A DNA stretch of 64,000 nt from an uncultured Acidobacteriota bacterium (lineage in GTDB: Bacteria; Acidobacteriota; Thermoanaerobaculia; Multivoradales; UBA5704), in the NCBI GenBank assembly GCA_963752235.1, contig CAVVXL010000011.1, positions 128,599-192,598 on the forward strand. The letters run 5' to 3'. The notes under the pieces were generated by a model. It was not told the DNA's origin. It saw nothing but the letters and a program-made list of their open reading frames with translations, and searched no databases. Both the position numbers and the translations under genes were made by a program. Positions 1-64,000 of the stretch are shown piece by piece. How positions within the stretch are numbered: the stretch's first letter is position 1; each line of letters starts with the position of its first letter.

Positions 1-115
1 CGATCGGGACGAGGAAGAGGACGGCGGCCGCGGCCAGGAGCCAGAGCAGGGAGTCGATCCCGTCCGAACGATTCCCTACTGTCCGGATCGCGCCACTCTC
101 CTCTTCAGGGATCAT
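1..115 (-). CDS. 5' end of a gene leaving the window (MIPEEESGAIRTVGNRSDGIDSLLWLLAAAAVLFLVPI...), function unknown
   Basis: ATG at 115-113 on the minus strand, open to the window edge, one hydrophobic helix. Too short for the ORF track and no family recognised. Confidence 0.3.
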   Translation of the reverse strand, partial: MIPEEESGAIRTVGNRSDGIDSLLWLLAAAAVLFLVPI

Positions 116-209
116 CGGGAAAACTATACTGCGGAGCCCTCCTGATAGACTCCGAGGGCTTTACCCTTGAATGCTGGCTACGAACCGTTCCGGTTCTTCG
201 GAGGAAGAC

Positions 210-1097
210 ATGAAAACGAAATCATGGCAGGTCGGCATTCTGGTCGCCGCGAGCCTTCTGCCGGCCTTGCGGGCCGAGGCGCGCGAGTCGGGCCCGTTCA
301 CTCTGACGCTGCAGAGCCCGCCGCAGGAAGCCGCCGGGGACGCGGCGGCCGCCGCGGCGTTCGCGGACCATCCGGCGAAGGTGATGGTGGTCGAAGGGCG
401 GACGGGGGCCGATCTCACCGTCCTCGGCGAGATCTCGGACCACGCCGACAAGGTCTTTCCCATCCAGGCCGCCAACGACGCGCTCGCCTGGGTGGACGGC
501 GCCTTCAAGAAGAGCGCCGCCGCCGCGGGAATCCGGGTCTCTCCCGACGCCCCGCTCGCCCTCACCGCCAAGCTGACCGGGCTCAAGCTGACGGCGACCA
601 CCAAGGCCTTCGGGTCGGTTTACAACGCGGAGATCCAGCTGACCTACGCCCTCACCGACGGCAGGGGGCGCACCCTCTGGCAGGGAGCCGCCGAGGGGAG
701 CGCCAACCGCTACGGCAAGGCGCGCAGCGCGGAGAACGCCAACGAGGTGCTCGGCGACGCCGTCAAGGAAGCCTTCGGCAACGTCCTGAACGACGCCGGC
801 CTCCAGGGCGCCTGGGGCGGCCGCCAGGGAACACCGAAACCCGTCGCCCTCGCGTCGCCCGCCGCCGCACCGGCTGCGGCCGCCTCCGCCGCCACGGCAG
901 CGATGTCGCCCGCGGACCTTCTCACCGACCTCGTCAAGCTCAAGAAGCAGGGGTTCACCACCGATCTCCTGGTCGACTACGTCAACAAGAAGGCCCTCAG
1001 CCGTGCGCTCTCCGCGGACGACCTGGTGAAGTGGAAGAACGCCGGCATGCCCGAAGAGGTCATCAAGTCGGCGATGGCGCGGACGGAGGGGCTGTAA
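210..1097 (+). CDS. secreted/lipoprotein-like hypothetical protein
   Basis: ORF 171..1097. Internal ATG at 210 preceded by GGAGGA. MKTKSWQVGILVAASLLPALRA looks like a signal peptide. Composition is protein-like; no family recognised. Confidence 0.6.
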   Translation: MKTKSWQVGILVAASLLPALRAEARESGPFTLTLQSPPQEAAGDAAAAAAFADHPAKVMVVEGRTGADLTVLGEISDHADKVFPIQAANDALAWVDGAFKKSAAAAGIRVSPDAPLALTAKLTGLKLTATTKAFGSVYNAEIQLTYALTDGRGRTLWQGAAEGSANRYGKARSAENANEVLGDAVKEAFGNVLNDAGLQGAWGGRQGTPKPVALASPAAAPAAAASAATAAMSPADLLTDLVKLKKQGFTTDLLVDYVNKKALSRALSADDLVKWKNAGMPEEVIKSAMARTEGL

Positions 1098-1264
1098 TCC
1101 TTATAGATGCGATCCAGCGTCTCGGTGATTCCCTGGTCGCGGTGAAGACGCAGGTACTCTCCGATAGCGGTCGCATACAGCTCGCTACGAGAGACATGGA
1201 GCCTTTTCGCGAGTTGGTCGGCGGCTTCGAAGAGCGGGTCGGGGAGGGAGATTGCGGTCTTCAT
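977..1264 (-). CDS. ribbon-helix-helix (CopG/VapB-like) antitoxin-type protein without a cognate toxin gene; 3' end uncertain
   Basis: N-terminus MKTAISLPDPLFEAADQLAKRLHVSRSELYATAIGEYLRLH is a typical RHH antitoxin sequence. The last 121 nt overlap the convergent gene 210..1097. Confidence 0.6.
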   Translation of the reverse strand: MKTAISLPDPLFEAADQLAKRLHVSRSELYATAIGEYLRLHRDQGITETLDRIYKDYSPSVRAIADLMTSSGMPAFFHFTRSSAESARLRAFLLT

Positions 1265-1272
1265 GCTCTTCA

Positions 1273-1290
1273 GTATAACCCCAGTTATAC
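1273..1290. promoter_or_regulatory. perfect inverted repeat GTATAAC-ccca-GTTATAC, candidate RHH operator
   Basis: Read directly; lies 9 nt upstream of the RHH start codon in the divergent RHH/hldA spacer. A TACAAT -10-like hexamer at 1303-1308 faces hldA. Confidence 0.4.
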
Positions 1291-1319
1291 CTAAGCCGCC
1301 CTGCTACAATCCGCACGAA

Positions 1320-2370
1320 ATGTCCCAAGCCTCCCTCCCCACCCCCGAGCGCCTCCTGCACTGGGTCGACGAGATGGCCGGCAAGCCGGTCGCCATGCTC
1401 GTCGATCTGGTGGCGGACGTGTTCATCACCGGCACGCCGAAGCGGATCAGCCGCGAGGCGCCGGTGCTCATCCTCTCGTTCCAGGGCGAGCGGCTGGCCT
1501 GCGGCGGCGGGGCGAACGCGGTCGCCAACGTGGCGGCGCTCGGCGGCCGCCCGCTCCCCCTTGGGGTGGTGGGGGACGACGCGCACGGCGCGGGCCTGCT
1601 CGCCGAGCTGGCGGCCCGCGGCGTGCCGACCGAGGGGATCGCCATCCGGGAAGGCTACCGCACCCCCACCAAGGTCCGCATCCTGGGCGGCGGCAAGCAC
1701 TCGATCAAGCAGCAGATCGTGCGCTACGACATCGAGGAGACGCTGACCCTCACCGCCGAGGAGCGCGACGGCTTCACCCGCCGGCTGCGCGGCTGGGGCG
1801 GCACGGCGCGGGTCGCCATCCTCTCTGATTACGGCTACGGCGCGGTCGAGCCGGCGATGCTCTCGCGGGTGCGCGACGCTCTCGGTGAGGAGGCGACGCT
1901 GCTCGCCGACAGCCGCTACCGGCTCGGCGGCTTCGTGGGGCTCGACGGCGCCACCCCCAACGAGGAGGAGGCCGAGGCCCTCCTCGGCGCCGCCGATCGA
2001 CGACGACCCCGACCGCCTGGAGCGCGCCGGCCGCGAGCTGCGCGAGCGGCTCGGCGCCCGCTTCCTGCTGATCACCCGCGGCAGCCGCGGCATGAGCCTG
2101 TTCCGCCGGACGGTCGCCTCGGCCCACCTCCCCGTCTCGGGGACCGACCAGGTGGCGGACGTCACCGGCGCCGGCGATACGGTGATCGGCACCTTCGCCC
2201 TGGCGCTCGCGGCCGGCGCCGACCCGCTCGCCGCGGCGCTGCTCGCCAACTACGCCGGCGGGGTGGTGGTGACCAAGATGGGGACCGCCACCTGCTCCCC
2301 CGACGAGCTGAAGCGCGCGGTGGCGGCCAACCCCCGCCCGCTCGAGGAGCTGCGGTGGGGAGCGTCCTGA
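1320..2370 (+). CDS. hldA: D-glycero-beta-D-manno-heptose-7-phosphate kinase (RfaE domain I, pfkB family), with an apparent +1 frameshift near 1989-1993
   Basis: The N-part is in the frame of ORF 1263..2837 (GTPKRISREAPVLIL, GGGANAVANVAALGG). The C-part is in ORF 1885..2370 (ITRGSRGMSLF, DVTGAGDTVIGTFALALAAG, the pfkB signature). The frames join at ...EALLG|PIDDDPDRLE. Confidence 0.8.
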
Positions 2371-2837
2371 CGGTTCCGGAGCTGCGCGAGCGCCTGCGGG
2401 AGCTCAAGGCCCAGGGGAAGACGATCGCCTTCGCCAACGGCCACTTCGATCTCCTCCACGTGGGCCACCTGCGCTATCTGCGCGACGCCCGCGCCGAGGG
2501 GGATGCGCTGGTGGTGGCGATCAACGACGACGCCTCGGTGGCGAGCCTCAAGGGACCCGGCCGGCCGGTGGTCCCCGCCGCCGAGCGGGCCGAGCTGCTG
2601 GCGGCGCTGGCGCCGGTCGACTTCGTGGTGATCTTCGCCGGCGACTCTCCCGCTTCCCTGCTCGCCGAGCTGCGGCCGGACGTCCACTGCAAGGGCCCGG
2701 ACTACGGCTCCCCCGAGCGCGTCCCCGAGTACGCGGTGGTGCGCGCCTACGGCGGCCGCACGGCGCTGGTCGGCGACCCCAAGGATCATGCCACCAGCGA
2801 CCTGATCGCCCGCGTCAAAGCGCTGCCGGAGAGATGA
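2355..2837 (+). CDS. hldC: D-glycero-beta-D-manno-heptose-1-phosphate adenylyltransferase (RfaE domain II, cytidylyltransferase fold)
   Basis: GTG at 2355 overlaps the hldA stop. Motifs: KTIAFANGHFDLLHVGHLRYL (HxGH) and VVAINDDASV. Confidence 0.8.
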   Translation: MGSVLTVPELRERLRELKAQGKTIAFANGHFDLLHVGHLRYLRDARAEGDALVVAINDDASVASLKGPGRPVVPAAERAELLAALAPVDFVVIFAGDSPASLLAELRPDVHCKGPDYGSPERVPEYAVVRAYGGRTALVGDPKDHATSDLIARVKALPER

Positions 2838-3898
2838 CAGAGCGGGGCGGGGGTCCGCGGATCTTGATCGTCCGCACCAGCGCGCTCGGCGACGTGGTGC
2901 ATGCGCTGCCGGTGCTGACGGCGCTGCGGCGGCATCTCCCCGAGGCCCGGATCGGCTGGGTGGTCGAGGCGGGGATGGCGCCCGTGCTTGCGGGGCATCC
3001 CGACCTCGACGAGCTGTTCGTGGTCCGCCTCCGCCAGTGGCGGCGGCTCTCCGGCGGCGCGGCGTCCCGCAACCTCGGCGAGCTCGCCACCTTCGTCCGG
3101 GCTCTCCGGCGCTTCCGTCCCGACGTGGCGCTCGACCTGATGGGGAACCACAAGGCGGGGGTCCTCGCCCGCCTCTCCGGCGCCCGGCGGCGGATCGGCT
3201 TCACCCGGACCGAGCGGCGCGAGCCGTCGAGCGCGCTCTGGATCAACCGGCCCACGGCGCCGCGCGGCGTCCACGCGGTCGACCGCATGCTCTCCCTGCT
3301 CGACGCTCTCGGGCTCCCGCCCGAGCCGGCGGACTTCGGCCCGGGGAAGCTCTTCCGCGCGGAGCCGGCGGTGGTCGCGGAGCTCTGCGCGGCGCACCCC
3401 GAGCCGTTCGCCCTCCTCCACCCGGGGGCCGGCTGGGCGAACAAGCGCTACCCTCCGGCGTGGTGGGGGGAGGCGGCGCGACTCCTCTACTGGGAGACCG
3501 GCGTCGCCACCTGGGTGGCGGTGGCCCCCGGCGAAGAAACCCTGGCGGCCGAGGTCGCGACGGTGGGGGCGGAGGCGGTGCGGCTCGTGCCGGGGGCCGA
3601 CCTTCCCACCCTGGCGGCGCTGATCCGGCGCTCCCGGCTGATGCTCGGCGGCGACACCGGACCCACCCACCTCGCCCGCGCCCTCGGCACGCCGGCGCTG
3701 ATGGTGATGGGCCCCACCGACCCCGCGCGCCACGGCCCCTACGGCGCTCCGGAGAACGCCCTCTTCAAGCGCCTCGCCTGCAGCTTCTGCTACCAGCGCC
3801 TGCCGGAGACCAAAGCCTGCCTGCTCGAGGTCCCGCCCCGCCGGGTGGCGGCGCGGGCGGCCGAATTATTATCGAGGCCGCTGGCAGCTCTTCCATAG
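2834..3898 (+). CDS. glycosyltransferase family 9 (LPS heptosyltransferase-like)
   Basis: ILIVRTSALGDVVHALPVLTALRRHLPEARIGWVVE and a C-terminal GGDTGPTHLARALGTP motif. ATGA overlap with hldC. Confidence 0.8.
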   Translation: MTERGGGPRILIVRTSALGDVVHALPVLTALRRHLPEARIGWVVEAGMAPVLAGHPDLDELFVVRLRQWRRLSGGAASRNLGELATFVRALRRFRPDVALDLMGNHKAGVLARLSGARRRIGFTRTERREPSSALWINRPTAPRGVHAVDRMLSLLDALGLPPEPADFGPGKLFRAEPAVVAELCAAHPEPFALLHPGAGWANKRYPPAWWGEAARLLYWETGVATWVAVAPGEETLAAEVATVGAEAVRLVPGADLPTLAALIRRSRLMLGGDTGPTHLARALGTPALMVMGPTDPARHGPYGAPENALFKRLACSFCYQRLPETKACLLEVPPRRVAARAAELLSRPLAALP

Positions 3899-3921
3899 CT
3901 TCATTTCCATTCGTCGCTACG

Positions 3922-3951
3922 TTGACCCTCTTTCCCGCCGGCTGGTAGACT
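3922..3951 (+). promoter_or_regulatory. sigma70-like promoter candidate for pilB (TTGACC-N18-TAGACT)
   Basis: Hexamers read in the AT-richer spacer about 80 nt upstream of pilB. Confidence 0.25.
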
Positions 3952-4031
3952 TCCCCTCGATTCAGACAGTTTCCACGCAAGCGCGCATCAACGCAGGACA
4001 GGCCCGGAGTCCGGGTTGAGAGGTAACTCGC

Positions 4032-5795
<1,764 letters not shown>

Positions 5796-5813
5796 CCGCT
5801 TGCCGTAGACCGC

Positions 5814-5844
5814 GGGAGCTTACCGGGTGGCCCGGTAAGCTCCC
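5814..5844 (+). terminator. perfect 14-bp hairpin GGGAGCTTACCGGG-tgg-CCCGGTAAGCTCCC downstream of pilB
   Basis: Read directly; 19 nt after the pilB stop; followed by TT. Confidence 0.55.
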
Positions 5845-5889
5845 TTCCCGTCAGATCCCGGGACAGCGCGGTCGATCCGCGGACCTTCC

Positions 5890-6225
5890 GCCACGGCAGG
5901 TGACCATCCGCTACGGCAGCTAAATTTTTCCCACGGCAGCCGGCCGTGCCGTTCGGTCAGCCTACATTGCGCCAAATCCCGGAACAATCTCCCACGGCAG
6001 CCGGCATCGGTTCAGGGCAGCTGATTTTTTCTCAGAGCAGCCGACATTCCGCCACGGCAGCGGACTTTGGGCCCATGGCAGCCGACAATCTCCCACGGCA
6101 GCTGACAACGGCCCACGGCAGCCGACATTTTCGCCAGGGCAGCTCGTTTTTTCCTACGGCAGCCGGCAATCTCCCACGGCAGCCGGTAACGGCCCACGGC
6201 AGCTAGATTTTTCTCACGGAAGCTT
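5890..6225. repeat. tandem array of ~17 units with a 20-21-bp period; conserved core CCACGGCAGC plus a variable ~10-nt spacer
   Basis: Cores start at 5892, 5912, 5932, 5953, (5973 degenerate), 5993, 6013, 6033, 6053, 6074, 6094, 6114, 6135, 6155, 6175, 6195 and 6215. Seven are perfect CACGGCAGC. Confidence 0.9.
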
Positions 6226-6248
6226 ACCGGCCCGCCCGGTACGCTTCC
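6218..6248. repeat. hairpin GGAAGCTTACCGG-cccgc-CCGGTACGCTTCC, a near copy of the 5814-5844 hairpin
   Basis: Read directly; one mismatch in the stem; contains the ctaA stop codon (TAA, 6226-6224). Confidence 0.6.
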
Positions 6249-7201
6249 GTGGCGCCCAGTACCGCTCCGGCGGACGCCGTCGCGCCCCGCGCGGCAAGGG
6301 TCGTGGCCGCGAGGCGCACGAAGGCAATCCACAGCAGATCCGCCCCCAGCAGATGGACGACCTGGAGCCACACCGGCGCCAGGAGGAGCACGTTGATGCC
6401 TCCCAGCGCCATCTGGAGGCCGACGAGCCCCGCCGTCCAGACGGCGAAGCGCCGCGGCGCCCCGGCGAGCGGCCCCTGCATCACCGTGATCGCCAGATAG
6501 AGCGCGAGGAGACCGGCGGCGACGGCGATGCCGGGATGGAAGAGGCGCAGGCGGATCAGCAGGTGCGCCGTCGGGGAGAGGTCTGCCCGGAGGGCCGCCG
6601 CCAGCGACCGCGAAGGGAACAGGGTGTCTCCCAGCGCCGCCGTGGCGCCGCTCACCCCGGAGAGGAGCAGGGCGACGAGCGCCACGGCGAAGCCGGCCCC
6701 GGTCGCCCCCTGCCCGCGCAGGCGGAACGGCGCGCCGCCGCTCGCGAAGTGGGCGGTCAGGGTGAGCGCCGCCAGCAGCAGGAAGGTGTTGACCAGGTGC
6801 GTCGCCCCGAACATCGCGCGCGCCATCGAAGGGTTGTCCGCCACCAGCCGGAACAGCACCAGAGCCGCCCCCACCGCCGCCTCCCCCACCATGAAGGCCA
6901 TCGCCCAAACCGCCGCCGCGCGGGTTGCATGGCCGCGGGGAAAGGCACGGAATGCCCACACCAGGAGCCCCACGACCATGAGGAGAGCGATGCCGCTGGT
7001 CAGCCGGTGTGAGAACTCGATGACCGTCGCGATCCTGGGAGCCTGCGGCAGCACCATCCCGTTGCAGAGAGGCCAGTGGCTCCCGCACCCCGCCCCCGAC
7101 CCCGTAGCCCGCACGATCGATCCCCAGAGCACCACCAGGACGTTGACGGCGAGGGTCAGCCAGGCGTAGCGGGGGAAGGCGCGGGGGGAGGAGGGGTGCA
7201 T
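6224..7201 (-). CDS. ctaA: heme A synthase (COX15/CtaA family)
   Basis: GSIVRATGSGAGCGSHWPLCNG, multiple TM helices, conserved His residues. Confidence 0.8.
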   Translation of the reverse strand: MHPSSPRAFPRYAWLTLAVNVLVVLWGSIVRATGSGAGCGSHWPLCNGMVLPQAPRIATVIEFSHRLTSGIALLMVVGLLVWAFRAFPRGHATRAAAVWAMAFMVGEAAVGAALVLFRLVADNPSMARAMFGATHLVNTFLLLAALTLTAHFASGGAPFRLRGQGATGAGFAVALVALLLSGVSGATAALGDTLFPSRSLAAALRADLSPTAHLLIRLRLFHPGIAVAAGLLALYLAITVMQGPLAGAPRRFAVWTAGLVGLQMALGGINVLLLAPVWLQVVHLLGADLLWIAFVRLAATTLAARGATASAGAVLGATEAYRAGR

Positions 7202-7266
7202 GGGGGGATGATAGCGCCTTCGAGGGGGTGGCCTTCTCGAGGTTGGGGATGATCGAGATGGTGTTG

Positions 7267-7481
7267 CCTTCGAGAGACGTCCCGCCGTCCCCGTGGCCTG
7301 CGAAGGGTGTCGTTATGGGCTGGGAACGTCTCTACGGGACGGTTGCAGCACATGGGACCGATGCCGCGTTTTCGGGCAAATCGGAATCGCCGGGTTCGCG
7401 ACGACGGTCCCGTAGAGACGCTCCCAGCGCATAACGAGAACCTCGGCAGGCCACGGGGACGGCGGGACGTCTCTTCGCAGG
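7267..7481. repeat. ~215-bp nested imperfect palindrome (two ~77-nt arms, 61-nt centre)
   Basis: Arm 7267-7343 is the reverse complement of 7405-7481, by eye about 85-90% matched. An AGAGACGT/ACGTCTCT module occurs four times in alternating orientation. Confidence 0.8.
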
Positions 7482-7515
7482 GCAGGTCCTCACCGCCGGC
7501 AACACCCTGGTTGGT

Positions 7516-8193
7516 TCATACCCCCCGCCGCCGCACCCCCAGATTCCGTTTCCGCTCCTCCTCCTTCCGCTTCTTGCTCGCCGCCCAGGAGCAGATCGGG
7601 CAGGCCTCCAGGTCGTGGTAGAGGGCCGGGCAGTACTGGCGGCCGAAGTAGATGATCTGGAGGTGGAGCTGGTTCCAGGTCTCCTCGGGGAAGAGGCGCT
7701 TCAAGTCGTGCTCGGTCTGCTCGACGTTGCGGCCGCTCGACAGGCCCCAGCGGGCGGCGAGGCGATGGATGTGGGTGTCGACGGCGAAGGCGGGGCGGCC
7801 GAAGGCCTGGCTGATCACCACCGAGGCGGTCTTGTGGCCGACGCCGGGGAGGGCTTCCAGCTCCGCGAAGGTCTGCGGCACCTCGCCGCCGTGCCGTTCG
7901 ACCAGCAGCTCCGAGAGGCGCTTGAGGTTCCTCGCCTTGCCGTCGGTGAGGCCGATGCGGCGGATCAGCTCGCGGATCTCCTCGACGGGGAGGGCCGCCA
8001 TCGCCTGCGGCGTCGCGGCGCGGGCGAAGAGGGCGGGGGTGACCTCGTTCACCAGCTTGTCCGTGGTCTGGGCGGAGAGCACCACGGCGACCAGCAGGGT
8101 GAACGGGTCCCGGTGCGCCAGCGGGATGTCGACCGTGGGGAAGAGCTCGTCCAGGAGGAGGGCGATCCGCCGTGCCTTCTCGTGCCGCGTCAT
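7516..8193 (-). CDS. nth: endonuclease III
   Basis: LLVAVVLSAQTTD, the HhH-GPD motif LPGVGHKTASVV, and a C-terminal Cys cluster CPALYHDLEACPIC. ATG at 8193 is chosen over the GTG at 8211. Confidence 0.9.
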   Translation of the reverse strand: MTRHEKARRIALLLDELFPTVDIPLAHRDPFTLLVAVVLSAQTTDKLVNEVTPALFARAATPQAMAALPVEEIRELIRRIGLTDGKARNLKRLSELLVERHGGEVPQTFAELEALPGVGHKTASVVISQAFGRPAFAVDTHIHRLAARWGLSSGRNVEQTEHDLKRLFPEETWNQLHLQIIYFGRQYCPALYHDLEACPICSWAASKKRKEEERKRNLGVRRRGV

Positions 8194-8273
8194 GGGGCGC
8201 CCTTTTATCACAAGGCGTCATCACGGGGCGCCCCGTCGCGGGAAGAGGGTACGGCGGACGGCTCGGCGGCCGC

Positions 8274-8492
8274 CTAGTAGCGCGGTCCGTTCGCCGGCGG
8301 ACCGCCGCCGGAGCTCGGCGGGGGGGCCTTTGCCTGGGTCTTCTTGACCGCGCTCAGGATGCCGATGCCGACCAGGCAGATGACGCCGACGCCGATCCAC
8401 ATCGAAGGGACGTGGGCGAGATGGGCGCCGAGGGCGAGCCCGATCACGACGATGATGAAGCCGACCAGATAAACGCCAAACGAGGATGACAT
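8274..8492 (-). CDS. small two-TM membrane protein, hypothetical
   Basis: Strong SD (AAGGAGGAGCAGCG-ATG), two hydrophobic helices, Pro/Gly tail. Confidence 0.6.
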   Translation of the reverse strand: MSSSFGVYLVGFIIVVIGLALGAHLAHVPSMWIGVGVICLVGIGILSAVKKTQAKAPPPSSGGGPPANGPRY

Positions 8493-8598
8493 CGCTGCTC
8501 CTCCTTATTGGAACAAGAAAGGGAGGACCGTCGAGCCGGTCCGCCGCGCGGTCAGGATCAATACAAAAGGCGGGCCAACTTTTGTGGAGCCTCCGTTA

Positions 8599-8681
8599 TG
8601 TCCTGGTTTGAAACCTGCTCGCCTCCTTCGGGCTCCGCTCCTTCGTCGCTGCCAGTCGGCTGCGCGGTTCAAACCAGGACA
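8599..8681. repeat. inverted repeat TGTCCTGGTTTGAAACC ... GGTTCAAACCAGGACA with a 50-nt loop
   Basis: Read directly; the loop carries CTCCTTCG twice; lies between the pduO-type stop and the small membrane gene start. Confidence 0.6.
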
Positions 8682-8694
8682 CGACTGGAAGGCC

Positions 8695-9258
8695 TCAGGC
8701 GCGGCTGTTCCAGAGGATGTCGGGAATCCCCCGCTTCAGGTTCTCGTAGCGGGCCATCACGAAGAGGGCGTCGGAGAGGCGGTTCAGGTACTTGACCACG
8801 AAGGGGCCGACCGGCTCGTCGCGGGCGAGGGCGACGGCCTGGCGCTCCGCGCGGCGGCAGACGGTGCGGGCGACATGCAGTTGCGCGGCCCCGGCCGAGC
8901 CGCCGGGCAGGATGAAGTTGTCGAGCGCGGGGAGCTCGGCGGAGAGCTCGTCCATCAGCCGCTCCAGCGCCTCGACGTGCCGCGCCTCGACGACCGGCAC
9001 CGGGATGCGCGCCTTGTCGCTCTCGAGGATGCAAAGGTCGGAGCCGACGTTGAACAGCTCGTTCTGCACCCGCAGCAACGTCGCGGCCAGCCGCTCGTCG
9101 AGCCCCGAGGCGAGGGCGGCGCCGATCTCGGAGCTCAGCTCGTCGACCGTGCCGTAGGTCTCGATGCGGATCGAGTCCTTCGGCACCCGCTGCCCGCCGC
9201 CGAGGCCGGTGGTGCCGTCGTCCCCCGTGCGGGTGTAGACCTTGGTGATTCGCGGCAT
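8695..9258 (-). CDS. ATP:cob(I)alamin adenosyltransferase, PduO type
   Basis: [19 protein letters not shown] and ELFNVGSDL are family hallmarks; 187 aa. Confidence 0.9.
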
Positions 9259-9288
9259 CGTGATCCCTCCCTTTCCCGGAGGAGGATT

Positions 9289-10068
9289 CTATGCCCACTT
9301 GCCGGTCAGCAGCGGCTCGACCGGGTGACGGTCGCGGTCCATCTCCAGCTCCTGGAAGAGGTTCGCCGTCTCCTCCGTCTCGCACTCGGGACGCAGGTCG
9401 ACCTCGGGGGCCTCGGCCGGAGACTCGTCCGTGCCCGCCACCAGCAGCTCGGCGCCCTCGTAATCGAGGAACTCGGGAATGAGAGGGAGAAAACGCCGGC
9501 CGCCGAAGCGCTCCTGAAGCTCCTCGGGAAAGTGCGCCTTGCGCTCCTCCTCGAGCCCCATCGACGGCGGTGAGCCGGCCTGCGGGTTCTTGACGCTCAG
9601 CAGGTAGCTCCCCCGTTTCTCGATGCGGAGCTCGCGCTGCACCTCGTCCGGCTCGGCCGGCAGCTCCAGGGCGTAGAGCAGGTGGGTGTGGTTGCCATGG
9701 CGCGCCACGGCGTAGACCCCCTCTCCCGCCGGCCGCGCCGAGCGCCGGGTGCCGAAGCCGTCGTGCATCGGTCCGCGCTCCAGCTCCTCGACCATCTCCG
9801 CCGAGCTCTCCCCGACCTTCTCCACGAACCCCCAGAAGCGCTGCCCGGCGTCGTCCGTCTCGGGGAGCCGCTTCTTCCCCACCGTGATCAGGCGGAAGAA
9901 ATCCCGCCGCTCGGGGCTCAGCACGAAGTGAAAACGTTGCACGTCCACCAGCCCCTTCGGAGCCTCCTCCCCCACCGCCGGCCGGTAGAAGAAATAGATG
10001 TTCCCCCGTTCCAGGATCTCGACGTCCCCGGTTCCTGTGGCTGCTTTCGTTCCAGTGCGATCGGCCAT
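9289..10068 (-). CDS. conserved hypothetical protein
   Basis: 259-aa ORF with balanced composition (GNIYFFYRP...). No family named. Confidence 0.6.
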   Translation of the reverse strand: MADRTGTKAATGTGDVEILERGNIYFFYRPAVGEEAPKGLVDVQRFHFVLSPERRDFFRLITVGKKRLPETDDAGQRFWGFVEKVGESSAEMVEELERGPMHDGFGTRRSARPAGEGVYAVARHGNHTHLLYALELPAEPDEVQRELRIEKRGSYLLSVKNPQAGSPPSMGLEEERKAHFPEELQERFGGRRFLPLIPEFLDYEGAELLVAGTDESPAEAPEVDLRPECETEETANLFQELEMDRDRHPVEPLLTGKWA

Positions 10069-10175
10069 GGCGACTCCCTTCTCGATGCGGCCCGCGAGCC
10101 CTTGCGGCTCACATCCGGATCGACTGCAAACCCGCTGCCACGGAAACCAGGCGTAAATCGGGGCGAGGCCACCTC

Positions 10176-10204
10176 TTGACGCCCCACCGCGCTCGGCCTA
10201 CGCT
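10176..10204 (+). promoter_or_regulatory. sigma70-like promoter candidate (TTGACG-N17-TACGCT)
   Basis: Read directly; about 75 nt upstream of the small zinc-ribbon ORF. Confidence 0.25.
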
Positions 10205-10279
10205 CCCCGCGTGAAGACCGCAGCTCGCCCTGACGCATCAGCCCCGGACGCACCCCGCAACGCCTCTCCGGAGGACGTG

Positions 10280-10387
10280 ATGCGCACCTGCCCCAACTGC
10301 GGCCGGCGGCTCGCCGAGCGCAGGTGCAAGCTGTTCTGCCCCGACCCGCGATGCGGGTACTACCTCTCCTGTTCCGACTACTACTAG
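10280..10387 (+). CDS. 35-aa zinc-ribbon-like small protein ([35 protein letters not shown])
   Basis: Below the ORF-track size cutoff. GGAGGA sits 5 nt before the ATG. CxxC...CxxxC...C pattern. Ends 16 nt before the next gene. Confidence 0.45.
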
Positions 10388-10403
10388 CCGCGGGGGGCTC
10401 CCC

Positions 10404-12817
10404 ATGATCCTCCTCCCCGGCCTCTACCTCGCGGGGCTCGCCTTCCTCCTCGACCGCGCGCTGCGGCGGTGGTGGGAGCCGGTGCCGGGGCGGGTGTGGG
10501 CGGTGTTCGCGCTCCTCCTGGCGGTCCTCTTCGGGCCGGCGCTGTTCCTGGGCAAGGTGCTGTTTCCGGCCGATATCCTCCCCGGGGTGGCGCTGCCGGA
10601 GAACGCCCGCAAGCCGCCGGAGGGAAACGTCCTGCAGAGCGATCTGATCACCCAGATCGCCCCGCTCCAGGCGCAGGTCCGGCGCTCTCTCAAGGCCGGC
10701 GAGTGGCCGCTGTGGAACGACCTCGCGGGGGCGGGGATGCCTCTCCTCGCCGATCCGCAGTCGCAGACGCTCGAGCCGCTGGTCTTCCTGGCCTTCCCCC
10801 TGCCGCTGCCGGCGGCGATCGGGGTGACGGCGGGGTTGCGGGTGCTGACCGCGCTGGTCTTTTTCTTCCTGCTGCTGCGGCGTCAGGAGCTGTCGGTCCC
10901 CGCCGCCCTCTTCGGCAGCGTGGCGTTCGGGCTCGGCGGGTTCCTCCTCCTCTGGCTCAACTGGCCGCTCGCCAACACCCCGGCCCTGCTGCCGCTCGTG
11001 CTCTATGCCCTGGTGGTGACCGCCGACCGCGGGGCGCGGCGGGACTTCCTGCTGCTCGCCGTCGCCCTCTTCGCGCTGCTCGCCGGCGGACATCCCGAGA
11101 CGATCCTCTACGTCGCGATCGTCGGCTCCCTCTTCGCCCTCTCGCGGCTCCTCCGCCGCCGGTCAAGCGAACGGGTCCGGCTCCTCGGACGCTGGGCGCT
11201 GGCGGCGGCGATCGCCGCGGGGGTCGCGGCGCCGGGGTGGGTGCCGGCCGCCCGGTTCGTCCCGCAATCGCTGCGCAGCCACCGCCTCGTGGTGCGCAAC
11301 GAGCGGATGGCGCACGACCCCGCCGCCTTCACCGGGTGGGAGACGCTGCGCGGGCATCCGGAGCGGGAGGCGGGGATCGAGAAGCGCGCCGTCTCGGTGT
11401 TCGCGCCGAACGCCTGGGGGAACAGCCGCTGGGAGGATTCCTACTGGGGGGACGCCAACAGCAATGAGGACGCCTCGGCGTTCGTGGGGAGCGCCGCGCT
11501 GCTCGCCGCCCTGCTCGCCTTCTGGCCAGCGTGGCCGGCGCGGCGCTTCCCCGAGGAGCGGATCTTCCTGGTCCTGGCGCCCGTCTGCCTGCTGATCGCG
11601 GTGCACATCCCCAGCCTCACCCGCCTGCTGGTGCGGGTTCCGCTGCTCGATCAGTCGATCAGCGCCAATCGCCGCCTCCTCCTGGTGCTCGGCTTCGCGC
11701 TCGCCTATCTCGCGGCCTGCACCGTGGAGCGCTGGCGGCGGGGGGAGGGGCCGCCGCGCGCGGCGGTGATCGCCGGCGGCGCGGCGCTCCTCGCGCTGAT
11801 CGCCTGGGGCTACGGGCTCTCCCCGCAGCGCGAGGAGCTGCGGGCGTTGCGCTATTTCTGGATGGGGTGCCAGCTCGCGGCGGTCGCGGCGACGGCGGGG
11901 TTGCTGGTCCTGCGAAAGCCGCGGTGGGCGGTCTGGGGCTTCGCCGCGCTGGCGGCGGCCGAGCTGCTCGTCTTCCACGCGCCGGCGAACCCGTCGCTGC
12001 CGCGCAGCGCCTTCTATCCGGTGTCGCCGGCGATCCGTTTCCTGCAGGAAAACGCGGCGGGCTCGCGGATCGCGCCGCTGGCCAACCGGCTGCTCCCCAA
12101 CTCCGCCGTCGTCTACGGTCTGGCGGACGTGCGGATCTCGAACCCGATGAAGCCCGCCCTCTACGCCCAGGCGGTGGGGCCGGTGAGCGTCTCGATCCGC
12201 ACCACCGAGCACATCCTGAACGTCGCCGAGCACCCGCTCTACCAGCTCCTCGGCGTGCGCTACGTGGTGGCGCCGCAGCGGATGACCTCGATCCCCGGCC
12301 TGCGCCAGGTCTTCCGCGACGCCACCTCGCGGATCTACGAGCGTCCCCGGGTGCTCCCCCGCCTCTTCCTCCCCGCCGCGGTCGAGAGCGCCGGCGCCGA
12401 GCCGTGGCCCGACTGGCTGGAGGAGAATCCCGATTTCGCGGCGCGCGCCCTGGTGGCTCCGACGCGCGGACCGTCCGCCGCTGTGGACGGCCGCCCGCCC
12501 GGCCGAGTCGGCGCTCGCGCGGGCTCTCCCTTCACCCCGCCCATCTCGGCGCCCGCGGCCGCTTCGCCGAGGAGCGCCTGCTCGCCTCGAGCGTCTATCA
12601 GGACGGCGGTTGGAGCCTCCTGCTCGACGGCGCGCCGCGGCCGACCGTGGTGGCGGACGGCCCCTTCGTCGCCGCCTGGGTCCCCGCCGGCGAGCACCGG
12701 CTGGACCTCCTCTACCGGGCGCCGGGGCTGCTCGCCGGGGTGGCGCTGGCGGCGCTGGCGCTCGCCTTGGGGGCGGCCTGGCTGGTGGCGCCCCCTGGCG
12801 CCCGCGGCGCAAAATAA
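10404..12817 (+). CDS. YfhO-like polytopic membrane protein (putative glycosyltransferase), with apparent frameshift(s) at ~12470-12530
   Basis: N-terminal 690 aa of ORF 10404..12920 (GEWPLWNDLAGAGMPLLADPQSQ, many TM helices). The C-terminal domain SSVYQDGGWSLLLDG...WVPAGEHRLDLLYRAPG is in the frame of ORF 11531..12817. Confidence 0.7.
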
Positions 12818-12861
12818 AAGGCGGCCCGCAGGCCGCCTTTTTCACATCCGGTCGGTCGCGC

Positions 12862-13909
12862 TTACTTCGAGGCGGTCTTGCTGCCGGCCCGGCGCAGCTC
12901 GTCGTCGACCACCGTGGTGATCGTGTCGAGCGGCACGGCGCCGTTGATGAAGCGGCCGTTGACGAAGAGGGCCGGGGTGCCGTTGACGCCCGCGGCCTGG
13001 CCGGCCTTCTGGTCGACGAGAGATGGCCGCGGCCTTCTCGCCCGAGTCGAGGCACTTGTTGAACTTGTCGGCGTTGACCCCCAGCTTGGCGGCGGTCGCC
13101 TTGAGCTGGTCGACGCCGAGGGCGTTCTGGTCGGCGAACATGGCGTCGTGCAGCTCCCAGAACTTCCCCTGGTCCATGGCGCAGAGCGACGCCTCGGCGG
13201 CCTTCTGGGCGTTCTGGTGGAAGGGGAGCGGGTACTGACGGAAGACGACGCGGACCTTGTCGCCGTACTTCTGCTCGACCTGCTTGATGGTCGGGGTCAG
13301 GCGGGAGCAGAACGGGCACTGGAAGTCGGAGAACTCGACGATCGTCACCGGGGCGCTCGCGACGCCCTGGGCCGGACCGGTGGCGGCCACCTCGACGCGG
13401 ATCGGCTCGAGCTTGTAGTCGACCTTGTACTTGTCCTGGAGCTTCTTGAAGTACTCGCCGCGCGACTTCTGCTGCCCCTGCTGCTCGAGGTAGGTCTTGA
13501 TCTGCGCCGCTACCTGCTCCTTGGGACGGGGGATCTGCGCCTTGTTCTGGTCGTAGAAGGCGTCGACGTCGGCGTCGGTCACCGCGGCCGGCTTGATCTC
13601 GGCGAGCAGCTGGTCCTTGGTGATCTTGCGGGAGGCCGCCTCGGCGTCGAGCAGGCGGTCCTGGACGACGGACTCGAGGCTGTTCTCCACCAGCTCGTGG
13701 ACCTTCTGCTGGTACTCGCGGTCGAGCGCCTTGAACTGGTCGGCGTTAGCCTGGCGGATCTCGGCGTCCGTGATCGCCTTGCCGTTGACGACGGCGAGCA
13801 CTCCCGAGCCGCCGGCGGCGTCGGCCTTCCCCTGCGCGCAGGCCGGCAGGGCTCCCAGCGCGACGAGCAGCAGCGCTCCGGGGATCAAGGGTTTACGAAA
13901 TGCATTCAT
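12862..13909 (-). CDS. DsbA-family thiol:disulfide oxidoreductase with an N-terminal SurA-N-like region, with an apparent frameshift at 13018-13024
   Basis: Signal peptide, VTIVEFSDFQCPFCSRL (CPFC). The tail AGVNGTPALFVNGRFINGAVP...SKTASK* is read only after a 1-nt shift; true stop TAA at 12864-12862. Confidence 0.8.
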
Positions 13910-14047
13910 GGGTCTGACTCCTTTTTCGTGGACGGTGACTCAGAGGCTGCCAACACATCGGGAGGGGAATAGATTTCCACCAGGGCCAAAATCGGATGGA
14001 CATTTTAGCACAGGCCCCCTGTGCAGCCCTTTCATTGAGCAGGGTGC

Positions 14048-14910
14048 TCAAAGGGCGAGATGGCGAGCCACCAGCCCCTCGAGGATGCGCTCGGCGGTGA
14101 TGCCGCGCAGCCGCATCGCCGGCCCTTCGAGCAGCGCCTCGGCGAGCGCCAGCCGGGCGCGGCGGCCGGCCGGCGGCGCGCCGTTCGCACTGCCGGGGCA
14201 TCCGCCGCCGGCGCGAGAGAGCGCAGCACCGCCGAGGCGGCGATTCCCCAGGGGCGCCCCGAGCGCGGGTCCTCCCAGCCGCCGGCGCCGGCGAGCGCCG
14301 CGGCGGCCGACAGGAGGTAGACCGGGGAGCGGCTGGCCTCCCATGCCGCCACGGCGGCGCCGAAGCTGCGCGCCAGCGGCTCGACGACCCCGGGATCGAG
14401 GGCCTCGGCCGCCCCCAGGAAGACGGCGAGCGAGCGGCTGCGCAGGGTGGGGAGGAGGTCGAGCCGCGAGGGGGCGAGCAGGAAAAAATTACGCGGTGCC
14501 GAAACGTGGGGCTCCTCGAGCGACTTCAGGAGGGCGTTGGCGGCCTCGCCGGTCAGGCTCTCGGCGCTGGCGACGACGAACACCTGCCCGCGCGCCTCGA
14601 ACGGCGACACCTGGGCCGTGCGCAGCATGGTGCGGGTGGCTTCCACCGAGGTCGAGGCCTTGAGGTCGCGCTCGAGCACCACGAAGTCGGGGTGGAACTG
14701 CGTCCCTTCGACCGCCGCGTCGGGCCACACGATCCGCCGGCAGTGGCGGCAGACGCCGCAGGGGCGCTCGGCGGCCGGCGCCTCGCAGAGCAGGGCACGG
14801 GCGAGGGTGAGGGCCGCCGCGCGGCGCGCCCCGGCATCGCCGCCGTCGAGGATCACCGCCGGATAGAGGGAGCCCTGCCGCGCCGAGCCGAGGGCCGCCG
14901 GGAGGTTCAT
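14048..14910 (-). CDS. holB: DNA polymerase III delta' subunit, with an apparent frameshift at ~14160-14215
   Basis: CGVCRHCRRI zinc module, ANALLKSLEEP, and LLPTLRSRS (SRC-like). The C-terminus ...RLALAEALLEGPAMRLRGITAERILEGLVARHLAL is in the frame of ORF 14048..14344. ATGA overlap with tmk. Confidence 0.7.
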
Positions 14911-15584
14911 TCCTCCACCTCGGCCACCTCGGCCACGTCGTCCACGTCGGCGGGGAACAGCTCGGTGAGCACCCGGGCGAGCGCCGCCGCGGTCTCCTGG
15001 ACGGGGCCCGCGGAGTCGATCACCCGGAAGCGCTCCGCCTCCGCTTCGGCGCTGGCCAGGAAGCCGCGCCGCACCCGCTCGTAAAAGGCGAGGTCCTCGG
15101 CGTCGAGGCGGTCGACCTCGCCCCGCCCCTGGCGCGAGGGGGAGTGGCCGCGGGCCCGCGCCGCCGCGGCCGGCAGGTCGAAGAGGAGGGTGCGGTCGGG
15201 GCGCCGCCCCGCCGTCGCCAGGCGGTCCACCTGGTCGATCGTCGCCAGCGGCACGCCGCGCCCATACCCCTGGTAGGCGCGCGTCGAGTCGGTGAAGCGG
15301 TCGCAGAGCACGTGGCGGCCGGCGGCGAGCGCCGGCTCGATGACCTCGAGCAGGTGCTGGCGGCGGCTGGCGAAGACCAGCAGGAGCTCGACGACGCCGT
15401 CCATCGTCCCCCACCGGCGGTCGAGGAAGACGGCGCGCACGGAGTCGCCGAGCGGCGTCCCTCCCGGCTCATGGGTGACGAGATGGGGAATCCCGCGCTC
15501 GGCGAGCCCGGCGGCGGCCCGCCGCAGGTGGGTCGACTTGCCGCTGCCGTCGAGCCCTTCGAAGGTGATGAACAGGGGCGACAT
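14907..15584 (-). CDS. tmk: thymidylate kinase
   Basis: FITFEGLDGSGKST P-loop, DRFTDST, 225 aa. Confidence 0.9.
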   Translation of the reverse strand: MSPLFITFEGLDGSGKSTHLRRAAAGLAERGIPHLVTHEPGGTPLGDSVRAVFLDRRWGTMDGVVELLLVFASRRQHLLEVIEPALAAGRHVLCDRFTDSTRAYQGYGRGVPLATIDQVDRLATAGRRPDRTLLFDLPAAAARARGHSPSRQGRGEVDRLDAEDLAFYERVRRGFLASAEAEAERFRVIDSAGPVQETAAALARVLTELFPADVDDVAEVAEVEE

Positions 15585-15773
15585 GGAGACCGAACGTTAC
15601 CATCCGTGCGGGCCGGAGCAAACCGGGCTAGGATAAGCCCCCGGAGAGTTGGAGTATGGTCCCTCTACCCGAGGGACGTTGTCCGGAATCGGGCCGGAGA
15701 TTTGCATGCCGTCTCCGGCGGTATAAGTTCGAAAAGTTAACCTTCAGACCCAACCGTTGTGGAGGAGCATCCA

Positions 15774-16091
15774 ATGGCCGAGAAAAAAGCGAGCGCGCCG
15801 AGCGCACCCAAGAAAGCCCCCGCCAAGAAGAGCGGCGCGGCGAACAGCGCCTTCATGGCGCCGCTGACGCCGGACGCGGCGCTGGCGGCGGTGGTCGGCA
15901 GCGCCCCCCTGCCGCGCACCGAGGTCACCAAGAAGATCTGGGAGTACATCCGCCAGCACAACCTGCAGGACCCCAACGACAAGCGCACGATCAAGGCGGA
16001 CGCCAAGCTGAAGGCGATCTTCGACGGCAGGGACTCGGTCACGATGTTCGAGCTGACCAAACTGGTCAACTCCCACCTGAAGAAGGCCTAA
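15774..16091 (+). CDS. SWIB/MDM2 domain protein with a Lys/Ala-rich N-terminal tail
   Basis: GGAGGAG sits 6 nt before the ATG at 15774. ...PRTEVTKKIWEYIRQHNLQDPNDKRTIKADAKLKAIF... is typical of SWIB. Confidence 0.8.
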   Translation: MAEKKASAPSAPKKAPAKKSGAANSAFMAPLTPDAALAAVVGSAPLPRTEVTKKIWEYIRQHNLQDPNDKRTIKADAKLKAIFDGRDSVTMFELTKLVNSHLKKA

Positions 16092-16118
16092 GCCCCCCAG
16101 AGGCGCCGGGGCTCGGGC

Positions 16119-16152
16119 CTCAGAGGCGGGGCGTTGCGCCCCCGCCCCTGAG
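16119..16152 (+). terminator. GC-rich hairpin after the SWIB gene (13-bp stem, 1 mismatch, no T-tract)
   Basis: CTCAGAGGCGGGG-N8-CCCCGCCCCTGAG, read directly. Confidence 0.35.
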
Positions 16153-16220
16153 CCCTCCCCGGCGTCTGGAGGAATCTCTCCGGAGGAAATTCCGGAGCAC
16201 GCCCCGCCCTCCGAGCTGCC

Positions 16221-17261
16221 ATGCAAACCGCCGCCGGCACTCCCATTCAGTGGGGGCTCTTCCTCGTTCTCGTCCTCGCCATGATGGCGCTCGACCTGGG
16301 GGTGCTCCACCGCCGGGAGCATCGGGTGGAGCTGCGCGAGGCCGCGGTGTGGAGCGTCGTCTGGACCGTCCTCGCCCTCGCCTTCAACCTCTGGGTCTGG
16401 CGGCGTTTCGGCGGCCCGGTGGGGGTCGAGTTCCTCACCGCCTACGTCATCGAGCGGGCGCTCAGCTTCGACAACCTCTTCGTCTTCGTCCTCATCTTCA
16501 ATTACTTCGCCGTCGCCGCGGAGCACCAGCACCGGGTGCTGTTCTGGGGTATCCTCGGCGCCCTGGTCTCCCGCGGCCTGTTCATCGGCCTGGGCACGGC
16601 GCTGATCTCCCGCTTCGAGGTGCTGCTCCTCGTCTTCGGAGCCTTCCTGGTCTACAGCGGCATCAAGATCTTCCGCGGCGGGGAGACCGAGGTCCACCCG
16701 GAGAGCAATCCGGTGGTGCGCGCCTTCCAGCGCCTGGTGCCGATCACCGGCCGCTATCAAGGCAAGCGCTTCTTCGTGCGCGAGGGGGGGCGGACCTGGG
16801 CGACGCCGCTCCTGCTGGTGCTGGTCGTCGTCGAGGTCACCGACGTGGTGTTCGCCGTCGACTCGATCCCGGCCGTGTTCGGGGTTACCCGCAGCGCCTT
16901 CATCGCCTTCAGCTCGAACATCTTCGCCGTCTTCGGCCTGCGCGCGCTCTACTTCCTGCTCGCCGGGCTGATCCGCACCTTCCGCTTCCTCGGCTACGGC
17001 CTCGGGGTGGTGCTGGTGTTCGTGGGCGCCAAGATGCTGGCCTCGCGCTGGCTCGAGATCCCCGCCGGGATCTCGCTCGCCGTCGTGCTGGGGATCCTCG
17101 CCCTGGCGGTCGGCGCCTCGCTGCTGCTCCCGCCGCGGCAGGAGGCGGCGGCGGAGGAGGAGGTCCTGCACGACCCCGCCGAGAACGTCGAGGAGGATTT
17201 CCGGCAGTCGGCGGCGGCGCGGGAGATGGAGGCGGAACGGGAGTTGGAGATCGGCGAGTAA
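16221..17261 (+). CDS. TerC/Alx family integral membrane protein
   Basis: EFLTAYVIERALSFDNLFVF and AVDSIPAVFGVT motifs. Confidence 0.85.
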   Translation: MQTAAGTPIQWGLFLVLVLAMMALDLGVLHRREHRVELREAAVWSVVWTVLALAFNLWVWRRFGGPVGVEFLTAYVIERALSFDNLFVFVLIFNYFAVAAEHQHRVLFWGILGALVSRGLFIGLGTALISRFEVLLLVFGAFLVYSGIKIFRGGETEVHPESNPVVRAFQRLVPITGRYQGKRFFVREGGRTWATPLLLVLVVVEVTDVVFAVDSIPAVFGVTRSAFIAFSSNIFAVFGLRALYFLLAGLIRTFRFLGYGLGVVLVFVGAKMLASRWLEIPAGISLAVVLGILALAVGASLLLPPRQEAAAEEEVLHDPAENVEEDFRQSAAAREMEAERELEIGE

Positions 17262-17308
17262 GCAGGTAGGATTCCGGCGGAAATCAACTCCGATCGGAGG
17301 CCCTGCCC

Positions 17309-18487
17309 ATGGTGAAGGTCTTCATCCCCCGCGAGCGCCGCCCGGGGGAGACCCGCGTCGCCGGCACCCCGGAAACCGTCCGCCGGATGGCGAAGCTGGG
17401 CCTCGAGGTCGTCGTCGAGCGCGGCGCCGGCGAAGCCTCTCTGTTCCACGACGCCGAGTACGAGGCGGCCGGCGCCCGGCTGGTCGACGACCCCGCGCCC
17501 GCCTGGGAAGAGGCCGACGTGGTGCTCAAGGTGACCCCGCCCGGCGCCTTCCCGGGGCTTCCCGGCCACGAGGCCGAAGGGCTGAAGCCGGGGGCGGTGC
17601 TGATCGGCTTCCTCGCTCCCCACCGCGACCCCGAGATGGTGCGCACGCTCGTCGCCGGCAACGTCACCGCGCTCGCCCTGGAGCTCGTCCCCCGGGTCAC
17701 CCGCGCGCAGTCGATGGACGCCCTCTCCTCGCAGGCCTCGATCGGCGGCTACAAGGCGGTGCTGCTCGCCGCCTGGCGCCTCCCCAAGTACCTGCCGCTG
17801 CTGATGACGGCGGCGGGGACCATCAAGCCCGCGCGGGTAGTGGTGATGGGCGCCGGCGTCGCCGGGCTCCAGGCGATCGCCACCGCCAAGCGGCTGGGGG
17901 CGGTGGTCGAGGTGTCGGACATCCGCCCGGCGGTCAAGGAGCAGGTCGAGTCGCTAGGGGGGAAGTTCATCGAATTGCCGGTGATCGCGAGCGGCGAGAG
18001 CGGCGAGGGACAGGGGGGATACGCCCGCGAGATGGGCGAGGAGTTCCTGCGCCGCCAGCGCGAGATCGTGCAGCGCCACCTCGCCCAGGCCGACGCCGTG
18101 ATCACCACCGCCCTGGTCCCCGGCCGCCCGGCGCCGCTGCTGGTCACCGCCGAAATGGTTCATGCGATGCGCGCCGGCTCGGTGATCGTCGACCTCGCCG
18201 TCGAGCAGGGGGGGAACTGCGAGCTCTCCAAGGCCGACCAGGAGGTGGTCGAGAACGGCGTCCTGATCCTCGGCCCCTCGAACCTGCCGGCCGCCATGCC
18301 CCACGACGCGAGCCTGCTCTTCGCCAGGAACGTCTTCGCCCTCCTCCAGCTCCTGCTCGACAAGGAGGGGAAGCTGGTGGTCGACGTCGCCGACGAGGTG
18401 ATCGCCGGGGCGCTGCTGACCCACGGCGGCAAGGTTTCCCACGCGCCGACCGCGGAGCGTTTGGCGGCGGCCGCGGTCCCCGCCTAG
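17309..18487 (+). CDS. pntAA: NAD(P) transhydrogenase alpha subunit part 1 (AlaDH/PNT domain)
   Basis: PRERRPGETRVAGTPETVRRMAKLG and VVVMGAGVAGLQAIATAKRLGA (Rossmann fold). Confidence 0.8.
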   Translation: MVKVFIPRERRPGETRVAGTPETVRRMAKLGLEVVVERGAGEASLFHDAEYEAAGARLVDDPAPAWEEADVVLKVTPPGAFPGLPGHEAEGLKPGAVLIGFLAPHRDPEMVRTLVAGNVTALALELVPRVTRAQSMDALSSQASIGGYKAVLLAAWRLPKYLPLLMTAAGTIKPARVVVMGAGVAGLQAIATAKRLGAVVEVSDIRPAVKEQVESLGGKFIELPVIASGESGEGQGGYAREMGEEFLRRQREIVQRHLAQADAVITTALVPGRPAPLLVTAEMVHAMRAGSVIVDLAVEQGGNCELSKADQEVVENGVLILGPSNLPAAMPHDASLLFARNVFALLQLLLDKEGKLVVDVADEVIAGALLTHGGKVSHAPTAERLAAAAVPA

Positions 18488-18562
18488 AGGATCGGCGTCT
18501 CCCCCGCCGCGTCCCGTTTCCTCGCGCTCTTCGCACTCGGTAACCAAAGGGTTACCACGAAA

Positions 18563-19258
18563 ATGACCGACGATGATCGCGGCGGCGGGCTCGGGATCGC
18601 AGAGTCCGCCGCCGGCCTCCTGATCGGCGAGGACGGTGGCACGCGCTCGCTGCTCGCGGCACTCGACCGCGTACGCTCCGGGCTCGACCGCGAGCGCGCG
18701 GCGGCTCCCGCCCTGGCCGACGAGCTGCTGGCGCTCGACCCCGAGCTCCGCGAGGCGCGGTTGCGGCGGGACGTCCGCTTCCAGACCTGGGGGCTCTGCG
18801 AGCTGCTGCTCTCCCGCAGCCTCGCGGCGATGACGGGGCCCGGCCCGGCGGCGGCGGAAGCGCTCGCCTGGCTGGCGCTCACCGGCGCCGAACGGCTCGA
18901 TCCCGTCCTCCATCCGCCGCCGGTGGTCGGCGACCTCAAGGCCCGCATCTGGGCCGCGGCCGGCGAGGCCCGGCGGCGGCAGGGGGAGCTCGCCGGCGCC
19001 GAGGCGGCGCTCCGCGAGGCCGCCGCAGCCCTGGCCGCGGGGACCGGCGACCTGCTGGTCGAGGCCCATCTGCTGGAATTCGAGGCCGCGGTGCGCCGCG
19101 CCGAGGCGAGGACCCGGGAGGCCGCCGCGCTCCTCAAGCAGGCCGCCGCGCGCTACCGGCAGGCCGGCGAGACGCTGCTCCTCGAGCGGGTGCTCGCCGA
19201 GCGGGAGACCGTCCTCGCCGAGTCGAACACGCCCCAGGAGCCCGTGCGCTACTTCTGA
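18563..19258 (+). CDS. Ala/Leu-rich helical hypothetical protein
   Basis: 231-aa ORF in the only frame with a coherent helical-repeat composition. No family named. Confidence 0.5.
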   Translation: MTDDDRGGGLGIAESAAGLLIGEDGGTRSLLAALDRVRSGLDRERAAAPALADELLALDPELREARLRRDVRFQTWGLCELLLSRSLAAMTGPGPAAAEALAWLALTGAERLDPVLHPPPVVGDLKARIWAAAGEARRRQGELAGAEAALREAAAALAAGTGDLLVEAHLLEFEAAVRRAEARTREAAALLKQAAARYRQAGETLLLERVLAERETVLAESNTPQEPVRYF

Positions 19259-19274
19259 CCGAACTGATGAAACA

Positions 19275-21005
19275 ATGGCCCCGATGAAGAGATCCGCGAC
19301 CGCCCTGCTGCTCGCCCTCCTCCTGCCGCCGGCGGCCGGCGCCGCCTCCGTGCCGGCGCCGGCCGGTACCGGGGGCGCGGTCGCGGCCGCCGACCCGCGG
19401 GCCGTGGAGACCGGCCTCGCGATCCTGCGCGCCGGCGGCAACGCGGTGGATGCCGCGGTGGCGACCGCGCTGGCTCTCGCGGTGGTCTATCCGGAGGCGG
19501 GGAACCTCGGCGGCGGCGGCTTCGCCGTGGTGCGCATGGGAGGGGACTTCGCGGCGTTCGATTTCCGCGAGACGGCGCCGTCTGCCGCGCGGCACGACAT
19601 GTACCTCGACGAGCAGGGAAAGCCGCTCGAGAACGCCTCGCTGGTCGGTCCCCTCGCCGCCGGGGTGCCCGGCTCCCCGGCCGGCCTCTACGCGCTGCAC
19701 CAGCGCTACGGCCGTCTCCCCTGGGCGCGGGTGGTCGCCCCGGCGCGGAGCCTGGCGGCCGACGGTTTCCGGGTCGACCGCCATCTCCACACCCTGCTCG
19801 GCCTGGCGGAGACCCGCAAGCTCCTCGGCCGCTTCCCCGAGAGCGCCGGCGTCTGGCTCCCCGGCGGCGAGCCGCCGGCGACCGGCAGCCTGCTCCGCCT
19901 CCCCGACCTCGCCGCGACCCTCGGCCGCTACGCGGAGCAGGGGCCGCAGGCGATCACCGCGGGGCCGGTCGCCGCCGCCGTCGAACGGGTGTCGAAGCAG
20001 CACGGGGGAGTCCTCACCGCCGCCGACCTCGCCGCCTACCGGCCCGCGTGGCGGCAGCCGCTCACCTTCGAGGCCTTCGGCTGGCAGCTCGTCTCGATGC
20101 CCCTCCCCTCCTCGGGCGGGGTGATCCTCGGGCAGACCCTCGGCCTGCTCGAGCGGCTCGGCTGGGGGAAGCTCCCCCGCTTCGGCGCCGACCGCGACCA
20201 CCTGCTGGCCGAGGCGCTCCGGCTCTCGTTCGCCGACCGCTACCTGCTCGGCGACCCGGCGACCACCCGGGCGACGCCGGCCCAGCTCCTCGCCCCGGAG
20301 TGGATCGCCCGGCGGGCCGCCCAGATCGACCCGCGGCATGCCACCCCCTCCTCCCGGATCAAACCGTGGCCCGACGCCGCGGCGCCTTCGGCAGCGGGCA
20401 ATCCCGGCCGTGGCGGCAGCGAGACGACCCATCTGGCGGTGGTCGACCGCGACGGTAACCTGGTCTCGCTCACCACCACCCTCAACGACCTCTTCGGCAG
20501 CGGGCTATGGGTCCCCGGGGCGGGGTTCTTCCTCAACGACGAGATGGACGACTTCGCCACCGCGCCGGACCGGCCCAACCTGTTCGGCCTCGTCCAGGGG
20601 GAGGGGAACGCCGTGGCGCCGGGCAAGCGGATGCTCTCCTCGATGGCGCCGGTGATCGCCTGGAAGGGGGCGGAGGCCTACGCCCTCGGCGGGCGCGGCG
20701 GCTCGCGGATCCCCACCAACGTCCTCCAGGTGCTGCTCAACCTGCTGGTCGACGGCGACCCTCTCCAGGCCGCGCTCGACCGCCCGCGCCTGCACCACCA
20801 GGGGCTTCCCGACCGCCTGGAGGCCGAGCCCGACGCGCTGTCGCCCGAGACCCGCGCCGAGCTCGAACGGCGCGGCCACGCGATCGAGATCACCAGCGCC
20901 ACCGCCAAGGTCCACGCCGTTCAGCTCCTCCCAGGGGGCCGGATGGCGGCGGCCTCCGACCCCCGCGGCACGGGGGCTGGAGGCGTGGTCGAGCCGGAGC
21001 GGTAG
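19275..21005 (+). CDS. ggt: gamma-glutamyltranspeptidase
   Basis: Signal peptide, AGGNAVDAAVA, GNLGGGGF, and the autoprocessing site GGSETTHLAVVDRDGN. Confidence 0.9.
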   Translation: MAPMKRSATALLLALLLPPAAGAASVPAPAGTGGAVAAADPRAVETGLAILRAGGNAVDAAVATALALAVVYPEAGNLGGGGFAVVRMGGDFAAFDFRETAPSAARHDMYLDEQGKPLENASLVGPLAAGVPGSPAGLYALHQRYGRLPWARVVAPARSLAADGFRVDRHLHTLLGLAETRKLLGRFPESAGVWLPGGEPPATGSLLRLPDLAATLGRYAEQGPQAITAGPVAAAVERVSKQHGGVLTAADLAAYRPAWRQPLTFEAFGWQLVSMPLPSSGGVILGQTLGLLERLGWGKLPRFGADRDHLLAEALRLSFADRYLLGDPATTRATPAQLLAPEWIARRAAQIDPRHATPSSRIKPWPDAAAPSAAGNPGRGGSETTHLAVVDRDGNLVSLTTTLNDLFGSGLWVPGAGFFLNDEMDDFATAPDRPNLFGLVQGEGNAVAPGKRMLSSMAPVIAWKGAEAYALGGRGGSRIPTNVLQVLLNLLVDGDPLQAALDRPRLHHQGLPDRLEAEPDALSPETRAELERRGHAIEITSATAKVHAVQLLPGGRMAAASDPRGTGAGGVVEPER

Positions 21006-21071
21006 GCACCCGCGGCCCGCCGGCCCGCCGGCCCGCCGGGGTATAGACTGGGCTCCAGGAGGGCTCGAACC

Positions 21072-22256
21072 ATGTTCAGCCTGCGGAGCTCCACCCCAGT
21101 CGTCCTCAAGGTAACCCTCGCCGTGGCGGCGATCACGGTCACCGTCACCGCCGCCGCCGCCCAACAGCCCCCGCAGTTCTCCGAGCAGCTCACCGTCCGC
21201 GAGCGGCCGATCCTGGTCAGCCTGCCCGGCAACCTGGCGAACGCACGTCTCCAGTCCGGCGACTTCCAGGTGCTGGTCGACGGCCAGCCGCGGGAGGTGA
21301 CGCGGGCCGAGCCGCTCTCCGCCCCCGGCGGGGCGCCGTGGACGATCGTGGTCTACGTCGACGAGGTGCTGGCGAGCCCCGCCACCCTCTTCGCCTCGGA
21401 GGTGGCGCTGGCCGGCCATGCCCGGGAGCTCTCCCGGCTGGGGAGTGTCGAGGTGGTGACCGCGGCCGGCCCGGCTCCCCGGATCGTGCTCCCCGCGACT
21501 CTCGAGGCGCGGGCCGTCGAGGGGAAGCTCGCGAGCCTCGGCTCGGCGGCGCGGATCGAGCGCGACCGCTCGAGCGGAAAAAAGCGCGCTGCACCCGCCG
21601 CGGACCAGGTCGGCCGGCAGGTCGACGCGCTCCTCGCCTTCCTGGCCGCCCACCCCGCGAGCGGACCGCGCCTCCTCTTCCTGATCGCCGACGGCATGGA
21701 CCTGCCGGCGGACCAGGTGGCGGTCCTCGCCAGCAAGCCGGCAATGCGGATGCCGGCAATGCCACCGCCGCGCCGGAGGCAAGCCCGGCGAGGCGACCCG
21801 GCGGTCACTTTTCGCCACGCCGCCCGCATCCTGGCGGCGCAGGGATGGACCGTCGTCCCGCTGGCGGTGCGTCCCGAGAGCCCGGGAAACCCGACCATGC
21901 CGCGCACCAACCTCGAGCTCTTCCGCGAGTCGGCAAACCCATCGGGGCATGCCAACGGCCCGCCGCCCGACCTCCCTCCGCACGCGCGCAAGACGACCCC
22001 GCTCTCCTATTCCGGGGTGATCGACCTGGCGAGCGAGCCGCGCATGGCGATCCTCCACACTCTCGCCGAGGCCACGGCGGGCACCGTGGTGGGCTTCGAG
22101 GTCCAGCTCGCAGCCCTGCTCGCGGAGCTGCCGCACCGCTGGACGATCTGGATCACGGTGCCTGAGACGAAAGAGGGCGCCGGGGACCTGCACACGCTGA
22201 CGGTGAAGCTGCCCGGCCGGCAGACCGACGCGCGGGCGCCGGCGTGGGTGCTCTAG
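21072..22256 (+). CDS. secreted VWFA-related (TIGR03436-like) protein
   Basis: Signal peptide, then F-x-E-x-V...DF-V-VDGQPREV, a pattern resembling the acidobacterial VWFA-related domain. Assigned from memory. Confidence 0.5.
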   Translation: MFSLRSSTPVVLKVTLAVAAITVTVTAAAAQQPPQFSEQLTVRERPILVSLPGNLANARLQSGDFQVLVDGQPREVTRAEPLSAPGGAPWTIVVYVDEVLASPATLFASEVALAGHARELSRLGSVEVVTAAGPAPRIVLPATLEARAVEGKLASLGSAARIERDRSSGKKRAAPAADQVGRQVDALLAFLAAHPASGPRLLFLIADGMDLPADQVAVLASKPAMRMPAMPPPRRRQARRGDPAVTFRHAARILAAQGWTVVPLAVRPESPGNPTMPRTNLELFRESANPSGHANGPPPDLPPHARKTTPLSYSGVIDLASEPRMAILHTLAEATAGTVVGFEVQLAALLAELPHRWTIWITVPETKEGAGDLHTLTVKLPGRQTDARAPAWVL

Positions 22257-22268
22257 AACGGCGCCCTC

Positions 22269-25200
22269 CTATCCGGCCGCGCGCAGCTCCTCGGCCGCAT
22301 GATCGAGGACCATGCGCACGGTCTCTCCCAGGGTCTGCGCGGAGAACGGCTTCTGCAGCGAGACGGGCGCCTCCGGCCCGCCGTCGGAGAGTAGCTCCTC
22401 GTTGTAACCCGAGATGAAGACCACCCGCGTCATCGGGCGCTCGGCGCGCAGCCTCCGGGCGAGCTCCGATCCCTTCATCTCCGGCATGGTGACGTCGGTG
22501 AGCAGCAGCTGGATCGAGCCGCGGTGGAGGCGCGAGATGACCAGCGCCTCCTCGCCCGACCCCGCCTGGAGCACCCGATACCCGCGGCTGACCAGGATCT
22601 GGTGCAGCACGGCGCGCACCTCCTCCTCGTCCTCGACCAGCAGGATCGTCTCCGACCCGCGGTCCGAGGCGCTGGCCGGCACCCCGCCGCGGGCCCCTTC
22701 GCTCTCCTGGGTGACCGGCAGATAGACCGAGAAGGTGGCCCCCTCCCCCGGCGCGCTGTTGACGAAGATCTGGCCGCCGCTCTGGCGCACGATGCCGTAG
22801 GCGGTCGACAGGCCGAGCCCCGTCCCCTCCCCCTTGGTGCTGAAGAACGGCTCGAAGACGCGCCCTTGCGTGACCGTGTCCATGCCGACGCCGGTGTCGG
22901 TCACCGTCAGCAGGACGTAGGAGCCCGGCAGGACGTCCGCGTGGGGGGCCGCCGGACCGTCCGCACCGTCGGCGACAATCTCGAGCGGCACGGTACGCAG
23001 GTTGAGGCGGCCGCCGGTCGGCATCGCGTGGCGGGCGTTGACGGCGAGATTGACGATCACCTGCTCGAGCTGCCCCGGGTCGATCTTGACCTTGCCGAGC
23101 TCGGGGTGGAGGTTGGTGGCCAGGTGGATGTCCTCGCCGAGCAGCCGCTGGAGCATCTTCTCGAGCCCCGAGACCACCCCGTTGAGGTTCATCACCCGGG
23201 TCTCCATCGGCTGCCGGCGGGCGAAGGCGAGGAGCTGCTTGGTGAGCGCCGCCGCGCGCTGCCCCGCCTCCTTGATGCCGGTCAGGTTGCGGGTGAGGAA
23301 GGCGTCCTCCTCGTAGCGCTCGAGCAGCAGGTCGCTGTAGCCGAAGATGGCGAGCAGGCAGTTGTTGAAGTCGTGGGCGACGCCGGCCGAGAGGCGGCCG
23401 ATCGCCTCCATCTTCTGCGAATGGAGGAGCTGGCGCTGGAGCGTCTTGTTCTCGGCCTCGTCGCGCTTGCGCTGCGCGATGTCGCGGATGGCGACCACCG
23501 AGACCTCCTCGCCCTGGAAGAGGTAGCGCTTGCCGGCGATCTCGAGGTCCACCGTCGAGCCGTCGCTCTTGAAGCCGACGCTCTCGCGGGGGACGCCCGC
23601 GAGGTCGACCTCGTCGGCGACCAGGTCGGAGAGCCGGCGGCCGAGGATCTCGTCCGGGTCGCGGCCGAAGATGGCGAGCAGCGCGTGGTTGACCTCGAGC
23701 ACCACGCCGTTGCGGACGATGGCGATCCCTTCGAGGGTGGCCTCGAAGAGGGTGCGGAAGCGCTCCTCGCTGCGCCGGATCTCCTCCTCGGCGGCCTTGC
23801 GCTGGGCGATCTCCTGCTGCGCCTTGTCATAGAGGCGAACGTTCTCGGCCATCGGGGCGATCTGGTTGGCGACGGTCGACAGCAGGTGGATGTCGCTCGC
23901 CGGGAAAAAATCGTCCGGGTCGCGCCGGCCGATCAGCCAGACGCCGACGGTCTGCGCCTGCACGATGAGCGGGATCACCAGCCGCACCCAGGAGAGCGTG
24001 GGATCGGCGGGGCCCTGCGGCAGGTAGCGGCCGCTCTGCGCGAGCAGGGCCTGCAGCGCCTCGCGCGCCGGCTCCGGCCCGCCGCCCGGCACCGCCTGCT
24101 CGTAGAGGGTCTCCCGGCGCCCCTCCGCGAAGAGATAGAGCGCGGACTGGCGGATCAGCAGGGTGGGCAGGATCTCCTCGGCGACCACCCGCCCGAGGAC
24201 CTCGCGGTCGAAGGCGGTGGGAATCCGCTCCGAGACGATGCCGATCACCTCCTCCGCCGTGTGCTTGATGCCGAAGACGTAGCGGTCGACCAGCGCCTGG
24301 AAGCGGTCGCGCAGCAGCGGCACCGCCGCCATGTAGGCGAGGGAGACCGCGAGCAGCGTCGCCAGGAAGTCGCCGGTGATCTGTTTCCAGTGACTGCAGA
24401 TGGCGAAGAAAACGATCGTGTACGACGAGAACAGGATCGCCGAGAAGGTGTAGATGCCGAGGAAGCGGTTGGCCCGCAGCTCGAGGGCGCCGAGGCGATG
24501 CTTGTAGATGGCATAGAGGTAGCTCATCGGCAGGATCGGGATCGACGTCGCCGAGATGCCGAGCATGAAGGGGTAGAAATTGCGGAAGTCCTGGGCAACG
24601 TGGCGGAACCAGGCGAGCAGCACCCCGTGGAAGACCACGAAGGGGACCAGCCCGAGGGTCACGCCGAACAGCATGATGCGCACCGCCACCTTGGTGGCCG
24701 GGTCGACCGGCAGGAAGAGCCGGACGAGGAGCAGCATCAGGGAGAGCAGGACGCCCGCCAGCGCATACCAGACGAACGAGTATTCGAGCTTCTGGAGCAG
24801 CAGGAAGAAATCGAGAACGGACAGCGTGAGCGCGACGCCGTAGAAGAAGACCTGCCCCACCCGCTGCACCCGCTTGCCGAGCAGATCGCTGGGCAGGATG
24901 GTGTGCAGGTGCAGCGAGAGCGGCAGGGAGAACCAGATCACGACGTGGAACAGGAAGGCGGCGCCCGCGGTGCGGGCCGCGAACCCCGACGAGATCCAGA
25001 GAGCGGTCACGTAGCTGAACAGGATCAGAACCAGCCAGCGTTCGTCGCGGGGGCGCAGGAAGATGATGACGACCGTCCCCATCAGCCAGAAGACGAGGGG
25101 CGAGAACATGTCGTAGAGGAGCTGCGAGATCTCGACACGCATCCCGCGGAGGCGGATGTCGCGTTCGAACGTCCGGCCGTCGCGGATGAAACGGATCGGG

Positions 25201-25502
25201 GCCGTCCCGTGCTTGCCGAACAGCCCGGGAACCGACAGATGGCGATCGTGGACGAAGTTCTGGAAATCGACCCCGCGGATCGAGATCACCTGATCGCCCA
25301 CCGTGAGGCAGCCCCCCGGCGGCCCGACGCACGGATAGGCCGAGACGACCTTCCAGTCGGTCGAGCTCAGCGTAAAGCCGAGATCGGGAAAGGCAGCGAC
25401 GTACGAATAGTAGACGCAGGGGAGGAGGACGAGCAGCGAGACGAGGACCAGCAGGAGGTCCAGCGCCTTCCAGGAGGAGGAGGAGGAGTGTCGGGTATCC
25501 AT
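22269..25502 (-). CDS. polytopic hybrid sensor histidine kinase: TM1, PDZ-like domain, ~9 TM, GAF, PAS, HisKA, HATPase, REC
   Basis: VGDQVISIRGVDF...IRFIRDGRTFERDIRL (PDZ-like). H-box AGVAHDFNN. G-boxes DTGVGM and GTGLGLS. REC: ILLVEDEEEV...LLLTDVTMPEMKG. Confidence 0.9.
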   Translation of the reverse strand: MDTRHSSSSSWKALDLLLVLVSLLVLLPCVYYSYVAAFPDLGFTLSSTDWKVVSAYPCVGPPGGCLTVGDQVISIRGVDFQNFVHDRHLSVPGLFGKHGTAPIRFIRDGRTFERDIRLRGMRVEISQLLYDMFSPLVFWLMGTVVIIFLRPRDERWLVLILFSYVTALWISSGFAARTAGAAFLFHVVIWFSLPLSLHLHTILPSDLLGKRVQRVGQVFFYGVALTLSVLDFFLLLQKLEYSFVWYALAGVLLSLMLLLVRLFLPVDPATKVAVRIMLFGVTLGLVPFVVFHGVLLAWFRHVAQDFRNFYPFMLGISATSIPILPMSYLYAIYKHRLGALELRANRFLGIYTFSAILFSSYTIVFFAICSHWKQITGDFLATLLAVSLAYMAAVPLLRDRFQALVDRYVFGIKHTAEEVIGIVSERIPTAFDREVLGRVVAEEILPTLLIRQSALYLFAEGRRETLYEQAVPGGGPEPAREALQALLAQSGRYLPQGPADPTLSWVRLVIPLIVQAQTVGVWLIGRRDPDDFFPASDIHLLSTVANQIAPMAENVRLYDKAQQEIAQRKAAEEEIRRSEERFRTLFEATLEGIAIVRNGVVLEVNHALLAIFGRDPDEILGRRLSDLVADEVDLAGVPRESVGFKSDGSTVDLEIAGKRYLFQGEEVSVVAIRDIAQRKRDEAENKTLQRQLLHSQKMEAIGRLSAGVAHDFNNCLLAIFGYSDLLLERYEEDAFLTRNLTGIKEAGQRAAALTKQLLAFARRQPMETRVMNLNGVVSGLEKMLQRLLGEDIHLATNLHPELGKVKIDPGQLEQVIVNLAVNARHAMPTGGRLNLRTVPLEIVADGADGPAAPHADVLPGSYVLLTVTDTGVGMDTVTQGRVFEPFFSTKGEGTGLGLSTAYGIVRQSGGQIFVNSAPGEGATFSVYLPVTQESEGARGGVPASASDRGSETILLVEDEEEVRAVLHQILVSRGYRVLQAGSGEEALVISRLHRGSIQLLLTDVTMPEMKGSELARRLRAERPMTRVVFISGYNEELLSDGGPEAPVSLQKPFSAQTLGETVRMVLDHAAEELRAAG

Positions 25503-25588
25503 GTCCGAAGCGATGCCGGAAGCGCCACCGGCGCTTCTTCGCCGTCCTGCACCACCGTCGTTTCCGCGCCTAAAGGTTCAAGGCGCCC

Positions 25589-25618
25589 TTTATAGCAGGC
25601 TTCACCGGCTGCGGTCCA
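25589..25618 (-). promoter_or_regulatory. promoter candidate for the kinase gene (TGGACC-N18-TATAAA on the minus strand)
   Basis: Hexamers read directly, about 90 nt upstream of the kinase start. Confidence 0.2.
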
Positions 25619-25641
25619 CTTGGGGTGGGAGCGAGGCGACC

Positions 25642-25679
25642 CGCGAGCCCCCGGTCTCTCGACCTCCGGGGGCCTCGCG
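25642..25679 (-). terminator. GC-rich hairpin ~45 nt downstream of pepA (possible attenuator/terminator before the kinase)
   Basis: CGCGAGCCCCCGG-N11-CCGGGGGCCTCGCG, one bulge, no U-tract. Confidence 0.35.
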
Positions 25680-25722
25680 GACGCCGGCGGCGACCGTCCG
25701 GCCGAATCCCGGCCTTCCGCAA

Positions 25723-25917
25723 TCAAGCGTGGGCGATTCCAATGCCCGAGCCCGTAGGATCGGCAGGATCGTTGACGGGAGGCCACTCCGACCATCCGGG
25801 CGACGCGTTCGCCAGCATCGCCTTCCTGTCGAGCTCACCCACACGGCGCAGGATCTGGAACAGGAAGCTGGTCTCATTCTTGGCCGCAAAACGGGTACCG
25901 AATTCACTCATTGACAT
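25723..25917 (-). CDS. 64-aa candidate precursor peptide pepA (MSMSEFGTRFAAKNETSFLFQILRRVGELDRKAMLANASPGWSEWPPVNDPADPTGSGIGIAHA)
   Basis: GGGAGGG sits 7 nt before the ATG. It is a paralogue of pepB (same length, shared leader, WxxWPP box) and lies between the prenyl-synthase-like gene and the kinase. Confidence 0.7.
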   Translation of the reverse strand: MSMSEFGTRFAAKNETSFLFQILRRVGELDRKAMLANASPGWSEWPPVNDPADPTGSGIGIAHA

Positions 25918-26262
25918 GATAGATCCCTCCCGGTTAAAGCTTTCAACCCATTCAAGGTTTGAGTGTCGATGGACGGAAATCCACGGGGTTTCGCGCTTCC
26001 GGGCGGGGCGCGCGCCGGCCCGCGTGCCGCCATCACCGGCCTGACGGAGCGCGAGCGCCAGGAAATTTGGCGAGCTCGGGGCGAGGAAATCGGATTCGCA
26101 GGAAGATTCTCGTTCAGCCGGGCCGGCTGGAGAAGCTTGACTGCGCTGCTCAACGTATCCCGACAGAACGTGAGCATTTCAAAAACTCCTAGAGCATCTG
26201 CGGCGGAGCGCCGGAGACGCTTGAAGTATAAGCCGCGACGAGATCCGGACTCGAACCTCGCC

Positions 26263-27216
26263 TCAGTGGAGCGCCAGCATCGAGGGATCCTCGACGCCGA
26301 CCCTTTCCAGCAATCGATACAACGGCCGCGTATGCACTTCGATCAGCTGTTCGACCGGTTCCGAATACCGCAACGGTATCCCGGCGAACACCCGCTGCAA
26401 TTCATGCGAGAGCTCGACCAGCTTGAGCGTGCAATAGCTGACCGCGCCGCTGCGGAAGAGAATCCTCTGCGCCGCGGCGAGCGCTTCCGGATCTTCGACC
26501 CGCGCGGAAAGCCGCACGAAATCCTCCTGCTCGGCGTGCCCCGCGGTCATCGCGTAAAGCAGCGGCAGGCTGTTCGACCGCCGCTGCCAGTCAGCGCGCG
26601 CCGGCGTTTCGAGCGCGTCCGTGAGGTCGTCGCTGACCTGGATGAAACGGCCGAGAGCGCGCCCCAGAAGGGCGAGCTGTCCGGCCGCCTGGGGCGCCGC
26701 GCCGCCGAGCAGCGCGCCCATGCGCAACGCCTCGCCGAACAGCGGCGGAGTCTTGCTCTCGACCACCTGCCAGTATTCCCGTTCGTTCGCCAGCTCCCGC
26801 GCGTCGAGGTGCTGCCCGTAGCAGGTGGCGATCGACATCTCAGCGAAGCTCGCCTGCACCGCCGTACGGACCGCCGCGGGCGCCTCGGCCTGCTCGAGCA
26901 GCAGGTGGCCCGCGGCCTGGAACGCCAGCCCCAGGTTCGCCGCGCGCCCCGCTCCGATCAGGTGGTAGTCGCCCAGCGGGTCCTCGTCCAACATGTCGTC
27001 CACCAGATGGATGCTGATCACCGAGCAGAGCACCGCCGCCGCCGCGGGAAGCGCCGCCTCCTCCGTGCCGCCCACCGCCAGGGAAGCGGTTACCGGGTGC
27101 TCCCAGACCGAGATCGCATCCTTGTGGGTGACCCGTTCGACCACCTCCTGCATCAAGGGCCAGGAGGCCGCCATGGGCAATTTGTTAATTCTCGATTTTA
27201 ATTCATTAAATCGCAC
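26263..27216 (-). CDS. polyprenyl-synthase-fold protein, ComQ-like candidate peptide prenyltransferase
   Basis: FARM-like IHLVDDMLDED, SARM-like IQVSDDLTD, ESKTPPLF. No GGKRxR or RRG motifs. GTG start with GAGGGAG 7 nt upstream. Confidence 0.85.
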   Translation of the reverse strand: MRFNELKSRINKLPMAASWPLMQEVVERVTHKDAISVWEHPVTASLAVGGTEEAALPAAAAVLCSVISIHLVDDMLDEDPLGDYHLIGAGRAANLGLAFQAAGHLLLEQAEAPAAVRTAVQASFAEMSIATCYGQHLDARELANEREYWQVVESKTPPLFGEALRMGALLGGAAPQAAGQLALLGRALGRFIQVSDDLTDALETPARADWQRRSNSLPLLYAMTAGHAEQEDFVRLSARVEDPEALAAAQRILFRSGAVSYCTLKLVELSHELQRVFAGIPLRYSEPVEQLIEVHTRPLYRLLERVGVEDPSMLALH

Positions 27217-27250
27217 CGCAAAAACTCCCTCTTTGCGAAATCATTTAGAA

Positions 27251-27282
27251 CGGCCCCGGAAGGAATCGCCTCCCGGGAGCCG
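27251..27282 (-). terminator. hairpin downstream of pepB (9-bp stem with a bulged A)
   Basis: CGGCCCCGG-N13-CCGGGAGCCG, read directly; 77-108 nt after the pepB stop. Confidence 0.25.
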
Positions 27283-27358
27283 GCCACTTCTTGACGATCA
27301 GCATAAAACCGCAGGACGACAAATAAGCAGATTTCATGCCGATGAGCAGTCGAACCCT

Positions 27359-27553
27359 TTAGGCTTGCATGGCGAGCGAAAGGGCGCCATCACCGGCCGG
27401 CGGCCACGCGCCCCAGTCGACCAGGATGTTGTCGGTTCCTTCCGCCAGCATGGCGCGGACATCCTCGACTAGGCTCAGATTCCGCAGCGCCTGGAAAAGA
27501 TGGCCTTCTTCACGTTTGGACGTCAGCTTCGAATAGAAATCATGGATCTGCAT
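27359..27553 (-). CDS. 64-aa candidate precursor peptide pepB (MQIHDFYSKLTSKREEGHLFQALRNLSLVEDVRAMLAEGTDNILVDWGAWPPAGDGALSLAMQA)
   Basis: Internal ATG of ORF 27359..27601, with GGGGAGAG 7 nt upstream. Paralogue of pepA. Confidence 0.7.
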   Translation of the reverse strand: MQIHDFYSKLTSKREEGHLFQALRNLSLVEDVRAMLAEGTDNILVDWGAWPPAGDGALSLAMQA

Positions 27554-27689
27554 GGCGTAGCTCTCCCCTCTTGGAGGGATGTAGGTCCCCCCGACAAACA
27601 ACGTTTATGGGTTTACTGCTTACAACTACGAAATGAGCTTGATGAGGTCGTCAGGCGGGATCAGCAGGCATCTCGGAATCTCCCCATAG

Positions 27690-27717
27690 GAAAAACTGCA
27701 AAGCAAAAACTGCAAGG
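27690..27717 (-). promoter_or_regulatory. tandem direct repeat (minus strand CCTTGCAGTTTTTG CTTTGCAGTTTTT) upstream of pepB, candidate regulator site
   Basis: Two 13-14-bp units read directly, 140-165 nt upstream of the pepB start. Confidence 0.3.
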
Positions 27718-27816
27718 ACGAAGACGCAGAGTCCGCGCGCTCGTCGTGTTCTTAGTGTACCAGAGGGTGGATAGCGGGACACTCCCCTAACACTCCCGCG
27801 CGCTGTGTCGGTAGTG

Positions 27817-29088
27817 TCAGCTCAACGGAGAGGACGGCGCGGCCCCGAGCGGCTCGAGCACGCTCGGGCGGTCGGCCTCGGAGCCCCGCTTGAGGAGCTC
27901 GGCGAGCTCGCGGCCGGGCAAGGGACGCTGGAAGAAATAGCCCTGCGCGTAGTCGATGCCGAGCAGGCGGAGCACCTCCGCGTCCTCGGCGGTCTCGACC
28001 GCCTCCATCACCGTCGCCGTGCCGGCGCGCGCCGCCATCTCCGCCGTGCTCTGGACGATGATCTGCTTGAACGGATCGTGCGCCAGCCCGCGGCAGAAGG
28101 TGCCCGAGATCTTGAGGAAGTCCGGATGGAGGTCCTGGAACAGGTTGAGGTTGCTCGACCCCTCGCCGAAATCGTCGAGCGCGATGCGGAAGCCCCGCTC
28201 GCGCAGCCGCTGCAGGGTCGACGCGAAGGCGCTGGGATTGACGATCGTCTGCTGCTCGGTGAGCTCGAGGACGATGTCTTTCTCCTGCAACCCCGCGGCG
28301 TGCACGGCGTCGCAGAGCCGCGCGGCGAACTCGGGGTTGGTCAGCGACCGCGGCTGCACGTTGAGGAACGTGGCGAGGGTGTTGCCGAGGTAGACCACCT
28401 CGGTCAGGGCGGCATGGATGCAGATCATGTCCGCCTCGAAGAGGAGCTCCTTCTGCGCCGCGTAGGCGAGGAAGACCGCGGGGCTCCCCAGCACCGAGTG
28501 GATCGGCCCGCGCGCCAGGCTCTCGACTCCGAACACCTCGAAGCGCAGGGCGGCGTCCTGCAGCTTGACGACCGGCTGCAGGACGGCGCGGATCAGGTTG
28601 GCCGCCATGAAGTCCTCGAGCAGCTCGACGTGCTGCACCTCCCCCTCTCCCTCGAGGGGAACGCCGGGGGCGAGGCAGACCGCGCGGCGGTCCAGCAGGT
28701 AGCCGCGCAGCCGCGTCAGCCCTTCGGACTTCTCGAGCACCGCGGTGACGCCGAGGACGGAGCACAGGTCGCGCACCGCCTGGTCGACGTAGCCGCTCAG
28801 CACGTAGACCGCGGTGTCGGGGAAGTTGGCGGTGACGAAGCGGACGAGGCGCATGCCGTCGAGCCCGCCGAGCTGCGAGACCGAGAGGTCGGTGATCACC
28901 ACGTCGAAGCGGAAGCACCGCAGGAGGGCCTCGGCGGCCTCGATCTCCATGCAGGTGGTCAGCTCGATACCCGGCAGCCGGAGGCAGGCAGCCAGCGTGT
29001 CGACCACGATCGACTCATCGTCGAGGATCAGGACCCGAAGCACGGCGTCAGTGTCTTTCCATCCGGAGCGAGGAACCGCGCCAGGCAT
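27817..29088 (-). CDS. response regulator with REC and EAL (c-di-GMP phosphodiesterase) domains
   Basis: REC: VLILDDES...VVITDLSVSQLGGLDG. EAL domain: VLELTEQ, ALDDFGEGSSNL, LKISGTF, MEAVETAED, AQGYFFQRP. Confidence 0.85.
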   Translation of the reverse strand: MPGAVPRSGWKDTDAVLRVLILDDESIVVDTLAACLRLPGIELTTCMEIEAAEALLRCFRFDVVITDLSVSQLGGLDGMRLVRFVTANFPDTAVYVLSGYVDQAVRDLCSVLGVTAVLEKSEGLTRLRGYLLDRRAVCLAPGVPLEGEGEVQHVELLEDFMAANLIRAVLQPVVKLQDAALRFEVFGVESLARGPIHSVLGSPAVFLAYAAQKELLFEADMICIHAALTEVVYLGNTLATFLNVQPRSLTNPEFAARLCDAVHAAGLQEKDIVLELTEQQTIVNPSAFASTLQRLRERGFRIALDDFGEGSSNLNLFQDLHPDFLKISGTFCRGLAHDPFKQIIVQSTAEMAARAGTATVMEAVETAEDAEVLRLLGIDYAQGYFFQRPLPGRELAELLKRGSEADRPSVLEPLGAAPSSPLS

Positions 29089-29154
29089 CCCCCGCAGAAT
29101 CGTTATTGAACAACGGATAGGTCAGACGGAGGTTAACCGCCGCCTCGACGTAAG

Positions 29155-30705
29155 TCAACCGCCGCCCCCTTCCTGCTCGTCGTCCCGGCATCCCGTCTGC
29201 TTTCTCCACTCGTAGAGCTCGCCGATGTCAGTTTCCGAAACCAGGTTGTAGCATCTCAGCAGGCGCTTGGCCAGCGGGTCTCCGGGCGGACGTCCCCAGA
29301 CGTAGACGGCGTCGACCAGGTCCGCGTTCGGCTTGACGCGGTAGGAGCCCGGGTCGAGCGCCACGTTCGGGGCGTCGGGGAAAGTGACCGCGCGGCGGAA
29401 GCGCACCGGGAAGAAGTCGAACTTCCCCTCGTAGTTGTCCCAGTCGATCAGCCCCTTCTCGAGGGCCGTCCAGGAGATCGCGTGGGAGAGCACGTCGGTG
29501 GGGCCGGTGTGCGCGAAGTTGAGCGCCAGGGCGCGGGTGTCCGGCTTGACCGGCGCGAGACCGGCCAGATAGCGCTCGACCTCGCCGCCGAGCTCGCGGT
29601 AGCGCTCGGTCAGGTAGACGACGTTCAGCAGGGCCACCAGGGCCAGCGCCAGGGCGGCGATCGTCTCGCGCCGCCGCGCCTCCCCCGCCCCCACCCCCGG
29701 CGAGGACCGCAGCGACAGCCAGGGGAGCAGGACGAGGAAGGGATAGAGGCTGAGGCGGTTCTTGATCAGCCAGCCGCCGGCCATCCCGTCCGGGCTGACG
29801 AAGTAGACCCCGGCGAGCAGCAGGGCGAGGAGCAGAAAGGCGTTCTCGGCGCCGCGGTGCCGGGCCCGCCACACGGTGGCGGCGAGCAACGCCAGGAAGA
29901 GCGCGGCGAGGGCGATCCCCAGCCAGCGCTGGACGTCGCCGAGGGTGAACAGCACCTGGAGCCCGGCGAAGAATCCCACGAGCTGGCCGGCCGACCAGGC
30001 GGTCGGGTGGCTCTCGCCCCCCTGATGGGTGAGGAACCAGAGCGGCAGCACGATCTGCGGCAGCAGGATCGGGACGTGCCGGAGGTGCCGCCGCCAGCTC
30101 TGCCGCCTGAGGGTCGCGAGCCAGAGCACCGCGATCGCGAGCAGGGCGAGGGCGAGCGACAGGATGTGCGAGGCGTAGCAGAGCCAGAGCAGCAGGTTGA
30201 TCCCCACCGCGAAGCGCCACCCCGGGCGCTCGCGGTGCCGCCACCAGAAGCCGAGCGCGAAGAGGAACCAGGCGACGCTGAGCGAGAAGTTGTAAAAGCC
30301 GTACTGGAAGAGCTGGTGATAGGCGAACGGGAAGGCCAGGAAGGCCGGCCAGCGCTCCTCCGGCCGCACCGAGCCGGCGAGGTACCAGGCGCCGGCCAGG
30401 AAAGTGAGCACGTAGCCGCTGACGAAGAGCTTTTCGGCCACGGCCGGCGGCACGGCGGTCATCAGCAGCGCCATGCCGGCGTGGCCGATCCAGTTGGGAT
30501 AGGGCTTGCCGTTCACCTCGTAGTAGCGGGCGAAGAGCGGGTAGTGCCGGGTGTCGGCGTGGTGCAGCAGGATCCAGGCGTTGTAGGTGTGACAGGGGCC
30601 GTCCGTGGTCGGCACGTGGCGCACCACCCAGAAAGGCAGCACGTAGAGCACGGCCAGCGCGAAGAACAGGAGGCGCAGCCGGCGGGGGGAGAGCGCGAGC
30701 GTCAT
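29155..30705 (-). CDS. polytopic membrane protein of unknown function, paralogue 2
   Basis: C-terminal 516 aa of ORF 29155..33012, starting MTLALSPRRL. Shares the DGPCHTYNAWIL and PYPNWIGH motifs with 30702..32261. ATGA overlap with paralogue 1. Confidence 0.75.
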   Translation of the reverse strand: MTLALSPRRLRLLFFALAVLYVLPFWVVRHVPTTDGPCHTYNAWILLHHADTRHYPLFARYYEVNGKPYPNWIGHAGMALLMTAVPPAVAEKLFVSGYVLTFLAGAWYLAGSVRPEERWPAFLAFPFAYHQLFQYGFYNFSLSVAWFLFALGFWWRHRERPGWRFAVGINLLLWLCYASHILSLALALLAIAVLWLATLRRQSWRRHLRHVPILLPQIVLPLWFLTHQGGESHPTAWSAGQLVGFFAGLQVLFTLGDVQRWLGIALAALFLALLAATVWRARHRGAENAFLLLALLLAGVYFVSPDGMAGGWLIKNRLSLYPFLVLLPWLSLRSSPGVGAGEARRRETIAALALALVALLNVVYLTERYRELGGEVERYLAGLAPVKPDTRALALNFAHTGPTDVLSHAISWTALEKGLIDWDNYEGKFDFFPVRFRRAVTFPDAPNVALDPGSYRVKPNADLVDAVYVWGRPPGDPLAKRLLRCYNLVSETDIGELYEWRKQTGCRDDEQEGGGG

Positions 30706-32261
30706 GGGCTCGGCCGCGCCCCCGCGCGTTCGTTCTCCATCCGCTCCCACAGCACGCCGCCGCCGGTGTCGGAGAGGGGCCGGTAGAAGTTGCCCAGCCG
30801 GATGCCGAGCGAATGGCCCGGCGGCATCTGCCAGGTGTAGACGTAGTCCGCGCGGCGCTTCCACTGCCACATGCGCAGCTGCCCCGGGTGGGCCTCGATG
30901 TCGCCGATCGGCGGCTTCGACACGCCGGCGCGGAACTCGACCGGGAAGAAGTCGAAGGTCGCCTCGTAGTTGTCCCAGTCGACCAGCCCGCGCTCGAGGG
31001 CGCGGTAGCTCATGGCGTGGCCGAGGATGTCCACCTCGATCCCCCGCCCCGTGTGCTGGAAAAGGAGCGGCAGGACCCGGCTGCCGGGACGGACCGCGTC
31101 GAGCCCGGCGAGGTAGCCCGCCATCTCGCCGCTCAAGGTCCGGTACCAGCGGGCCACGTAGACGAGGTTGAAGAGCGCCACCAGGAAGAGGACCGCGACG
31201 CCGGCCCGGCGGCCCCGTGCGCCGAAGCCGGGCGCGAGCCAGGGGATCAGCAGCAGGTAAGGGTAGAGGCAGAGCCGGTTCTTCAGCATCGAGCCGCCGG
31301 ACATCCCCTCGGGGCTGACGAAGTAGAGCACCGCGAAGAGGGCGGCGAGGAGGAGGAAGGCGCGCTCCCCGTGTGTCGTCCCGCGCGGCTGGCGCCACCC
31401 CTCCCGCCGCAGGGTGAGGAGGAGGAGGGCGAGGAAGGCGAGCGCCATCCCCCAGGCCAGCCAGCGCTGGGGGCCGCCGAAGGCCGACATCGCCCCGATG
31501 CCGAAGAAGTAGGTCAGGAGCTTCCCGAGCGGCCAGTAGGCGGCGACGGTGGCGCCCCCCTCCCGCGAGAAATACCAGGCCGGCAGCACGATCTGCGGCG
31601 CCAGCACGGCGACGTGCGCCAGGTGGCGGCGCCAGGAGACCAGGCCGTCGTCGAGCACCGTGGCGAGCCAGAGCACCGCGATGGCGAGCAGGGCGAGGGC
31701 GAAGGAGAGGATGTGCGAGAAGTAGCAGAGCCAGAGCAGCAGGTTGATCCCCACCGCGTAGCCGGGCGAGAGGGGGCGCTCGCGGTGCCGCCACCAGCAG
31801 CCGACGATGAAGGGGAAGAGGGCGAGGCTGACCGCGAAGTTGTAGAACCCGAACTGGAACAGGAAGTTGAAGACGAAGGGGAAGGCGAGGAAGGCGAGCC
31901 AGCGGTCCCCCGATCGTACCGAGCCCACCAGGTACCACATTCCCGCCAGGAAGGTCAGCACGTAGCCGGTCGCCAGCAGCTTCTCCGCGACGAGAGGCGG
32001 CACCACGAACATCAGGAGCGCCATCACCCCGTGCCCGATCCAGTTCGGGTAGGGGGCGGCGTTGACCTGGTAATACTGCTGGAAGAGGGGGTACTGGGCG
32101 GGATTCGCGGACTGGCGGAGGATCCACGCGTTGTAGGTGTGGCACGGCCCGTCCACCGTCGGCAGGTAGTGGACGATCCAGAACGGCACGGCGTAGAGGC
32201 CGGCCAGCGTGAAGTAGAGCGCGCGGATCCAGCGCCCGTTGAGATCTGTCGTCGGTTCCAT
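30702..32261 (-). CDS. polytopic membrane protein of unknown function, paralogue 1
   Basis: 519-aa ORF with ~10 hydrophobic segments plus a ~150-aa C-terminal soluble part; collinear with paralogue 2. Confidence 0.75.
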   Translation of the reverse strand: MEPTTDLNGRWIRALYFTLAGLYAVPFWIVHYLPTVDGPCHTYNAWILRQSANPAQYPLFQQYYQVNAAPYPNWIGHGVMALLMFVVPPLVAEKLLATGYVLTFLAGMWYLVGSVRSGDRWLAFLAFPFVFNFLFQFGFYNFAVSLALFPFIVGCWWRHRERPLSPGYAVGINLLLWLCYFSHILSFALALLAIAVLWLATVLDDGLVSWRRHLAHVAVLAPQIVLPAWYFSREGGATVAAYWPLGKLLTYFFGIGAMSAFGGPQRWLAWGMALAFLALLLLTLRREGWRQPRGTTHGERAFLLLAALFAVLYFVSPEGMSGGSMLKNRLCLYPYLLLIPWLAPGFGARGRRAGVAVLFLVALFNLVYVARWYRTLSGEMAGYLAGLDAVRPGSRVLPLLFQHTGRGIEVDILGHAMSYRALERGLVDWDNYEATFDFFPVEFRAGVSKPPIGDIEAHPGQLRMWQWKRRADYVYTWQMPPGHSLGIRLGNFYRPLSDTGGGVLWERMENERAGARPSP

Positions 32262-32318
32262 GATCCGTCGGCTGTCTTCCGCTGTCTTCCGGCAGACAGG
32301 CAGGCGGCGTGAGGATAC

Positions 32319-33512
32319 CTAAGTTTCGTCTTTCCGGAAACGTTCGCCCACCCGCCGGTAGGCCTCGCGGAAGGGGATCCCTTCGTCGAGCACCAGGCGG
32401 TAGGCCTCCTCGGCGGCGTGGATGCCGGGATCGAGGCGGATGCGCTCGGGGTGGAAGCGGACGCCGGGGAGGGCGGCGGCGGCGATGGCGAGGGTCGAGC
32501 TTGCGAGGTCGAGGCCGCGGAAGAGGGGCGCCTTGAGGAGCTGGAGATCGCGGTGATAGCCGGAGGTCAGCTTGGCGGGGATGGCGAGCGCCTCGGCGAG
32601 GGCTGCGTGGGCGGTCGCCGTGCGGCCGCGCATCAGCTCGAAGACGTCGGGGTTGCGCTTCTGCGGCATGATCGAGGAGCCGGTGGTCATCGCCGCCGGC
32701 AGGCTGACGAAGGCGAATTCGGAGCTGGCGAAGAGGACGAGGTCGGCGGCGAGCCGCCCCAGGTCCTGCATCAGCAGGACGATCTCGAACAGCACCTGCG
32801 ACTCCGCCTTGCCGCGCGAGAGCTGGACGGCGGTCACCGGCTCCTGGACGGCGGCGAAGCCGAGGCTGCGGCGGGTCGCCTCGCGGTCGAGCGGGAGGAG
32901 CGGCACGCCGTAGCCGGCGCCCGAGCCCAGCGGGTTCTTCTCGATCCGCCGCGAGCAGGCGAGGAGCCCCTCGGCGTCGTCGCGCAGCTCGGCGGCGAAG
33001 CCGCCGGCCCACAGCGCGACCGAGCTCGGCATCGCCTGCTGGAGATGGGTGTAGCCGGGGAGCACCGTGGCCGCCTCGCGCTCCCCCAGCTCGTGGAGCG
33101 CCGCGGCGACCTCCCGCGCGCCACCGGCCAGCGCCGCGACCTCATCGCGCAGATAGAGACGGAGGGCGGCGAGGACCTGGTCGTTGCGCGAGCGCCCGAG
33201 ATGGAGGCGCCCGCCCGCCTCGCCGATCCGCGCCGTCAGCCGGCTCTCGAGCGCGGTATGGACGTCCTCGTCCGCCAGCTCGATCCGCCACTCCCCCGCC
33301 GCGTGCCCGGCGGCGAGCGCCGCGAGCCCGGCGCGGATCGCCGCCAGGTCGGAGGCCGGCAGCAGCCCCACCGCCGCCAGCATCTCGGCGTGGGCGATCG
33401 AGGCCGTGACGTCATAGGGGACGAGACGCGCGTCGAGGCGATGGTCCTCGCCCGCGGTGTAGCGCAGCACCCGCTCGTCGAGCGGCTCCCCCTTGTCCCA
33501 CAGCCGGGTCAT
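32319..33512 (-). CDS. argH: argininosuccinate lyase
   Basis: HLGRSRNDQV, GYTHLQQAMP and GSSIMPQKRNPD signatures. ATGA overlap with the upstream gene. Confidence 0.9.
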   Translation of the reverse strand: MTRLWDKGEPLDERVLRYTAGEDHRLDARLVPYDVTASIAHAEMLAAVGLLPASDLAAIRAGLAALAAGHAAGEWRIELADEDVHTALESRLTARIGEAGGRLHLGRSRNDQVLAALRLYLRDEVAALAGGAREVAAALHELGEREAATVLPGYTHLQQAMPSSVALWAGGFAAELRDDAEGLLACSRRIEKNPLGSGAGYGVPLLPLDREATRRSLGFAAVQEPVTAVQLSRGKAESQVLFEIVLLMQDLGRLAADLVLFASSEFAFVSLPAAMTTGSSIMPQKRNPDVFELMRGRTATAHAALAEALAIPAKLTSGYHRDLQLLKAPLFRGLDLASSTLAIAAAALPGVRFHPERIRLDPGIHAAEEAYRLVLDEGIPFREAYRRVGERFRKDET

Positions 33513-35605
33513 GCCACGGCCTCGACCGGCTCCGCGGTCTCCGCCCCCCCGGAAAGCCGCTCGGCGTAGGCGCGCACCAGCCGGGTGTAGAAGCGGGCTC
33601 CGGCTAGGATCTCGCTCTCGAGCACGAACTCGTCCAGGGTGTGCGAGCGCTCGGTCCGCCCCGGGCCGCACTTGACGGCGGGGACGCCGGCCAGGAAGAC
33701 CATGTCGGAGAGGGTCGGCGAGCCGAACAGGGCGGCCTCGGGGCGCGCCGCGCGGGCCGCCACGACGAGCGGCGACCCTTCGTCGGTCGCCAGCGGGCGC
33801 AGGCGGTCCGAGAGCACCCGCACCTCCCCGGTCACTACCTGGCGAATGCGCTCGACGATCTCCGCGACGCCGAGCGCCGGCGTGGTGCGCACGTCGAGGA
33901 TGGCCGTCGCCTCCCCCGGGACGACGTTGCGCGCCGTGCCGGCGGCGAGCTGTGTCGGCTCGAGGGTGATCGCGCCGAGGCGCGGATGGCGCGGCCCGAG
34001 ATCCACCCCTTCGAGGGCCACCAGGTCGCGGGCGAGGCGGCGCGCGGCGTTGCCCGCCCCGAGCGCCGCCGCGTGGGCGGCGTGGCAGGCGTCGCCGCGG
34101 GCCACCAGCTCCAGGACCAGCAGCCCCTTCTGCGCCACGGCGAGGTCGAGGCCGGTCGGCTCCCCCACCACCGCCGCGGCCGGCGGCGTGCCGCGGCGGG
34201 CCAGCTCGGCGAGCACCGCCTCGGTGCCGGTCCCCCGCGTCTCCTCCCCCTCGACCAGGGCGAGAGCGAGGGTGAACGGCAGCTTCGCCTCGCCGAAGGC
34301 GAGGAACGCGGCAGTCATCGCGGCGACCGCGGCCTTGGCGTCGTTCGATCCCAGCCCGTAGACGCGTCCGTCGACCGCCTGCACGTCCCAGGGGTCGCGC
34401 GTCCAGCCGGGGGCCGGCGGCACGGTGTCGAGATGAGTATCGAAGAGGAAGAGCGGTCCCTCGCCCACGGTCGCCAGCAGGGTCGCCCCCGCGGCGCCCA
34501 GGCGGGTCACCGCGACGCCGTTCTTGCGCAGCAGCCCGCTCAAGCGGTCGGCGACCGCCGCCTCGTCCCCCGAGACCGAAGGGATGGCGGTGATCGCGCG
34601 GTGGAGGGCCAGGATCTCGCGGTCGGGGAGCATCAGGAGCGCTCCCACCCCGGCGAGCGCTCCGGCGTTCATACCGGCCAGCTTTCCCGCCGCGGCCTCG
34701 GCGGGGGTGAGCACCCGCACGTCGTCGACCACCAGCGTCCCCACCCCTTCGTTGGTGAACACCTCGGCCAGCAGGCCGTCCGGCAGATCGTGGGAGAGGA
34801 TGTGCACCCGCCGCACCCCGCCCGCGAGCGCCGCCTCGATGGCGGAGGTCTTGGGCAGCATGCCGGCCACCACCCCGCCGGCGTCCTTCAGGCGGCGGAG
34901 CCCGGCGAGGTCGGTGTAGGAGACCAGGGAGCCCGCGTCGTCCGGCCGCTCGAGGATGCCGGCGGCGCCGGTGAGGAAAAGGAGCTTCTCGGCGCCGAGC
35001 GCCACCGCCAGCGCCGAGGCGATGGTGTCGGCATTGATATTGAGCAGCGTGCCGTCGTCGGCCGCCGAGAGGGGGCTGACCACCGGCACGTAGCCGGCGT
35101 CCATCAGCGCGGTCAGCACCCGCGGCTCGACGGCGGCGACGTCCCCCACGAAGCCGTAGTCCACCAGCTCTCCCCTGACCTCGACCGGCGGCCGCCGGCG
35201 GGCCCGGATCAGGCCGGCGTCGACTCCGGAGACCCCCACCGCCGGCAGCCCGACGAGGCGGCAGGCGGCGAGCAGGCGGGTATTGGCGGTGCCGTTCAGG
35301 ACCATCGTCGCCACCTCGAGCGCCGGGGCGTCGGTCACCCGCCGCCCCTCGACGAAGCGGCTCTCGGCGCCGAGGGCGCGGGCGAGCCGGGTCGACTGGG
35401 TGCCGCCGCCGTGCACCAGCACGACGCGGATCCCCACCTGGTGGAAGACCTCGATCTGCTCCACCAGGTCGCGCACGGTCGATTCGCGCTCGAGGGCGCC
35501 GCCCCCCGCCTTGATGACGAAGGTCTTCCCCTTGAAGATCCGGATGTAGGGGACCGCGTGCTTGAGGGCGGTCGCCTCGGCGGTGCGCTGGCCGACGTCT
35601 TTCAT
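33509..35605 (-). CDS. argB: fusion of acetylglutamate kinase (N) and an M20 acetylornithine/acetylcitrulline deacetylase-like domain (C)
   Basis: FVIKAGGGAL...VLVHGGG...LLNINAD (ArgB). After a ~25-aa Ala/Gly linker: FDTHLDTVP, GLGSNDAKAAVAAM, VEGEETRGTG (M20). A single 698-aa ORF with no stop. Confidence 0.8.
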   Translation of the reverse strand: MKDVGQRTAEATALKHAVPYIRIFKGKTFVIKAGGGALERESTVRDLVEQIEVFHQVGIRVVLVHGGGTQSTRLARALGAESRFVEGRRVTDAPALEVATMVLNGTANTRLLAACRLVGLPAVGVSGVDAGLIRARRRPPVEVRGELVDYGFVGDVAAVEPRVLTALMDAGYVPVVSPLSAADDGTLLNINADTIASALAVALGAEKLLFLTGAAGILERPDDAGSLVSYTDLAGLRRLKDAGGVVAGMLPKTSAIEAALAGGVRRVHILSHDLPDGLLAEVFTNEGVGTLVVDDVRVLTPAEAAAGKLAGMNAGALAGVGALLMLPDREILALHRAITAIPSVSGDEAAVADRLSGLLRKNGVAVTRLGAAGATLLATVGEGPLFLFDTHLDTVPPAPGWTRDPWDVQAVDGRVYGLGSNDAKAAVAAMTAAFLAFGEAKLPFTLALALVEGEETRGTGTEAVLAELARRGTPPAAAVVGEPTGLDLAVAQKGLLVLELVARGDACHAAHAAALGAGNAARRLARDLVALEGVDLGPRHPRLGAITLEPTQLAAGTARNVVPGEATAILDVRTTPALGVAEIVERIRQVVTGEVRVLSDRLRPLATDEGSPLVVAARAARPEAALFGSPTLSDMVFLAGVPAVKCGPGRTERSHTLDEFVLESEILAGARFYTRLVRAYAERLSGGAETAEPVEAVA

Positions 35606-35617
35606 GATCGTTTCTCC

Positions 35618-36631
35618 CTATCCTCTGATGAGCAGACGGTGGAGCAGCGCCATCTGCGCCCACATGCGGTTCCTTGCCTCGTGGACCACGACGCTGCGCG
35701 GCCCGTCCAGCACCTCGTCCTTCACCACCACGTTGCGCCGCACCGGCAGGCAGTGCATGAACCGGCAGTCCGGCGCGGCGTTCGCGAACCACTCCTCGCC
35801 CACGCACCAATCGCGGAGGGGGGCGCGGAAGGCCGCCTCGGCCCCCGGGTCGCCGTAGTGCAGGGGCGAGGTCCACGACTTGGCGTAGAGCACCCGCGCG
35901 CCTGCGAGCGCCTCCTCGCGGTCGGCGGTCTCGCGCAGCGAGCCGCCCGAGAGCTCCGCCGCCGTACGCGCCCGCGCCATCACCGGCTCCGGCAGGGCGA
36001 ACCCTTCGGGGCGCAGCACGGTGACGTCCATCCCGCGCAGCGCCGCCATGTGGACGGCGGCGGCGGGCACGGCGAGCGGCAGCGGCTTCGGGTGCCAGGC
36101 CCAGGAGAGGACGAACTTACCGCCGCGGGCTGGAATCCCCAGATCGTCCAGGGTCTTCCAGTCGGCCAGCGCCTGGCAGGGGTGATCGATCGCCGATTCG
36201 AGGTTGATCGCGGGCACGGGACAGGCCGCCGCCATGGCGCGGAAGGTCGTATCCGCGAGGTCGGCCGCGAGGTCCGCGCCGGCGGCGAAGGAGCGGATGC
36301 CGAGGGCGTCCGCGTACCCCGCCAGCACCGGGATCGCCTCGCGCACGTGCTCGGCCGCGGCGCCGTCCATCACCACCCCGTCGCGGGTCTCGAGCAGCCA
36401 GGTCCCCTGCCCGGGCGAGACCACGAACGAGCTGCCGCCGAGCCGCGCCATCCCCGCCTGGAAGGAGGCGAGGGTGCGCAGCGACGGATTGAAGAAGAGG
36501 AGGGCGAGGATCTTCCCCTTGAGCGCCTCCGGCTCCGGCCGCCGCTCGAGGCGGGAGGCGAGGCTCAGCAGCTCCTCGACCGCCTCGGGCGAGAGCTCGG
36601 CGAGGGAGAGGAAATCCTTCAGCTCCTTCAT
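35618..36631 (-). CDS. argF': N-acetyl- (or N-succinyl-) ornithine carbamoyltransferase-like transcarbamylase
   Basis: FFNPSLRTLASF (a divergent STRTR motif), DHPCQALAD, FMHCLPVRR. Confidence 0.75.
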   Translation of the reverse strand: MKELKDFLSLAELSPEAVEELLSLASRLERRPEPEALKGKILALLFFNPSLRTLASFQAGMARLGGSSFVVSPGQGTWLLETRDGVVMDGAAAEHVREAIPVLAGYADALGIRSFAAGADLAADLADTTFRAMAAACPVPAINLESAIDHPCQALADWKTLDDLGIPARGGKFVLSWAWHPKPLPLAVPAAAVHMAALRGMDVTVLRPEGFALPEPVMARARTAAELSGGSLRETADREEALAGARVLYAKSWTSPLHYGDPGAEAAFRAPLRDWCVGEEWFANAAPDCRFMHCLPVRRNVVVKDEVLDGPRSVVVHEARNRMWAQMALLHRLLIRG

Positions 36632-37815
36632 CGGGGGATCTCCGCGAGGGCCCGGGCGAGCGCCGAGACGTGCGATTCTTCGAGGACCAGCGGCGGCAGC
36701 AGGCGGACGATCCGCGGATCGCCGCTGGTGCCGGCGAGAATCCCCTTCGCCAGCAGCTCGTCGACGATCTCCCGCGCCGGGCGCGAGGTGCGCAGGCCGA
36801 GCAGGAACCCTTCCCCCTGGATGGCGTCGACCGGCCCCACCCGGCAGGTGTCGCGGATCAGCCGGGAGAGCGTCCGCACCCGCGCCAGCAGCCCGTCGGA
36901 CTCGATCGTCTCGATCACCGCCTCGATCAGCGCGCAGGCGAGCGGGCCGCCGCCGAAGGTGCTCCCCAGGTCCCCCTTCCGGAGCCCCGCCGCCACCGCG
37001 TCGCTCGCCAGCACGGCACCGGCCGGGAAGCCGCCGGCGAGCCCCTTGGCGGTGGTCAGCAGGTCGGGGGTGACGCCGTAGGCCTGCGCCGCGAAGGGAT
37101 GTCCGGTGCGCCCCATGCCGCACTGCACCTCGTCGAGGATCAGCAGCGCTCCAGCCGCCCGCGTCAGCTCGCGCGCCCCGCGCAGGTAGTCCGCCCCGAG
37201 GTCGACCGCGCCGGCCAGCCCCTGGATCGGCTCGGCGATCAGCGCCGCGACGTCTCCTCCCGCGAGCGCCGCCTCCAGGGCCGCCAGGTCGCCGCGCGGC
37301 ACGAAGGTCACCGCGAACGGGGTGCGCGGGAAGCCGTACCATCCTTCGGACTTGTGACTGACCGCCGCCGCCGCCGCCGTGCGGCCATGGAACGCTCCCT
37401 CGAGCGCCACCACGCGGCTCCGCTCCGTGTGCCGGAAGGCGAGGCGGAGGGCGTTCTCGTTCGCCTCGGCGCCGCTGTTGACCAGGAAGGCGCGGGTCAG
37501 GCCGGCCGGCCCGAAGCGCACCAGCCGCTCGGCCGCCCGGGCACGCACGGCGAGCGGCACCGAGTTGCTCTGGAAGAAGAGCTCCTCGGCCTGATGTCCC
37601 AGCGCCGCCACCAGCCGCGGGTGCCGGTAGCCGAGGAGGGCCACGGCGTGGCCGCCGTAGAAGTCGATCAGCGAGCGGCCGTCCCGGGTCTCGACCATCA
37701 CCCCCTCCCCTCGAACCGGCTCTATGGGTGTGTGGGCGTAGACGGGGAGGAGCCAGCGCTCTTCGTCGAGCTCGGCCTGCAGGATCGTCGGGGTCATCGT
37801 CGCGGTCTCATTCAT
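36628..37815 (-). CDS. argD: acetylornithine aminotransferase
   Basis: SGAEANENALRLA, LILDEVQCGMGRTG, TTAKGLAGGFP (PLP Lys). Confidence 0.9.
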   Translation of the reverse strand: MNETATMTPTILQAELDEERWLLPVYAHTPIEPVRGEGVMVETRDGRSLIDFYGGHAVALLGYRHPRLVAALGHQAEELFFQSNSVPLAVRARAAERLVRFGPAGLTRAFLVNSGAEANENALRLAFRHTERSRVVALEGAFHGRTAAAAAVSHKSEGWYGFPRTPFAVTFVPRGDLAALEAALAGGDVAALIAEPIQGLAGAVDLGADYLRGARELTRAAGALLILDEVQCGMGRTGHPFAAQAYGVTPDLLTTAKGLAGGFPAGAVLASDAVAAGLRKGDLGSTFGGGPLACALIEAVIETIESDGLLARVRTLSRLIRDTCRVGPVDAIQGEGFLLGLRTSRPAREIVDELLAKGILAGTSGDPRIVRLLPPLVLEESHVSALARALAEIPR

Positions 37816-37824
37816 TAGCTCTCC

Positions 37825-38877
37825 TCACAGCCAGCCCAGCCCGGGCAGCTTCAGGCCCGCCGTCTCCGGGAAGCCGAGCAGCCGGTTCATCCATTGGATG
37901 GCGCCGCCGGCGGCGCCCTTCACCAGGTTGTCGATCGCCGAGAAGACCACCAGATGGTCCTCGGAGGCCGCCGCCGAGAGGCGGGCGCGGTTGGTCCCCA
38001 CCACGTCCTGGAGGCGGGGAGGATCGGCCAGCACGTCGACGAACGGCGCGCCCGCGTAGAAGCCGGCGAGGGCCGCGACGACCTCCTCGGCGGGCATCGG
38101 CCGCAGCAGCCGCGCTTGCAGGGTGGCGTAGATGCCGCGCGCGAACGGCCCCGCCTGGGGGGTGAAGAAGATCTCCGCCGCGGCGAGTGCGCGCATCTCG
38201 GGCTCGTGCCGGTGCCGCAGCGCGTTGTAGGCGAAGAGGTTGCTACGCCGCGCCGGGTGGTGGGTGGTGGCCGTCGGGGTGCGCCCCGCCCCGGTGCTGC
38301 CGGTGACGGCGACCACCGACAGCCGCGGCTCGATCAGCCTCAAGCTCAGCAGCGGCACGGCGGCGAGCAGGGTCGCGGTGACGAAGCACCCTGGGTGGCC
38401 GACGTGCCCCGGCGGGGTTTCCGCAAGGTGCTCCGGCAGGGCGCAGCGGAACTCGCCCAAGCGCCCGGGCGCGCCGTGCGGGTGGCCGTAGACCGCCTCG
38501 TAGGCGCTCGCTTCGCCGAACCGGAAGTCGGCCGAGACGTCGACGACCTTGATCCGGGTGCCGGCCTTCTCGGCCGCGGTCAGGATCGCGTCGAGGAGGG
38601 GCGCCGCGGCGCCGTGGGGCGCCGCGCCGAGCACCGCCACGCTCTCCGCCTCGCCGATCACCCGCTCCACCTCCTCGCGGCCGGCGAACGCCAGGCCGGA
38701 GTAGCATCCCGCGAGCTGCGGGAAGGCGGCCTCGACCACGCCCCCCGCCTGGCTCTCGGAGAGGACCGCCGCCACCGCGAGGTGCGGATGGCCGGCGAGG
38801 AGGCGCAGCAGCTCGCCGGCCACATAGCCGGTGCCGCCCAGCACCACGGTGGGGACCGCGGAGACCCCGGCGCTCAT
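37825..38877 (-). CDS. argC: N-acetyl-gamma-glutamyl-phosphate reductase
   Basis: VVLGGTGYVAGELLRLL and GHPGCFVTA (catalytic Cys). ATGA overlap with the upstream gene. Confidence 0.85.
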   Translation of the reverse strand: MSAGVSAVPTVVLGGTGYVAGELLRLLAGHPHLAVAAVLSESQAGGVVEAAFPQLAGCYSGLAFAGREEVERVIGEAESVAVLGAAPHGAAAPLLDAILTAAEKAGTRIKVVDVSADFRFGEASAYEAVYGHPHGAPGRLGEFRCALPEHLAETPPGHVGHPGCFVTATLLAAVPLLSLRLIEPRLSVVAVTGSTGAGRTPTATTHHPARRSNLFAYNALRHRHEPEMRALAAAEIFFTPQAGPFARGIYATLQARLLRPMPAEEVVAALAGFYAGAPFVDVLADPPRLQDVVGTNRARLSAAASEDHLVVFSAIDNLVKGAAGGAIQWMNRLLGFPETAGLKLPGLGWL

Positions 38878-39953
38878 CCCGCCGCGACCTCCACGGGCGC
38901 CGCCACGCCGAGCCCCAGCGCCACCCTCACCAGCGCCGACAGCCGGGCCCCCTCGGTGCGGGCATTGATCGCCGGGACCCCCAGCTCGTCCTCGATGATC
39001 CGCGTCCCGGCGAGGTTGTCGGTCGCCGGGCCGGTGACCGCCGCGGGCTCGATGCCGAACCGCTCGCGGAGCATCCGCACCCCGCCCCAGGCCGCCACCG
39101 GGTCGTTGGCGGCGAGCACCACGGCGGTCATCGCGGCGCGGATCGCCGGATCGTCGAGGATCGCCGCCACCCCGTAGGCGCCGAGGAGGCCGTCGCCGAG
39201 CTCGGCCACGATGGCGTCCGGCCGGCCGGCGGCGAGGCGGGTGACCAGCGTCCGCATCGCCGCCGGGGCGTTCCCCGGCGTCGTCGAGACCACCCCGAGG
39301 TCGGTGAACAGGGCGGTGGCGCGCGCCCCGGCGTCCTCCATGGCGAGCACGTCGCGGCGCAGCGAGACGCCGGTCGCCTTCAGCCCGTCGACGGTCAGCC
39401 CGGCGTGGCTCAGGTGGCGGACCAGGGTGCAGGCGGCCGCCGTCTTGCCGCAGTTCATGCAGGAGCCGACCAGGGCGACCACCGGCACCCCGGCGGCGGC
39501 GAGCGGCGCCGCCGGGTCCAGGGGCTCGCCGCCGATGCGCGCCGCGATGCCGATCCGCTCGCCGAGGTAGGGGAAGTGGAGCACCGCCCCCAGCACCTCG
39601 CACTCGAAGGGGGCCCCAAGGTCCGGGTTCGTCGAGTCGCAGATCCCGATCACCCCGCCCATGTTGAGCAGGTGCACCGTGTCGCCGGGGACCAGCCGCT
39701 CGGGCAGGTGCCCGGAGTAGCCGAACAGGGCGTGGCGATGGCCGAGGGCGCCGGCGATCACGTCCCCCTGCTTGACCTGCGCCATGCGGCCGCTCGGCAG
39801 CTCGAGCTGGCTGTAGGTGGTCTTGTCGTTGCGCACCCGCACGGCGATCACCACCCCCTCCTCGCAGGGGATGTCGGCGCTCACCCGCACCTCGCGCTTG
39901 AGGCCGCAGGCGCGGGTGACCGAGGCGATCTTGTCGAGCAGCACGGTCTTCAT
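38874..39953 (-). CDS. P-loop (GSCMNCGKT) protein of unknown function embedded in the arg operon
   Basis: Starts MKTVLLDKIASV at 39953 (ATGA overlap with the argG stop); its stop overlaps the argC start. Walker-A-like GxxxxGKT and ELGDG motifs. Confidence 0.7.
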   Translation of the reverse strand: MKTVLLDKIASVTRACGLKREVRVSADIPCEEGVVIAVRVRNDKTTYSQLELPSGRMAQVKQGDVIAGALGHRHALFGYSGHLPERLVPGDTVHLLNMGGVIGICDSTNPDLGAPFECEVLGAVLHFPYLGERIGIAARIGGEPLDPAAPLAAAGVPVVALVGSCMNCGKTAAACTLVRHLSHAGLTVDGLKATGVSLRRDVLAMEDAGARATALFTDLGVVSTTPGNAPAAMRTLVTRLAAGRPDAIVAELGDGLLGAYGVAAILDDPAIRAAMTAVVLAANDPVAAWGGVRMLRERFGIEPAAVTGPATDNLAGTRIIEDELGVPAINARTEGARLSALVRVALGLGVAAPVEVAAG

Positions 39954-41170
39954 GACGACTCTTCCTTCCCCGCAATGGGCGCCGCGCGGGCGTAGAGCTC
40001 CCCCGGCAGGGCCACGATGCGCGAGAAGCCGCGGGCATCGGCGGCCGACCACTCCCCCGCCGCCTCGCCGTAGACGCCGCGCGAGGCCGCCCGCAGCGAG
40101 AACGGGGAGGCGACCCCCTCCACGAACACCGACCCCGGGCGGAAGAGGAGGTGGACCTCCCCGGTGACCCGCCGCTGCGAGGAGAGGAGGAGCGCCTCGA
40201 TGTCGCGGCAGACCGGATCGAGGTGCTGCCCCTCGTGCACCAGATCGCCGTAGACCACCGAGACCGTCTCCTTGACCCGGATCTGCCGGCCGGTCAAGAC
40301 CAGCTTCTCGAGCTCGCGGTGGGCGGCGAGCAGCACCTCGGCAGCCGGCGCCTCGAAGGCGACCCGCCCCTTGATGCCGAGGATCGTCTCGCCGAGATGG
40401 ATGCCGCGGCCGATGCCGTATCCCTGCGCCGCCTTCTCCACCGCCTCGATCAACGCCACGGGAGCGAGCGCCTCGCCGTCCCAGGCGGCGGGTACCCCCT
40501 GCTCGAAGGCGACCGTGTGGCGCACCGGCGGCAGGGGCGCGTCGAAGGCCCCTTGAGTCAGCACCCAGGCGGTCTCGGGGATCGACGCCACGCTGTCGAG
40601 GGTCTCCTGGCCGCCGATCGTCACTCCCCAGAGGCCGCGATTGATCGAGTAGGCGGCGCCGGACGGCGGCACGGGGAGGCCGCGCGCCTCGAGGTAGGCG
40701 ACCTGCTCCGCCCGCGGCCGCGGCTCGTCGCGCACCGGCGCCAGGATCTCGAGGGCGGGATCGAGGGTGCGCAGGGCCACCTCGAAGCGCACCTGGTCGT
40801 TGCCCGCCGCCGTGCAGCCGTGGGCGACGGTGCGCGAGCCGAGGCGGGCGGCGGCCTTCGCCACCTCCTGGGCCTGGATCACCCGCTCGGCGCCGACGCA
40901 GAGCGGATAGACCTGCCCGCGCCGCACGTTGCCGACGATCAGGAAGCGCAGCACGCGGTCGAAGAAGTCCTGCCGCGCGTCGATCAGCAGGTGGTCCGCG
41001 GCGCCGAGCACGCGCGAGCGCCGCGCCAGCTCCTCGGCGGCCTGGGCGTCGAGACCGCCGGTGTCCACGGTCACGGTGACCACCGGCCGGCCCAGGGTCT
41101 CGGCGAGCCAGGGGATGGCGAATGAGGTGTCCAGCCCACCCGAAAAGGCGAGCACGATGGGATCGGCCAT
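39950..41170 (-). CDS. argG: argininosuccinate synthase
   Basis: IVLAFSGGLDTS and GCTAAGNDQVRFE. Confidence 0.9.
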   Translation of the reverse strand: MADPIVLAFSGGLDTSFAIPWLAETLGRPVVTVTVDTGGLDAQAAEELARRSRVLGAADHLLIDARQDFFDRVLRFLIVGNVRRGQVYPLCVGAERVIQAQEVAKAAARLGSRTVAHGCTAAGNDQVRFEVALRTLDPALEILAPVRDEPRPRAEQVAYLEARGLPVPPSGAAYSINRGLWGVTIGGQETLDSVASIPETAWVLTQGAFDAPLPPVRHTVAFEQGVPAAWDGEALAPVALIEAVEKAAQGYGIGRGIHLGETILGIKGRVAFEAPAAEVLLAAHRELEKLVLTGRQIRVKETVSVVYGDLVHEGQHLDPVCRDIEALLLSSQRRVTGEVHLLFRPGSVFVEGVASPFSLRAASRGVYGEAAGEWSAADARGFSRIVALPGELYARAAPIAGKEESS

Positions 41171-41174
41171 GACC

Positions 41175-41639
41175 TTATCCCTCCTTGGGGAAGCTGCTTT
41201 CGAGGCGGCGGACGAGACGTTTCTGATCGGCGGCCGAGGCGGTGGCGACGAAGATCGTGTCGTCCCCCGCCATCGTCCCCACCAGCTCGGGCCAGCCGGC
41301 GCGGTCGAGGGCGATGGCCACCGCCTGCGCGGCCCCCGCCATGGTGAAGACGACGGTGAGATGGGCCCCCGCGGGCTTCGCCCCGCGCAGGAAGTGAGCG
41401 ACCTCGGCGAGCCCCGGATCGATCCCGCGCTCTTCTCGTCCCGCGGGAAGTGCGTAGCGCCCGCCGATCCACCCCACCCCGAGGTCCCGCAGGTCGCGGC
41501 TGACGCTCGACTGGGTGGCCGCGATCCCCCGCGTCCGCAGGCGCTCCACGAGCTCCCCCTGGCTGGTCACCCGCTCCGCCTGGAGGATCGCCAGCACCAC
41601 CTGCTGCCGGGCTTCGCGATGTTCGTGGTCGGAGGGCAT
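41175..41639 (-). CDS. argR: arginine repressor
   Basis: VTSQGELVERLRTRGIAATQSSVSRDLRDLG (winged HTH) and a C-terminal GTMAGDDTIFV. Start taken at the ATG at 41639 (154 aa). Confidence 0.8.
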   Translation of the reverse strand: MPSDHEHREARQQVVLAILQAERVTSQGELVERLRTRGIAATQSSVSRDLRDLGVGWIGGRYALPAGREERGIDPGLAEVAHFLRGAKPAGAHLTVVFTMAGAAQAVAIALDRAGWPELVGTMAGDDTIFVATASAADQKRLVRRLESSFPKEG

Positions 41640-41808
41640 AGTCGATACCGATTGCAAATCGATGCGCATAGCGTTGCATGTGCGGCATGGATTGTCAAGC
41701 AAGCCTGCTCCGTTGCCTTCTGACGCGACGGCATTCCCTTGCGGCGCGACGCCGGGTTAGGATGCCGACGCAAATTCCCGGGCGTAGAATGGAGGCGGAG
41801 GGTGACTC

Positions 41809-42372
41809 ATGGCCGTACCGATGCAGAAGCAGCTCCTGACCATCGCGGAGTTCGAGCGCGCCTGGGACGACGGCGCGTTCCCTGCCGACGCGCGGCTGGA
41901 GCTGATCCGCGGCGAGACCTTTGAGATGACGCCGATCGGCGACCGCCATGCCCTGTGCGTCATGTGGCTCTGCGACCTGTTGGCGGATCTCCGGCCCCTG
42001 GGCATCCTCAGCCCGCAGAACCCCCTCCGCCTCCCCGCGCAGGAGTCGGTCCCGCAGCCTGACGTGGTCGTCCTCCGCCGCCGGGCGGACTTCGGCGCCC
42101 GCCCGCCCGGCGCCGAGGACGTCCTCCTCCTCGTCGAGGTCGCGGACACCTCGCTCTTCTATGACCGCAAGCGGAAGCTCCCCCTCTACGCCGAGAACGG
42201 CATCCCCGAGGCCTGGCTGGTCGATCTCAATTCGGACACCGTCCTCGTACACCGGCGGCCGTCGCGCGAGGGGTATCAGGAGGTGCGCGCCTATCGGCGT
42301 GGCGAATCGATCTCTCCCCAGGCCTTCCCGGACGAGAGCTTCGCCGTCGCCGAGATCCTCGGCCCGGCCTGA
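41809..42372 (+). CDS. Uma2-family (DUF820) endonuclease-like protein
   Basis: ELIRGE...MTP, PDVVV, and VEVADTSLFYDRKRKLPLYAENGIPEAWLVDL. Confidence 0.8.
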   Translation: MAVPMQKQLLTIAEFERAWDDGAFPADARLELIRGETFEMTPIGDRHALCVMWLCDLLADLRPLGILSPQNPLRLPAQESVPQPDVVVLRRRADFGARPPGAEDVLLLVEVADTSLFYDRKRKLPLYAENGIPEAWLVDLNSDTVLVHRRPSREGYQEVRAYRRGESISPQAFPDESFAVAEILGPA

Positions 42373-42396
42373 TTCAGTTTCCTTCGAATTCCGCGC

Positions 42397-43200
42397 TCAG
42401 CGCGGCGCGAGGTACACCGTCGCTCCGTGCCCCTGGAGCTTCACGCGGCCGGACTCGATGGCGACGATCGTGAAGCCGCCGACGCTCTCACCCGGTCCCA
42501 TCACCCGCCCGTCGAGCACCGCCACCGGGTGGTCCTGGGAGTAGGCGATGCCGTTCAGCTTCACCAGCCCGCCACCGGGGACCGGCACCTCGCCGGTGTA
42601 GACCTTGCCTTCCTCGAGCCCACCGGAGGCGGTCGCGGGAGCGGTGGCGGCGGAAACCGCGGATTGGGGCGCGGGCGCCTCGGGAGCCGGTGCGGCCGGA
42701 ACGGGGGCCGTGTTGGGGGTGGGATCAGGAGCCGCCTCGACGGGCAGGGGCGAGGGAGCTGCCGCCGTCGGCGCGGGCTTTGGTGCGGGGGGTGCGGGAG
42801 TCTCGAGGCGCGGGGCGGCTGGCGGCGACGGCTTGGGGACCGCCGCGGGAGGAGTGGCGGAGACGGTGGGAGCCGCCGGTACCTCCACGAGGGTGGCCGC
42901 CGGCTCGGGAGCGGACGCGGCGGGAGCCGGTGGGACGGGCGGGGAGATAGCCGCCGCCACACGAGCGGCCGGAGCCGGGGGCGCGGCCTTGTAGAACGGC
43001 CCCCAGCCGGCGAAGAAAGCGAGGGCGAAGAAGGCCGCCGCCAGGACGCAGCCGACGCCGAGCCCCGCCAGCAGGGTGATCCAGGGGGCGCGCGGCGGCG
43101 CCTCGGCGGTTCCCATCGCGTAGGGGGTCCCCTGGCGCAGGGAATCCTGGCGGGCGGCCTCCTGCCGGGCCTTCTTCAGAGCGTCGCTGATCAGGCTCAT
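42397..43200 (-). CDS. GspB/ExeB-like secretin-assembly factor (one TM, Pro/Ala-rich linker)
   Basis: MSLISDALKKARQEA start, one TM, and a C-terminal LKLNGIAYSQDHPVAVLDGRVMGPGESVGGFTIVAIE. Start overlaps the exeA stop. Confidence 0.65.
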   Translation of the reverse strand: MSLISDALKKARQEAARQDSLRQGTPYAMGTAEAPPRAPWITLLAGLGVGCVLAAAFFALAFFAGWGPFYKAAPPAPAARVAAAISPPVPPAPAASAPEPAATLVEVPAAPTVSATPPAAVPKPSPPAAPRLETPAPPAPKPAPTAAAPSPLPVEAAPDPTPNTAPVPAAPAPEAPAPQSAVSAATAPATASGGLEEGKVYTGEVPVPGGGLVKLNGIAYSQDHPVAVLDGRVMGPGESVGGFTIVAIESGRVKLQGHGATVYLAPR

Positions 43201-44009
43201 GTGAACCTCCCCTCCAGCTCGCGGATCGCCCGCCGCACCTGCCACCAGGTCAGCAGGTCCTTCCCTTCGACGAAACCCGCCAGCAGCGCCTTGTCGCACA
43301 CCGCGTTGACCAGCCGCGGGATGCCTCCCGAGTAGCGGAAGATGGCGCGGATCGCCGCCGCCGTGAAGGCCGGGCGGCCGTTGGCGCCCACCACCTGGAG
43401 GCGGTGCTGGATGTAGCGCTCGATCTCGGGGCGCGAGAGAGGAGTCAGATGGTAGCGCACGGTGATCCGCTGGCGGAGCTGGCGCAGGCTGCGGTCGTCG
43501 AGCTTCTCGCGCAGCTCGGGCTGGCCGATGAGGACGATCTGCAAGAGCTTGCGCTGGTCCGTCTCGAGGTTCGAGAGCAGCCGCACCTGCTCGAGGAGCT
43601 CGGCCGAGAGGTCCTGCGCCTCGTCGATCAGCAGCACCACGTCGTTTCCCTTGGCGAGCTGGTCCAGCAGGAATTCGTTGAGCAGGGCGAGGCAGGTGGC
43701 GCGGTCGGCCTTGCCCGGAGTCAGTCCCAGCTCGGTGAGGATCGAGCGCAGGAGCTGGGTGGGGTTCAGACAGGGATTGAGGATCAGCGCCGTGACGTAG
43801 TTGGGCCCCAGCTCCTCGAGCAGCGCCCGGCAGAGGGTCGTCTTCCCCGCGCCGACCTCGCCGGTGACCTGGATGAACCCCTTCCGCTCGCGGATACCGA
43901 ACAGGATGTGGTTGTACGCCTCCCGGTGGCGGTCGCTGAAGAACAGGAACCGGGGATCGGGGGTGATGTTGAACGGCGGCTCGCGGAAGCCGTAGAACTG
44001 GTCGTACAT
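43197..44009 (-). CDS. exeA: ExeA/GspA-like AAA ATPase
   Basis: MYDQFYGFREPPF, GEVGAGKTTLCRAL, LLIDEAQDL. Confidence 0.85.
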   Translation of the reverse strand: MYDQFYGFREPPFNITPDPRFLFFSDRHREAYNHILFGIRERKGFIQVTGEVGAGKTTLCRALLEELGPNYVTALILNPCLNPTQLLRSILTELGLTPGKADRATCLALLNEFLLDQLAKGNDVVLLIDEAQDLSAELLEQVRLLSNLETDQRKLLQIVLIGQPELREKLDDRSLRQLRQRITVRYHLTPLSRPEIERYIQHRLQVVGANGRPAFTAAAIRAIFRYSGGIPRLVNAVCDKALLAGFVEGKDLLTWWQVRRAIRELEGRFT

Positions 44010-44154
44010 CGTTGGGGAGACTCTCTCACAAACCGGAGGGCGAGGGCCGGCCCTCGCTTCAGACACTTCAAAACGGAGAACGCCATGGAAGGAATTCCGA
44101 CCCCAAGGTCGTCTCTCGCTTACAATTGAGCCCTTGAGCAAAGCGAGGCCTGTC

Positions 44155-45744
44155 ATGCGGACCTGGGGTTTGCTGTCGACCGCGGCGGTTGCCGCTCTCC
44201 TCCTGACGCCCGGCGCGGGCCTCGCCGGCGAGCCGCCGGCACGGATCGCGGTCCAGGCGCCGGGCTCCCTGCACCCAGGCGAGGCTGGAAAGCTGGTCCT
44301 CTCGCTCGCCGGGACCAAGGGGGAGCCGACACGCGCGCTCCAGCCCCTGCCGGTCGAGATCCGCGGCGCCGGCGCGCTCGGTCCCGCAACCGCCACCATC
44401 CCCGCCGGCGCCTCCAGCCTCGAGGTGGCGATCCACGCCCCCAAGCCCGGCCTCTGGCAGATCGAGGCGCGCTCTCCGGGGCTCGCCTCGGGGTTCGCCA
44501 TCGTGGTCTGCATCGCCCCGCAGCTCCGAGGAATCCAGCGGCCGGTGACCGTTCCGGAGGTCCGGGCTCAGGCGGTACCGCCTCCGCTCCAGCGGACGCC
44601 GTCGGTCAAGGTCCAGCCGCGCTTCTTCCCCCGGGCCATGGTCCGCCGGCTCCAGCCCCGCGCCGCGCAACCCCCGCAGGAGACCGCGGCCGCCGAGCCC
44701 GTGCCGCCGCCCGTTCCCTCCGCGGCGCCGGCCCCGCCCCCCCAGGGGCATGTCGAGCTCGTCCCCCAGCCGCAGACGGTCCCCCGCGGCCCCAACGGCT
44801 GGGCGGGCCAGGTGGAAGCTTTCTGGTACGAAGGGGACGCGCCGGGGCTGATCCCCGCGGACCTCAACCTCAGCCTGCTGGTCGACGGCGGCACCGGCGA
44901 GGCTCGCGTGGCCCCGGCCGAGCTCCACATCAAGCGCGGCGGATGGAAGTCGGACCCGGCCACGGTCTCCGCCAACGGCGCCGATACGGCAGAGGTCCGG
45001 GCCGTCTACCCGGGAGGCACGTCGAAGCCGGTCGCCATCAACTTCCTCGCCGCCGAGCCGGTGAAGCTCGACTTCGCGGCGCAACCCGCGCTCTTCCGCG
45101 GCCTCACCTCGGTCGCCACCGACGTCTACGTCCGCCTCCTCGGCGCGGACGGCCAGCCCGCCGTCAGCGGCACGGGGAGGCCGGTGACCCTGGCGGTTCA
45201 GGGGCCGACGGGGACCCGGTCCTACGTGGGGAGCGTGCCGGCGGGAGAGATGCAGGCGAAGATCCCGATCGAGCTCGCCCGGCCGGGGGACTACTCGCTG
45301 GTGGCTTCGGCGGCGACCCTGGTCTCCCCGCCGCTCGCCATCCGCTTCGCCCTCGACTGGCTGCTGCTCGCCAGCGCCCTCGCCGGCGGCGTGCTGGGGA
45401 GCCTGACGCGGGTGCTCTACCGCCGCGAGCGGCTGTGGCCGAAGGGGCTGCCGCGCAGCCTGGCCCTCGGCGTCGCCGCGGCCCTGCTGGTGCTGCTCCT
45501 CTCGCTGTTCGGCGTGCTGTCGATCCTCGGCGACGCCCTGCCCGCGGCCGAGGCGCTGCAGAAGGTGTCGCCGACCAGCCTGGCCGGCGCGCTCCTCCTC
45601 GGCTTCCTGGCCGGCCTCGCCTTCGACAAGATCTTCGCCCGCTTCCTCGGCGCCCGCCCCGGCCGCAAGGCCAAGCCGCCGGCGCCGAAGCCCCCGGCTA
45701 GCGCGCCTTCGCCGCCGCCGGCTCCCGCGGCGCCTCGCCCTTGA
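44155..45744 (+). CDS. secreted hypothetical protein with a C-terminal multi-TM region
   Basis: Signal peptide MRTWGLLSTAAVAALLL, beta-rich repeats, three or more C-terminal hydrophobic helices. No family named. Confidence 0.55.
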   Translation: MRTWGLLSTAAVAALLLTPGAGLAGEPPARIAVQAPGSLHPGEAGKLVLSLAGTKGEPTRALQPLPVEIRGAGALGPATATIPAGASSLEVAIHAPKPGLWQIEARSPGLASGFAIVVCIAPQLRGIQRPVTVPEVRAQAVPPPLQRTPSVKVQPRFFPRAMVRRLQPRAAQPPQETAAAEPVPPPVPSAAPAPPPQGHVELVPQPQTVPRGPNGWAGQVEAFWYEGDAPGLIPADLNLSLLVDGGTGEARVAPAELHIKRGGWKSDPATVSANGADTAEVRAVYPGGTSKPVAINFLAAEPVKLDFAAQPALFRGLTSVATDVYVRLLGADGQPAVSGTGRPVTLAVQGPTGTRSYVGSVPAGEMQAKIPIELARPGDYSLVASAATLVSPPLAIRFALDWLLLASALAGGVLGSLTRVLYRRERLWPKGLPRSLALGVAAALLVLLLSLFGVLSILGDALPAAEALQKVSPTSLAGALLLGFLAGLAFDKIFARFLGARPGRKAKPPAPKPPASAPSPPPAPAAPRP

Positions 45745-47781
45745 GGTACTTGCCGTACCAGGCGATGTAGCGCTCGTAACGGTCCTTCTGATAGCTCGGC
45801 TTCGAGATGCCGTGGCTCTGGCCGGGGTAGATCACCAGCTCGGTGTCGCGGCCTAGGCGGCGCAGCGCCTGGTAGAGCTGCTCGGCGTTCAGGAGCGGCA
45901 CGTTGACGTCCTCCGCGCCGCCCAGGATCAGAGTCGGAGTCGTGATCTTGTCGACCTGGAAGAAGGGGGAGATCCGCGTCCAGCGCTCCGGATGCTGCCA
46001 GGGGAGGCCGAGCTCGGCCTCCCACTCCTTCTGGTAGTGGTCGGTGCCGTAGTTGGCGAGATAGTTGACCTCGCTCGCCCCCGAGGTCGCCGCCTTGAAG
46101 CGCTGCGTCTTGGTGAGGACGTGGTCGGTGAGGATGCCGCCGTAGCTCCAGCCCCCCACCCCCAGGCGGTCGGGGTCGGCCACCCCCATGGCGATCGCGC
46201 CGTCGACGGCCGACATCACGTCCTGGTAGTCCTTGTTCCCCCAGTCGGCCCAGATCGCCCGGCTGAAGGCGCTGCCGTATCCCATCGACCCGCGCGGGTT
46301 CGCCGCCACCACCGCGAAGCCGTGGGCGGCGAGCATCTGCCACTCGGTCTGGAAGGAGGTGTCGTACTGCGACGTGGGGCCGCCGTGGATGCGCAGGATA
46401 GTCGGCAGCGTGACGCCGGGTTTCGCGCCGGGAGGCAAGGTCAGGAAGGCGTCGATCTTGGTGCCGTCGGCGCTGGTCGCCTGGAAGCGCTTCACCTCGC
46501 CCAGCCGGATTCCCGCGAGGAAGCCGTCGTTGGTCCGGGTCAGCCGGCGCAGCGGCTGACCCTCACCTGCCACCGCCGAGATCTCGGGAGGCCGCTGCGG
46601 GGTGCTCTCGAGCACCGCGATCTCGCCGTGCGGGCCGAGCGAGTAGGCCTGCACCACGCGGTCGCCGTCCACCACCCGCTCGACCGGCCCGCCGGTGGCG
46701 GGGACGCGCCCGAGGTGGCTGTTCCCTCCCTCCTCGATCAGGAAGTAGATCGACCGGCCGTCCGGCGAGAAGCGCGGCGACTCGACGTTGCGGTCGAGGT
46801 CGAGGGTCAGCGCCCGCGGCTCGCCGCCGGTCCCCCCCGCGACAGACACCACGGCGAGGTGGGTGGTGGCGTACCAGATGTCCTTCGGCTCCCCCCCGCC
46901 ACGTAGGCGATCCACCGGCCGTCCGGGCTGAAGGCGGGCGCGTGGTCGGTGCCGGGGGAGGTGACGACGGCGCGCGGCGTCTGCCCCGCCTGGGCCTCGA
47001 CCAGGAAGATGTCGCTGTTGTCGTTGGCGTCCGGATCCTTGGTGCGGTTGCTGGCGAAGGCGAGCGTCCTGCCGTCGGGCGACCAGGCGGGCTCGTTGTC
47101 GTCGTAGGGGCCGGAGGTGACCTGCACGCTCGCCTTGCTGGCGACGTCGAGCACGTAGAGGTGCTGGCGCAGCTCGCGCAGGAACCCCTCGCCGTCGCGC
47201 AGGAACTGCAGGCGGTGGATGACGATCGGCTTCGGCGTCTTCTCGGTTTCCGGCTTGCCGCCGCCGGCCTTGTCGTCCGCATTTTCAGGATCGTCGGGAT
47301 CGACGTCCCCCACCACCAGGGCCAGGCGCTTGCCGTCCGGCGACCAGGCGAGGTCGGAGACGTCCGCCTTGTAGTCGCTCAAGCGGACCGCCTCCCCGCC
47401 GCGGCGGTCGAGCAGCCAGACCTGGGATTTCTTGCCGTCCCGCCCGGAGAGGAAGGCGAGGTAGCGGCCGTCCGGGCTGAAGCGCGGATGCGATTCCGGC
47501 TTCGGGCTCGCGGTCAGCCGCAGCGGCTCGCCGCCGGCGAAGGGGAGCAGGTAGAGGTCGGAATCGCTCGTATCCTCCTTGGGATCGAGCCAGCGCACGG
47601 TGTAGGCCACGGCGCTGCCGTCCGGGCTGAGCTGCGGGTCGCTCACCGTCTTCAGCGAGAAGATGTCGTCCACCCGCAAGGGGCGGGGCGCGGAAGGCGC
47701 GGCAGCGGATGCGACGGCCGGCAGGACAAGCAGCGCGGCGGCCAGCGTAACAGGGGCCAGGCGGAAGGCGGATCGGTTCAT
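45698..47781 (-). CDS. S9 family serine peptidase (beta-propeller plus alpha/beta hydrolase), with an apparent frameshift in a G7 tract at 46891-46897
   Basis: N-part: ORF 46807..47781 (SPDG repeats). C-part: ORF 45698..46915 (GGWSYGG catalytic Ser). The junction reads ...WIAYVAGG|[10 protein letters not shown]. Confidence 0.85.
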
Positions 47782-47875
47782 CGGGGCTCCTCGTCAGATC
47801 TTACAAATCCTACCAGGACCCGCGGCGGGGGATCGTATAGACTTCCGCGTCGCCTCTCGATCCCAAGGAGCCTTC

Positions 47876-49636
47876 ATGAACTGCAAGCTCGCTTCCGCCG
47901 TCGCCCTGCTCTCCGTCCTCGCCCCCCTCGCGCTCGCCGCCGAGGAGCCGGTCGACCTCGCGATGATGACCCGCATCCGCGACGAGGGGCTGCACCACTC
48001 GCAGGTGATGGAGACCCTCTACCAGCTCACCGACCGCAACGGCGCCCGCCTCACCGGCTCCCCCGCGCTCAAGCGGGCGAACGACTGGACGCGCGACCAG
48101 TTTACGAAATGGGGACTGGTCAACGCCCACCTCGAAGGCTACCCGTTCGGCCGCGGCTGGGAATTCAGCACCTGCCAGGTGCGGATGGTGGCACCGCGGA
48201 CCTCGGTCCTCCTCGCCTATCCCAAGGCCTGGACGCCGGGGACGGGCGGCGCCGTGCGCGGCGCGGTGATCCGGGTCAAGGCGGAGACGGCCGCGGACCT
48301 CGAGGCCTACCGCGGCAAGCTCGCGGGCAAGATCGTGCTGCTCGACGACGCCCGCGACTTCAAGCCGGCGGCCGACGCGCGGCCGCTGCCCGACGGCAGC
48401 TCACCCCTCAACATCCCCGAGCACTACACGAAGGAAGACCTCGACCGGCTGACCAGCTTCGAGATCCGCGGCCCCGGCGGCGACCGCGACCGCCGGCGGG
48501 CCGAAGGGCTCCAACGCTTCAAGCTGCGGGCGGCGATCCAGGAGTTCATGAGCAAGGAAAAGCCGCTCGCCACGCTCGAGGCGAGCGGGCGGGTCAACGG
48601 CATCCTGGGCGTGGCCGGCGGCGGCTCGTGGGAGGAGGGGAAGACCGCGACCGTCCCCGGCCTGGTGATGATCGCCGAGCACTACAACGAGATCCTGCGC
48701 CTGGTCGATCACGGCGAGCCGGTGGAGCTCGAGGTGGACGTCGCCGCCCGCTTCACCGACGACGACAAGCAGGCCTACAACACCGTGGCCGAGATCCCCG
48801 GCACCGACAAGCGCGACGAGCTGGTGATGGCCGGCGCCCATCTCGATTCCTGGCACACCGGCACCGGCGCGACGGACAACGCCGCCGGTTGCGCGGTGGT
48901 GATGGAGGCGGCCCGCATCCTGAAGACGCTCGGCGTCAAGCCGCGGCGCACCCTCCGCTTCGCCCTCTGGACCGGCGAGGAGCAGGGGCTCATCGGCTCG
49001 AACGCCTACGTGAAGAAGCACTTCGCGGCCCATCCCGAGCGGCCGGAGTCGAAGTCGAAGGACGACAAGGACATCCCCTCCTTCCTGCGCGAGGAGACCT
49101 GGCCGCTCCAGCTCAAACCCGAGCACGCCAGGCTCTCGGCCTACTTCAACCTGGACAACGGCAGCGGCCGCGTCCGCGGTATCTACACGCAGGAGAACGC
49201 CGCCGTCAAACCGATCTTCGCCGCCTGGCTCGCCCCCTTCGCCGACCTCGGGGCCGACACCGTGACGATGCGCAACACCGGCAGCACCGACCACGTCGAG
49301 CTCGACGGCGTGGGGCTGCCGGGCTTCCAGTTCATCCAGGATCCCCTCGACTACTTCGAGAAGACCCACCACACGGACCTCGACACCTACGACCACGCTC
49401 AAGGCCAGGATCTGATGCAGGCTTCGGTCCTGATGGCCGCCTTCCTCTACGACGCCGCGATGCGCCCCGAGATGCTCCCCCGGAAGCCGCTGCCGACCGG
49501 GCCGCGGGCCGACGAGAGGAAGGCGATGGCGCCGAAGGCGGCCGATCCCGCCATGAAGCCGGACGCGAAGCCCAACGCCAAGACCGACGCAAAACCGGAC
49601 GCCAAGCCCGACACCAAGCAGGAGACCACGCCATGA
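47876..49636 (+). CDS. M28 family aminopeptidase with a PA domain
   Basis: AAGGAG before the ATG at 47876; signal peptide; [20 protein letters not shown]; [11 protein letters not shown]. Confidence 0.85.
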
Positions 49637-50632
49637 AGCAACGCCAACTGGGAAAGCACGGCCCGAACGTCTCGGCCCTCGGCCTCGGCTGCATGGGGAT
49701 GTCCGACTTCTACGCCGGGCGGGACGACCAGGAGTCGCTCGCCACCCTGGAGCGGGCGCTCGAGCTCGGCACCACCTTCTACGACACGGCCGACATGTAC
49801 GGCCCCTACACCAACGAGGAGCTGGTCGGCCGCTTCCTGCGAGGCAAGCCGGACCGCCGCGACGAGGTGGTGCTCGCCACCAAGTTCGGCATCGTCCGCG
49901 ATCCCGACGATCCGACCCGCCGCGGGGTCAACGGCAAGCCCGACTACGTCCGCACCGCCTGCGAGGGGAGCCTGCGCCGGCTGGGGGTGGAGACGATCGA
50001 CCTCTACTACCTCCACCGGGTCGACGCCAGCACGCCGATCGAGGAGACGGTGGGCGCCATGGCCGGGCTGGTGAAGGAGGGGAAGGTGCGCCACCTCGGC
50101 CTCTCCGAGGTGAGCCCCGACACCCTGCGGCGGGCGCACGGCGTCCACCCGATCGCGGCGGTGCAGAGCGAGTACTCGCTGTGGAGCCGCGACCCGGAGG
50201 ACGGCATCCTCGCCGCCTGCCGCGAGCTGGGAGTCGGCTTCGTCCCCTACAGCCCGCTCGGCCGCGGCTTCCTCACCGGTCAATTCAAGACATTCGAGGA
50301 TCTGGAGCCGGACGACTACCGCCGCCACTCGCCACGCTTCCAGGGGGAGAACTTCCAGAAGAACCTCGACCTGGTCGGCCGCATCGGAGAGATCGCCCAG
50401 GCCAAGGGGTGCATCCCCGCCCAGCTCGCCCTCGCCTGGGTGCTCGCCCAAGGCGACGACCTCGTCCCCATCCCCGGCACCAAGCGCCGCAAGTACCTCG
50501 AGGAGAACGTGGGAGCCCTCGACGTCACCCTGACGCCCGGACGACCTGCGCCGGATCGACGAGATCGCGCCGAAGGGGGCCGCCGCCGGGCTGCGGTATC
50601 CCGCGGCGATGATGGCGACGTTGGACCGATAG
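49633..50632 (+). CDS. aldo/keto reductase, with an apparent frameshift at 50536-50540
   Basis: [24 protein letters not shown], and [14 protein letters not shown]. The tail [30 protein letters not shown] is read only after a 1-nt shift. Confidence 0.85.
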
Positions 50633-50643
50633 GAGGAGGAACC

Positions 50644-52173
50644 CTACCCCTGATCCTCCCCCCCGCCCGCGTTCGCGCACCGCGGCTCGACCCACAGGCG
50701 GCTGTCGCGGGCGGTCAAGAAGTGGGCGGCTTCGGGACCCCAGGTTCCCGCGGGGTAGACCGGGAGGTCGGAATTCCCCTGCTCGTCCCAGTACTCGAGG
50801 ATCGGCATCACGATCTTCCACGCCTCCTCGACCTGGTCGCGGCGCATGAACTGCGAGGCGTCGCCGTTCACCACGTCGAGCAGCAGCGTCTCGTAGGCCT
50901 CGGGCTCCGGCATCTTGAACGCTTCCTTGTAGCTGAAGCAGGTCTCGACCGCGGCGAGGCGCATGTTGGACCCCGGCCGCTTGGCCTGGAAGCGCAGGGC
51001 GATGCTCTCCTGCGGCTGGATGCAGAGCAGCAGCCGGTTGGGCTCCATCTCGCCGATCGCCGAGGTGGGGAACGACTGGTGCGGCACCGGCCGGAACTGG
51101 ATGCAGACCTCCGAGGCGTGGACCGGCAGCCGCTTGCCGGTGCGCAGATAGAACGGCACGTCCTGCCAGCGCCAGTTGTCGACGAACATCTTGAGCGCCA
51201 CGAAGGTCTCGGTCGTCGAATGGGGATCGACTCCGGTCTCGGCGCGGTAGGCCGGCACCTTCTGTCCCGCGATCAGCCCGGGGCCGTACTGGCCGCGCTC
51301 GACGAAGTGGTGGACGTCCTCCGGCTTCAGGCGGCGGACGGCCTTGAGCACGTCGACCTTCTTGTTGCGCAGCTCGTCGGCGTCGAAGCTGACCGGCGGC
51401 TCCATGGCGATCAGGCAGAGCACCTGGGTCAGGTGGTTCTGCACCATGTCGCGCAGCGCCCCCGAGTGATCGTAGTAGCCGCCGCGGGTGCCCACCCCCT
51501 CCTCCTCGGCGACGGTGATCTGCACCGAGTCGATGTAGCGGCGGTTCCACAGCGGCTCGTAGACCGAATTGGCGAAGCGGAAGGCGAGGATGTTCTGCAC
51601 CGGCTCCTTGCCGAGGTAGTGGTCGATGCGGAAGATCTGCGCCTCGTCGAACAGGCCGCCGAGGAAGCCGTTGAGCTCGCGGGCGGAGTCGAGGTCGTGG
51701 CCGAACGGCTTTTCGAACACCAGGCGCGAGCGCGCCGGATCGTTGAGGCACCCCGCGTCGTGGAGGTGCTGGGCCACCATCTGCATCACGGTGGGGGGCG
51801 TGGCGAGATAGAAGACCCGCGTCGCCAGCTTCCCGGCCTTGACGTCGAAGGCGTTCAGGGCGTCGTTGAGGCGCTGGTAGGCCGCCGCGTCGGCGAAGTC
51901 GGCCCGCTGGTACTCGAGGTGCCCGGCGAACGTCTGCCAGGCCTGCTCCTCGGGCTTCCCCTGGCGGCTGAACTGCTCCACCCCGTCGCGCAGGTGCTGC
52001 GCGTAGGCGGCCGGCTCGAGCTCCTTGATGTCGAGGGCGAAGACCCGGAACGGCTCGGCGAGCGACTTGTCGAGCCAGAGGTTGTAGAGGGCGGGGATCA
52101 GCTTGCGCCAGGCGAGGTCGCCGCCGCCGCCAAAGATCACGAATGCCGTCGGACTCGTCGTTCGTACACCCAC
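50644..52173 (-). CDS. zwf: glucose-6-phosphate dehydrogenase
   Basis: [32 protein letters not shown]. Confidence 0.9.
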
Positions 52174-52192
52174 AGAGGGCCTCCCTCTCGAA

Positions 52193-52801
52193 TTAAAGTG
52201 TCAGTCCCAGGGCCGCGAACGCGGCGCGCGTCCGCTCCAGATCGCGGTGCCAGATCTCGTGCATGCCGAGCCGGCAGGCCACCTCGGCGAACATCGGCCG
52301 GTCGTCGACGTAGACCACCTCCGCCGGGTCGGCCTGGGCCACGTCGAGCGCCAGGCGGAAGATGTCCTCGTCCGGCTTGCGGAAGTGGACGTAGCTCGAG
52401 ACCACGAAGATGTCGACGAATTCCTTGAGCTCGAAGCGCCGGATGCGGTCGGCGGTCAGCTCCCGCCCCTCGTTGCTCACCACCACCACCTTGAGGCCGT
52501 GCTTCGCCTTGAGCCGCTTGTAGAGGTCGATCATCTCGGGGAAGGCGCGGGCCTGCGACAGCATGAAGTCGACCACCTGGTCCTCGGTGAAGTTGCGCGG
52601 CTGGTAGAAGACGACCCGCTGCAGGTAGACCGAGAGGCTGATCTTGCCGGCCTCGTAGGTGTCGTAGGTGAGGTGATGCCGCTCGTCCATCTCGTCGGGA
52701 TCGATCGCGAACTGCGCCGCCACCGCCTTGCGCAGGCCGCGGTCCCAGCCGTTGGTCAGCAGCACGCCGCCGAGGTCGGTGAACAGATGGGTGATGCTCA
52801 T
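52193..52801 (-). CDS. HAD-superfamily hydrolase
   Basis: LFTDLGGVL (DxG motif I), VVSNEG, YVDDR. Confidence 0.75.
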
Positions 52802-53460
52802 TCGGGTCTCCCCCCTTGTTCAATCGCAGCGACGGGAAATTCGGCCAGCAGCGCGGCGAGCGTCCGCTCGACCGCGCCCTCCGCCAGCACCCCGGCCGGC
52901 ACGCTGGTCGGCAGATACGCGACCATCCAGGCGCGGCGGGTCTCCGCCGTCACCTTGACCCGCTGGCTGTCGGTGATCGGGGTGCCGAAGGGGCCCTCGG
53001 CGTCGGCGAGCAGCGGCTTCCCCTCGAGATTGAACGGGCCGCGCAGCGATTCGTAGCTCTCGCCCGGCTTCCCCGCGCGCAGCACGACCGGCGGCGCGAA
53101 GCTCCCCTCGGCGACGATGCAGCAGGGGACGGCGAGCGCCACGGAAACGCAGTTGTTGAGGTCGACCAGCGGATGGATCGCCGGCAGCTCGTCCCCCTTG
53201 AGCAGCCGCCGCAGCAGCGCTTCGGACGAGGGACGGTAGCGGGTGGGATCGCAGCCGGCGGCGCGGAACAGCGACCGCAGGGCGGCCACCGTCGGGTCGG
53301 CGGCGAGGCTCTCCGCCCCGCGCTCGGCACGCGCCCGCTCGGCGGTCCGCCGGCGCAACGCCGCGAGGGGCTCATCGCCGCCCGCAAGGGACTCGAGCAG
53401 GAACCAGGCGAGCTCCCAGCCGTCGAGCTCGTGGGTGACGGGAAAGGGGGCCGGCGGCAT
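52798..53460 (-). CDS. B3/B4 tRNA-binding domain protein
   Basis: YRPSSEALLRRLLKGDELPAIHPLVDLNNCVSV resembles a PheT B3/4-like domain. Confidence 0.6.
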   Translation of the reverse strand: MPPAPFPVTHELDGWELAWFLLESLAGGDEPLAALRRRTAERARAERGAESLAADPTVAALRSLFRAAGCDPTRYRPSSEALLRRLLKGDELPAIHPLVDLNNCVSVALAVPCCIVAEGSFAPPVVLRAGKPGESYESLRGPFNLEGKPLLADAEGPFGTPITDSQRVKVTAETRRAWMVAYLPTSVPAGVLAEGAVERTLAALLAEFPVAAIEQGGRPE

Positions 53461-53508
53461 GGAGGGGATCTTGACACAGGTCGCCGGCCGGAAGCCGGGC
53501 CAAGCCCC

Positions 53509-53769
53509 TCAGTGCGGCTTCTGGCGCGCCTCGAAACGGCGGATCAGCTCCATCGTCGACGCACCCTCGGCGCCCGGCCGGCGGGGACGCCGCCAGGGCT
53601 GGTCCTGCAACCGCTGGCGCCTCCCCAGCCCCCCCAGGGCCCTGCTGCGGGCCTCGGTTTCGGCTTCCGGGGCGTGGAGGCGCTCGAGGATCGCCTCGAC
53701 GGCGATCTTCCGCGAGGCCTCGTATCCCAGGTTTCTCGGTACCGGATTGTCCATCGCTCGATGCCGCAT
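53509..53769 (-). CDS. hypothetical small protein (weak call)
   Basis: 86-aa ORF. Composition is partly protein-like; no SD seen. Confidence 0.25.
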   Translation of the reverse strand: MRHRAMDNPVPRNLGYEASRKIAVEAILERLHAPEAETEARSRALGGLGRRQRLQDQPWRRPRRPGAEGASTMELIRRFEARQKPH

Positions 53770-54197
53770 GACGACCTCCTCTCCTGGGTCTACGGTCCTG
53801 CGCGCCGCCTCGTCTAGCGCTCACCCGGTTAGACACCCCGGAAGAGCTTTTGGTTTCAGAACGCGCCGCCCTGTCGAGGATTACGGAGTCGTGGGCGGCG
53901 TGGATGGCCCTGGGCAAAGAATTATCCGGCGTCCGGAACCGTCTCGCCAGCCCGGCCCCCCACTCTCTTCACACCCGCCCTCCCCCCGCGCAGCCACCCA
54001 CCCCCCTCGCCCACTTCCGGACACCGGATAAAGCACCAATGATTCGCGCGCCTATCTCCGTCACAATCTAGACAATAGATGGACATGCCATGTTTGTCAA
54101 TGAACTCTTTCCGAATTATGGACAAGCCGTTCGGCTCGACCCGATCCGGACATCGGCACGTCGATTGCGTGGCTCCCCGGATCGGAAAGGAGACACC

Positions 54198-54716
54198 ATG
54201 CAAGACTCATCGACCAACGCTTGGAAAGGGCTCGCGGCCGGCCTCGCCGGGGGGCTCGCCGCCACCTTCGTGATGACGCAGTTTCAGGAGCTTTCCACCA
54301 AGCTGGAGAAGAAGCTCAAGGAGAGCCAGGGCAACGGAGGGGAGAAGAAGAAGAAAAAGGGGGAGGACGCGACGGTCAAGGCCGCCTCGAAGGTCTCCCG
54401 CAAAATCCTCCACCACCCGTTGACCCCAGGGGAGAAGAAGAAGGCGGGCCCCGCGGTGCACTACGGCTTCGGCACCTTGACGGGCGCCGCCTACGGCGTG
54501 CTCGCCGAGCTGGTTCCCGGGGTCACCCGGGGCGCGGGAGCGCCCTTCGGCACCGCCCTCTGGGTGGGGGCGGACGAGATCGCCGTCCCCGCCTTCGGGC
54601 TCTCGGGGCCGCCCTGGGAGAGCCCACCCTCGGTGCACGTCAAGGCGCTCGCCGCCCACCTGGTCTATGGCGTAGCGGCCGAGGGGGTGCGCAAGCTGGT
54701 GCGGCGGGCGCTCTAG
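54198..54716 (+). CDS. DUF1440-like membrane protein
   Basis: AGGAGA before the ATG at 54198. Gly/Ala-rich TM helices; Lys-rich loop GGEKKKKKGEDA. Confidence 0.55.
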   Translation: MQDSSTNAWKGLAAGLAGGLAATFVMTQFQELSTKLEKKLKESQGNGGEKKKKKGEDATVKAASKVSRKILHHPLTPGEKKKAGPAVHYGFGTLTGAAYGVLAELVPGVTRGAGAPFGTALWVGADEIAVPAFGLSGPPWESPPSVHVKALAAHLVYGVAAEGVRKLVRRAL

Positions 54717-56656
54717 GGGCCCTTGAGCACGACCCGCTCCCGGAAGCTCAGGGGGTCGAAGCAGAGGATGCCGTCCGCCCTGGCCAGCGCCGAGCCCGGC
54801 GCGGAATGGCGGTCCCTCCACGGGGAGAGGAGCCTCCGGAAGCCGAGCGACCGGGAGCCGCCGGAGGCGAGGTCGAGAAGCCGGACCTCCCAGCGGGAGC
54901 GCGGAGCCCAGAGGGCGACCCGCAGGAGGTTCTCTCCCGGCTGATCCGCCACCACCACGGCGCCCGCACCCGGGAAGGGAAACCTGCGCAGCTCGGTGCG
55001 GCCGTCAGGAGCAAAGATTTTCAGCTCACGCCCCCCGGCGACCCGGCCCACCACGGCGATCCGGCCAGCGGCGAGAAAGGAGCCGCTCGCCCGGCGGTCG
55101 CCGAGCAGCGCCACCGGCTCCCCCGTCCGCGCGTCGGCGAGGCGCAGCCCCTCGTGCCCCGCGAGGAGGATACGGTCCCCCGCCGGGGAAAGGCTCAAGG
55201 CGCTGAAGCCCCGTGAGCCCCGCATGTACCCGAGGGTCGCGAAGCGCGGCGTGCGGGCGGTGAGGTCGAGCTCGAGGATCGCGGGGTCGGCCTCCTTCTC
55301 TTCGGTCGAAAAGCCCGGGGCGGTGTAGAACGAAGGCTCGTAGAGCCGGAGATGATCGGCGTCGGCGAAGACCATGCGGGATTCCCCTGCGCGGGAGGGG
55401 ATCTCCGCCGCGGCGAGCAGACGGCCCGAGTCGAGGTCCGACACGGTCACCCGGTCCTGGGCGTAATAGCCGTAGTCGGCGAGGCGCCGGCCGTCCGGCG
55501 AAAGGGCGAGGGTCCGCGGCACTCCCTTGTAGGAGATCGTCGTCCGCACCGGCTTGGCGCCAGGGCGGTCGAGGTCGAGCCGGAACACCACGAGAGGAGA
55601 GTTGTAGGGGGCTCCGTCGTAGGCCAGCCAGACGGCCCGCCGGCCGTCGGCCGAGAAGCGGACCTGCGGCCCACGCTCGGAAATGACGACGCCGAAGCCG
55701 GCCGGCACGGAGCGGCCGGAGCGCAGGTCGTAGAGGAAGCTCTGCTCGAGGCCGGTGATGCGCGACGAGGAGCCGACCAGCGCCACCCAGGATCCCGTGG
55801 GAGCGCCGGCGACGTCGGTGAGCCGCTTGAGGTCGCTCGGTCCCCCGCCGATCCACCAGAAGGAGAGGCCGGTGAGGACGAAGGCGGCGACCAGCAGCGC
55901 CCCCCACAGCGTCTGGGAGAGGAAGCGGTGCCCGCGGCGGAGGTCCGTCCGCCCGCGGATCACCTGGAAGGCGCCCGCCAGAGCCAGGGCGACGATGGCA
56001 ACCAGGCAGCAGCCGGCGGCGATCCAGTCCCGGGGGTCACCGAGCGGGTTGCGGCTCCAGAGCACCGTCGCCCCGACCCCCGCCATCGTCAGGCGACGCG
56101 AAGCGCTCCAGTAAAGCCCCGCGACCGTGCCGAGCGCCACCAGGTCGAGCAGGAGCCAGGGGGAGCGCGAGCGCACGATCAGGCTCGCCGCGTGGGCGGC
56201 GAGGATCAACCCGAGGAGGCTGGCGCAGCACAGCACGAGGAAGCCTGTCCAGCCGAGCCCCGCCTGGAGGCTGAACGGGCTGGAGTCGATCCCCACCAGC
56301 GCCGCGGGGACCAGGGCGAGGGCCCCGCAGCCGAGCACCACCACCAGAGCGGCGGCGATCTTGCCGGCCCAGATCGCCACCCCGGAGAGCGGACGGGCGA
56401 AGTAGAAGCCGAGCCGGCGCTCCGCGAGGTCGCCGGCGATGATCGTGGCGCCAAGGCCGAGGGCGAGGAGGGTGGTGAGCGCCAGAGTGATTCCGATCGC
56501 CAGGCCGCTGCGCAGGTCCTCGCTCGAGAACCCGCCCGGCAGGAGCCCCGGCGCCAGCGGCAGCACCAGCGGCACCAAGCCGAGGACCAGGGCGACCACG
56601 GCGAGCAGCCGGCGCTCGAAGAGCTCCCGTTCGAGGACGGCGACGAAGCCTTTCAT
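54713..56656 (-). CDS. ABC-2-type permease fused to a C-terminal beta-propeller-like domain
   Basis: ~6 TM in the first ~270 aa, then repeats SADGRRAVW / SPDGRRLA / SPAGDRILL. Start overlaps the ATPase stop. Confidence 0.7.
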   Translation of the reverse strand: MKGFVAVLERELFERRLLAVVALVLGLVPLVLPLAPGLLPGGFSSEDLRSGLAIGITLALTTLLALGLGATIIAGDLAERRLGFYFARPLSGVAIWAGKIAAALVVVLGCGALALVPAALVGIDSSPFSLQAGLGWTGFLVLCCASLLGLILAAHAASLIVRSRSPWLLLDLVALGTVAGLYWSASRRLTMAGVGATVLWSRNPLGDPRDWIAAGCCLVAIVALALAGAFQVIRGRTDLRRGHRFLSQTLWGALLVAAFVLTGLSFWWIGGGPSDLKRLTDVAGAPTGSWVALVGSSSRITGLEQSFLYDLRSGRSVPAGFGVVISERGPQVRFSADGRRAVWLAYDGAPYNSPLVVFRLDLDRPGAKPVRTTISYKGVPRTLALSPDGRRLADYGYYAQDRVTVSDLDSGRLLAAAEIPSRAGESRMVFADADHLRLYEPSFYTAPGFSTEEKEADPAILELDLTARTPRFATLGYMRGSRGFSALSLSPAGDRILLAGHEGLRLADARTGEPVALLGDRRASGSFLAAGRIAVVGRVAGGRELKIFAPDGRTELRRFPFPGAGAVVVADQPGENLLRVALWAPRSRWEVRLLDLASGGSRSLGFRRLLSPWRDRHSAPGSALARADGILCFDPLSFRERVVLKGP

Positions 56657-57540
56657 AGCCGGATCTCCTCAGGCCCGGTGAGGGCGATGAAAATCTCTTC
56701 GAGCGTCAGGGACGTCACCTCGGGCTCGTCGTCGGCGGCCGCTGCCGACAGCCGATCCTCGTCATAATTCGCGATCACCGCCTCGACCTCCCAGCCGCGC
56801 GAGGCGACGGCGACCGGCGCCAGCGCCGCGAGCCTCGCCACCGCCTCCTGCCGCGAGCGCGGGAAGCTGATCCGGCGGAAACGGTGCTTGACCGCCTCCA
56901 TCTCCTCGTCGAGGACGAGCTTCCCCGCCCTGAGGATCCCAACGCGGTCGGCGATGCGCTCCACCCCCGCGAGGTCGTGGGTGGTGATGAACACCGTCGT
57001 CCCGCGGTCGGCGAGCTCGCCGATCAGCTCCTCGAAGACGGCCTTCCTGGCCACCGCGTCGAGCCCCAGGGTGGGGTCGTCGAGCACCAGCAGGCGCGGC
57101 GAGGAGGCGAGGGCGAGCGCCATCGCGACCTGCCCCTTCTGCCCCTTGGAGAGCTTGCCGAACGGGATATCGGGAGGGACGCCAAAGCGCTCGAGGCGCG
57201 CCTCGACCCCGGCGGCGTCCCAACGCGGATAGAGCCTGGAGCAGAAGCGGGAGATCTGGCGGGCGGTCATCGCCGGCGGCGCGTTGGGGTCCTCCGGCAC
57301 CACGCCGACCTCGACCAGGGCGGCCGCCCGCTCGCGCCAAGCGTCCCGGCCGAGCAGCAGGGCCTGGCCGGCGGAGGGGCGCTGCTCCCCCAGCAGGCAG
57401 CGGACGAGCGACGACTTGCCGGCGCCGTTCCTGCCCAGCAAGGCATAGACCGACCCCTCCGGCACGTCGAGCGTGACCTGGTCCAGGGCGAGGCGCTGGC
57501 CGTAGCGCACGGTCAAGCCTTCGAGGGCGATGGGGTTCAT
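56653..57540 (-). CDS. ABC transporter ATP-binding protein
   Basis: GRNGAGKSS, LSKGQKGQV, LLVLDDPTLGLD. Confidence 0.9.
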   Translation of the reverse strand: MNPIALEGLTVRYGQRLALDQVTLDVPEGSVYALLGRNGAGKSSLVRCLLGEQRPSAGQALLLGRDAWRERAAALVEVGVVPEDPNAPPAMTARQISRFCSRLYPRWDAAGVEARLERFGVPPDIPFGKLSKGQKGQVAMALALASSPRLLVLDDPTLGLDAVARKAVFEELIGELADRGTTVFITTHDLAGVERIADRVGILRAGKLVLDEEMEAVKHRFRRISFPRSRQEAVARLAALAPVAVASRGWEVEAVIANYDEDRLSAAAADDEPEVTSLTLEEIFIALTGPEEIRL

Positions 57541-57968
57541 CCTTCCTCTCCTTCCACGCGGTTTGCTCTCTCTTGTGAGCGGCTCCCCGACAGGCTCGCC
57601 CAGGCGGACTCGACCGTCGACAGCGCCTCCGTCCGGCTCGCCCCCAGGGTCACCGCGACGCTCGCGAAGCGTAGCGCCTCCTCGCGCAGCCGCTCGTTGC
57701 GCCGCACGCTCTCGGGGGGAGGCGGCGTCGCCGAGACGAACGTCCCCTCGCCGCGCCGCACGGTGAGCACCCCGGCGTCGGTCAGCCGCTGATAGGCCTT
57801 GAAGACGGTGGCCGGATTGACCTGAAGCTCCTTGGCGAAGTCCCGCACCGACGGCACCCCGCTCCCCGCCGGCAACGCGCCGCGGGCCACCAGGTGCTGC
57901 ACCCCCTCCTCGATCTGCCGCCAGATCGGACGCGAGTCGCGGGGGTCGATGCGGAGGAGGGGGGCCAT
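57537..57968 (-). CDS. GntR-family (YtrA-like) transcriptional regulator
   Basis: PIWRQIEEGVQHLVARGALPAGSGVPSVRDFAKELQVNPATVFKAYQRL. Confidence 0.85.
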   Translation of the reverse strand: MAPLLRIDPRDSRPIWRQIEEGVQHLVARGALPAGSGVPSVRDFAKELQVNPATVFKAYQRLTDAGVLTVRRGEGTFVSATPPPPESVRRNERLREEALRFASVAVTLGASRTEALSTVESAWASLSGSRSQERANRVEGEEG

Positions 57969-57976
57969 GGGGTGAG

Positions 57977-57996
57977 TGTACCACGGTTGTGGTACA
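57977..57996. promoter_or_regulatory. perfect inverted repeat TGTACCAC-ggtt-GTGGTACA, candidate GntR operator
   Basis: Read directly; 9 nt upstream of the GntR start codon. Confidence 0.5.
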
Positions 57997-58050
57997 GGGC
58001 GAGCGGGGGAGCTGTGCGGGCTGGCCGGACGCCGGCAACGGATCTCGCAG

Positions 58051-58180
58051 GGAGCTTTTCTCCTCCCCCGTACTCGGGGGAGGCCGGGAGGGGGCCGCAA
58101 CGTTCCGAACAAGGAAGCGTCCCCGACTCCGGAACGCCCCCTCCTGGCCTCCCCCGAGTACAGGGGAGGAAAAAGGCTCC
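58051..58180. repeat. ~130-bp imperfect palindrome (45-nt arms, each arm itself containing CCTCCCCC...GGGGGAGG)
   Basis: 58051-58095 is the reverse complement of 58136-58180, by eye about 90% matched. An inner CGTTCCG/CGGAACG pair extends the stem. Confidence 0.8.
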
Positions 58181-58230
58181 CGGGATCGCCAGGTTCACGA
58201 CTTCAGGGACCCCCGCGCCCGGTCTTCTTT

Positions 58231-58263
58231 CCCTACTGTCCCTGCTGTCCCTTAGGTCCCTGG
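58231..58263. repeat. four CCCT (minus strand AGGGA) motifs at an exact 9-nt period
   Basis: CCCT at 58231, 58240, 58249 and 58258. The minus strand reads CAGGGACCUAAGGGACAGCAGGGACAGUAGGGAA. Confidence 0.7.
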
Positions 58264-58283
58264 CAACCGCCGCCCGACGTCAC

Positions 58284-58784
58284 CTACTCAAGCCACGAAT
58301 GAGTCACCTCATCCGGAGCGGGAACCAGCCGCGGGTTCGCCATCAAAATCCGGGCGCAGGTGTTCCAGCGCAGGATGGCGCCGTCGTTGCCCGGAGGGCG
58401 GACCTCGGCGGCTTTCTCGAAGTGCCCCATCGCCTCCTTGAACCAGTCGTGGGCGATGTGGCCGGCGTGCATGCCGCCGCGCTTGAGCTGCGCCTTCGCC
58501 CGGCGCTCGCAGATGATGCCGGCATAGTAGTGGCGGCCGTGCTCGTCCGCGATCTGGGGAGTGAGCTGCCGCGCCTGCTCGAGGCAGGGGTTCGGGCGCT
58601 CCACGAACTGGTCGGTGAGCGCCAGCACCAGGGTGACCAGCGCCTCCTGGTTGGCGGGGTCCGCCGCCAGGATGTCGCGGCAGATGCTCTCCGCCTCCAG
58701 CGCCTCGTTCAGCAGCCGGTAGCGGTGCGCCTTCTCGAGCGCGGCGGGGATGGCCTGGGGGGAAAGGGGCTTCAATTCGTACAT
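58284..58784 (-). CDS. conserved hypothetical helical protein
   Basis: 166-aa ORF with balanced composition, downstream of sdhB. No family named. Confidence 0.6.
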   Translation of the reverse strand: MYELKPLSPQAIPAALEKAHRYRLLNEALEAESICRDILAADPANQEALVTLVLALTDQFVERPNPCLEQARQLTPQIADEHGRHYYAGIICERRAKAQLKRGGMHAGHIAHDWFKEAMGHFEKAAEVRPPGNDGAILRWNTCARILMANPRLVPAPDEVTHSWLE

Positions 58785-58812
58785 CGCCGGTCTCTCCTGG
58801 TCGTCTTCGCGC

Positions 58813-59580
58813 TTACCCGCGGAACCTGCGGAACAGCCGCTTCAGCGGATCGTAGAACTCGTCGACCACCCGCTCCTTGAGCGGGATGATGGCATTGTCG
58901 GTGATCGTGATCTCCTCGGGGCAGACCTTGGTGCAGCACTTGGTGATGTTGCAGTAGCCGATCCCCTGGGCGTCCTTGAGGTCGCCGAGGCGGTCCTCGA
59001 CATCGAGCGGGTGCATCTCGAGCGCGGCCGTGTAGACCAGCAGCCGCGGACCGATGAACTGGTCGTGGAGATGGTGCTCGCGCAGCACGTGGCAGACGTC
59101 CTGGCAGAGGAAGCACTCGATGCACTTCCTGAACTCCTGCACCCGGTCGACGTCCTCCTGGGCGATGCGCCAGGTGCCGTCCGGCGCGTCGGGCGCGCGC
59201 GGCTTGAACTGCTTGATCTTCTGTTTCGCCGCGAAATTGAACGAGACGTCGGTCACCAGGTCCTTGAGGATGGGGAAGGCCTTCATCGGCTCGACGGTGA
59301 CCGGCTCGGCGAGGTTCAGGTCGTTCAGCCGGGTCATGCACATCAGCCGCGGCTTGCCGTTGACCTCCGCCGAGCAGGAGCCGCACTTGCCCGCCTTGCA
59401 GTTCCAGCGCACGGCGAGGTCGGAGGCCGATTCGGCCTGGATCTGGTGCATCGCGTCGAGCACCACCATGCCTTCCGAGACCCCGGTCGAGTAGTCGGTG
59501 AACGCGCCCCCCTGCTGATCCCCGCGCCACACCCGGAAGGTGGCTTGCGATGCCTGCGGTGTCTGTGGCGTCTGCGCCAT
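58813..59580 (-). CDS. sdhB: succinate dehydrogenase/fumarate reductase iron-sulfur subunit
   Basis: CKAGKCGSCSAEVNG, CIECFLCQDVC, CTKVCP clusters. Start overlaps the sdhA stop (TGATG). Confidence 0.9.
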   Translation of the reverse strand: MAQTPQTPQASQATFRVWRGDQQGGAFTDYSTGVSEGMVVLDAMHQIQAESASDLAVRWNCKAGKCGSCSAEVNGKPRLMCMTRLNDLNLAEPVTVEPMKAFPILKDLVTDVSFNFAAKQKIKQFKPRAPDAPDGTWRIAQEDVDRVQEFRKCIECFLCQDVCHVLREHHLHDQFIGPRLLVYTAALEMHPLDVEDRLGDLKDAQGIGYCNITKCCTKVCPEEITITDNAIIPLKERVVDEFYDPLKRLFRRFRG

Positions 59581-61400
59581 CACTTCATCTCCTCGATGAT
59601 CGCTTTGAGCTCGGGGGTGGTCGGCGGCAGCGGCTCGCGGACGATCCGCATCGTGCCGTCGCTCCCCTTGCGGACCACGATGTTGAAGCTGCCGTACGCC
59701 GCCTCTTTCGCCGGGTAGTCGTCGCGGAACTGGGCGCCGCGGCTCTCCTTGCGCTCGAGCGCCGCGCGGGTGACCGCCTCCGAAACGGTGAGCTGGTTCG
59801 GCAGGTCGAGCGCCGTGTGCCAGCCGGGGTTGTACTCCCGGTTGCCGGGGACGGCCACCCTCTCCACCCGCTCGCGGAGGCGCGCCAGCCCGTCGAGGGC
59901 GCGCGTCATCTCGGGCTCGTTGCGCACGATGCCGACCAGATCCTGCATCATCCCCTGCAGCTCGTGCTGGATCGGGTAAGGGGCCTGCCCGTCCGGAGAT
60001 CCCACCCGCTCGAACGGCAGCTCGAGCCGCTTCGCCGCCGCCCGCACCTGCGCGTCGTCGACCCGTCCCGCGCCGTGCTCGCGGGCGTAGCGCGCCGCGT
60101 ACTCCCCCGCCCGCTTGCCGAACACCAGGAGGTCCGACAGCGAGTTCCCGCCCAGGCGGTTGGCGCCGTGCAGCCCCGCGCCGCACTCGCCGGCCGCGAA
60201 GAGGCCGGGGAGGGTCGACATCTGGCTCTCGGGATCGACCCGCACGCCGCCCATCATGTAGTGGGTGGTGGGGCCCACCTCCATCGGCTCCTTGGTGATG
60301 TCGATGTCCGCCAGCTGCTTGAACTGGTGGTACATGCTGGGGAGCTTCTTCCTGATGTGCTCGCTCGGGTGGGCGATCTTCTCCTTGATCCAGGAGATGT
60401 CGAGGAACACCCCGCCGTGCGGCGAGCCGCGCCCCGCCTTGACCTCGCGCACGATGCAGCGCGCCACGTGGTCGCGGGTGAGCAGCTCCGGCGGCCGGCG
60501 GGCGTTCTTGTCCCCCTGGCAGTAGCGCCACCCCTCCTCCTCGTTGTCGGCGGTCTGTTCCTTGTAGAGCGGCGGGATGTCGTCGAACATGAAGCGCCGC
60601 CCGTCGCGGTTGCGCAGCACCCCGCCCTCGCCGCGCACCCCCTCGGTGACCAGGATCCCCTTGACGCTCGGCGGCCAGACCATGCCGGTGGGATGGAACT
60701 GCACGAACTCCATGTCGAGCAGGTCCGCCCCCGCCTCGTAGGCCAGGGCGTGGCCGTCGCCGGTGTACTCCCAGCTGTTGCTGGTGATCGAGAAGGAGCG
60801 GCCGATGCCGCCGGTCGCCAGGATCACCGCGCCCGCCTCGAAGACCAGGCAGCGCCCGCGCTCGCGGTCGTAGCCGAACGCCCCCGCCAGCCGGTCGCCG
60901 TCCTTGAGCAGGGCGGTCAGCGTGTGCTCCATGTGGAAGCTGATCCCCAGGTGGATGCCGTGGTCCTGGAGGGTACGGATCATCTCGAGCCCGGTGCGGT
61001 CGCCGACGTGGGCGAGGCGCGGGTAGCGGTGGCCGCCGAAGTTGCGCTGCAGGATGCGGCCGTCCGGCGTGCGGTCGAACAGCGCCCCCCAGGCCTCCAG
61101 CTCGCGCACCCGGTCGGGCGCCTCCTTGGCGTGGATCTCGGCCATCCGCGGGTTGTTGAGGTACTGCCCGCCCCGCATCGTGTCGGTGAAGTGGACCCGC
61201 CAGTTGTCGCGGTCGTCGACGTTCCCCATCGACGCCGCCACCCCCCCCTCGGCCATCACCGTGTGCGCCTTGCCGAGCAGCGACTTCGAGACCACCCCGA
61301 CCCGGGCGCCGGCGGCCGCCGCCTCGATCGCGGCGCGCAGCCCCGCCCCGCCGGCCCCCACCACCAGCACGTCATACTGAAAGCGCGGAAAGTCGGCCAC
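59580..61400 (-). CDS. sdhA: succinate dehydrogenase/fumarate reductase flavoprotein subunit
   Basis: DVLVVGAGGAGLRAA, HTVMAEGG, HPTG, AAGECGAGLHGANRLGGNSL. Confidence 0.9.
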   Translation of the reverse strand: MADFPRFQYDVLVVGAGGAGLRAAIEAAAAGARVGVVSKSLLGKAHTVMAEGGVAASMGNVDDRDNWRVHFTDTMRGGQYLNNPRMAEIHAKEAPDRVRELEAWGALFDRTPDGRILQRNFGGHRYPRLAHVGDRTGLEMIRTLQDHGIHLGISFHMEHTLTALLKDGDRLAGAFGYDRERGRCLVFEAGAVILATGGIGRSFSITSNSWEYTGDGHALAYEAGADLLDMEFVQFHPTGMVWPPSVKGILVTEGVRGEGGVLRNRDGRRFMFDDIPPLYKEQTADNEEEGWRYCQGDKNARRPPELLTRDHVARCIVREVKAGRGSPHGGVFLDISWIKEKIAHPSEHIRKKLPSMYHQFKQLADIDITKEPMEVGPTTHYMMGGVRVDPESQMSTLPGLFAAGECGAGLHGANRLGGNSLSDLLVFGKRAGEYAARYAREHGAGRVDDAQVRAAAKRLELPFERVGSPDGQAPYPIQHELQGMMQDLVGIVRNEPEMTRALDGLARLRERVERVAVPGNREYNPGWHTALDLPNQLTVSEAVTRAALERKESRGAQFRDDYPAKEAAYGSFNIVVRKGSDGTMRIVREPLPPTTPELKAIIEEMK

Positions 61401-62198
61401 CTAGAAGATCCTCCCGTCGGTCCAGATCCCCATCGAGCAGAGGCGGACGTACAAGTCCGAGAACCCCACCGAGCAGAGGCTCAGCCAGGCGAACATCATG
61501 TGCCGCCGGTTCAGGCAGCCCACGCAGTCGTAGACCTTCTTGCGCGCCGGATGGCCGGAGAGCCGGTCGAGATATCCCCCCACCAGATGGCGCAGCGAAT
61601 GGCAGCCGAAGGTGTAGCAGCCGAGCAGCACCACGTTGGTGGCGAGCACCAGGGTGCCCACCCCGACCCCGAACGATTTCACCCCCGTCGCCGGATCGGT
61701 GAACCAGAGCGCTTTCCAGACGTCGTGGAGCAGGAAGAGCAGGAAGAACAGGGCGAGATAGAGGAAGTAGCGATGGACGTTCTGGAGGATCAGCGGGAAC
61801 GAGCGCTCGCCGAGGTACTTCTTGCGCGGCTCGCCCACCGCGCAGGAGGGCGGATCGGCCCAGAACGCCTTGTAGTAGGCGCCGCGGTAGTAGTAGCAGG
61901 TGAAGCGGAAGCCGCCGGGCGCCCAGAGGATGAAGAAGGCCGCCGACCACGGGATCAGCCCCGGCCACCACCCCGGCTTGCCGCCGAACCAGCTGGTCGC
62001 CGGATCGCCGAACACCTCGGGGGAGTAGAACGGCGACAGATAGGGGCCGAACGTGTAGTGCGCCCCCTGGAACGCCGCCCACGTCGAATAGACGATGAAG
62101 GTGGAGAGCCCGAGGAAGACCACCAACGGCTGCGCCCACCACGCATCGCGCCGCGCCGTCTCGCCGAAGGACCGTCGGTTGAGGACCTCTAAGGGCAT
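61401..62198 (-). CDS. sdhC: succinate dehydrogenase cytochrome b subunit (b558-type, 5 TM)
   Basis: GGAGGA sits 8 nt before the ATG at 62198. Five hydrophobic helices with conserved His; position upstream of sdhA. Confidence 0.75.
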   Translation of the reverse strand: MPLEVLNRRSFGETARRDAWWAQPLVVFLGLSTFIVYSTWAAFQGAHYTFGPYLSPFYSPEVFGDPATSWFGGKPGWWPGLIPWSAAFFILWAPGGFRFTCYYYRGAYYKAFWADPPSCAVGEPRKKYLGERSFPLILQNVHRYFLYLALFFLLFLLHDVWKALWFTDPATGVKSFGVGVGTLVLATNVVLLGCYTFGCHSLRHLVGGYLDRLSGHPARKKVYDCVGCLNRRHMMFAWLSLCSVGFSDLYVRLCSMGIWTDGRIF

Positions 62199-62361
62199 GC
62201 TGCCGTTCCTCCTCTGTTTGTCGTGGCCGGTATAGCCCGAAGGAGGGGGCGGTGTCAAACCGCGGCGGGAGAGGATCTACAGCGGTCCGGGAGGTTGGCG
62301 TCCACGGGGCTGTCCGGCGTCGAAACCCGCGGTAGCGAAGCGGGGCCAAGGCTCCGAACGA

Positions 62362-62392
62362 CCCTGCAGTCCCTGTGGTCCCCTGCGTCCCT
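62362..62392. repeat. second locus of ~9-nt-periodic CCCT/AGGGA motifs, upstream of sdhC
   Basis: CCCT at 62362, 62371, 62381 and 62389. The minus strand reads GAGGGACGCAGGGGACCACAGGGACUGCAGGGUC. Confidence 0.65.
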
Positions 62393-62423
62393 CGGCTCTC
62401 ACAGCCAGGGAGCTGCCCTTCCC

Positions 62424-63371
62424 TCACCCCGGGTGCCCGCTCCCGGCGGGCGCCGGGGGCTTGGGTTTGAGCTGTTCGGACCGCTCGAGGAGCTGGAACG
62501 CCTCCCGGTTGAGCGCCTCGCGCTCGGCGGGGTCGGAGGCGAGCTTCGCCTTCGCCTGGAGGAGCCAGCCTTTGTAGTACAGCGCCTCCCACCCTTCGCC
62601 GCGGGCGGCGAGCGCCAGGTCCTCGGCCTGGAGGCCGAGCTCGACGACCGCGGCGCGTCCTTGCGGGCTGAGCAGCTTGTCGGCGAGCGCGCGGTCGCGG
62701 GCGAAGGCGCCGACGAGATAGAGCATCTCGTAGGACTCGGGGCCCGCGGAGCCCTGAGCCTTCCTCCAGGCTTCCTGCAGCTTCCCTTCCTTCAGCAGGA
62801 GATAGCAGCGCGCGAGGTCCAATCCGGCGACGGCGGGCTGCTCGGCGGCCCGGCGATCGAGATAGACGGCGGCTTCCCCGTACCGCCGGGCCGGCAGGTC
62901 GGCCGCGAGCTCGGCGTTGTCGTTGAGGAAGCGCAGCAGTTGCGGGCCGAGGAGGATGTCCGGTTGCAGGCTGAAGTTCACGGTGATCACGTAATAGACC
63001 TTGACCGGCTTGCCGTTCAGCGTGGCCGGCTTGAACTTCCAGGTCTGGACGGCGGCCACGGCGGCGCGGTCGAGCCCCATCGGCAGCCCGCGGAGGACCC
63101 GCGCATTGGTGACGTCACCCCGTTGGTCGATGATCGCCTCCACGACGACCGTGCCGGAGACGCGGGCCCGGCGGGCGAGCTCCGTGTAGATCGGAGGCAT
63201 GCCCGAGATCTTGACCGGCGCCGTGACCTCCCTGCCGACCTGATAGGGCTCGTCGGCAGGCCTCGCCTCCTGCGCCGAAAGGAGCAGGGCCCCGGCGGTC
63301 AGGGAGAGGAGGAGAGCGGCGAGGGCCAGGCTCCAGGCCGAGACGGAAGAGACGCGGAATCGTGGCGCCAT
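62424..63371 (-). CDS. TonB C-terminal-domain protein with a helical-repeat C-terminal half
   Basis: GGAGG before the ATG at 63371; signal/anchor. YTELARRARVSGTVVVEAIIDQRGDVTNARVLRGLPMGLDRAAVAAVQTWKFKPATLNGKPV is a TonB_C sequence. Confidence 0.75.
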   Translation of the reverse strand: MAPRFRVSSVSAWSLALAALLLSLTAGALLLSAQEARPADEPYQVGREVTAPVKISGMPPIYTELARRARVSGTVVVEAIIDQRGDVTNARVLRGLPMGLDRAAVAAVQTWKFKPATLNGKPVKVYYVITVNFSLQPDILLGPQLLRFLNDNAELAADLPARRYGEAAVYLDRRAAEQPAVAGLDLARCYLLLKEGKLQEAWRKAQGSAGPESYEMLYLVGAFARDRALADKLLSPQGRAAVVELGLQAEDLALAARGEGWEALYYKGWLLQAKAKLASDPAEREALNREAFQLLERSEQLKPKPPAPAGSGHPG

Positions 63372-63420
63372 CGACAACCCTCCTGGCGGACCGCCCGCCG
63401 CTCGTGGAATGTCTCCGATT

Positions 63421-64000
63421 CTACCCCGCCAGCAGCTCCATCACCTTCGCCACCGCCTCGGCCGGCGTCACCATGACCTTCTCGCGATCCTTCCGCAGCG
63501 AGACCTCGACCTTGCCGTCGGCGAGCGACTTGGCGCCCACGGTGAGGCGGACGGGGATGCCGATCAGGTCGGCGTCCTTGAACTTGACGCCGGGGCGCTC
63601 GTCGCGGTCGTCGTAGAGCACCTCGACCCCCTTCTCCTGGAGCTGGGCGTAGAGGGTCTCGGCGGCGCCTTTCACCGTCTGATCCTCGGGGTTGAGGACG
63701 ATCAGCAGCGCCTCGAAGGGGGCGAGCGGGCGCGGCCAGATGATGCCGTCCTTGTCGTGGTTCTGCTCGATGGCGGCGGCGACCGTGCGGCCGATGCCGA
63801 CGCCGTAGCACCCCATGATCATCGGCTTGTCGGCGCCGGCCTCGTCGGTGTAGACGCAGCCCATCGCCTCCGAATACTTGGTGCCCAGCTTGAAGATGTG
63901 CCCGACCTCGATGCCGCGCGACAGCTCCAGGGTGCCGTCGCAGCGCGGGCAGGGGTCGCCCCCCGAGACCAGCAGCAGGTCGGCCCAGTTGGAAAGATCG
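63421..64000 (-). CDS. proS: prolyl-tRNA synthetase, 3' part (gene continues beyond the window)
   Basis: MGCYGVGIGRTVAAAIEQNHD and the anticodon-binding domain ...DDRDERPGVKFKDADLIGIP. Confidence 0.85.
   Translation of the reverse strand, partial: DLSNWADLLLVSGGDPCPRCDGTLELSRGIEVGHIFKLGTKYSEAMGCVYTDEAGADKPMIMGCYGVGIGRTVAAAIEQNHDKDGIIWPRPLAPFEALLIVLNPEDQTVKGAAETLYAQLQEKGVEVLYDDRDERPGVKFKDADLIGIPVRLTVGAKSLADGKVEVSLRKDREKVMVTPAEAVAKVMELLAG

Follow-up and report, generated by a model that had tools for sequence, protein, structure and literature searches.

A putative ribosomal lipopeptide signalling module, analogous to ComQXPA and with a predicted c-di-GMP output, in Acidobacteriota

The module described here was found in the genome of an uncultured soil Acidobacteriota, within a 64-kb stretch of DNA, hereafter the window. 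It comprises five genes on one strand (Table 1), whose positions and domains, as put forward in an earlier sequence-only reading, were all borne out by the list of open reading frames and by Pfam, or by profile and predicted structure in the case of the kinase PDZ domain, and the observation of a five-gene locus is confirmed. Strong Shine-Dalgarno sequences precede three of the genes: GGGGAG lies 9 nt 5' of the pepB ATG, AGGGAG upstream of the enzyme gene, and GGGAGG 8 nt 5' of the pepA start. The AT-rich patch noted in that reading exists but is only modest (GC 0.60-0.65 over 24.5-28 kb, compared with about 0.75 in the flanks), with the dip falling largely within intergenic and transmembrane-coding sequence.

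Table 1. Positions, in window coordinates, of the genes and features of the module
Feature	Position	Strand	Remarks
REC-EAL response regulator	29088..27817	minus	423 aa; ORF list
pepB precursor peptide	27553..27359	minus	64 aa; ATG within a longer TTG ORF
Enzyme, trans-isoprenyl-diphosphate synthase-related, predicted peptide tryptophan prenyltransferase	27216..26263	minus	317 aa; GTG start
pepA precursor peptide	25917..25723	minus	64 aa; pepB paralogue; ORF list
Hybrid sensor histidine kinase	25502..22269	minus	1077 aa; ORF list, Pfam, AlphaFold
pepB core motif WGAWPP	27398..27415	minus	predicted modification site is the second Trp, W50
pepA core motif WSEWPP	25777..25794	minus	same evidence as pepB core
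Kinase PDZ domain	25137..25391	minus	approximately residues 38-122; first extracytoplasmic loop

Pfam assigned to the regulator a Response_reg domain (E=8e-12) and an EAL domain (E=1.6e-46), the latter bearing out the proposed phosphodiesterase output. The usual EAL motifs (ESL, N, ELTE, DDFG, K, EAVE and QGY) are legible in its translation, and the protein aligns over its full length to the PvrR-type RR-EAL model, albeit under the cut-off (90 versus 580 bits).

The kinase is built, in order, of a first transmembrane helix (TM1), a periplasmic PDZ domain, nine further transmembrane helices, and GAF, PAS, HisKA, HATPase_c and REC domains. The whole-protein Pfam scan recognized GAF, PAS, HisKA, HATPase_c and Response_reg; it did not detect the PDZ domain, whose identity was established by other means. 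When residues 36-124 were searched as a profile against the PDB, PDZ domains alone were retrieved (best E=2.3e-8), and an AlphaFold model of residues 1-440 (pLDDT 74.6) placed, between TM1 and the nine other helices, a beta domain whose top Foldseek matches were the PDZ domains of DegS, DegP, CtpA, CtpB and RseP, with a probability of about 1. Weak Pfam PDZ matches were obtained in 8 of 14 family members, and the family consensus PxLGFxL corresponds to the LGF motif of the carboxylate-binding loop. Profile and predicted structure thereby confirm the PDZ identity of the beta domain, and the composite sensor anticipated from the sequence (PDZ-like, GAF, PAS and REC modules with about ten transmembrane helices) holds. 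The PDZ domain is assigned to the periplasmic side because the positively charged RPRDERW loop comes after TM2. Note that no Hpt protein is encoded near the module and that the kinase, being a hybrid, carries a REC domain itself; phosphotransfer from the kinase to the REC-EAL regulator is inferred from adjacency alone.

The polyprenyl-synthase fold ascribed to the enzyme was recovered both by Pfam (polyprenyl_synt, PF00348, E=1.3e-16) and by structure prediction, since the AlphaFold model (pLDDT 96) superimposes on GGPP and long-chain synthases with a Foldseek TM of about 0.77, at about 20% identity. In a 75-sequence family alignment, both Asp-rich motifs are kept (D73-D-M-L-D77 and D196-D-L-T-D200): D74, K155, Q193, D197 and D200 are invariant, D73, D77 and D196 nearly so. 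N94, Y148 and W149 are family-specific invariants, while D209 and W210 are nearly invariant. What the enzyme has observably lost are GKRxR and RRG, the basic IPP-binding motifs, which makes chain elongation unlikely on sequence grounds. Grouping of the enzyme with true synthases would have refuted the earlier proposal; instead, it is one of a discrete family, represented by 169 clusters at E<1e-30, and scores under every NCBIfam synthase cut-off (at best 83 versus 450 bits). The family profile matches the indole farnesyltransferase Ord1 (9v4g, E=1.6e-15), and the enzyme is homologous to ComQ (hhalign probability 97.6%), although at only 20% identity. HMM scores place the family closer to canonical GGPP/long-chain synthases, with 79 bits, than to ComQ, with 28-52 bits. 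Moreover, ComQ, Ord1 and StheQ have a degenerate second Asp-rich motif and this enzyme an intact one, so that the active site may differ, and a non-peptide acceptor is not excluded.

The two small genes had been proposed to encode paralogous precursors, and their translations clearly point that way: the leader xEFxxxFxxKxExxxLFQxLR and the core W-x-x-W-P-P are common to both. In PepB, the leader (residues 1 to about 36) is followed by the core W47-G-A-W50-P-P and a 14-residue tail with a terminal Ala; in PepA, the core is W42-S-E-W45-P-P and the tail also ends in Ala. Neither peptide gave a match in a Pfam scan, the ComX family PF05952 included, but a six-frame scan of the window with a leader HMM matched the pepA and pepB ORFs only (pepB at 1e-18). 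Orthologues of pepB occupy the equivalent position in 51 loci; those of pepA lie between enzyme and kinase in 38 loci by tblastn, and in more with the leader HMM. The reading frame of the small ORFs is preserved across relatives, and purifying selection on the peptides is observed: the median dN/dS of the leader is 0.43, with dN<dS in 95% of 3201 pairs, and the pepB leader differs from that of the L003 locus by one non-synonymous and five synonymous changes (dN 0.0125, dS 0.24). All these features indicate that the peptides are products of genuine genes.

A leader-defined scan, in which no Trp was required, found WxxW in 112 of 120 ORFs. The WxxWPP core proposed at the outset is thus restricted to the closest clade, the more widely conserved core being WxxW, and essentially its second Trp. 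Indeed, this residue is retained where the first is lost ([ML]GIW in L055, L056, L058 and L060), and is the constant one. Some peptides carry repeated WxxW cassettes (L031, L038, L044, L039 and L041), which suits a substrate role rather than that of an enzyme subunit, and both paralogues of L014 have WGPxW, so that core spacing shifts jointly in two substrates of one enzyme. The C-terminal residue is Ala in 75 of 107 peptides and Val in 12 of 107, endings typical of PDZ-type C-termini; the CtpB crystal structure 4c2g, present in the Foldseek match list, contains a peptide ending in ...VPA.

The module was then compared across 66 loci taken from species-representative genomes, the related ones being all MAGs, which carry no expression information. 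Almost all of these loci show the order regulator, peptide, enzyme, peptide and kinase on one strand; recurrence of this arrangement in about 60 species-level genomes of Thermoanaerobaculia and Holophagales excludes chance. Two peptides are encoded in 55 loci, one in 7 and three in 1, enzyme-peptide pairs are duplicated as units in L048, L049, L051 and L054, and no further flanking gene family is found in more than 29 of 60 loci. Median identity to the window is highest for the EAL regulator (85%, across 58 loci), followed by the kinase core (80%), GAF-PAS (77%), the enzyme (61%), the transmembrane sensor (52%) and the peptides (41-48%); within the kinase, the sensor part therefore diverges fastest and the kinase-REC part slowest. 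A flanking GGT gene shows 73-92% identity. This gradient could reflect the ordinary fast drift of transmembrane segments and short peptides. Beyond the Acidobacteriota clade, to which REC-EAL is limited, we considered 11 distant loci from other phyla, including Anaerolineales (enzymes 31-45% identical, GC 0.33-0.72). A small ORF with a terminal Trp motif adjoins the enzyme in all 11, and the same PDZ-polytopic kinase in 7, as it does in about 60 Acidobacteriota loci; no kinase is adjacent at L071 and L075. The triad of enzyme, Trp-tailed peptide and PDZ-polytopic kinase is thus old. The absence of pepA and pepB beside enzyme homologues, which would have told against the earlier proposal, was not encountered, small Trp ORFs adjoining the enzyme in essentially all related genomes. 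All the computational checks put forward with that proposal turned out favourably, and its interpretation is supported.

We lean, without strong confidence, towards the view that the locus is a ribosomal lipopeptide signalling module built on the ComQ-ComX-ComP principle. The mechanism would be as follows. PepB and PepA would be translated as 64-residue precursors, whose conserved helical leader of about 35 residues may serve as a recognition handle for the enzyme. The two Asp-rich motifs, with Mg2+, would hold a geranyl, farnesyl or geranylgeranyl diphosphate as allylic donor, and, because the IPP site is gone, the acceptor of the prenyl cation would be not IPP but the second, invariant Trp of WxxW, at its indole; the transfer itself, the target residue and the chain length are inferred. 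Processing and export are likewise inferred: the leader would be removed and the lipopeptide would reach the periplasm or the exterior through housekeeping functions; neither a dedicated protease or exporter nor a leader peptidase or signal sequence is linked to the module. As the hosts are two-membrane bacteria, the export route remains unexplained. The lipopeptide would then be recognized by the polytopic kinase, its free C-terminus being bound by the periplasmic PDZ domain, whose LGF carboxylate loop is intact, and its prenyl-Trp inserting among the nine transmembrane helices. Kinase activity would set the phosphorylation of the REC-EAL protein, hence c-di-GMP hydrolysis, the outcome being likely a biofilm- or motility-type decision. 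Sensing, the pairing of ligand and receptor, and cell-to-cell (quorum) use are also inferences.

Several features can be accounted for otherwise. The peptides could be precursors of a prenylated RiPP product, such as a membrane-active antimicrobial or surfactant, with the kinase and REC-EAL protein regulating its production or answering envelope stress rather than acting as receptor. Although we judge this rather unlikely, it deserves consideration: L071 and L075 contain enzyme-peptide pairs without an adjacent kinase, PalQ-modified antimicrobial peptides have been described in a review, in DegS and RseP, PDZ domains detect envelope stress via unrelated protein C-termini, and multi-core precursors are typical of natural-product RiPPs. 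However, the PDZ-polytopic sensor tracks the enzyme across phyla, which is hard to square with its sensing something unrelated; no conserved immunity, transporter or further tailoring genes are present; and the closest kinase-linked precedents, ComQXP and PalQXP, are signalling or putative signalling systems.

Alternatively, the producer could keep the prenylated peptide in its own inner membrane, where it would serve the kinase as a lipid-anchored co-sensor or ligand; what the module then conveys to c-di-GMP would be, for instance, the prenyl-diphosphate pool or the state of the envelope rather than cell density. The lack of any exporter or signal peptide found, the barrier that a diderm envelope opposes to a secreted lipopeptide, and the possibility that the nine helices take up lipid laterally would all be consistent with such a cell-autonomous role. 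We nevertheless find it doubtful: the PDZ domain is periplasmic, so that the ligand must at least cross the inner membrane, and variable tails and sensor domains fit lineage specificity better than a housekeeping readout.

It is improbable that the small proteins assist a heteromeric prenyl-diphosphate synthase as its small subunits or regulators, on the pattern of the two-component hexaprenyl and heptaprenyl synthases. Among the structural matches, 3aqb and 9kp1 show that a trans-IDS can be heteromeric with a non-catalytic small partner, and both Asp-rich motifs are intact; but the enzyme is without the IPP-binding motifs, variable-length tails, repeated cassettes and copy-number variation ill suit a structural subunit, and known small subunits have 140-250 residues. 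Finally, the alternative raised by the sequence-only reading itself, an ordinary FPP/GGPP/long-chain synthase beside chance ORFs, is contradicted by the comparative data and scarcely tenable: homologues are publicly annotated as geranylgeranyl pyrophosphate synthase, and GGPP and octaprenyl synthases come out best in both sequence and fold comparisons, but the enzyme lacks the IPP-binding motifs and lies far under every curated synthase cut-off, and in more than 60 genomes, across phyla, the peptides are retained with their motif and under purifying selection.

The likeness to Bacillus comQXPA that had been claimed stands as far as the logic is concerned. As in B. subtilis ComQ-ComX-ComP-ComA, the genes run on one strand and encode a PF00348 enzyme without GKRxR and RRG, next to it a 50-70-aa precursor whose key residue is Trp, and also a response regulator and a polytopic sensor kinase; no dedicated exporter or protease is linked. 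In ComQXP too, the output is conserved and the variation falls on the signal, the enzyme and the sensor domain. Membership of the ComQXPA family was rejected, however, four defining features being unmet: there is no ComX match, the precursors being two paralogues with a WxxW core; the hybrid kinase is of the HisKA type and has PDZ, GAF, PAS and REC domains, whereas ComP is of the HisKA_3 type; the output is EAL and not the GerE DNA-binding domain of ComA; and the second Asp-rich motif (DDLTD) is intact. The regulator gene also comes first, and the host is diderm. The locus is therefore an analogue of ComQXPA and not a member.

Tryptophan prenylation of adjacent precursors has precedents in the superfamily, namely ComQ, PalQ (with the kinase PalP), the P domain of ChrPC, and StheQ. 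A 2014 census found comQXPA loci in Firmicutes only. The sequence-only reading held that such loci are essentially confined to Bacillota; this view has in part been superseded by an August 2026 preprint (bioRxiv 10.64898/2026.08.29.745113) on StheQ/StheX of Sphaerobacter thermophilus (Chloroflexota), from which ComQ-like peptide prenylation outside Firmicutes is already known, one Trp of StheX being farnesylated as determined by LC-MS/MS. StheQ is a ComQ-like IPPS-fold enzyme with an adjoining precursor, about 69 aa long, in which two Trp lie close to the C-terminus, and the enzyme's Q-x-x-[N/D]-D-x-x-D, one helical turn apart, recalls Q193..D196 of our enzyme. By contrast, StheQ has a pseudo-second motif starting at Asn215, StheX is encoded 3' of its enzyme and ends in WW-x, and the preprint mentions no kinase or regulator.

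PalQ/PalX/PalP of Paenibacillus alvei form a three-gene cluster of histidine kinase, precursor and trans-IDS-like Trp prenyltransferase, found through genome mining, the enzyme having earlier been mis-annotated; PalX differs by its NHLP-type leader and strictly C-terminal Trp, and PalQ by forming its own cluster in sequence-similarity networks and by its Firmicute host. The ChrPC P domain and Ord1 share the fold, the first Asp-rich motif and the conserved Gln upstream of the second, but neither is tied to a two-component system, ChrPC being fused to a terpene cyclase and Ord1 acting on free indole in a small-molecule pathway. On the output side, RocS1/RocR and PvrS/PvrR also couple a hybrid kinase to a REC-EAL regulator, but with other sensor domains and no linked peptide or prenyltransferase. 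If the favoured lipopeptide-signalling interpretation is true, the Bacillus ComX pheromone system would have in this module a Gram-negative counterpart, one that controls c-di-GMP.

All five minus-strand ORFs proposed in a sequence-only reading are present in our ORF list (see the table), and a Pfam scan bore out its domain calls (REC, EAL, polyprenyl_synt, GAF, PAS and HisKA/HATPase). Pfam and NCBIfam scans of the two 64-residue peptides, pepA and pepB, gave no match at E ≤ 0.1, so none to the ComX family PF05952. A strong, correctly spaced Shine-Dalgarno site precedes pepB, the enzyme gene and pepA. The local AT-rich patch noticed in the sequence-only reading is real but only modest (GC 0.60–0.65 versus about 0.75). 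Scanned against Rfam, the window as a whole gave zero matches, and a scan of the 22.0–29.4 kb region for sigma-70 promoters and terminators yielded none exceeding shuffled expectation.

Coordinates of the five genes in the window, with the evidence for each
Gene	Position	Strand	Evidence
REC-EAL response regulator	29088..27817	minus	ORF; Pfam Response_reg, EAL
pepB	27553..27359	minus	ORF; no Pfam or NCBIfam model matched
317-aa enzyme, polyprenyl_synt	27216..26263	minus	ORF; Pfam E=1.3e-16
pepA	25917..25723	minus	ORF; no Pfam or NCBIfam model matched
1077-aa kinase	25502..22269	minus	ORF; Pfam GAF/PAS/HisKA/HATPase_c/Response_reg

Close homologues of the enzyme number in the hundreds (315–317 aa, 62–93% identical), the named ones coming from Thermoanaerobaculia or Acidobacteria. 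Keeping one genome per species left 66 loci, almost all from Thermoanaerobaculia or Holophagales MAGs, together with two from Anaerolineales. When these were scanned by tblastn with the five window proteins, the same gene order and strand recurred in almost every locus that was long enough, which answers the proposal that neighbourhoods of enzyme homologues be surveyed for small Trp-containing ORFs and kinases. The alternative that the small ORFs arose by chance does not hold: the module is conserved across related loci and is therefore not fortuitous. Clustering of the flanking ORFs of 60 loci revealed no other gene family in more than 29 of them, nor any exporter, protease or immunity gene linked to the module; the five genes thus form a unit in Acidobacteriota. 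The recurrent flanking families (a gamma-glutamyltranspeptidase (GGT), a 394-aa hypothetical protein and two membrane proteins) follow phylogenetic closeness, not the module.

In the window, the two membrane proteins (516 and 519 aa) are tandem polytopic paralogues encoded on the minus strand directly upstream of the REC-EAL gene (29155–32261), the start and stop of their genes overlapping at 30702–30705. They lack any Pfam match and share a conserved N-terminal motif, VPTxDGPCHTYNAWIL. Because they are found upstream in just 14 of the closest loci, they probably lie outside the module. On the other side, the genes for GGT (19275–21005, plus strand) and for the 394-aa protein, which has no Pfam match (21072–22256, plus strand), are convergent to the kinase gene. 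GGT occupies the same position in 33 related loci (73–92% identity), which we read as synteny arising from relatedness, a periplasmic peptide-processing role not being excluded.

The module varies in a few loci. Peptide-enzyme units are duplicated ahead of a single kinase in four of them (L048, L049, L051 and L054), in the order peptide-enzyme-peptide-enzyme-kinase, with both enzyme copies 51–57% identical to the window enzyme; this arrangement hints at a separate cognate precursor for each enzyme. Both peptides lie upstream of the enzyme in two loci (L053 and L064), and four (L055, L056, L058 and L060) have a single peptide. In L001, which shares its contig with L004, a transposase gene (DDE_3/HTH, 6274–7359) on the opposite strand is inserted between the REC-EAL gene and pepB, the module being otherwise intact. 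In several long-read MAGs, the frame of the enzyme (L065 7001–7947, L066 7001–7935) or of the kinase (L009, L016, L022 and L027) is broken into two or three tblastn pieces, reflecting either assembly frameshift errors or pseudogenised modules.

The precursor peptides were surveyed with an HMM restricted to the first 34 residues (the leader), which was run on six-frame segments of all loci and of the window without requiring a Trp. It gave 120 matches, exactly two of them inside the 64-kb window, and a W-x-x-W motif lies downstream of the leader in 112 of the 120 (about 60 genomes). Elsewhere the motif reads W-G-P-x-W (both paralogues of L014) or [M/L]-G-I-W, with only the second Trp kept (the four single-peptide loci); two other matches resemble decayed copies. 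Since the first Trp is lost and the second retained in the single-peptide loci, the second Trp (W45 in pepA, W50 in pepB) is the invariant residue. The WxxWPP core of the sequence-only reading therefore survives as WxxW, the WPP part being limited to the closest clade.

The leader (consensus M-S-I-H-D-F-H-S-K-L-x-S-x-x-E-E-x-x-L-F-x-A-L-R-x-L-S) is under purifying selection, with a median dN/dS of 0.43 and dN<dS in 95% of 3201 pairs. By contrast, the tails following the core motif (3–24 residues) vary in both length and sequence; the last residue is Ala in 75 and Val in 12 of 107 peptides. In the window peptides, the Trp residues stand 14–22 positions from the C-terminus. Several peptides carry two core cassettes: those of L031 (8332), L038 (8386), L044 (5055), L039 (8347) and L041 (7868), all downstream peptides, have two Trp cassettes, as in GNWGIWMED...AGWGVWQEG, and may be multi-core precursors giving two products from one peptide. 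In L014, a one-residue insertion in the core of both paralogues (6685, DWGPAWPG; 8295, GWGPEWPA; i.e. WxxxW) has altered the inter-Trp spacing jointly in two predicted substrates of one enzyme. Leader conservation, hypervariability beside the core, a putative acceptor residue that stays fixed, multiple cores and copy-number variation together make up, as far as can be judged from sequence, the usual signature of enzyme substrates.

The AlphaFold model of the enzyme (pLDDT 96) adopts the trans-isoprenyl-diphosphate synthase (IDS) fold (Foldseek TM 0.72–0.79 to GGPP, OPP and SPP synthases, about 0.77 at about 20% identity). In an alignment of 75 family members, down to 29% identity, D74, N94, Y148, W149, K155, Q193, D197 and D200 are invariant and D73, D77, D196 (≥90%), D209 and W210 nearly so. 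Both DDxxD motifs, including an intact second Asp-rich motif (D196-D197-L-T-D200), are conserved, as is the KT-motif Lys; the machinery that binds and ionises the allylic diphosphate is therefore retained. Q193-x-x-D196 is also conserved, placing a Gln one helical turn ahead of the second motif, a feature that is not discriminating because canonical synthases have this Gln too.

Chain-elongating enzymes hold IPP through two basic motifs: GGKRxRP, which precedes helix 2, and RRG, which follows the first DDxxD. In HMMER alignments, the GGKRIRP/GGKRLR of 3ipi and 5jfq faces DAISVWEHP in the window enzyme, and the family profile is non-basic or unaligned at these positions; the RRG segment is either missing or has GDY in its place. 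No curated synthase cut-off (FPPS, GGPPS, OPPS or others) was reached, the best NCBIfam score being 83 bits versus 450 and the rest at most 42 bits. An exhaustive search of 1.8 billion representatives recovered 169 clusters when E<1e-30 was required and 402 with a limit of E<1e-10: judged by these searches, the family is sizeable and discrete.

Its relationship to ComQ was assessed with a B. subtilis ComQ query 100% identical to a database entry. hhalign matched ComQ to the family with a probability of 97.6% and E=4e-12, at only 20% identity. The family HMM scored canonical synthases (GGPPS) at 79 bits, the indole farnesyltransferase Ord1 at 60 and ComQ at 28–52, while the ComQ HMM gave some family members 44 bits versus 37 for the best PDB synthase. 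On these bit scores, the enzyme lies closer to canonical synthases than to either ComQ or Ord1; we rejected the opposite proposal and did not place it in the ComQ family. We conclude that it putatively forms a superfamily branch of its own, either independent or split off very early, which has the loss of the IPP site in common with ComQ. Two database proteins (P0224 and P0232, 641 and 509 aa) and locus L077 display two tandem IDS-like domains, the N-terminal copy lacking the first DDxxD, and may represent a built-in pseudo-dimer form of the enzyme; in L077, the tandem-domain gene is followed by a 63-aa ORF ending in ...YPWPGPIWG.

We also examined 11 distant loci (GC 0.33–0.72), including two Anaerolineales genomes, whose enzymes are 31–45% identical to that of the window. 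All 11 have an adjacent small ORF with a C-terminal Trp motif (...DWPLWTRF, ...AWIPWPG, ...DWPVWTHQSI, ...PWILW, ...YWVGWGF, ...MWWQWM, ...GWTPWVA, ...GWTWW, ...SSWGWH, ...TTWGWW and ...WPGPIWG), the Trp being 0–5 residues from the C-terminus. In seven, the same PDZ-polytopic kinase adjoins the enzyme, with 27–36% identity in the sensor region. The enzyme-peptide-kinase triad, as inferred from these comparisons, is older than the phylum. REC-EAL was found by tblastn in none of the 11, many of whose contigs are short, so that the c-di-GMP output looks specific to the acidobacterial clade.

The model of kinase residues 1–440 (pLDDT 74.6) comprises TM1, a beta-rich domain (residues ~40–120) and nine more helices, 10 being predicted in all. 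The kinase-sensor homologues collected by a word-based search (22 proteins, mostly partial) were used solely for this structure model. That the beta domain lies outside the cytoplasm follows from the positive charge of the RPRDERW loop behind TM2. The PDZ-like module posited from sequence was missed by a Pfam scan of the full-length kinase and was recognised only by domain profile and structure model: in the PDB, the loop profile matches PDZ domains alone (best E=2.3e-8), nearly every top Foldseek match is to the PDZ domain of a periplasmic protease (DegS, DegP, CtpA, CtpB and RseP; probability about 1, but E>0.1 for the entire 440-aa query), and the family consensus retains the LGF carboxylate-binding loop. 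PDZ domains take free C-termini as ligands. Given this and the preponderance of peptides ending in Ala or Val, we propose that the PDZ domain would bind the peptide C-terminus.

The nine-helix domain is covered by no Pfam model. Family-invariant elements of the TM sensor are RPRDERW in a cytoplasmic loop (residues 150–156, window ~25036–25055), H-L-H within a helix (residues 198–200, window ~24903–24911), W190, Y221, R261 and P287. In the 655-aa protein P0187, the N-terminal 246 residues of an enzyme homologue are joined to the N-terminus of a PDZ-polytopic kinase; the fusion is probably a frameshifted gene call, yet still shows enzyme-kinase adjacency in another lineage. As for the regulator, direct reading of the translation, without formal alignment, revealed the EAL motifs ESL, N, ELTE, DDFG, K, EAVE and QGY and the REC residues DD...D; its score is below the PvrR equivalog cut-off.

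Median identity to the window protein decreases from REC-EAL (85%), the kinase core (80%) and GAF-PAS (77%) to the enzyme (61%), the TM sensor (52%), pepB (48%) and pepA (41%), a gradient that resembles the comQ-comX-comP' polymorphism. Fast drift is, however, normal for TM regions and short peptides, and the flanking genes are themselves only 73–92% identical; on these grounds the gradient, though suggestive, was rejected as evidence of pherotype-like diversifying selection. The gradient is consistent with the signalling model but does not prove it.

Taken as a whole, the chain we favour, by a narrow measure, is that two ribosomal peptides receive a prenyl group on Trp, that the co-conserved PDZ-polytopic kinase reads them and that the output is c-di-GMP hydrolysis; prenyl transfer is inferred. 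The prenylation step alone is likelier than this chain, and a lower likelihood applies to use between cells and to phosphotransfer to REC-EAL. The weak points are the lack of any chemistry, of an export route across two membranes and of an Hpt domain to accompany the hybrid kinase, hosts known only as MAGs, and a second Asp-rich motif that is intact, unlike in all characterised relatives. A broader reading is tentative, and we incline against its holding in full: this would be the first ComX-type prenylated-peptide cell-cell signalling in diderms, an old family spanning several phyla (Acidobacteriota and Chloroflexota, with some low-GC lineages at the least) in which the second Trp of WxxW is lipidated by an enzyme of trans-IDS origin and a dedicated kinase holds the C-terminus in its periplasmic PDZ domain and the prenyl group in its nine-helix bundle; in Thermoanaerobaculia, the signal would be wired directly to c-di-GMP turnover, and Bacillus ComQXPA would represent a single derived offshoot of a far more widespread principle.

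Peptide pheromones are textbook Gram-positive biology, and Gram-negative quorum sensing is thought to be based on small molecules. Acidobacteriota are among the most abundant soil phyla; to our knowledge, essentially nothing is known of their signalling, and we know of no resolution of how ComP recognises ComX. If true, the model would mean that diderm bacteria, too, signal with ribosomal lipopeptides and that a peptide signal is tied directly to c-di-GMP, and it would offer the first candidate mechanism for a prenyl-peptide receptor (a PDZ domain plus a TM bundle). It would also define a new RiPP precursor family, with a WxxW core and a conserved leader, made up of hundreds of sequence clusters now annotated as 'geranylgeranyl pyrophosphate synthase' accompanied by uncalled or hypothetical small ORFs, and the enzymes would broaden the toolkit for site-selective lipidation at internal peptide Trp residues. 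The interest is high for the biology of Acidobacteriota, for the discovery of RiPPs and for receptor mechanism, priority being partly lowered by a preprint on StheQ.

That preprint (31 August 2026, bioRxiv 10.64898/2026.08.29.745113) reports that StheQ, an enzyme of the Chloroflexota species Sphaerobacter thermophilus, farnesylates the 69-aa StheX, encoded next to it, at Trp68, and states that ComQ-like systems are thereby extended beyond Firmicutes; a kinase is unmentioned. The idea that ComQXPA-type loci occur essentially only in Bacillota agrees with the 2014 census (Dogsa et al. 2014, PMC4008528), in which all comQXPA-like loci belonged to Firmicutes, but has been partly overtaken by StheQ/StheX. 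Our literature search found no paper on an Acidobacteriota version, WxxW precursors or a PDZ-bearing receptor.

Likeness to ComQXPA is supported as an analogy of mechanism, not as membership, when the module is set against the census criteria (PMC4008528). ComQ is there a single-domain isoprenyl transferase of ~300 aa with PF00348; the window enzyme fits (317 aa, PF00348 E=1.3e-16), and both have lost the IPP site, but ComQ has a pseudo-second motif (QIxxDY) where the window enzyme has an intact DDLTD. ComX is defined by 52–73 aa, PF05952 and a Trp 5–10 residues from the C-terminus, of which the window peptides meet only the length; in the secreted pheromone the Trp is prenylated and cyclised, prenylation being only inferred for the window peptides. 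ComP is polytopic, with HisKA_3 (PF07730) and HATPase_c; the window kinase is polytopic too, but has HisKA (PF00512) as phospho-acceptor domain and additional PDZ, GAF, PAS and REC domains. ComA combines REC with a GerE output, replaced here by EAL; with its acceptor Asp and catalytic residues, the window regulator resembles PvrR/RocR-type regulators. With chain-elongating synthases, the enzyme shares the all-alpha IDS fold and both DDxxD motifs, but it lacks GGKRxRP and RRG and falls below every curated cut-off. According to a 2026 review, the trans-IDS-like enzymes known to prenylate peptide Trp are ComQ, the P domain of ChrPC and PalQ, Ord1 acting on free indole. PalQ belongs to a kinase-precursor-enzyme cluster. 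The second Asp-rich motif is intact in the window family, unlike in ComQ, Ord1 or StheQ. The enzyme has in common with the peptide Trp prenyltransferases (ComQ, PalQ, ChrPC-P and StheQ) the IDS fold, the first DDxxD, the upstream Gln and an adjacent precursor gene with a conserved putative acceptor Trp.

Follow-up and report, generated by a model that had tools for sequence, protein, structure and literature searches.

Analysis of the window (the whole 64,000-nucleotide stretch of DNA) reveals a cluster of five minus-strand genes, in the order REC-EAL, pepB, Q, pepA, P, which is likely to be a ComQXP-type prenyl-tryptophan pheromone module. Its two small peptides, pepA and pepB, are most likely lipid-modified signal precursors because they flank a ComQ-like enzyme (Q) and precede a kinase (P) with a ComP-like sensor. 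The first-pass annotation of this DNA had read a conserved leader with a variable core as the mark of a RiPP or pheromone precursor and had put forward Trp as a candidate ComX-like prenyl acceptor; this reading is strengthened by the location of Q between the two ORFs, the ComP-like sensor, the pairing of peptide and enzyme in three phyla and the existence of multi-core precursors. Membership in ComQXPA proper fails in part, as the peptides, the second Asp-rich motif of the enzyme, the kinase core and the regulator all differ. The features of the cluster are as follows, with coordinates in the window.

27817..29088, minus strand: response regulator of the REC-EAL type (423 aa) at the head of the cluster, putative output (c-di-GMP phosphodiesterase); Pfam Response_reg and EAL, E=1.6e-46
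27359..27553, minus strand: pepB, upstream-type precursor, 64 aa, helical leader followed by a WGAW core and a tail; frame kept in 16 orthologues
27404..27415, minus strand: W47-G-A-W50, invariant WxxW core of pepB and proposed modification site; 38-sequence alignment
26263..27216, minus strand: Q, enzyme of the IPPS (isoprenyl diphosphate synthase) superfamily, 317 aa from a GTG start, proposed to prenylate Trp of pepA and pepB; PF00348, hhalign and AF2
26980..27000, minus strand: first Asp-rich motif (FARM) of Q, D73-D-M-L-D-E-D79, predicted prenyl-diphosphate/Mg2+ site; family motif counts
26617..26640, minus strand: Q193-V-S-D196-D-L-T-D200 of Q, canonical second Asp-rich motif (SARM) after Gln; family motif counts
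25723..25917, minus strand: pepA, downstream-type precursor, 64 aa; translation, orthologues, dN/dS and Shine-Dalgarno site
25783..25794, minus strand: W42-S-E-W45, invariant WxxW core of pepA; family alignments
22269..25502, minus strand: P, hybrid sensor histidine kinase, 1077 aa, with ComP-like membrane sensor, GAF, PAS, HisKA, HATPase and REC; Pfam domains
24213..25502, minus strand: ComP-like sensor domain of P, aa 1-430, with TM1 (13-31), a PDZ-like outside loop of about 100 aa and then about eight TM helices; hhalign, HMM and topology

Consensus scans of the cluster for promoters and terminators, which are uninformative for the phylum Acidobacteriota, returned no match. Two unannotated multi-TM proteins lie upstream of the module. 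They had raised the idea of eukaryote-style C-mannosylation of WxxW, which was rejected because this pair is kept beside the module in the closest relatives only and nothing else supports the idea.

pepA and pepB are genes under purifying selection

Both peptides are encoded by real genes under purifying selection. The first-pass annotation had described pepA (25917->25723) and pepB (27553->27359) as paralogous ORFs of 64 aa apiece, and these translations were reproduced exactly, as was the concealment of pepB within a TTG-started ORF of 80 aa (27601->27359). Their paralogy was borne out by Smith-Waterman alignment (score 84, 21 identities in 57 columns, all positions listed earlier included), with a score that 0 of 20,000 shuffles reached (z=15); BLASTP failed to align the two peptides. 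The equal length noted there turned out to be coincidence, given that orthologues span 57-69 aa. A Shine-Dalgarno site was said to lie 7 nt before each ATG, and this holds for pepA (GGGAGGG), whereas the site of pepB (GGGGAG) is present at about 9 nt.

Stops and indels in syntenic loci had been named as the observation that would speak against the genes; both frames were found intact, without stops or frameshifts, in 16 orthologues each. The dN/dS comparison across orthologues that had been proposed alongside it gave 0.10 for pepA and 0.055 for pepB against the closest locus (L001); for all pairs together, the median is about 0.39. Moreover, across phyla the frames persist even where identity has dropped to about 30%, and synonymous changes outnumber non-synonymous ones. 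The view that the ORFs are chance frames, or that their conservation stems from a non-coding element, can appeal to the abundance of spurious ORFs in high-GC DNA and to the blindness of BLASTP to the similarity of pepA and pepB. It is effectively refuted by the shuffle test, the size of the peptide family, the Shine-Dalgarno sites, this pattern of frame conservation and an Rfam search of the region that returned no family match.

A peptide family with a paired-tryptophan core

The peptide family comprises 374 clusters in public data, none of which is annotated. WxxW is found in 147 of 150 family representatives, as against 3.8% of shuffles, and W47 and W50 of pepB are invariant across an alignment of 38 sequences. 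The box had earlier been drawn as an invariant WxxWPP; the WxxW part stands, whereas the PP, which follows it in 31 of the 147 representatives, is clade-specific. Natto-type ComX has W-P-P too. As for the tails, their divergence was confirmed, but the proposed terminal Ala was found to be a last residue kept as A or V, with a conserved [R/K/H]-A ending in the pepA type. The Trp pair is followed by 10-20 residues in pepA and pepB, and some precursors carry GWxxW in tandem, twice or three times (P0289, P0306 and the Nannocystaceae locus L050).

pepA and pepB display the short-precursor trait of the X component of ComQXPA, that is, a conserved leader and a Trp inside a variable C-terminal region. 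In the AF2 model of pepB, the helical leader is ordered and the core has low confidence, as has also been reported for StheX. The earlier hint of a ComX- or Nif11-type leader, by contrast, found no homology behind it. The Pfam ComX model (PF05952) had no match to pepA or pepB at E<=0.1, with ComX of B. spizizenii detected as positive control (E=6.8e-10), and hhalign between the peptide family and ComX scored 3.6%, amounting to no profile-profile similarity. A search of both peptides against NCBIfam and Pfam, including the NHLP/Nif11 leader models, likewise yielded no match at E<=0.1. The Bacillus arrangement differs further in that the precursors described here show no detectable homology to ComX, have a W-x-x-W core with two invariant Trp, and occur as two paralogues flanking Q, with the ancestral site upstream of the enzyme rather than downstream.

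Q is an IPPS-fold enzyme related to ComQ

Q matches PF00348 (E=1.3e-16, 61 bits) about as well as Bacillus ComQ does (63 bits), and its family is homologous to ComQ by hhalign against 40 ComQ sequences (97.6%, E=3e-12; reversed control 0.3%). The AF2 model, built with an alignment of database homologues, has an IPPS fold (pLDDT 89.5; TM 0.72-0.81 to canonical IPPS and 0.73 to Ord1). Within this superfamily, ordinary GGPP synthases are at least as near to Q as ComQ or Ord1 are, in sequence as in fold: phmmer gave E=3.5e-8 for ComQ and 1e-8 for the best IPPS in the PDB, and Foldseek with the Q model placed canonical IPPS on top and Ord1 at rank 33.

This similarity to canonical trans-isoprenyl diphosphate synthases, comprising the fold, the FARM, the GQxxD and K(T/S) motifs and the SARM, and the public names of Q homologues ("geranylgeranyl pyrophosphate synthase" or "polyprenyl synthetase") could be taken to mean that Q is an ordinary GGPP or polyprenyl diphosphate synthase, with the small proteins as unmodified accessory or regulatory proteins of a two-component system. 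We regard that reading as highly improbable. The N-terminal GGKRxR motif for IPP binding is absent from 65 of 65 Q-family members, whose profile can be aligned to IPPS structures in the PDB only from position ~37 onwards; the RRG motif is cut down to (P)RG in the family and to L-G in the window's Q. Judged by sequence, the Q family has lost the basic residues with which chain-elongating IPPS bind IPP. The post-SARM GK has given way to P-A, in a P-x-x-x-D-W that is invariant in the same 65 members and ends at W210 in Q, being, like W38, specific to the family. All NCBIfam IPPS models fall far below their cut-offs (best 83 bits against 450). Finally, Q is always paired with WxxW peptides, and nothing would account for a housekeeping IPPS adjoining such a peptide in all evaluable loci of three phyla. 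As a separate matter, the best NCBIfam match would make Q an encapsulin-cargo polyprenyl transferase, an assignment ruled out by that score of 83 bits against the cut-off of 450.

A retained second Asp-rich motif sets Q apart from ComQ and StheQ

Like ComQ, the Q family keeps the FARM (as [V/I]DD[M/L/I]LD in 65/65 members) and lacks GGKRxR and RRG; unlike ComQ, which has an N-D pseudo-SARM, it carries a canonical DDxxD. The pattern Q..DD..D occurs in 64/65 family members and Q..ND, the mark of the pseudo-SARM (N-D-x-x-x), in 0/65, compared with 0/40 and 38/40, respectively, in Bacillus ComQ, with the register between the two families confirmed by hhalign. Q193 and D196 are invariant across the family. 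Trans-IDS-like Trp prenyltransferases, which take in ComQ, StheQ, PalQ, the P-domain of ChrPC and, acting on free Trp, Ord1, recognise indole through a pair made up of Gln and the SARM's first Asp; some characterised members retain that Asp for the purpose (PMC13290415). With its modelled IPPS fold, its FARM and its Gln ahead of the SARM, Q would belong to this enzyme type.

StheQ prenylates the Trp of the neighbouring StheX in Sphaerobacter thermophilus (Chloroflexi), and its N215D substitution removes 98% of activity (preprint 10.64898/2026.08.29.745113). Compared through the residues quoted in that preprint, StheQ shares with the Q family the FARM pattern D-(D/E)-x-x-D-x-D and a Gln three residues ahead of the second motif, but has a pseudo-SARM, N215-D-x-x-D, where the Q family has D in 65/65 members. 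Because the SARM is canonical in Q while N215D costs StheQ nearly all of its activity, Q may use another acceptor-site logic or catalyse another reaction.

One such alternative is a chemistry on WxxW other than ComQ-type C3 prenylation, namely bis-prenylation, an inter-indole prenyl bridge or elongation on a peptide-bound prenyl group, any of which would exploit the retained SARM. It gains from the invariance of two Trp at i/i+3 where ComX needs one, from an invariant DDxxD that is replaced in ComQ and StheQ and whose restoration kills StheQ activity, and from the invariant family-specific P-x-x-x-D-W behind it. Ordinary mono-prenylation nonetheless explains the data, given the Trp prenyltransferases that keep the first SARM Asp (PMC13290415), and we rate the alternative chemistry as quite improbable.

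The kinase P carries a ComP-like membrane sensor

The sensor of P aligned with the N-terminal family of ComP by hhalign at 97.4% (E=1e-11, 313 columns), with TM1 (13-31), the PDZ-like loop and the TM bundle represented and with loop and bundle each matching ComP in register; reversed and block-shuffled controls stayed at <=2.5%. This observation is further strengthened by a ComP-sensor HMM run against 14,266 ORFs, in which P-type kinases made up 17 of the 19 matches at E<=10 and 3 of 3 at E<=1e-3. These profile comparisons show homology between the membrane sensor of P and that of Bacillus ComP.

The remainder of the signalling chain departs from the Bacillus scheme. The transmitter of P in the window is of the GAF-PAS-HisKA-HATPase-REC type, with HisKA (PF00512) and a C-terminal REC rather than HisKA_3, and its partner is the REC-EAL protein rather than ComA; the cluster has neither an Hpt protein nor a ComA-like regulator. 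The REC-EAL protein carries ESLAR, DDFG and EAVE motifs, and the output of the module in the window's organism is probably c-di-GMP. HisKA_3 is found in the Chloroflexota loci L056 and L046, and a REC-GerE (ComA-like) regulator adjoins the module in L056, L046 and L062. These three Chloroflexota loci, which combine a ComP-type kinase with REC-GerE, thus provide a bridge to the classical ComQXPA layout. The spread of the module over Acidobacteriota, Chloroflexota and a myxobacterium suggests that ComQXP is ancient and modular, its sensor fused to HisKA_3, HisKA-REC or HD-GYP outputs.

Conservation of the module across three phyla

Earlier censuses placed complete ComQXPA systems in Firmicutes only. 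The hosts here are diderm Acidobacteriota, Chloroflexota and Myxococcota, with 67 related species-level loci found in Acidobacteriota, Chloroflexota and one Nannocystaceae (ST9), the sole carrier in culture. The profile search in related genomes that the first-pass annotation had recommended was run with the peptide profile on six-frame ORFs of 69 enzyme-anchored loci and the window. Its matches lie solely on the strand of the enzyme, directly upstream or downstream of Q, and relaxed inspection adds six divergent WxxW peptides. At least one WxxW peptide stands beside Q in every evaluable locus, throughout the three phyla, the sole exceptions being loci that end at a contig edge. P adjoins Q in nearly all loci with sufficient flank. 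In the Acidobacteriota loci L001-L038, wherever the flank is long enough to tell, REC-EAL lies directly upstream of the peptide and enzyme genes; the Chloroflexota loci lack it. Sphaerobacter was not retrieved by two scans of 185,579 species genomes that used the enzyme as anchor, one of them started from a member of the class Chloroflexia, which indicates that StheQ is a separate lineage.

Conservation across the module falls along a gradient, REC-EAL (90%) > kinase (83%) > Q (69%) > sensor (63%) > X (51-58%), and a Bacillus control, with loci found by using ComA as bait, showed an equal rank order, ComA (95) > ComP transmitter (77) > ComQ (58) > ComP sensor (52) >= ComX, in a ranking that compares species, not strains. 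The fastest-diverging parts are X, Q and the sensor in both systems. Since membrane sensors tend to outpace catalytic domains in their evolution, this gradient is suggestive at most.

These loci also bear on the possibility that the peptides are Q-modified RiPP products, such as a lipopeptide antibiotic or surfactant, rather than autoinducers, with a kinase that regulates production or immunity without binding the peptide. PalPXQ of Paenibacillus, which includes a kinase, has been reported as a RiPP gene cluster (PMC10853753), multi-core precursors are typical of natural-product RiPPs, and the Nannocystaceae locus consists of Q and X followed by an alpha/beta hydrolase, without a ComP-like kinase. 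We nevertheless consider this possibility unlikely. The sensor is specifically homologous to that of ComP, whose ligand is Q-modified ComX; its rapid divergence is shared by Q and X, in the manner of Bacillus pherotypes; and the cluster has no conserved genes for a transporter, immunity or a protease. A pheromone module remains the preferred interpretation.

DISCUSSION

The module resembles several known systems in parts. Bacillus ComQXPA likewise has a small Trp-bearing precursor adjoining an IPPS-superfamily enzyme and a kinase; there, the Trp receives a geranyl or farnesyl group at C3, a ring closes, and the resulting peptide switches on the kinase. StheQ and StheX offer a non-Firmicute parallel, an IPPS-fold enzyme beside a precursor of ~69 aa with an ordered leader and a disordered Trp-bearing C-terminus; StheX differs in lying downstream of stheQ and in ending in W-W-x, and the preprint (10.64898/2026.08.29.745113) mentions no kinase. 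In Paenibacillus alvei, PalP, PalX and PalQ unite a kinase, a precursor and a Trp-prenyltransferase of the isoprenoid-synthase superfamily in three genes (PMC10853753). In PalX, however, the leader is of the NHLP type and the Trp strictly C-terminal, whereas pepA and pepB match no NHLP/Nif11 model, and PalQ, formerly annotated as a terpene synthase, forms a separate cluster of its own.

The following mechanism is proposed. pepA and pepB would be synthesised as ribosomal precursors with a helical leader of about 37 residues (conserved F6, L19 and L23-R24) that may dock the precursor on Q. Q, through an apparently intact Mg2+/prenyl-diphosphate site, would prenylate one or both Trp of WxxW, after which the lipidated C-terminal part would be freed and exported. 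The exported lipopeptide may then be sensed by the ComP-homologous domain of the neighbouring hybrid kinase, with its TM1, PDZ-like loop and TM bundle, and the signal would probably pass to the REC-EAL protein and shift c-di-GMP rather than reach a ComA-type transcription factor. Prenylation, the Trp modified, donor length, processing and export, the ligand-receptor relation and the c-di-GMP output are what we infer from the data above.

A bolder version, which we hold to be doubtful, combines these elements into an ancient ComQXP-related lipopeptide pheromone of diderm soil Acidobacteriota, and of Chloroflexota, that is wired to c-di-GMP turnover instead of transcription and in which Q modifies both WxxW Trp by bis-prenylation or an inter-indole bridge. 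If true, modification of both Trp would be a RiPP chemotype absent from ComX, StheX and PalX, and Q would be unique in keeping both Asp-rich motifs.

Prenyl-Trp pheromones were held to be confined to Firmicutes until a 2026 preprint described one Chloroflexi pair, without a receptor or a known biological role (10.64898/2026.08.29.745113). The present locus opens a far larger unannotated family, in which the peptide clusters are joined by at least 555 enzyme homologues and entries are labelled "hypothetical protein" or "GGPP synthase", so that its recognition would mend a widespread mis-annotation. It links enzyme, precursor and a ComP-homologous putative receptor in Acidobacteriota and Chloroflexota, and enzyme and precursor alone in one myxobacterium. 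As a potential tool, it offers a new predicted Trp-prenyltransferase with a short (G)WxxW recognition unit for peptide lipidation. For the organisms themselves, abundant Gram-negative soil bacteria that are mostly uncultured, the module leads to the prediction that cells communicate through peptides, with possible control of c-di-GMP and hence of biofilm or motility.

Two paralogous peptide genes flanking an enzyme gene

The translations of the two reading frames that the first-pass annotation had put forward as paralogous peptide genes were confirmed, and both belong to a minus-strand cluster with the order REC-EAL, pepB, Q, pepA and P, four genes of which are as follows.

27553->27359, minus strand: pepB, 64 aa, upstream of Q (pepB-type)
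27216->26263, minus strand: Q, 317-aa polyprenyl_synt protein (E=1.3e-16, 61 bits)
25917->25723, minus strand: pepA, 64 aa, downstream of Q (pepA-type)
25502->22269, minus strand: P, 1077 aa, with GAF, PAS, HisKA, HATPase and REC domains (Pfam)

As annotated, pepB lies inside a larger ORF (80 aa, TTG start). Both genes had been assigned a G-rich Shine-Dalgarno sequence 7 nt upstream; such sites are present, GGGAGGG at 7 nt from the pepA ATG and GGGGAG at about 9 nt from that of pepB. BLASTP gave no alignment between the two peptides; a 57-column Smith-Waterman alignment containing 21 identities scored 84 and paired every residue listed as common to them (M1, F6, K13, E15, LFQ, LR, AMLA and W..WPP). 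Because none of 20,000 shuffles reached this score (z=15), the paralogy is real. Moreover, no stop or frameshift interrupts the frame in 16 orthologues of either peptide, comparison with the closest locus gives a dN/dS of 0.10 for pepA and 0.055 for pepB (median about 0.39 over all pairs of peptide orthologues), and no Rfam family matches the region. Broken frames in syntenic loci were looked for and did not occur; intact frames, low dN/dS and the lack of an Rfam match thus leave the case for genuine peptide genes standing, and that these are chance ORFs has a negligible probability.

Searching a peptide profile against 1.84 billion representatives gave 374 clusters with E<=1e-3, nearly all of them 50-75 aa long. 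Among the best 150 of these, 147 carry W..W, versus 3.8% of composition-matched shuffles, and the other three have tails that differ from the remaining family. The box once described as an invariant WxxWPP should be read as an invariant WxxW, since PP follows it in just 31/147; Gly precedes it in 63/147. An alignment of 38 sequences has F6, L23, R24, W47 and W50 invariant and M1 and L19 nearly so (pepB numbering). The tails are variable and their endings constrained (window 25723-25745 and 27359-27380; orthologues in loci L001-L023), pepA-type peptides closing on [hydrophobic]-[R/K/H]-A (ARA, AHA, VKA, KKA) and pepB-type peptides on A or V, which may matter for processing or for recognition by the PDZ-like loop of the sensor. 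All database copies are named "hypothetical protein" and are without a Pfam domain. The AF2 peptide model folds the leader into three short helices (residues 3-11, 18-27 and 32-37), with block-mean pLDDT of 76-84 over residues 1-30 and a core of lower-confidence coil; StheX of Sphaerobacter thermophilus is described likewise, with an ordered helical leader and a less ordered core (10.64898/2026.08.29.745113).

The suggested likeness to ComX- or Nif11-type leaders was not borne out: neither peptide matched Pfam ComX or the NCBIfam leader families, whereas genuine ComX does match Pfam ComX, and profile-profile comparison of the family with 40 ComX sequences returned nothing (3.6%). The W-P-P tripeptide of pepA and pepB also surrounds the prenylated Trp of natto-type ComX precursors, but these have a single Trp at W-P-P and no leader similarity. 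The natto-type motif N-W-P-P-I-E occurs in comX of Bacillus spizizenii TU-B-10 (L072:3371-3592, plus strand) and in L070, L075 and L078.

Enzyme Q and its retained second aspartate-rich motif

The AF2 model of Q is a confident IPPS fold (pLDDT 89.5), with GGPP/polyprenyl synthases as best Foldseek matches (TM 0.72-0.81) and a TM of 0.73 to the indole prenyltransferase Ord1. Bacillus ComQ scores about as high against the polyprenyl_synt model (63 bits) as Q does (61 bits), and the Q family aligned with 40 ComQ sequences at 97.6% (E=3e-12; reversed control 0.3%).

Motif counts in the Q family (65 members) and Bacillus ComQ (40 sequences); FARM and SARM, first and second Asp-rich motif
FARM: Q family [V/I]DD[M/L/I]LD, 65/65; ComQ D[IFLMV]xDDxED, 40/40
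GQxxD: Q family [G/A]QxxD, 65/65; ComQ 40/40
K(T/S) motif: Q family 65/65
Canonical SARM Q..DD..D: Q family 64/65; ComQ 0/40
Pseudo-SARM Q..ND: Q family 0/65; ComQ 38/40
P-x-x-x-D-W after SARM: Q family 65/65
GGKRxR (IPP-binding): Q family 0/65; ComQ (KRxRP) 0/40

Against solved IPPS structures, the alignment of the Q family profile begins only at about position 37. Chain elongation by Q would be unlikely because the family has lost the basic residues which, from FPPS structures, we take to be those holding the IPP diphosphate. A true GGPP synthase beside unrelated small proteins would accord with the Foldseek matches and with the public names of Q homologues ("geranylgeranyl pyrophosphate synthase" or "polyprenyl synthetase"; one JGI entry reads "competence protein ComQ"), but given this loss we regard it as highly improbable.

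In StheQ, N215 is the counterpart of the first SARM Asp, and N215D removes 98% of activity (10.64898/2026.08.29.745113). According to a 2026 review (PMC13290415), Trp prenyltransferases of the trans-IDS-like type recognise the indole N-H through the first SARM Asp and a Gln that precedes the SARM. Since this pair, Q193 and D196, is invariant in the Q family, the retained SARM is compatible with Trp prenylation, while setting the family apart from ComQ and, by the residues quoted in the preprint, from StheQ. Modification of the Trp pair by non-ComQ chemistry, which this difference might favour, appears improbable.

A ComP-like sensor with varied outputs

The N-terminal 430 residues of P form a membrane region without a Pfam family that adjoins Q in nearly all loci with sufficient flank, P lying downstream on the same strand in Acidobacteriota and many Chloroflexota and divergently upstream in others. 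For comparison, ComQ, ComX and ComP were extracted from 40 Bacillus/Metabacillus comQXPA loci fetched with a ComA bait. Over 313 columns, the sensor family matched the N-terminal part of the ComP family at 97.4% (E=1e-11; reversed and block-shuffled controls <=2.5%), and its loop (82.8%) and TM bundle (49.7%) each paired solely with their own ComP counterpart. A plain ComP-sensor HMM, run across 14,266 six-frame ORFs, matched 19 at E<=10, 17 of them the family's P kinases, and three at E<=1e-3, all P kinases (best 1.1e-5, near full-length). The topologies also agree (TM1 at 13-31, then about 90-100 loop residues and 8-9 TM helices), and the outside loop of ComP is weakly PDZ-like.

Two or three tandem GWxxW units occur in the metagenomic proteins P0289 and P0306 and in both Nannocystaceae peptides, a trait typical of RiPP precursors with several cores. 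A RiPP natural product, with the kinase merely its regulator, would suit such precursors, although beside the ComP-like sensor it seems rather unlikely. The two metagenomic precursors (P0289, P0306; L139:97-357) carry one leader followed by GWPEWP twice or GWxxW three times.

Outputs differ among lineages. Chloroflexota loci L056 and L046 carry the sensor joined to HisKA_3 and HATPase, the ComP kinase class, and L062 has a similar kinase of about 840 aa with GAF and HATPase detected; each adjoins a ComA-like REC-GerE regulator, so that the full ComQXPA-type layout is reconstituted. L053 and L059 have a HisKA core. An Anaerolineales MAG fuses the ComP-like sensor and GAF to HD-GYP without a kinase (L045:6954-9725, plus strand), a predicted one-component receptor with direct c-di-GMP output that parallels the REC-EAL partner of Acidobacteriota. 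There and in the window, the cluster opens with REC-EAL, which carries ESLAR, DDFG and EAVE motifs. From this adjacency we infer that c-di-GMP may be the module's output in the window, whose cluster has no Hpt protein.

Distribution and synteny

Across 185,579 species genomes, a search anchored on the 317-aa ORF found 69 loci, 67 of them family members, from Acidobacteriota (Thermoanaerobaculia, Holophagales), Chloroflexota (mostly Anaerolineales) and one Nannocystaceae. When a 15-sequence peptide profile was run against every six-frame ORF of these loci, it matched exclusively ORFs on Q's strand that directly adjoin Q, either upstream (pepB-type) or downstream (pepA-type), and relaxed inspection added six divergent WxxW peptides; family loci without a peptide are solely those ending at a contig edge. 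The closest locus, L001 of an Acidobacteriota MAG, is 91% identical in Q and 98% in REC-EAL.

Precursor number varies: L010 (206-846, 2275-2460) has two upstream copies and one downstream, L025, L028 and L030 have two upstream each, and a single upstream copy prevails in L031-L038 and the Chloroflexota loci; from this pattern, X-Q-P (X, the precursor) appears to be the ancestral arrangement. A contig labelled Promethearchaeota and assigned to the Asgard archaea (L054, JBHLNY010000227.1) bears a Chloroflexota-like X-Q locus with divergent P, its Q 58% identical to that of L059; the contig has probably been mis-binned, the system then being bacterial and not archaeal. That the peptide family went unnoticed is probably due to its carriers, nearly all of which are uncultured MAGs. 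The sole cultured carrier, Nannocystaceae bacterium ST9 (L050, also L169), carries, downstream of Q, a tandem pair of precursors with two WxxW units each (L050:7025-7466, plus strand) and has no nearby ComP-like kinase; an alpha/beta-hydrolase-domain protein comes next.

Directly upstream of REC-EAL in the window lies a tandem pair of multi-TM paralogues, each about 510-520 aa long and without a Pfam family (29155-30690 and 30702-32261, both minus), which are probably outside the module because they are kept only in the closest relatives, L001-L014. At the window's high GC content, spurious ORFs on both strands become very long and overlap, so ORF length alone is an unreliable guide here; a 1185-aa ORF (32319-35876, minus) has a Lyase_1 match covering just about 280 residues.

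Divergence between modules

Mean identity of 17 Acidobacteriota loci to the window, with Bacillus counterparts
REC-EAL: 89.7%; ComA 94.9%
Kinase + REC: 82.8%; ComP transmitter 77.0%
GAF-PAS: 82.4%; no Bacillus counterpart
Q: 69.3%; ComQ 58.5%
P sensor: 63.3%; ComP sensor 51.7%
pepB 58.2%, pepA 50.7%; ComX 25-99%

The rank order of divergence is alike in both groups. Membrane domains evolve fast and the comparison is between species, so the pherotype-like divergence of X, Q and sensor is suggestive, not decisive.

Relation to ComQXPA and proposed mechanism

Censuses place complete ComQXPA systems in Bacilli and Clostridia only, and a preprint of August 2026 added Q and X, though no receptor, from a single Chloroflexi species (10.64898/2026.08.29.745113). 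Full-text literature searches on ComQ-like and ComQ-homologue systems returned nothing on Acidobacteria or the WxxW peptide family. Two enzyme-anchored scans of species genomes did not retrieve Sphaerobacter, and StheQ is therefore treated as a separate lineage. In functional layout the locus agrees with ComQXPA, having a Q of the IPPS type, a precursor with Trp and a sensor of the ComP type; it lacks ComX homology, the pseudo-SARM, a kinase core of the HisKA_3 class and a regulator like ComA, and is classified as a variant rather than a member.

The most economical reading, and in our judgement a probable one, is a ComQXP-type prenyl-Trp peptide signalling module. Q would prenylate Trp in the WxxW core of both paralogous precursors, the ComP-like sensor would then detect the lipidated C-terminal peptide after its release, and in the window the signal would probably arrive at c-di-GMP turnover. 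For detecting the native product, Nannocystaceae bacterium ST9 would be the best organism.

Follow-up and report, generated by a model that had tools for sequence, protein, structure and literature searches.

A ComQXPA-like cassette of Acidobacteriota with a predicted peptide-tryptophan prenyltransferase and a c-di-GMP phosphodiesterase regulator

What does an enzyme of the polyprenyl-synthase fold act on when it keeps both aspartate-rich motifs and lacks the basic residues that hold IPP? The question is raised by a protein, here called Q, encoded in a 64,000-nucleotide stretch of DNA (the window) from an uncultured Acidobacteriota bacterium. The first-pass annotation had suggested transfer of a prenyl group to an acceptor other than IPP, such as a peptide tryptophan, with candidate precursors on both sides of the gene. 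Q lies within a cassette of five genes, all on the minus strand between 22269 and 29088, in the order REC-EAL regulator, pepA, Q, pepB and hybrid histidine kinase:

27817-29088, minus strand: REC + EAL response regulator (c-di-GMP phosphodiesterase), first gene of the cassette (Pfam EAL 1.6e-46, Response_reg 8.3e-12)
27359-27553, minus strand: pepA, a 64-aa precursor-like peptide with leader MQIHDFYSKLTSKREEGHLFQALRNLS and core D-W47-G-A-W50-P-P
26263-27216, minus strand: Q, a 317-aa enzyme of trans-IPPS fold with a GTG start, predicted peptide-tryptophan prenyltransferase
25723-25917, minus strand: pepB, a 64-aa paralogue of pepA with leader MSMSEFGTRFAAKNETSFLFQILRRV and core G-W42-S-E-W45-P-P
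22269-25502, minus strand: hybrid histidine kinase of 1077 aa, with a sensor followed by GAF, PAS, HisKA, HATPase_c and REC domains (Pfam)
24213-25502, minus strand: ComP-like N-terminal sensor of the kinase, with TM1, a PDZ-like extracytoplasmic domain and about 9 TM helices
about 25143-25385, minus strand: PDZ-like extracytoplasmic domain of the kinase, from Foldseek and sub-threshold Pfam scores

The genes at 29155-32261 and 21072-22256 were excluded as members; Pfam assigns them no family, and they do not recur beside the cassette in other loci. Nothing was found in a promoter and terminator scan of 25300-27900 or in an Rfam scan of 21000-30000.

Q matches the Pfam family polyprenyl_synt (PF00348, E=1.3e-16, 61 bits), so its motifs sit within a genuine family match instead of being strings that arose by chance. 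Structure prediction, which the first-pass annotation had proposed as a check, returned a trans-IPPS fold (AF2, pLDDT 89.7, pTM 0.90), and Foldseek aligned this model to trans-IPPS structures with TM 0.7-0.81, the best structural matches being chain-elongating synthases. This all-alpha IPPS fold and the significant profile match place Q in the trans-isoprenyl diphosphate synthase superfamily. Canonical synthases and Ord1, a farnesyltransferase of IPPS fold that acts on free tryptophan (PDB 9V4G/9V4J), could not be told apart by the same search, and the fold alone is therefore uninformative on the acceptor. More specific information comes from the following elements:

26980-27012, minus strand: FARM region IHLVDDMLDED, residues 69-79, with D73, D74 and D77 invariant
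26737-26760, minus strand: KT region ESKTPPLF, residues 153-160, with K155 98% conserved
26617-26643, minus strand: true SARM, IQVSDDLTD, residues 192-200 (Q193, D196, D197, D200)
27094-27111, minus strand: S36-V-W38-E-H-P41, aligned to the canonical GGKRxRP; W38 and P41 are conserved here, and no basic residue is
26965-26973, minus strand: G82-D83-Y84 in place of the canonical RRG, in a loop 5 residues shorter than in IspA/IspB
26587-26592, minus strand: D209-W210, a family-specific invariant pair after a 6-residue GK-loop deletion

The FARM-like, SARM-like and KT segments had been read correctly in the first pass, as translation and the PF00348 match confirm. Conservation was followed in 150 representatives of 50%-identity clusters. 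K155, the Q135 and D138 of the GQxxD element (YGQHLD, residues 133-138), the acidic residues of FARM and SARM and Q193 each exceed 90%; Q193, FARM, SARM and the D209-W210 pair exceed 98%, and position 196 is Asp in 147 of 149 representatives. The machinery for an allylic diphosphate-Mg, proposed in the first pass to be kept, is thus intact and invariant across the clade. Q also shows the DDxx(xx)D pattern of FARM and SARM found in chain-elongating synthases (FPPS/GGPPS/OPPS). Since the Asp-rich motifs, Q193 and D196 occur in true elongating synthases as well, their retention is by itself no evidence for tryptophan prenylation.

The IPP site presents the opposite picture. GGKRxRP, the RRG after FARM and a His/Gln at FARM-7 are the residues that bind the IPP diphosphate in FPPS structures, and Q has none of them. 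The reported absence of the N-terminal GGKRxR(P) motif held in two alignments, where the position reads S-V-W38-E-H-P41 (HMMER) or RVTHKD (MAFFT), neither with a conserved basic residue; GGKR and RRG are found nowhere in the protein. Aligned with E. coli IspA, IspB and a canonical Saprospiraceae enzyme, the post-FARM loop of Q lacks 5 residues (DEDP-----LGDY), and the arginine pair, described earlier as replaced, is deleted more than substituted. The post-SARM GK loop is 6 residues shorter than in IspA/IspB, and the canonical His/Gln at FARM-7 is V66. In the family, conservation of a basic residue reaches 60% at just three positions, K155 (98%), 230 (86%) and 117 (64%), and no conserved K/R was found within the first 110 residues among the 150 representatives; the residues specific to the family are instead W38, N94, Y148-W149 and D209-W210. 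Alignment against IspA/IspB and ComQ, a check of the kind named in the first pass, and the 150 representatives together show the IPP-binding basic residues to be absent throughout the clade.

These deletions bear directly on one alternative explanation, namely that Q is an ordinary short-chain GGPP or FPP synthase which supplies isoprenoid precursors and that the small ORFs beside it are incidental. Q does share its fold and intact FARM, SARM, KT and GQxxD elements with canonical IspA, IspB and GGPPS, its best structural matches elongate chains, and most of its homologues carry the JGI name geranylgeranyl pyrophosphate synthase. The highest profile similarity found is also to canonical trans-prenyl diphosphate synthases (hhalign score 116-159). 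The Q-family HMM gives canonical IPPS 66.5 bits and Bacillus ComQ 8-28 bits, so that no function can be transferred by close homology. On the other hand, GGKRxRP, RRG, the FARM-7 His and the GK loop of the canonical enzymes are absent or deleted, and Q stays far under every NCBIfam synthase cut-off (best synthase model 41.5 bits against 475; top match overall 83 against 450), reaching the equivalog score of no synthase model. In addition, Q is locked into a signalling cassette with Trp peptides at 68/68 loci. Taken globally, we regard an ordinary synthase as very improbable.

ComQ, an experimentally established Trp prenyltransferase, offers a precedent; enzymes of its family transfer a geranyl or farnesyl group to C3 of Trp, with Mg dependence and ring closure. 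The first-pass statement that B. subtilis ComQ has the DDxxDED context without RRG proved correct: in both enzymes FARM is followed by E-D-[N/P], and both lack the RRG and GK loops. Q thus has the FARM DDxxD of the ComQ family (IPR033965), next to a short precursor with an essential Trp. The second motif differs. ComQ family members and StheQ carry a pseudo-SARM (NDxxx) in which the first Asp is lost (bioRxiv 10.64898/2026.08.29.745113). ComQ reads Q-I-[SE]-[GN]-D-Y, with [N/G/S]-D-Y-x-x in place of the true DDxxD of Q, which reads Q-V-S-D-D-L-T-D. By profile scores Q falls outside ComQ (IPR033965) at the sequence level, with 17.5 bits from the ComQ HMM against 447-528 bits for its members. 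In hhalign comparisons with ComQ, A1 reached 59.6% and the diverse Q profile 98.1%, and the diverse Q profile scored 100.9 against 57.2 for the canonical profile. Recruitment of Q from canonical IPPS independently of ComQ was initially favoured; it was dropped as the preferred view because of the two shared loop deletions, the ComP-like sensor and this higher Q-ComQ profile score.

Q-type enzymes form at least 215 clusters at 50% identity. Some representatives looked like prenyltransferase-cyclase fusions, an idea that was rejected: P0196 is a read-through into the adjoining sensor kinase, while P0277 and P0278 contain the Q domain as a tandem duplicate.

The flanking peptides proposed in the first pass are real, conserved and paralogous. 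The pepA gene has a Shine-Dalgarno sequence, GGGGAG, 7 nt upstream, and its codon-position entropy is highest at the third position (1.39 bits, versus 1.00 at the first and 0.79 at the second). Its leader scores 64.8 bits with the leader HMM, its Trp codons lie at 27413-27415 (W47) and 27404-27406 (W50), a 14-residue tail ends in Ala, and its orthologues are located upstream of Q in related loci. GGGAGGG precedes the ATG of pepB as a Shine-Dalgarno sequence. The pepB leader scores 51.1 bits, the Trp codons are at 25792-25794 (W42) and 25783-25785 (W45), the tail has 19 residues and also ends in Ala, and orthologues are found downstream of Q in 56/68 loci. No Pfam or NCBIfam family matches pepA, and 42 peptides searched against both collections gave scattered chance matches only, with no ComX, NHLP or Nif11.

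Across 68 non-redundant Acidobacteriota loci there are 128 such peptides; among those bearing the W-x-x-W core, the second Trp is present in 127/127 and the first in 120/127. A median of 14 residues follows the second Trp, and the +1 Pro state is the same in both peptides at 51/57 loci. Some precursors have two W-x-x-W cores, and one locus (L017) has W-x-x-x-W in both peptides. For comQXPA loci, Dogsa et al. 2014 (PMC4008528) require a ComX of 52-73 aa whose Trp is no further than 5-10 residues from the C-terminus. The 64-aa length of the peptides fits this description, whereas the Trp does not, with 14 residues after it in pepA and 19 in pepB. In the branch outside Acidobacteriota, 0-4 residues follow the predicted acceptor Trp, whose position there agrees with that in ComX.

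The cassette resembles comQXPA beyond the enzyme: a precursor of 55-70 aa with an essential Trp adjoins the enzyme, the genes are adjacent on one strand, and neither system includes a dedicated exporter or protease. The arrangement is different, with the order A-X-Q-X-P versus Q-X-P-A, two precursors flanking Q, and a W-x-x-W core placed 14-19 residues from the C-terminus. ComP is described as TM1, an 85-aa PDZ-like loop and a 10-TM layout, with ComX binding proposed for the loop (PMC9620489), and the kinase of the cassette likewise has TM1, a PDZ-like loop of ~85 aa and about 9-10 TM helices. Aligned by hhalign to a four-sequence ComP profile, the sensor is collinear with the ComP N-terminus over 292 columns (82.4% probability, E 9.9e-6); reversed and block-shuffled controls gave 0.2-3.3%, and a single ComP sequence, used in place of the profile, gave 5.6%. 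AF2 modelled residues 1-430 of the kinase with pLDDT 72.6. Foldseek matched the extracytoplasmic loop locally to the PDZ domains of DegS/DegP/EpsC/RseP (prob 0.95-1.0, E 0.1-0.9), and Pfam PDZ gave E=0.0099, below its cut-off. The loop is accordingly called PDZ-like, an assignment made on sub-threshold scores.

The signalling core departs from the criteria of PMC4008528, in which ComP is a multi-TM kinase with HisKA_3 and HATPase_c and ComA combines REC with GerE/LuxR. Here the kinase has HisKA (PF00512) in place of HisKA_3 (PF07730), as well as GAF, PAS and a C-terminal REC, and the regulator is REC-EAL versus the REC-GerE of ComA. In the sequence of this regulator, the EAL signature residues are there (ESL, N, ELTE, DDFG, K, EAVE, Q), and its gene is upstream of Q in every complete Acidobacteriota locus. 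One Anaerolineales locus (L077) has a GerE protein after the kinase. The 2014 census found comQXPA confined to Firmicutes (PMC4008528); the hosts here are Acidobacteriota.

The five-gene cassette occurs in ~68 Acidobacteriota genomes, and its order is repeated in L001, L002 and L004. Among 77 GTDB-species loci, every complete one from Acidobacteriota has both the REC-EAL regulator and the kinase alongside Q. Enzyme, peptide and kinase also stay together in distant Chloroflexota and metagenome relatives. In diverse metagenome loci (36-52% identity), an upstream W-x-x-W peptide is present at 59/60 with enough upstream DNA, and the same sensor kinase at ~36/41. Longimicrobium (Gemmatimonadota) loci have the enzyme and peptides only, the membrane sensor kinase being absent. 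The adjacency of enzyme and W-x-x-W peptide is thus the most conserved association.

This association weighs on a second explanation, in which the prenyl acceptor of Q is a small molecule (such as free tryptophan, the substrate of Ord1, or indole) or Q is a terpene synthase, and the unmodified peptides are read by the kinase or are regulatory. Q is similar in sequence to Ord1 (E 1.8e-7 to 5e-11) and shares with it the all-alpha IPPS fold, FARM and a Q-x-x-D-D element that serves as the indole N-H relay in Ord1. The relay residues Q-x-x-D are Q193/D196 in Q, compared with Q-x-x-N in StheQ. Ord1 nevertheless retains two elements missing from Q, the GK loop and an RR that follows FARM, and has no peptide/kinase cassette. 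The adjacency of enzyme and peptide persists in Longimicrobium, where the sensor kinase is missing, and the invariant residue of the peptide is Trp, the sole known acceptor of trans-IDS-like peptide prenyltransferases (PMC13290415). A small-molecule acceptor or a terpene synthase is in our view quite unlikely.

Other known peptide prenyltransferases are compared here by description only. StheQ of Sphaerobacter thermophilus (Chloroflexi) is a ComQ-like enzyme that farnesylates in vitro a Trp in the C-terminal region of the ~69-aa peptide StheX (bioRxiv 10.64898/2026.08.29.745113). Like Q, it has a ComQ-like IPPS fold outside Firmicutes and is encoded beside a short peptide; both have FARM, a Gln placed three residues ahead of the second motif and a K-to-Q spacing of 38 residues. 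Peptides of the Chloroflexota relatives of Q end in ...WGWW or ...QWFGWW, reminiscent of ...GWWx in StheX. The two enzymes differ in their metal sites: both motifs of Q read DDxxD, against DExxD, the pseudo-SARM NDxxD and one Mg site in StheQ. Their loci differ as well, with stheX downstream only and no kinase or regulator described for StheQ. The StheQ-type Q..ND..D fingerprint occurred among the collected proteins in one unrelated case only. PalQ and the P domain of ChrPC are trans-IDS-like peptide Trp prenyltransferases, as predicted for Q. In ChrPC there is a fusion with a terpene cyclase, and PalQ sits in an SSN cluster of its own. Its precursor PalX differs from pepA and pepB by an NHLP leader and by a Trp located strictly at the C-terminus.

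A third explanation is that Q does prenylate the peptides and the products are RiPP antimicrobial lipopeptides or envelope-anchored peptides instead of diffusible quorum signals, with the kinase and EAL protein providing regulation or self-protection. PalQ/PalX/PalP of Paenibacillus alvei are described as a RiPP cluster with a neighbouring histidine kinase (PMC10853753), which, like the cassette, pairs this kinase with a leader-bearing precursor. Peptides become more strongly antimicrobial when prenylated, the precursors with two cores recall multi-core RiPP precursors, and because the hosts are diderm, lipopeptide release is uncertain and not self-evident. Against this, the cassette lacks genes for immunity, transport or additional tailoring, and in several phyla a ComP-like sensor is inherited together with Q and X. 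The signalling core also diverges more slowly than peptide, enzyme and sensor, as it does in comQXPA pherotype loci: identity falls from REC-EAL (median 86.8%) through the kinase core (79.3%) and Q (62.7%) to the sensor (56.1%). We give RiPP or envelope-anchored products a small but appreciable chance.

The reading that we prefer, and consider probable from sequence comparison and modelling, is that Q is a ComQ-like Trp prenyltransferase producing lipidated peptide signals, in a distinct clade with a c-di-GMP phosphodiesterase as output. The early suggestion of prenyl transfer to a non-IPP acceptor is thereby supported, with W-x-x-W peptides at nearly all distant loci and a ComP-like kinase that travels with the enzyme. 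Mechanistically, Q would have lost the ability to condense IPP and would bind and ionise an allylic diphosphate (GPP, FPP or GGPP) through FARM, SARM, KT and GQxxD. The prenyl cation would then be transferred to the indole of the second Trp in W-x-x-W (W50 in pepA, W45 in pepB), with docking probably provided by the conserved leader at the N-terminus. Once processed and exported, the lipidated peptides would be sensed by the adjoining ComP-like kinase through its PDZ-like extracytoplasmic domain and membrane helices. In turn, the kinase would control the REC-EAL regulator and hence c-di-GMP levels. Of this, the analysis establishes the fold, the conserved motif pattern, the missing IPP-site residues, the five-gene cassette, the near-universal grouping of enzyme, W-x-x-W peptide and sensor kinase in several phyla and the collinearity of sensor and ComP; we infer the prenyl transfer to Trp, the choice of Trp, the secretion, the sensing and the quorum-sensing role.

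A broader reading, plausible though held tentatively, is that the comQXP logic is an old and widespread module beyond Firmicutes, reaching diderm Acidobacteriota, Chloroflexota and Gemmatimonadota in at least 215 clusters. Its enzyme would be less derived, with a full FARM+SARM metal site, and in Thermoanaerobaculia/Holophagales two co-evolving lipopeptide pheromones would be coupled directly to c-di-GMP turnover, as the first case of prenylated-peptide quorum sensing to be described in a Gram-negative soil phylum. Prenylated-tryptophan pheromones have long been seen as a peculiarity of Bacillus and Firmicutes, the first example from outside being StheQ in a 2026 preprint (bioRxiv 10.64898/2026.08.29.745113). 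With the Asp-rich motifs kept and the IPP site lost, the Q clade would represent a natural intermediate between an elongating synthase and a peptide-lipidating enzyme. It would also provide a large and diverse set of enzymes that recognise a defined W-x-x-W motif, a candidate toolbox for lipidating peptides site-selectively, and its identification would correct a systematic mis-annotation, as hundreds of Q-type proteins are now labelled GGPP synthase. If our preferred reading is true, prenylated-Trp chemistry would extend to the abundant and mostly uncultured soil Acidobacteriota and would be tied to c-di-GMP and thus to whether cells live in biofilms or stay motile.

The prenyl-synthase-fold protein Q is encoded within a cassette of five genes, all on the minus strand of the window:

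27817-29088, minus strand: REC-EAL response regulator (gene calls and Pfam)
27359-27553, minus strand: pepA, precursor-like peptide, Shine-Dalgarno present
26263-27216, minus strand: Q, GTG start, 317 aa
25723-25917, minus strand: pepB, precursor-like peptide, Shine-Dalgarno present
22269-25502, minus strand: hybrid histidine kinase, 1077 aa, with a 430-aa membrane sensor followed by GAF, PAS, HisKA, HATPase_c and REC domains

Q matches the Pfam family polyprenyl_synt (PF00348, E=1.3e-16), and its start codon is supported by the close homologues, all of which are 315-317 aa long and align end to end. The translated ORF agrees exactly with the motifs read in the first-pass annotation: a FARM-like (first Asp-rich) IHLVDDMLDED at residues 69-79, the KT region ESKTPPLF at 153-160 and a SARM-like (second Asp-rich) IQVSDDLTD at 192-200, with neither GGKR nor RRG found in the 317-aa sequence; YGQHLD occupies residues 133-138. 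The curated cut-offs of the NCBIfam synthase models all lie far above the score of Q (best match 83 bits, cut-off 450). An AlphaFold2 model generated from an alignment of 24 family members (pLDDT 89.7, pTM 0.90) matched trans-prenyl diphosphate synthase structures with TM 0.7-0.81; Ord1, an indole prenyltransferase, came lower down the list. Since both enzyme types are among the structural matches, the fold gives Q its superfamily, not its acceptor substrate. Annotation of the family is inconsistent: most named homologues are called GGPP synthase, while P0114, a homologue with 64% identity to Q, carries the JGI name 'competence protein ComQ'. Two proteins of the representative library, P0277 and P0278 (509 and 641 aa), contain two Q-type domains in tandem, the first with a degenerate FARM (DNILD), recalling the catalytic/regulatory subunit pairs of heteromeric prenyl synthases.

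In FPPS, the diphosphate of the isopentenyl diphosphate (IPP) acceptor is held by the motif I Lys/Arg, the second RRG arginine and a Gln/His ahead of the FARM, and the allylic diphosphate-Mg cluster by the FARM, the SARM and the KT lysine. Q was compared by alignment with IspA and IspB of E. coli (from NC_000913.3) and with one canonical Saprospiraceae enzyme. The loop after the FARM is 5 residues shorter in Q (DEDP-----LGDY vs DESDMRRGKAT in IspB), and RRG is therefore deleted rather than just replaced, as the earlier reading had it. The GK loop after the SARM is 6 residues shorter, and the conserved His 7 residues before the FARM is V66 in Q. The counterpart of the GGKRxRP segment is S-V-W38-E-H-P41 by HMMER and RVTHKD by MAFFT, with no conserved basic residue at that position under either placement; the reported absence of GGKRxR(P) thus stood.

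Searched exhaustively with HMMER, a library of 1.84 billion cluster representatives yielded 215 clusters at E<=1e-30. Among the best 150 of these 215, the only basic positions conserved in at least 60% are K155 (~96-98%), position 230 (86%) and position 117 (64%), while D73, D74, D77, Q193, D196, D197, D200, D209 and W210 are 98-100% conserved, Q135 ~96-97% and D138 91%. Conserved residues specific to the family are W38, N94, Y148 and W149. Set against the residue roles in FPPS, this pattern indicates, at the level of sequence, that the whole Q clade has retained the donor half of the active site and lost the IPP half. Q very probably does not elongate prenyl chains with IPP and should not be classified among the GGPP synthases.

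The annotation had also described B. subtilis ComQ as having the DDxxDED context without RRG, correctly: the ComQ sequence of strain 168 (100% identical to a database entry) reads DDLEDEDN after the FARM, lacks RRG and carries both loop deletions at the same sites as Q. Unlike Q, ComQ has a degenerate second motif, Q-I-[SE]-[GN]-D-Y. A ComQ HMM scored Q at 17.5 bits vs 447-528 bits for ComQ members, and a Q HMM scored a canonical synthase at 66.5 bits vs 8-28 bits for ComQ. Because Q showed neither this pseudo-SARM nor a family-level profile score, we kept it out of the Bacillus ComQ family. By hhalign, a diverse Q profile aligned to ComQ at 98.1% (score 100.9), the scores being 57.2 for a three-sequence canonical profile vs ComQ and 159.3 for Q vs the canonical profile. 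Convergence could also account for the likeness of Q and ComQ; the profile scores, the shared deletions and the ComP-like kinase sensor described below fit Q as a slowly evolving relative of the lineage behind ComQ.

The characterized trans-IDS-like peptide prenyltransferases all use a Trp acceptor (PMC13290415). ComQ geranylates or farnesylates the Trp of ComX (PMC4008528; bioRxiv 10.64898/2026.08.29.745113), PalQ prenylates the terminal Trp of an NHLP-type precursor whose gene lies beside a kinase (PMC10853753), and in the case of the ChrPC P domain the prenylated Trp is internal (PMC13290415). A 2014 census placed comQXPA in Firmicutes only (PMC4008528). StheQ of Chloroflexi, with a FARM, a pseudo-SARM and a single Mg site, farnesylates the penultimate Trp of StheX; in August 2026 it was put forward as a case of ComQ-like systems reaching outside Firmicutes (bioRxiv 10.64898/2026.08.29.745113). 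The literature that we searched contained no description of the Acidobacteriota cassette.

Candidate precursors had been proposed on both sides of Q, and pepA and pepB are indeed paralogues that recur in related loci, with a leader M-x-[IM]-x-[DE]-F...L-F-Q-x-L-R, a core D/G-W-x-x-W-P-P and a variable tail. A leader HMM retrieved 128 peptides in 68 non-redundant Acidobacteriota loci, of which 56 encode two, 10 a single one and 2 three. All 127 core-bearing peptides have the second Trp and 120 of them the first; the tail behind the second Trp has a median length of 14 residues, and 99/128 peptides end in Ala or Val. Coding DNA is expected to vary most at the third codon position, and the leader fits this expectation (entropy 1.39 bits, vs 1.00 and 0.79 at positions 1 and 2). 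At 51/57 loci the two peptides agree in having or lacking Pro directly behind the second Trp, a figure inflated by common ancestry. In locus L017, both peptides (5646-5858 and 7004-7501) carry a one-residue core insertion (DWGPAWP and GWGPEWP, W-x-x-x-W), a coordinated change of two paralogues served by a single enzyme. Four loci (L061, L063, L065, L067) have one peptide, upstream of Q, with the first Trp changed to Met or Leu (MGIWNSG, MGIWDIG, LGIWESG). Two W-x-x-W cores occur in the downstream peptides L036:7152-7556 and L043:7338-7628, also in L044, L046 and L049, and likewise in Longimicrobium peptides (L074:5719-5940), which suggests double modification or multi-core precursors.

The cassette gene order is repeated in three long contigs reached through homologues and throughout 77 GTDB loci (one genome per species), nearly all from Thermoanaerobaculia or Holophagales, with relatives at 40-45% identity in Anaerolineales and Longimicrobium. 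Every complete Acidobacteriota locus combines Q with REC-EAL and a kinase bearing the same N-terminal sensor. The cassette forms a unit of its own, since the genes around it vary from locus to locus. Directly upstream of it in the window (29155-32261, minus strand) lie two paralogous membrane proteins of ~516-519 aa, both starting ...LYxxPFWxVxxxPTxDGPCHTYNAWIL, with no Pfam match and not found beside the cassette in other genomes.

A DDE_3/HTH transposase gene on the opposite strand (L004:4274-5359, a contig shared with L006) splits the cassette between the REC-EAL gene and pepA, with no part lost. MAG MFD06742.bin.2.42 holds two copies (L039, L072) with nearly identical pepA; the L072 copy, with a truncated Q match and a broken pepB ORF, may be decaying or come from a co-assembled strain. 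L068 (DASSNA010000160.1, 2474 bp; Q 57%, sensor kinase 45% identity) was binned as Solirubrobacterales (Actinomycetota), more likely by mis-binning of a short contig than through real occurrence.

Across 49 complete loci, identity falls from REC-EAL (86.8%) through the kinase core (79.3%) and Q (62.7%) to the sensor (56.1%). Pherotype polymorphism affects comQ, comX and the 5' part of comP, and the gradient is consistent with a parallel to it; sensor domains often evolve fast, which would be an alternative cause.

A metagenome scan with a deliberately diverse Q-family alignment returned 80 loci (36-52% identity to the query), 60 of them with >500 bp upstream. Within these 60, 38 encode a leader-family peptide by iterated HMM, and inspection showed for 21 of the remaining 22 a small upstream ORF that encodes W-x-x-W and a related leader. 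In this branch the motif lies 0-4 residues from the C-terminus (...GWSGWGQ, ...QWFGWW), as in ComX and StheX. A kinase with the same sensor adjoins Q in ~36/41 metagenome loci having enough sequence (downstream on the same strand in 25, upstream and divergent in ~11), while REC-EAL is limited to the Acidobacteriota branch. One Anaerolineales locus reads X (the Trp-bearing peptide)-Q-kinase followed by a GerE-type protein, and Longimicrobium loci pair Q with two peptides without a membrane kinase. As the peptide-Q pairing outlasts both REC-EAL and kinase across branches, the enzyme-peptide pair is the core of the association.

AlphaFold2 predicted for kinase residues 1-430 (pLDDT 72.6) one helix, a beta-rich domain (~40-120) and about nine membrane helices. 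Local Foldseek matched the beta domain to the PDZ domains of DegS, DegP, EpsC, RseP and AlgW (prob 0.95-1.0, E only 0.1-0.9), and Pfam PDZ reached E=0.0099, below the family cut-off. In published modelling, ComP has ten TM helices, and its first loop, 85 residues long and PDZ-like, is the proposed ComX binder (PMC9620489), the same layout as predicted here. Against a ComP N-terminal profile from Bacillus comQXPA loci reached through ComQ homologues, hhalign gave the sensor family a collinear alignment of 292 columns that spans the PDZ-like domain and the membrane helices (probability 82.4%, E=9.9e-6); reversed profiles gave 0.2% and ten block-shuffles 1.1-3.3%.

Among these Bacillus loci, the B. 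mojavensis comP (L165:6175-8501) is split into two ORFs (309 and 461 aa) by a stop near 7104, and L167 has no comP gene called; both may reflect natural comP-null variation or faulty assembly. An EAL+HDOD gene precedes degQ-comQXPA by ~1 kb, in the same orientation, in L165 (2759-3988), L166, L167 and L169, and is called as two shorter pieces in L168. An EAL protein thus neighbours the Q-X-P module in both phyla, which may be coincidence.

The comparisons show that Q keeps its donor site intact and has lost the IPP site, that its pairing with a W-x-x-W peptide is obligatory, and that the accompanying kinase sensor is ComP-like. Mechanistically, the leader would dock the peptide on Q, which would use its FARM/SARM Mg cluster to ionize an allylic diphosphate and direct the prenyl cation to the second, invariant Trp, perhaps by means of Q193/D196 as Ord1 does with Q216/D219. 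After processing and release, the lipidated peptide would be sensed by the neighbouring kinase, with the free Ala/Val C-terminus of the peptide as a plausible ligand of the PDZ-like domain, and the kinase would set the phosphodiesterase activity of REC-EAL, whose sequence has all EAL signature residues. The comparative evidence supports the original interpretation that the missing IPP residues fit prenyl transfer to another acceptor such as a peptide Trp. We regard this mechanism as a whole, with a peptide Trp as acceptor, as probable on sequence grounds; the chances are about even that the product is a diffusible signal which the neighbouring kinase senses. Most likely, Q works like ComQ. Taken globally, Q stands for a large and separate clade of trans-IDS-like enzymes whose second Asp-rich motif is complete; in Acidobacteriota the enzyme goes with two precursors, a hybrid kinase resembling ComP and a c-di-GMP phosphodiesterase as output.
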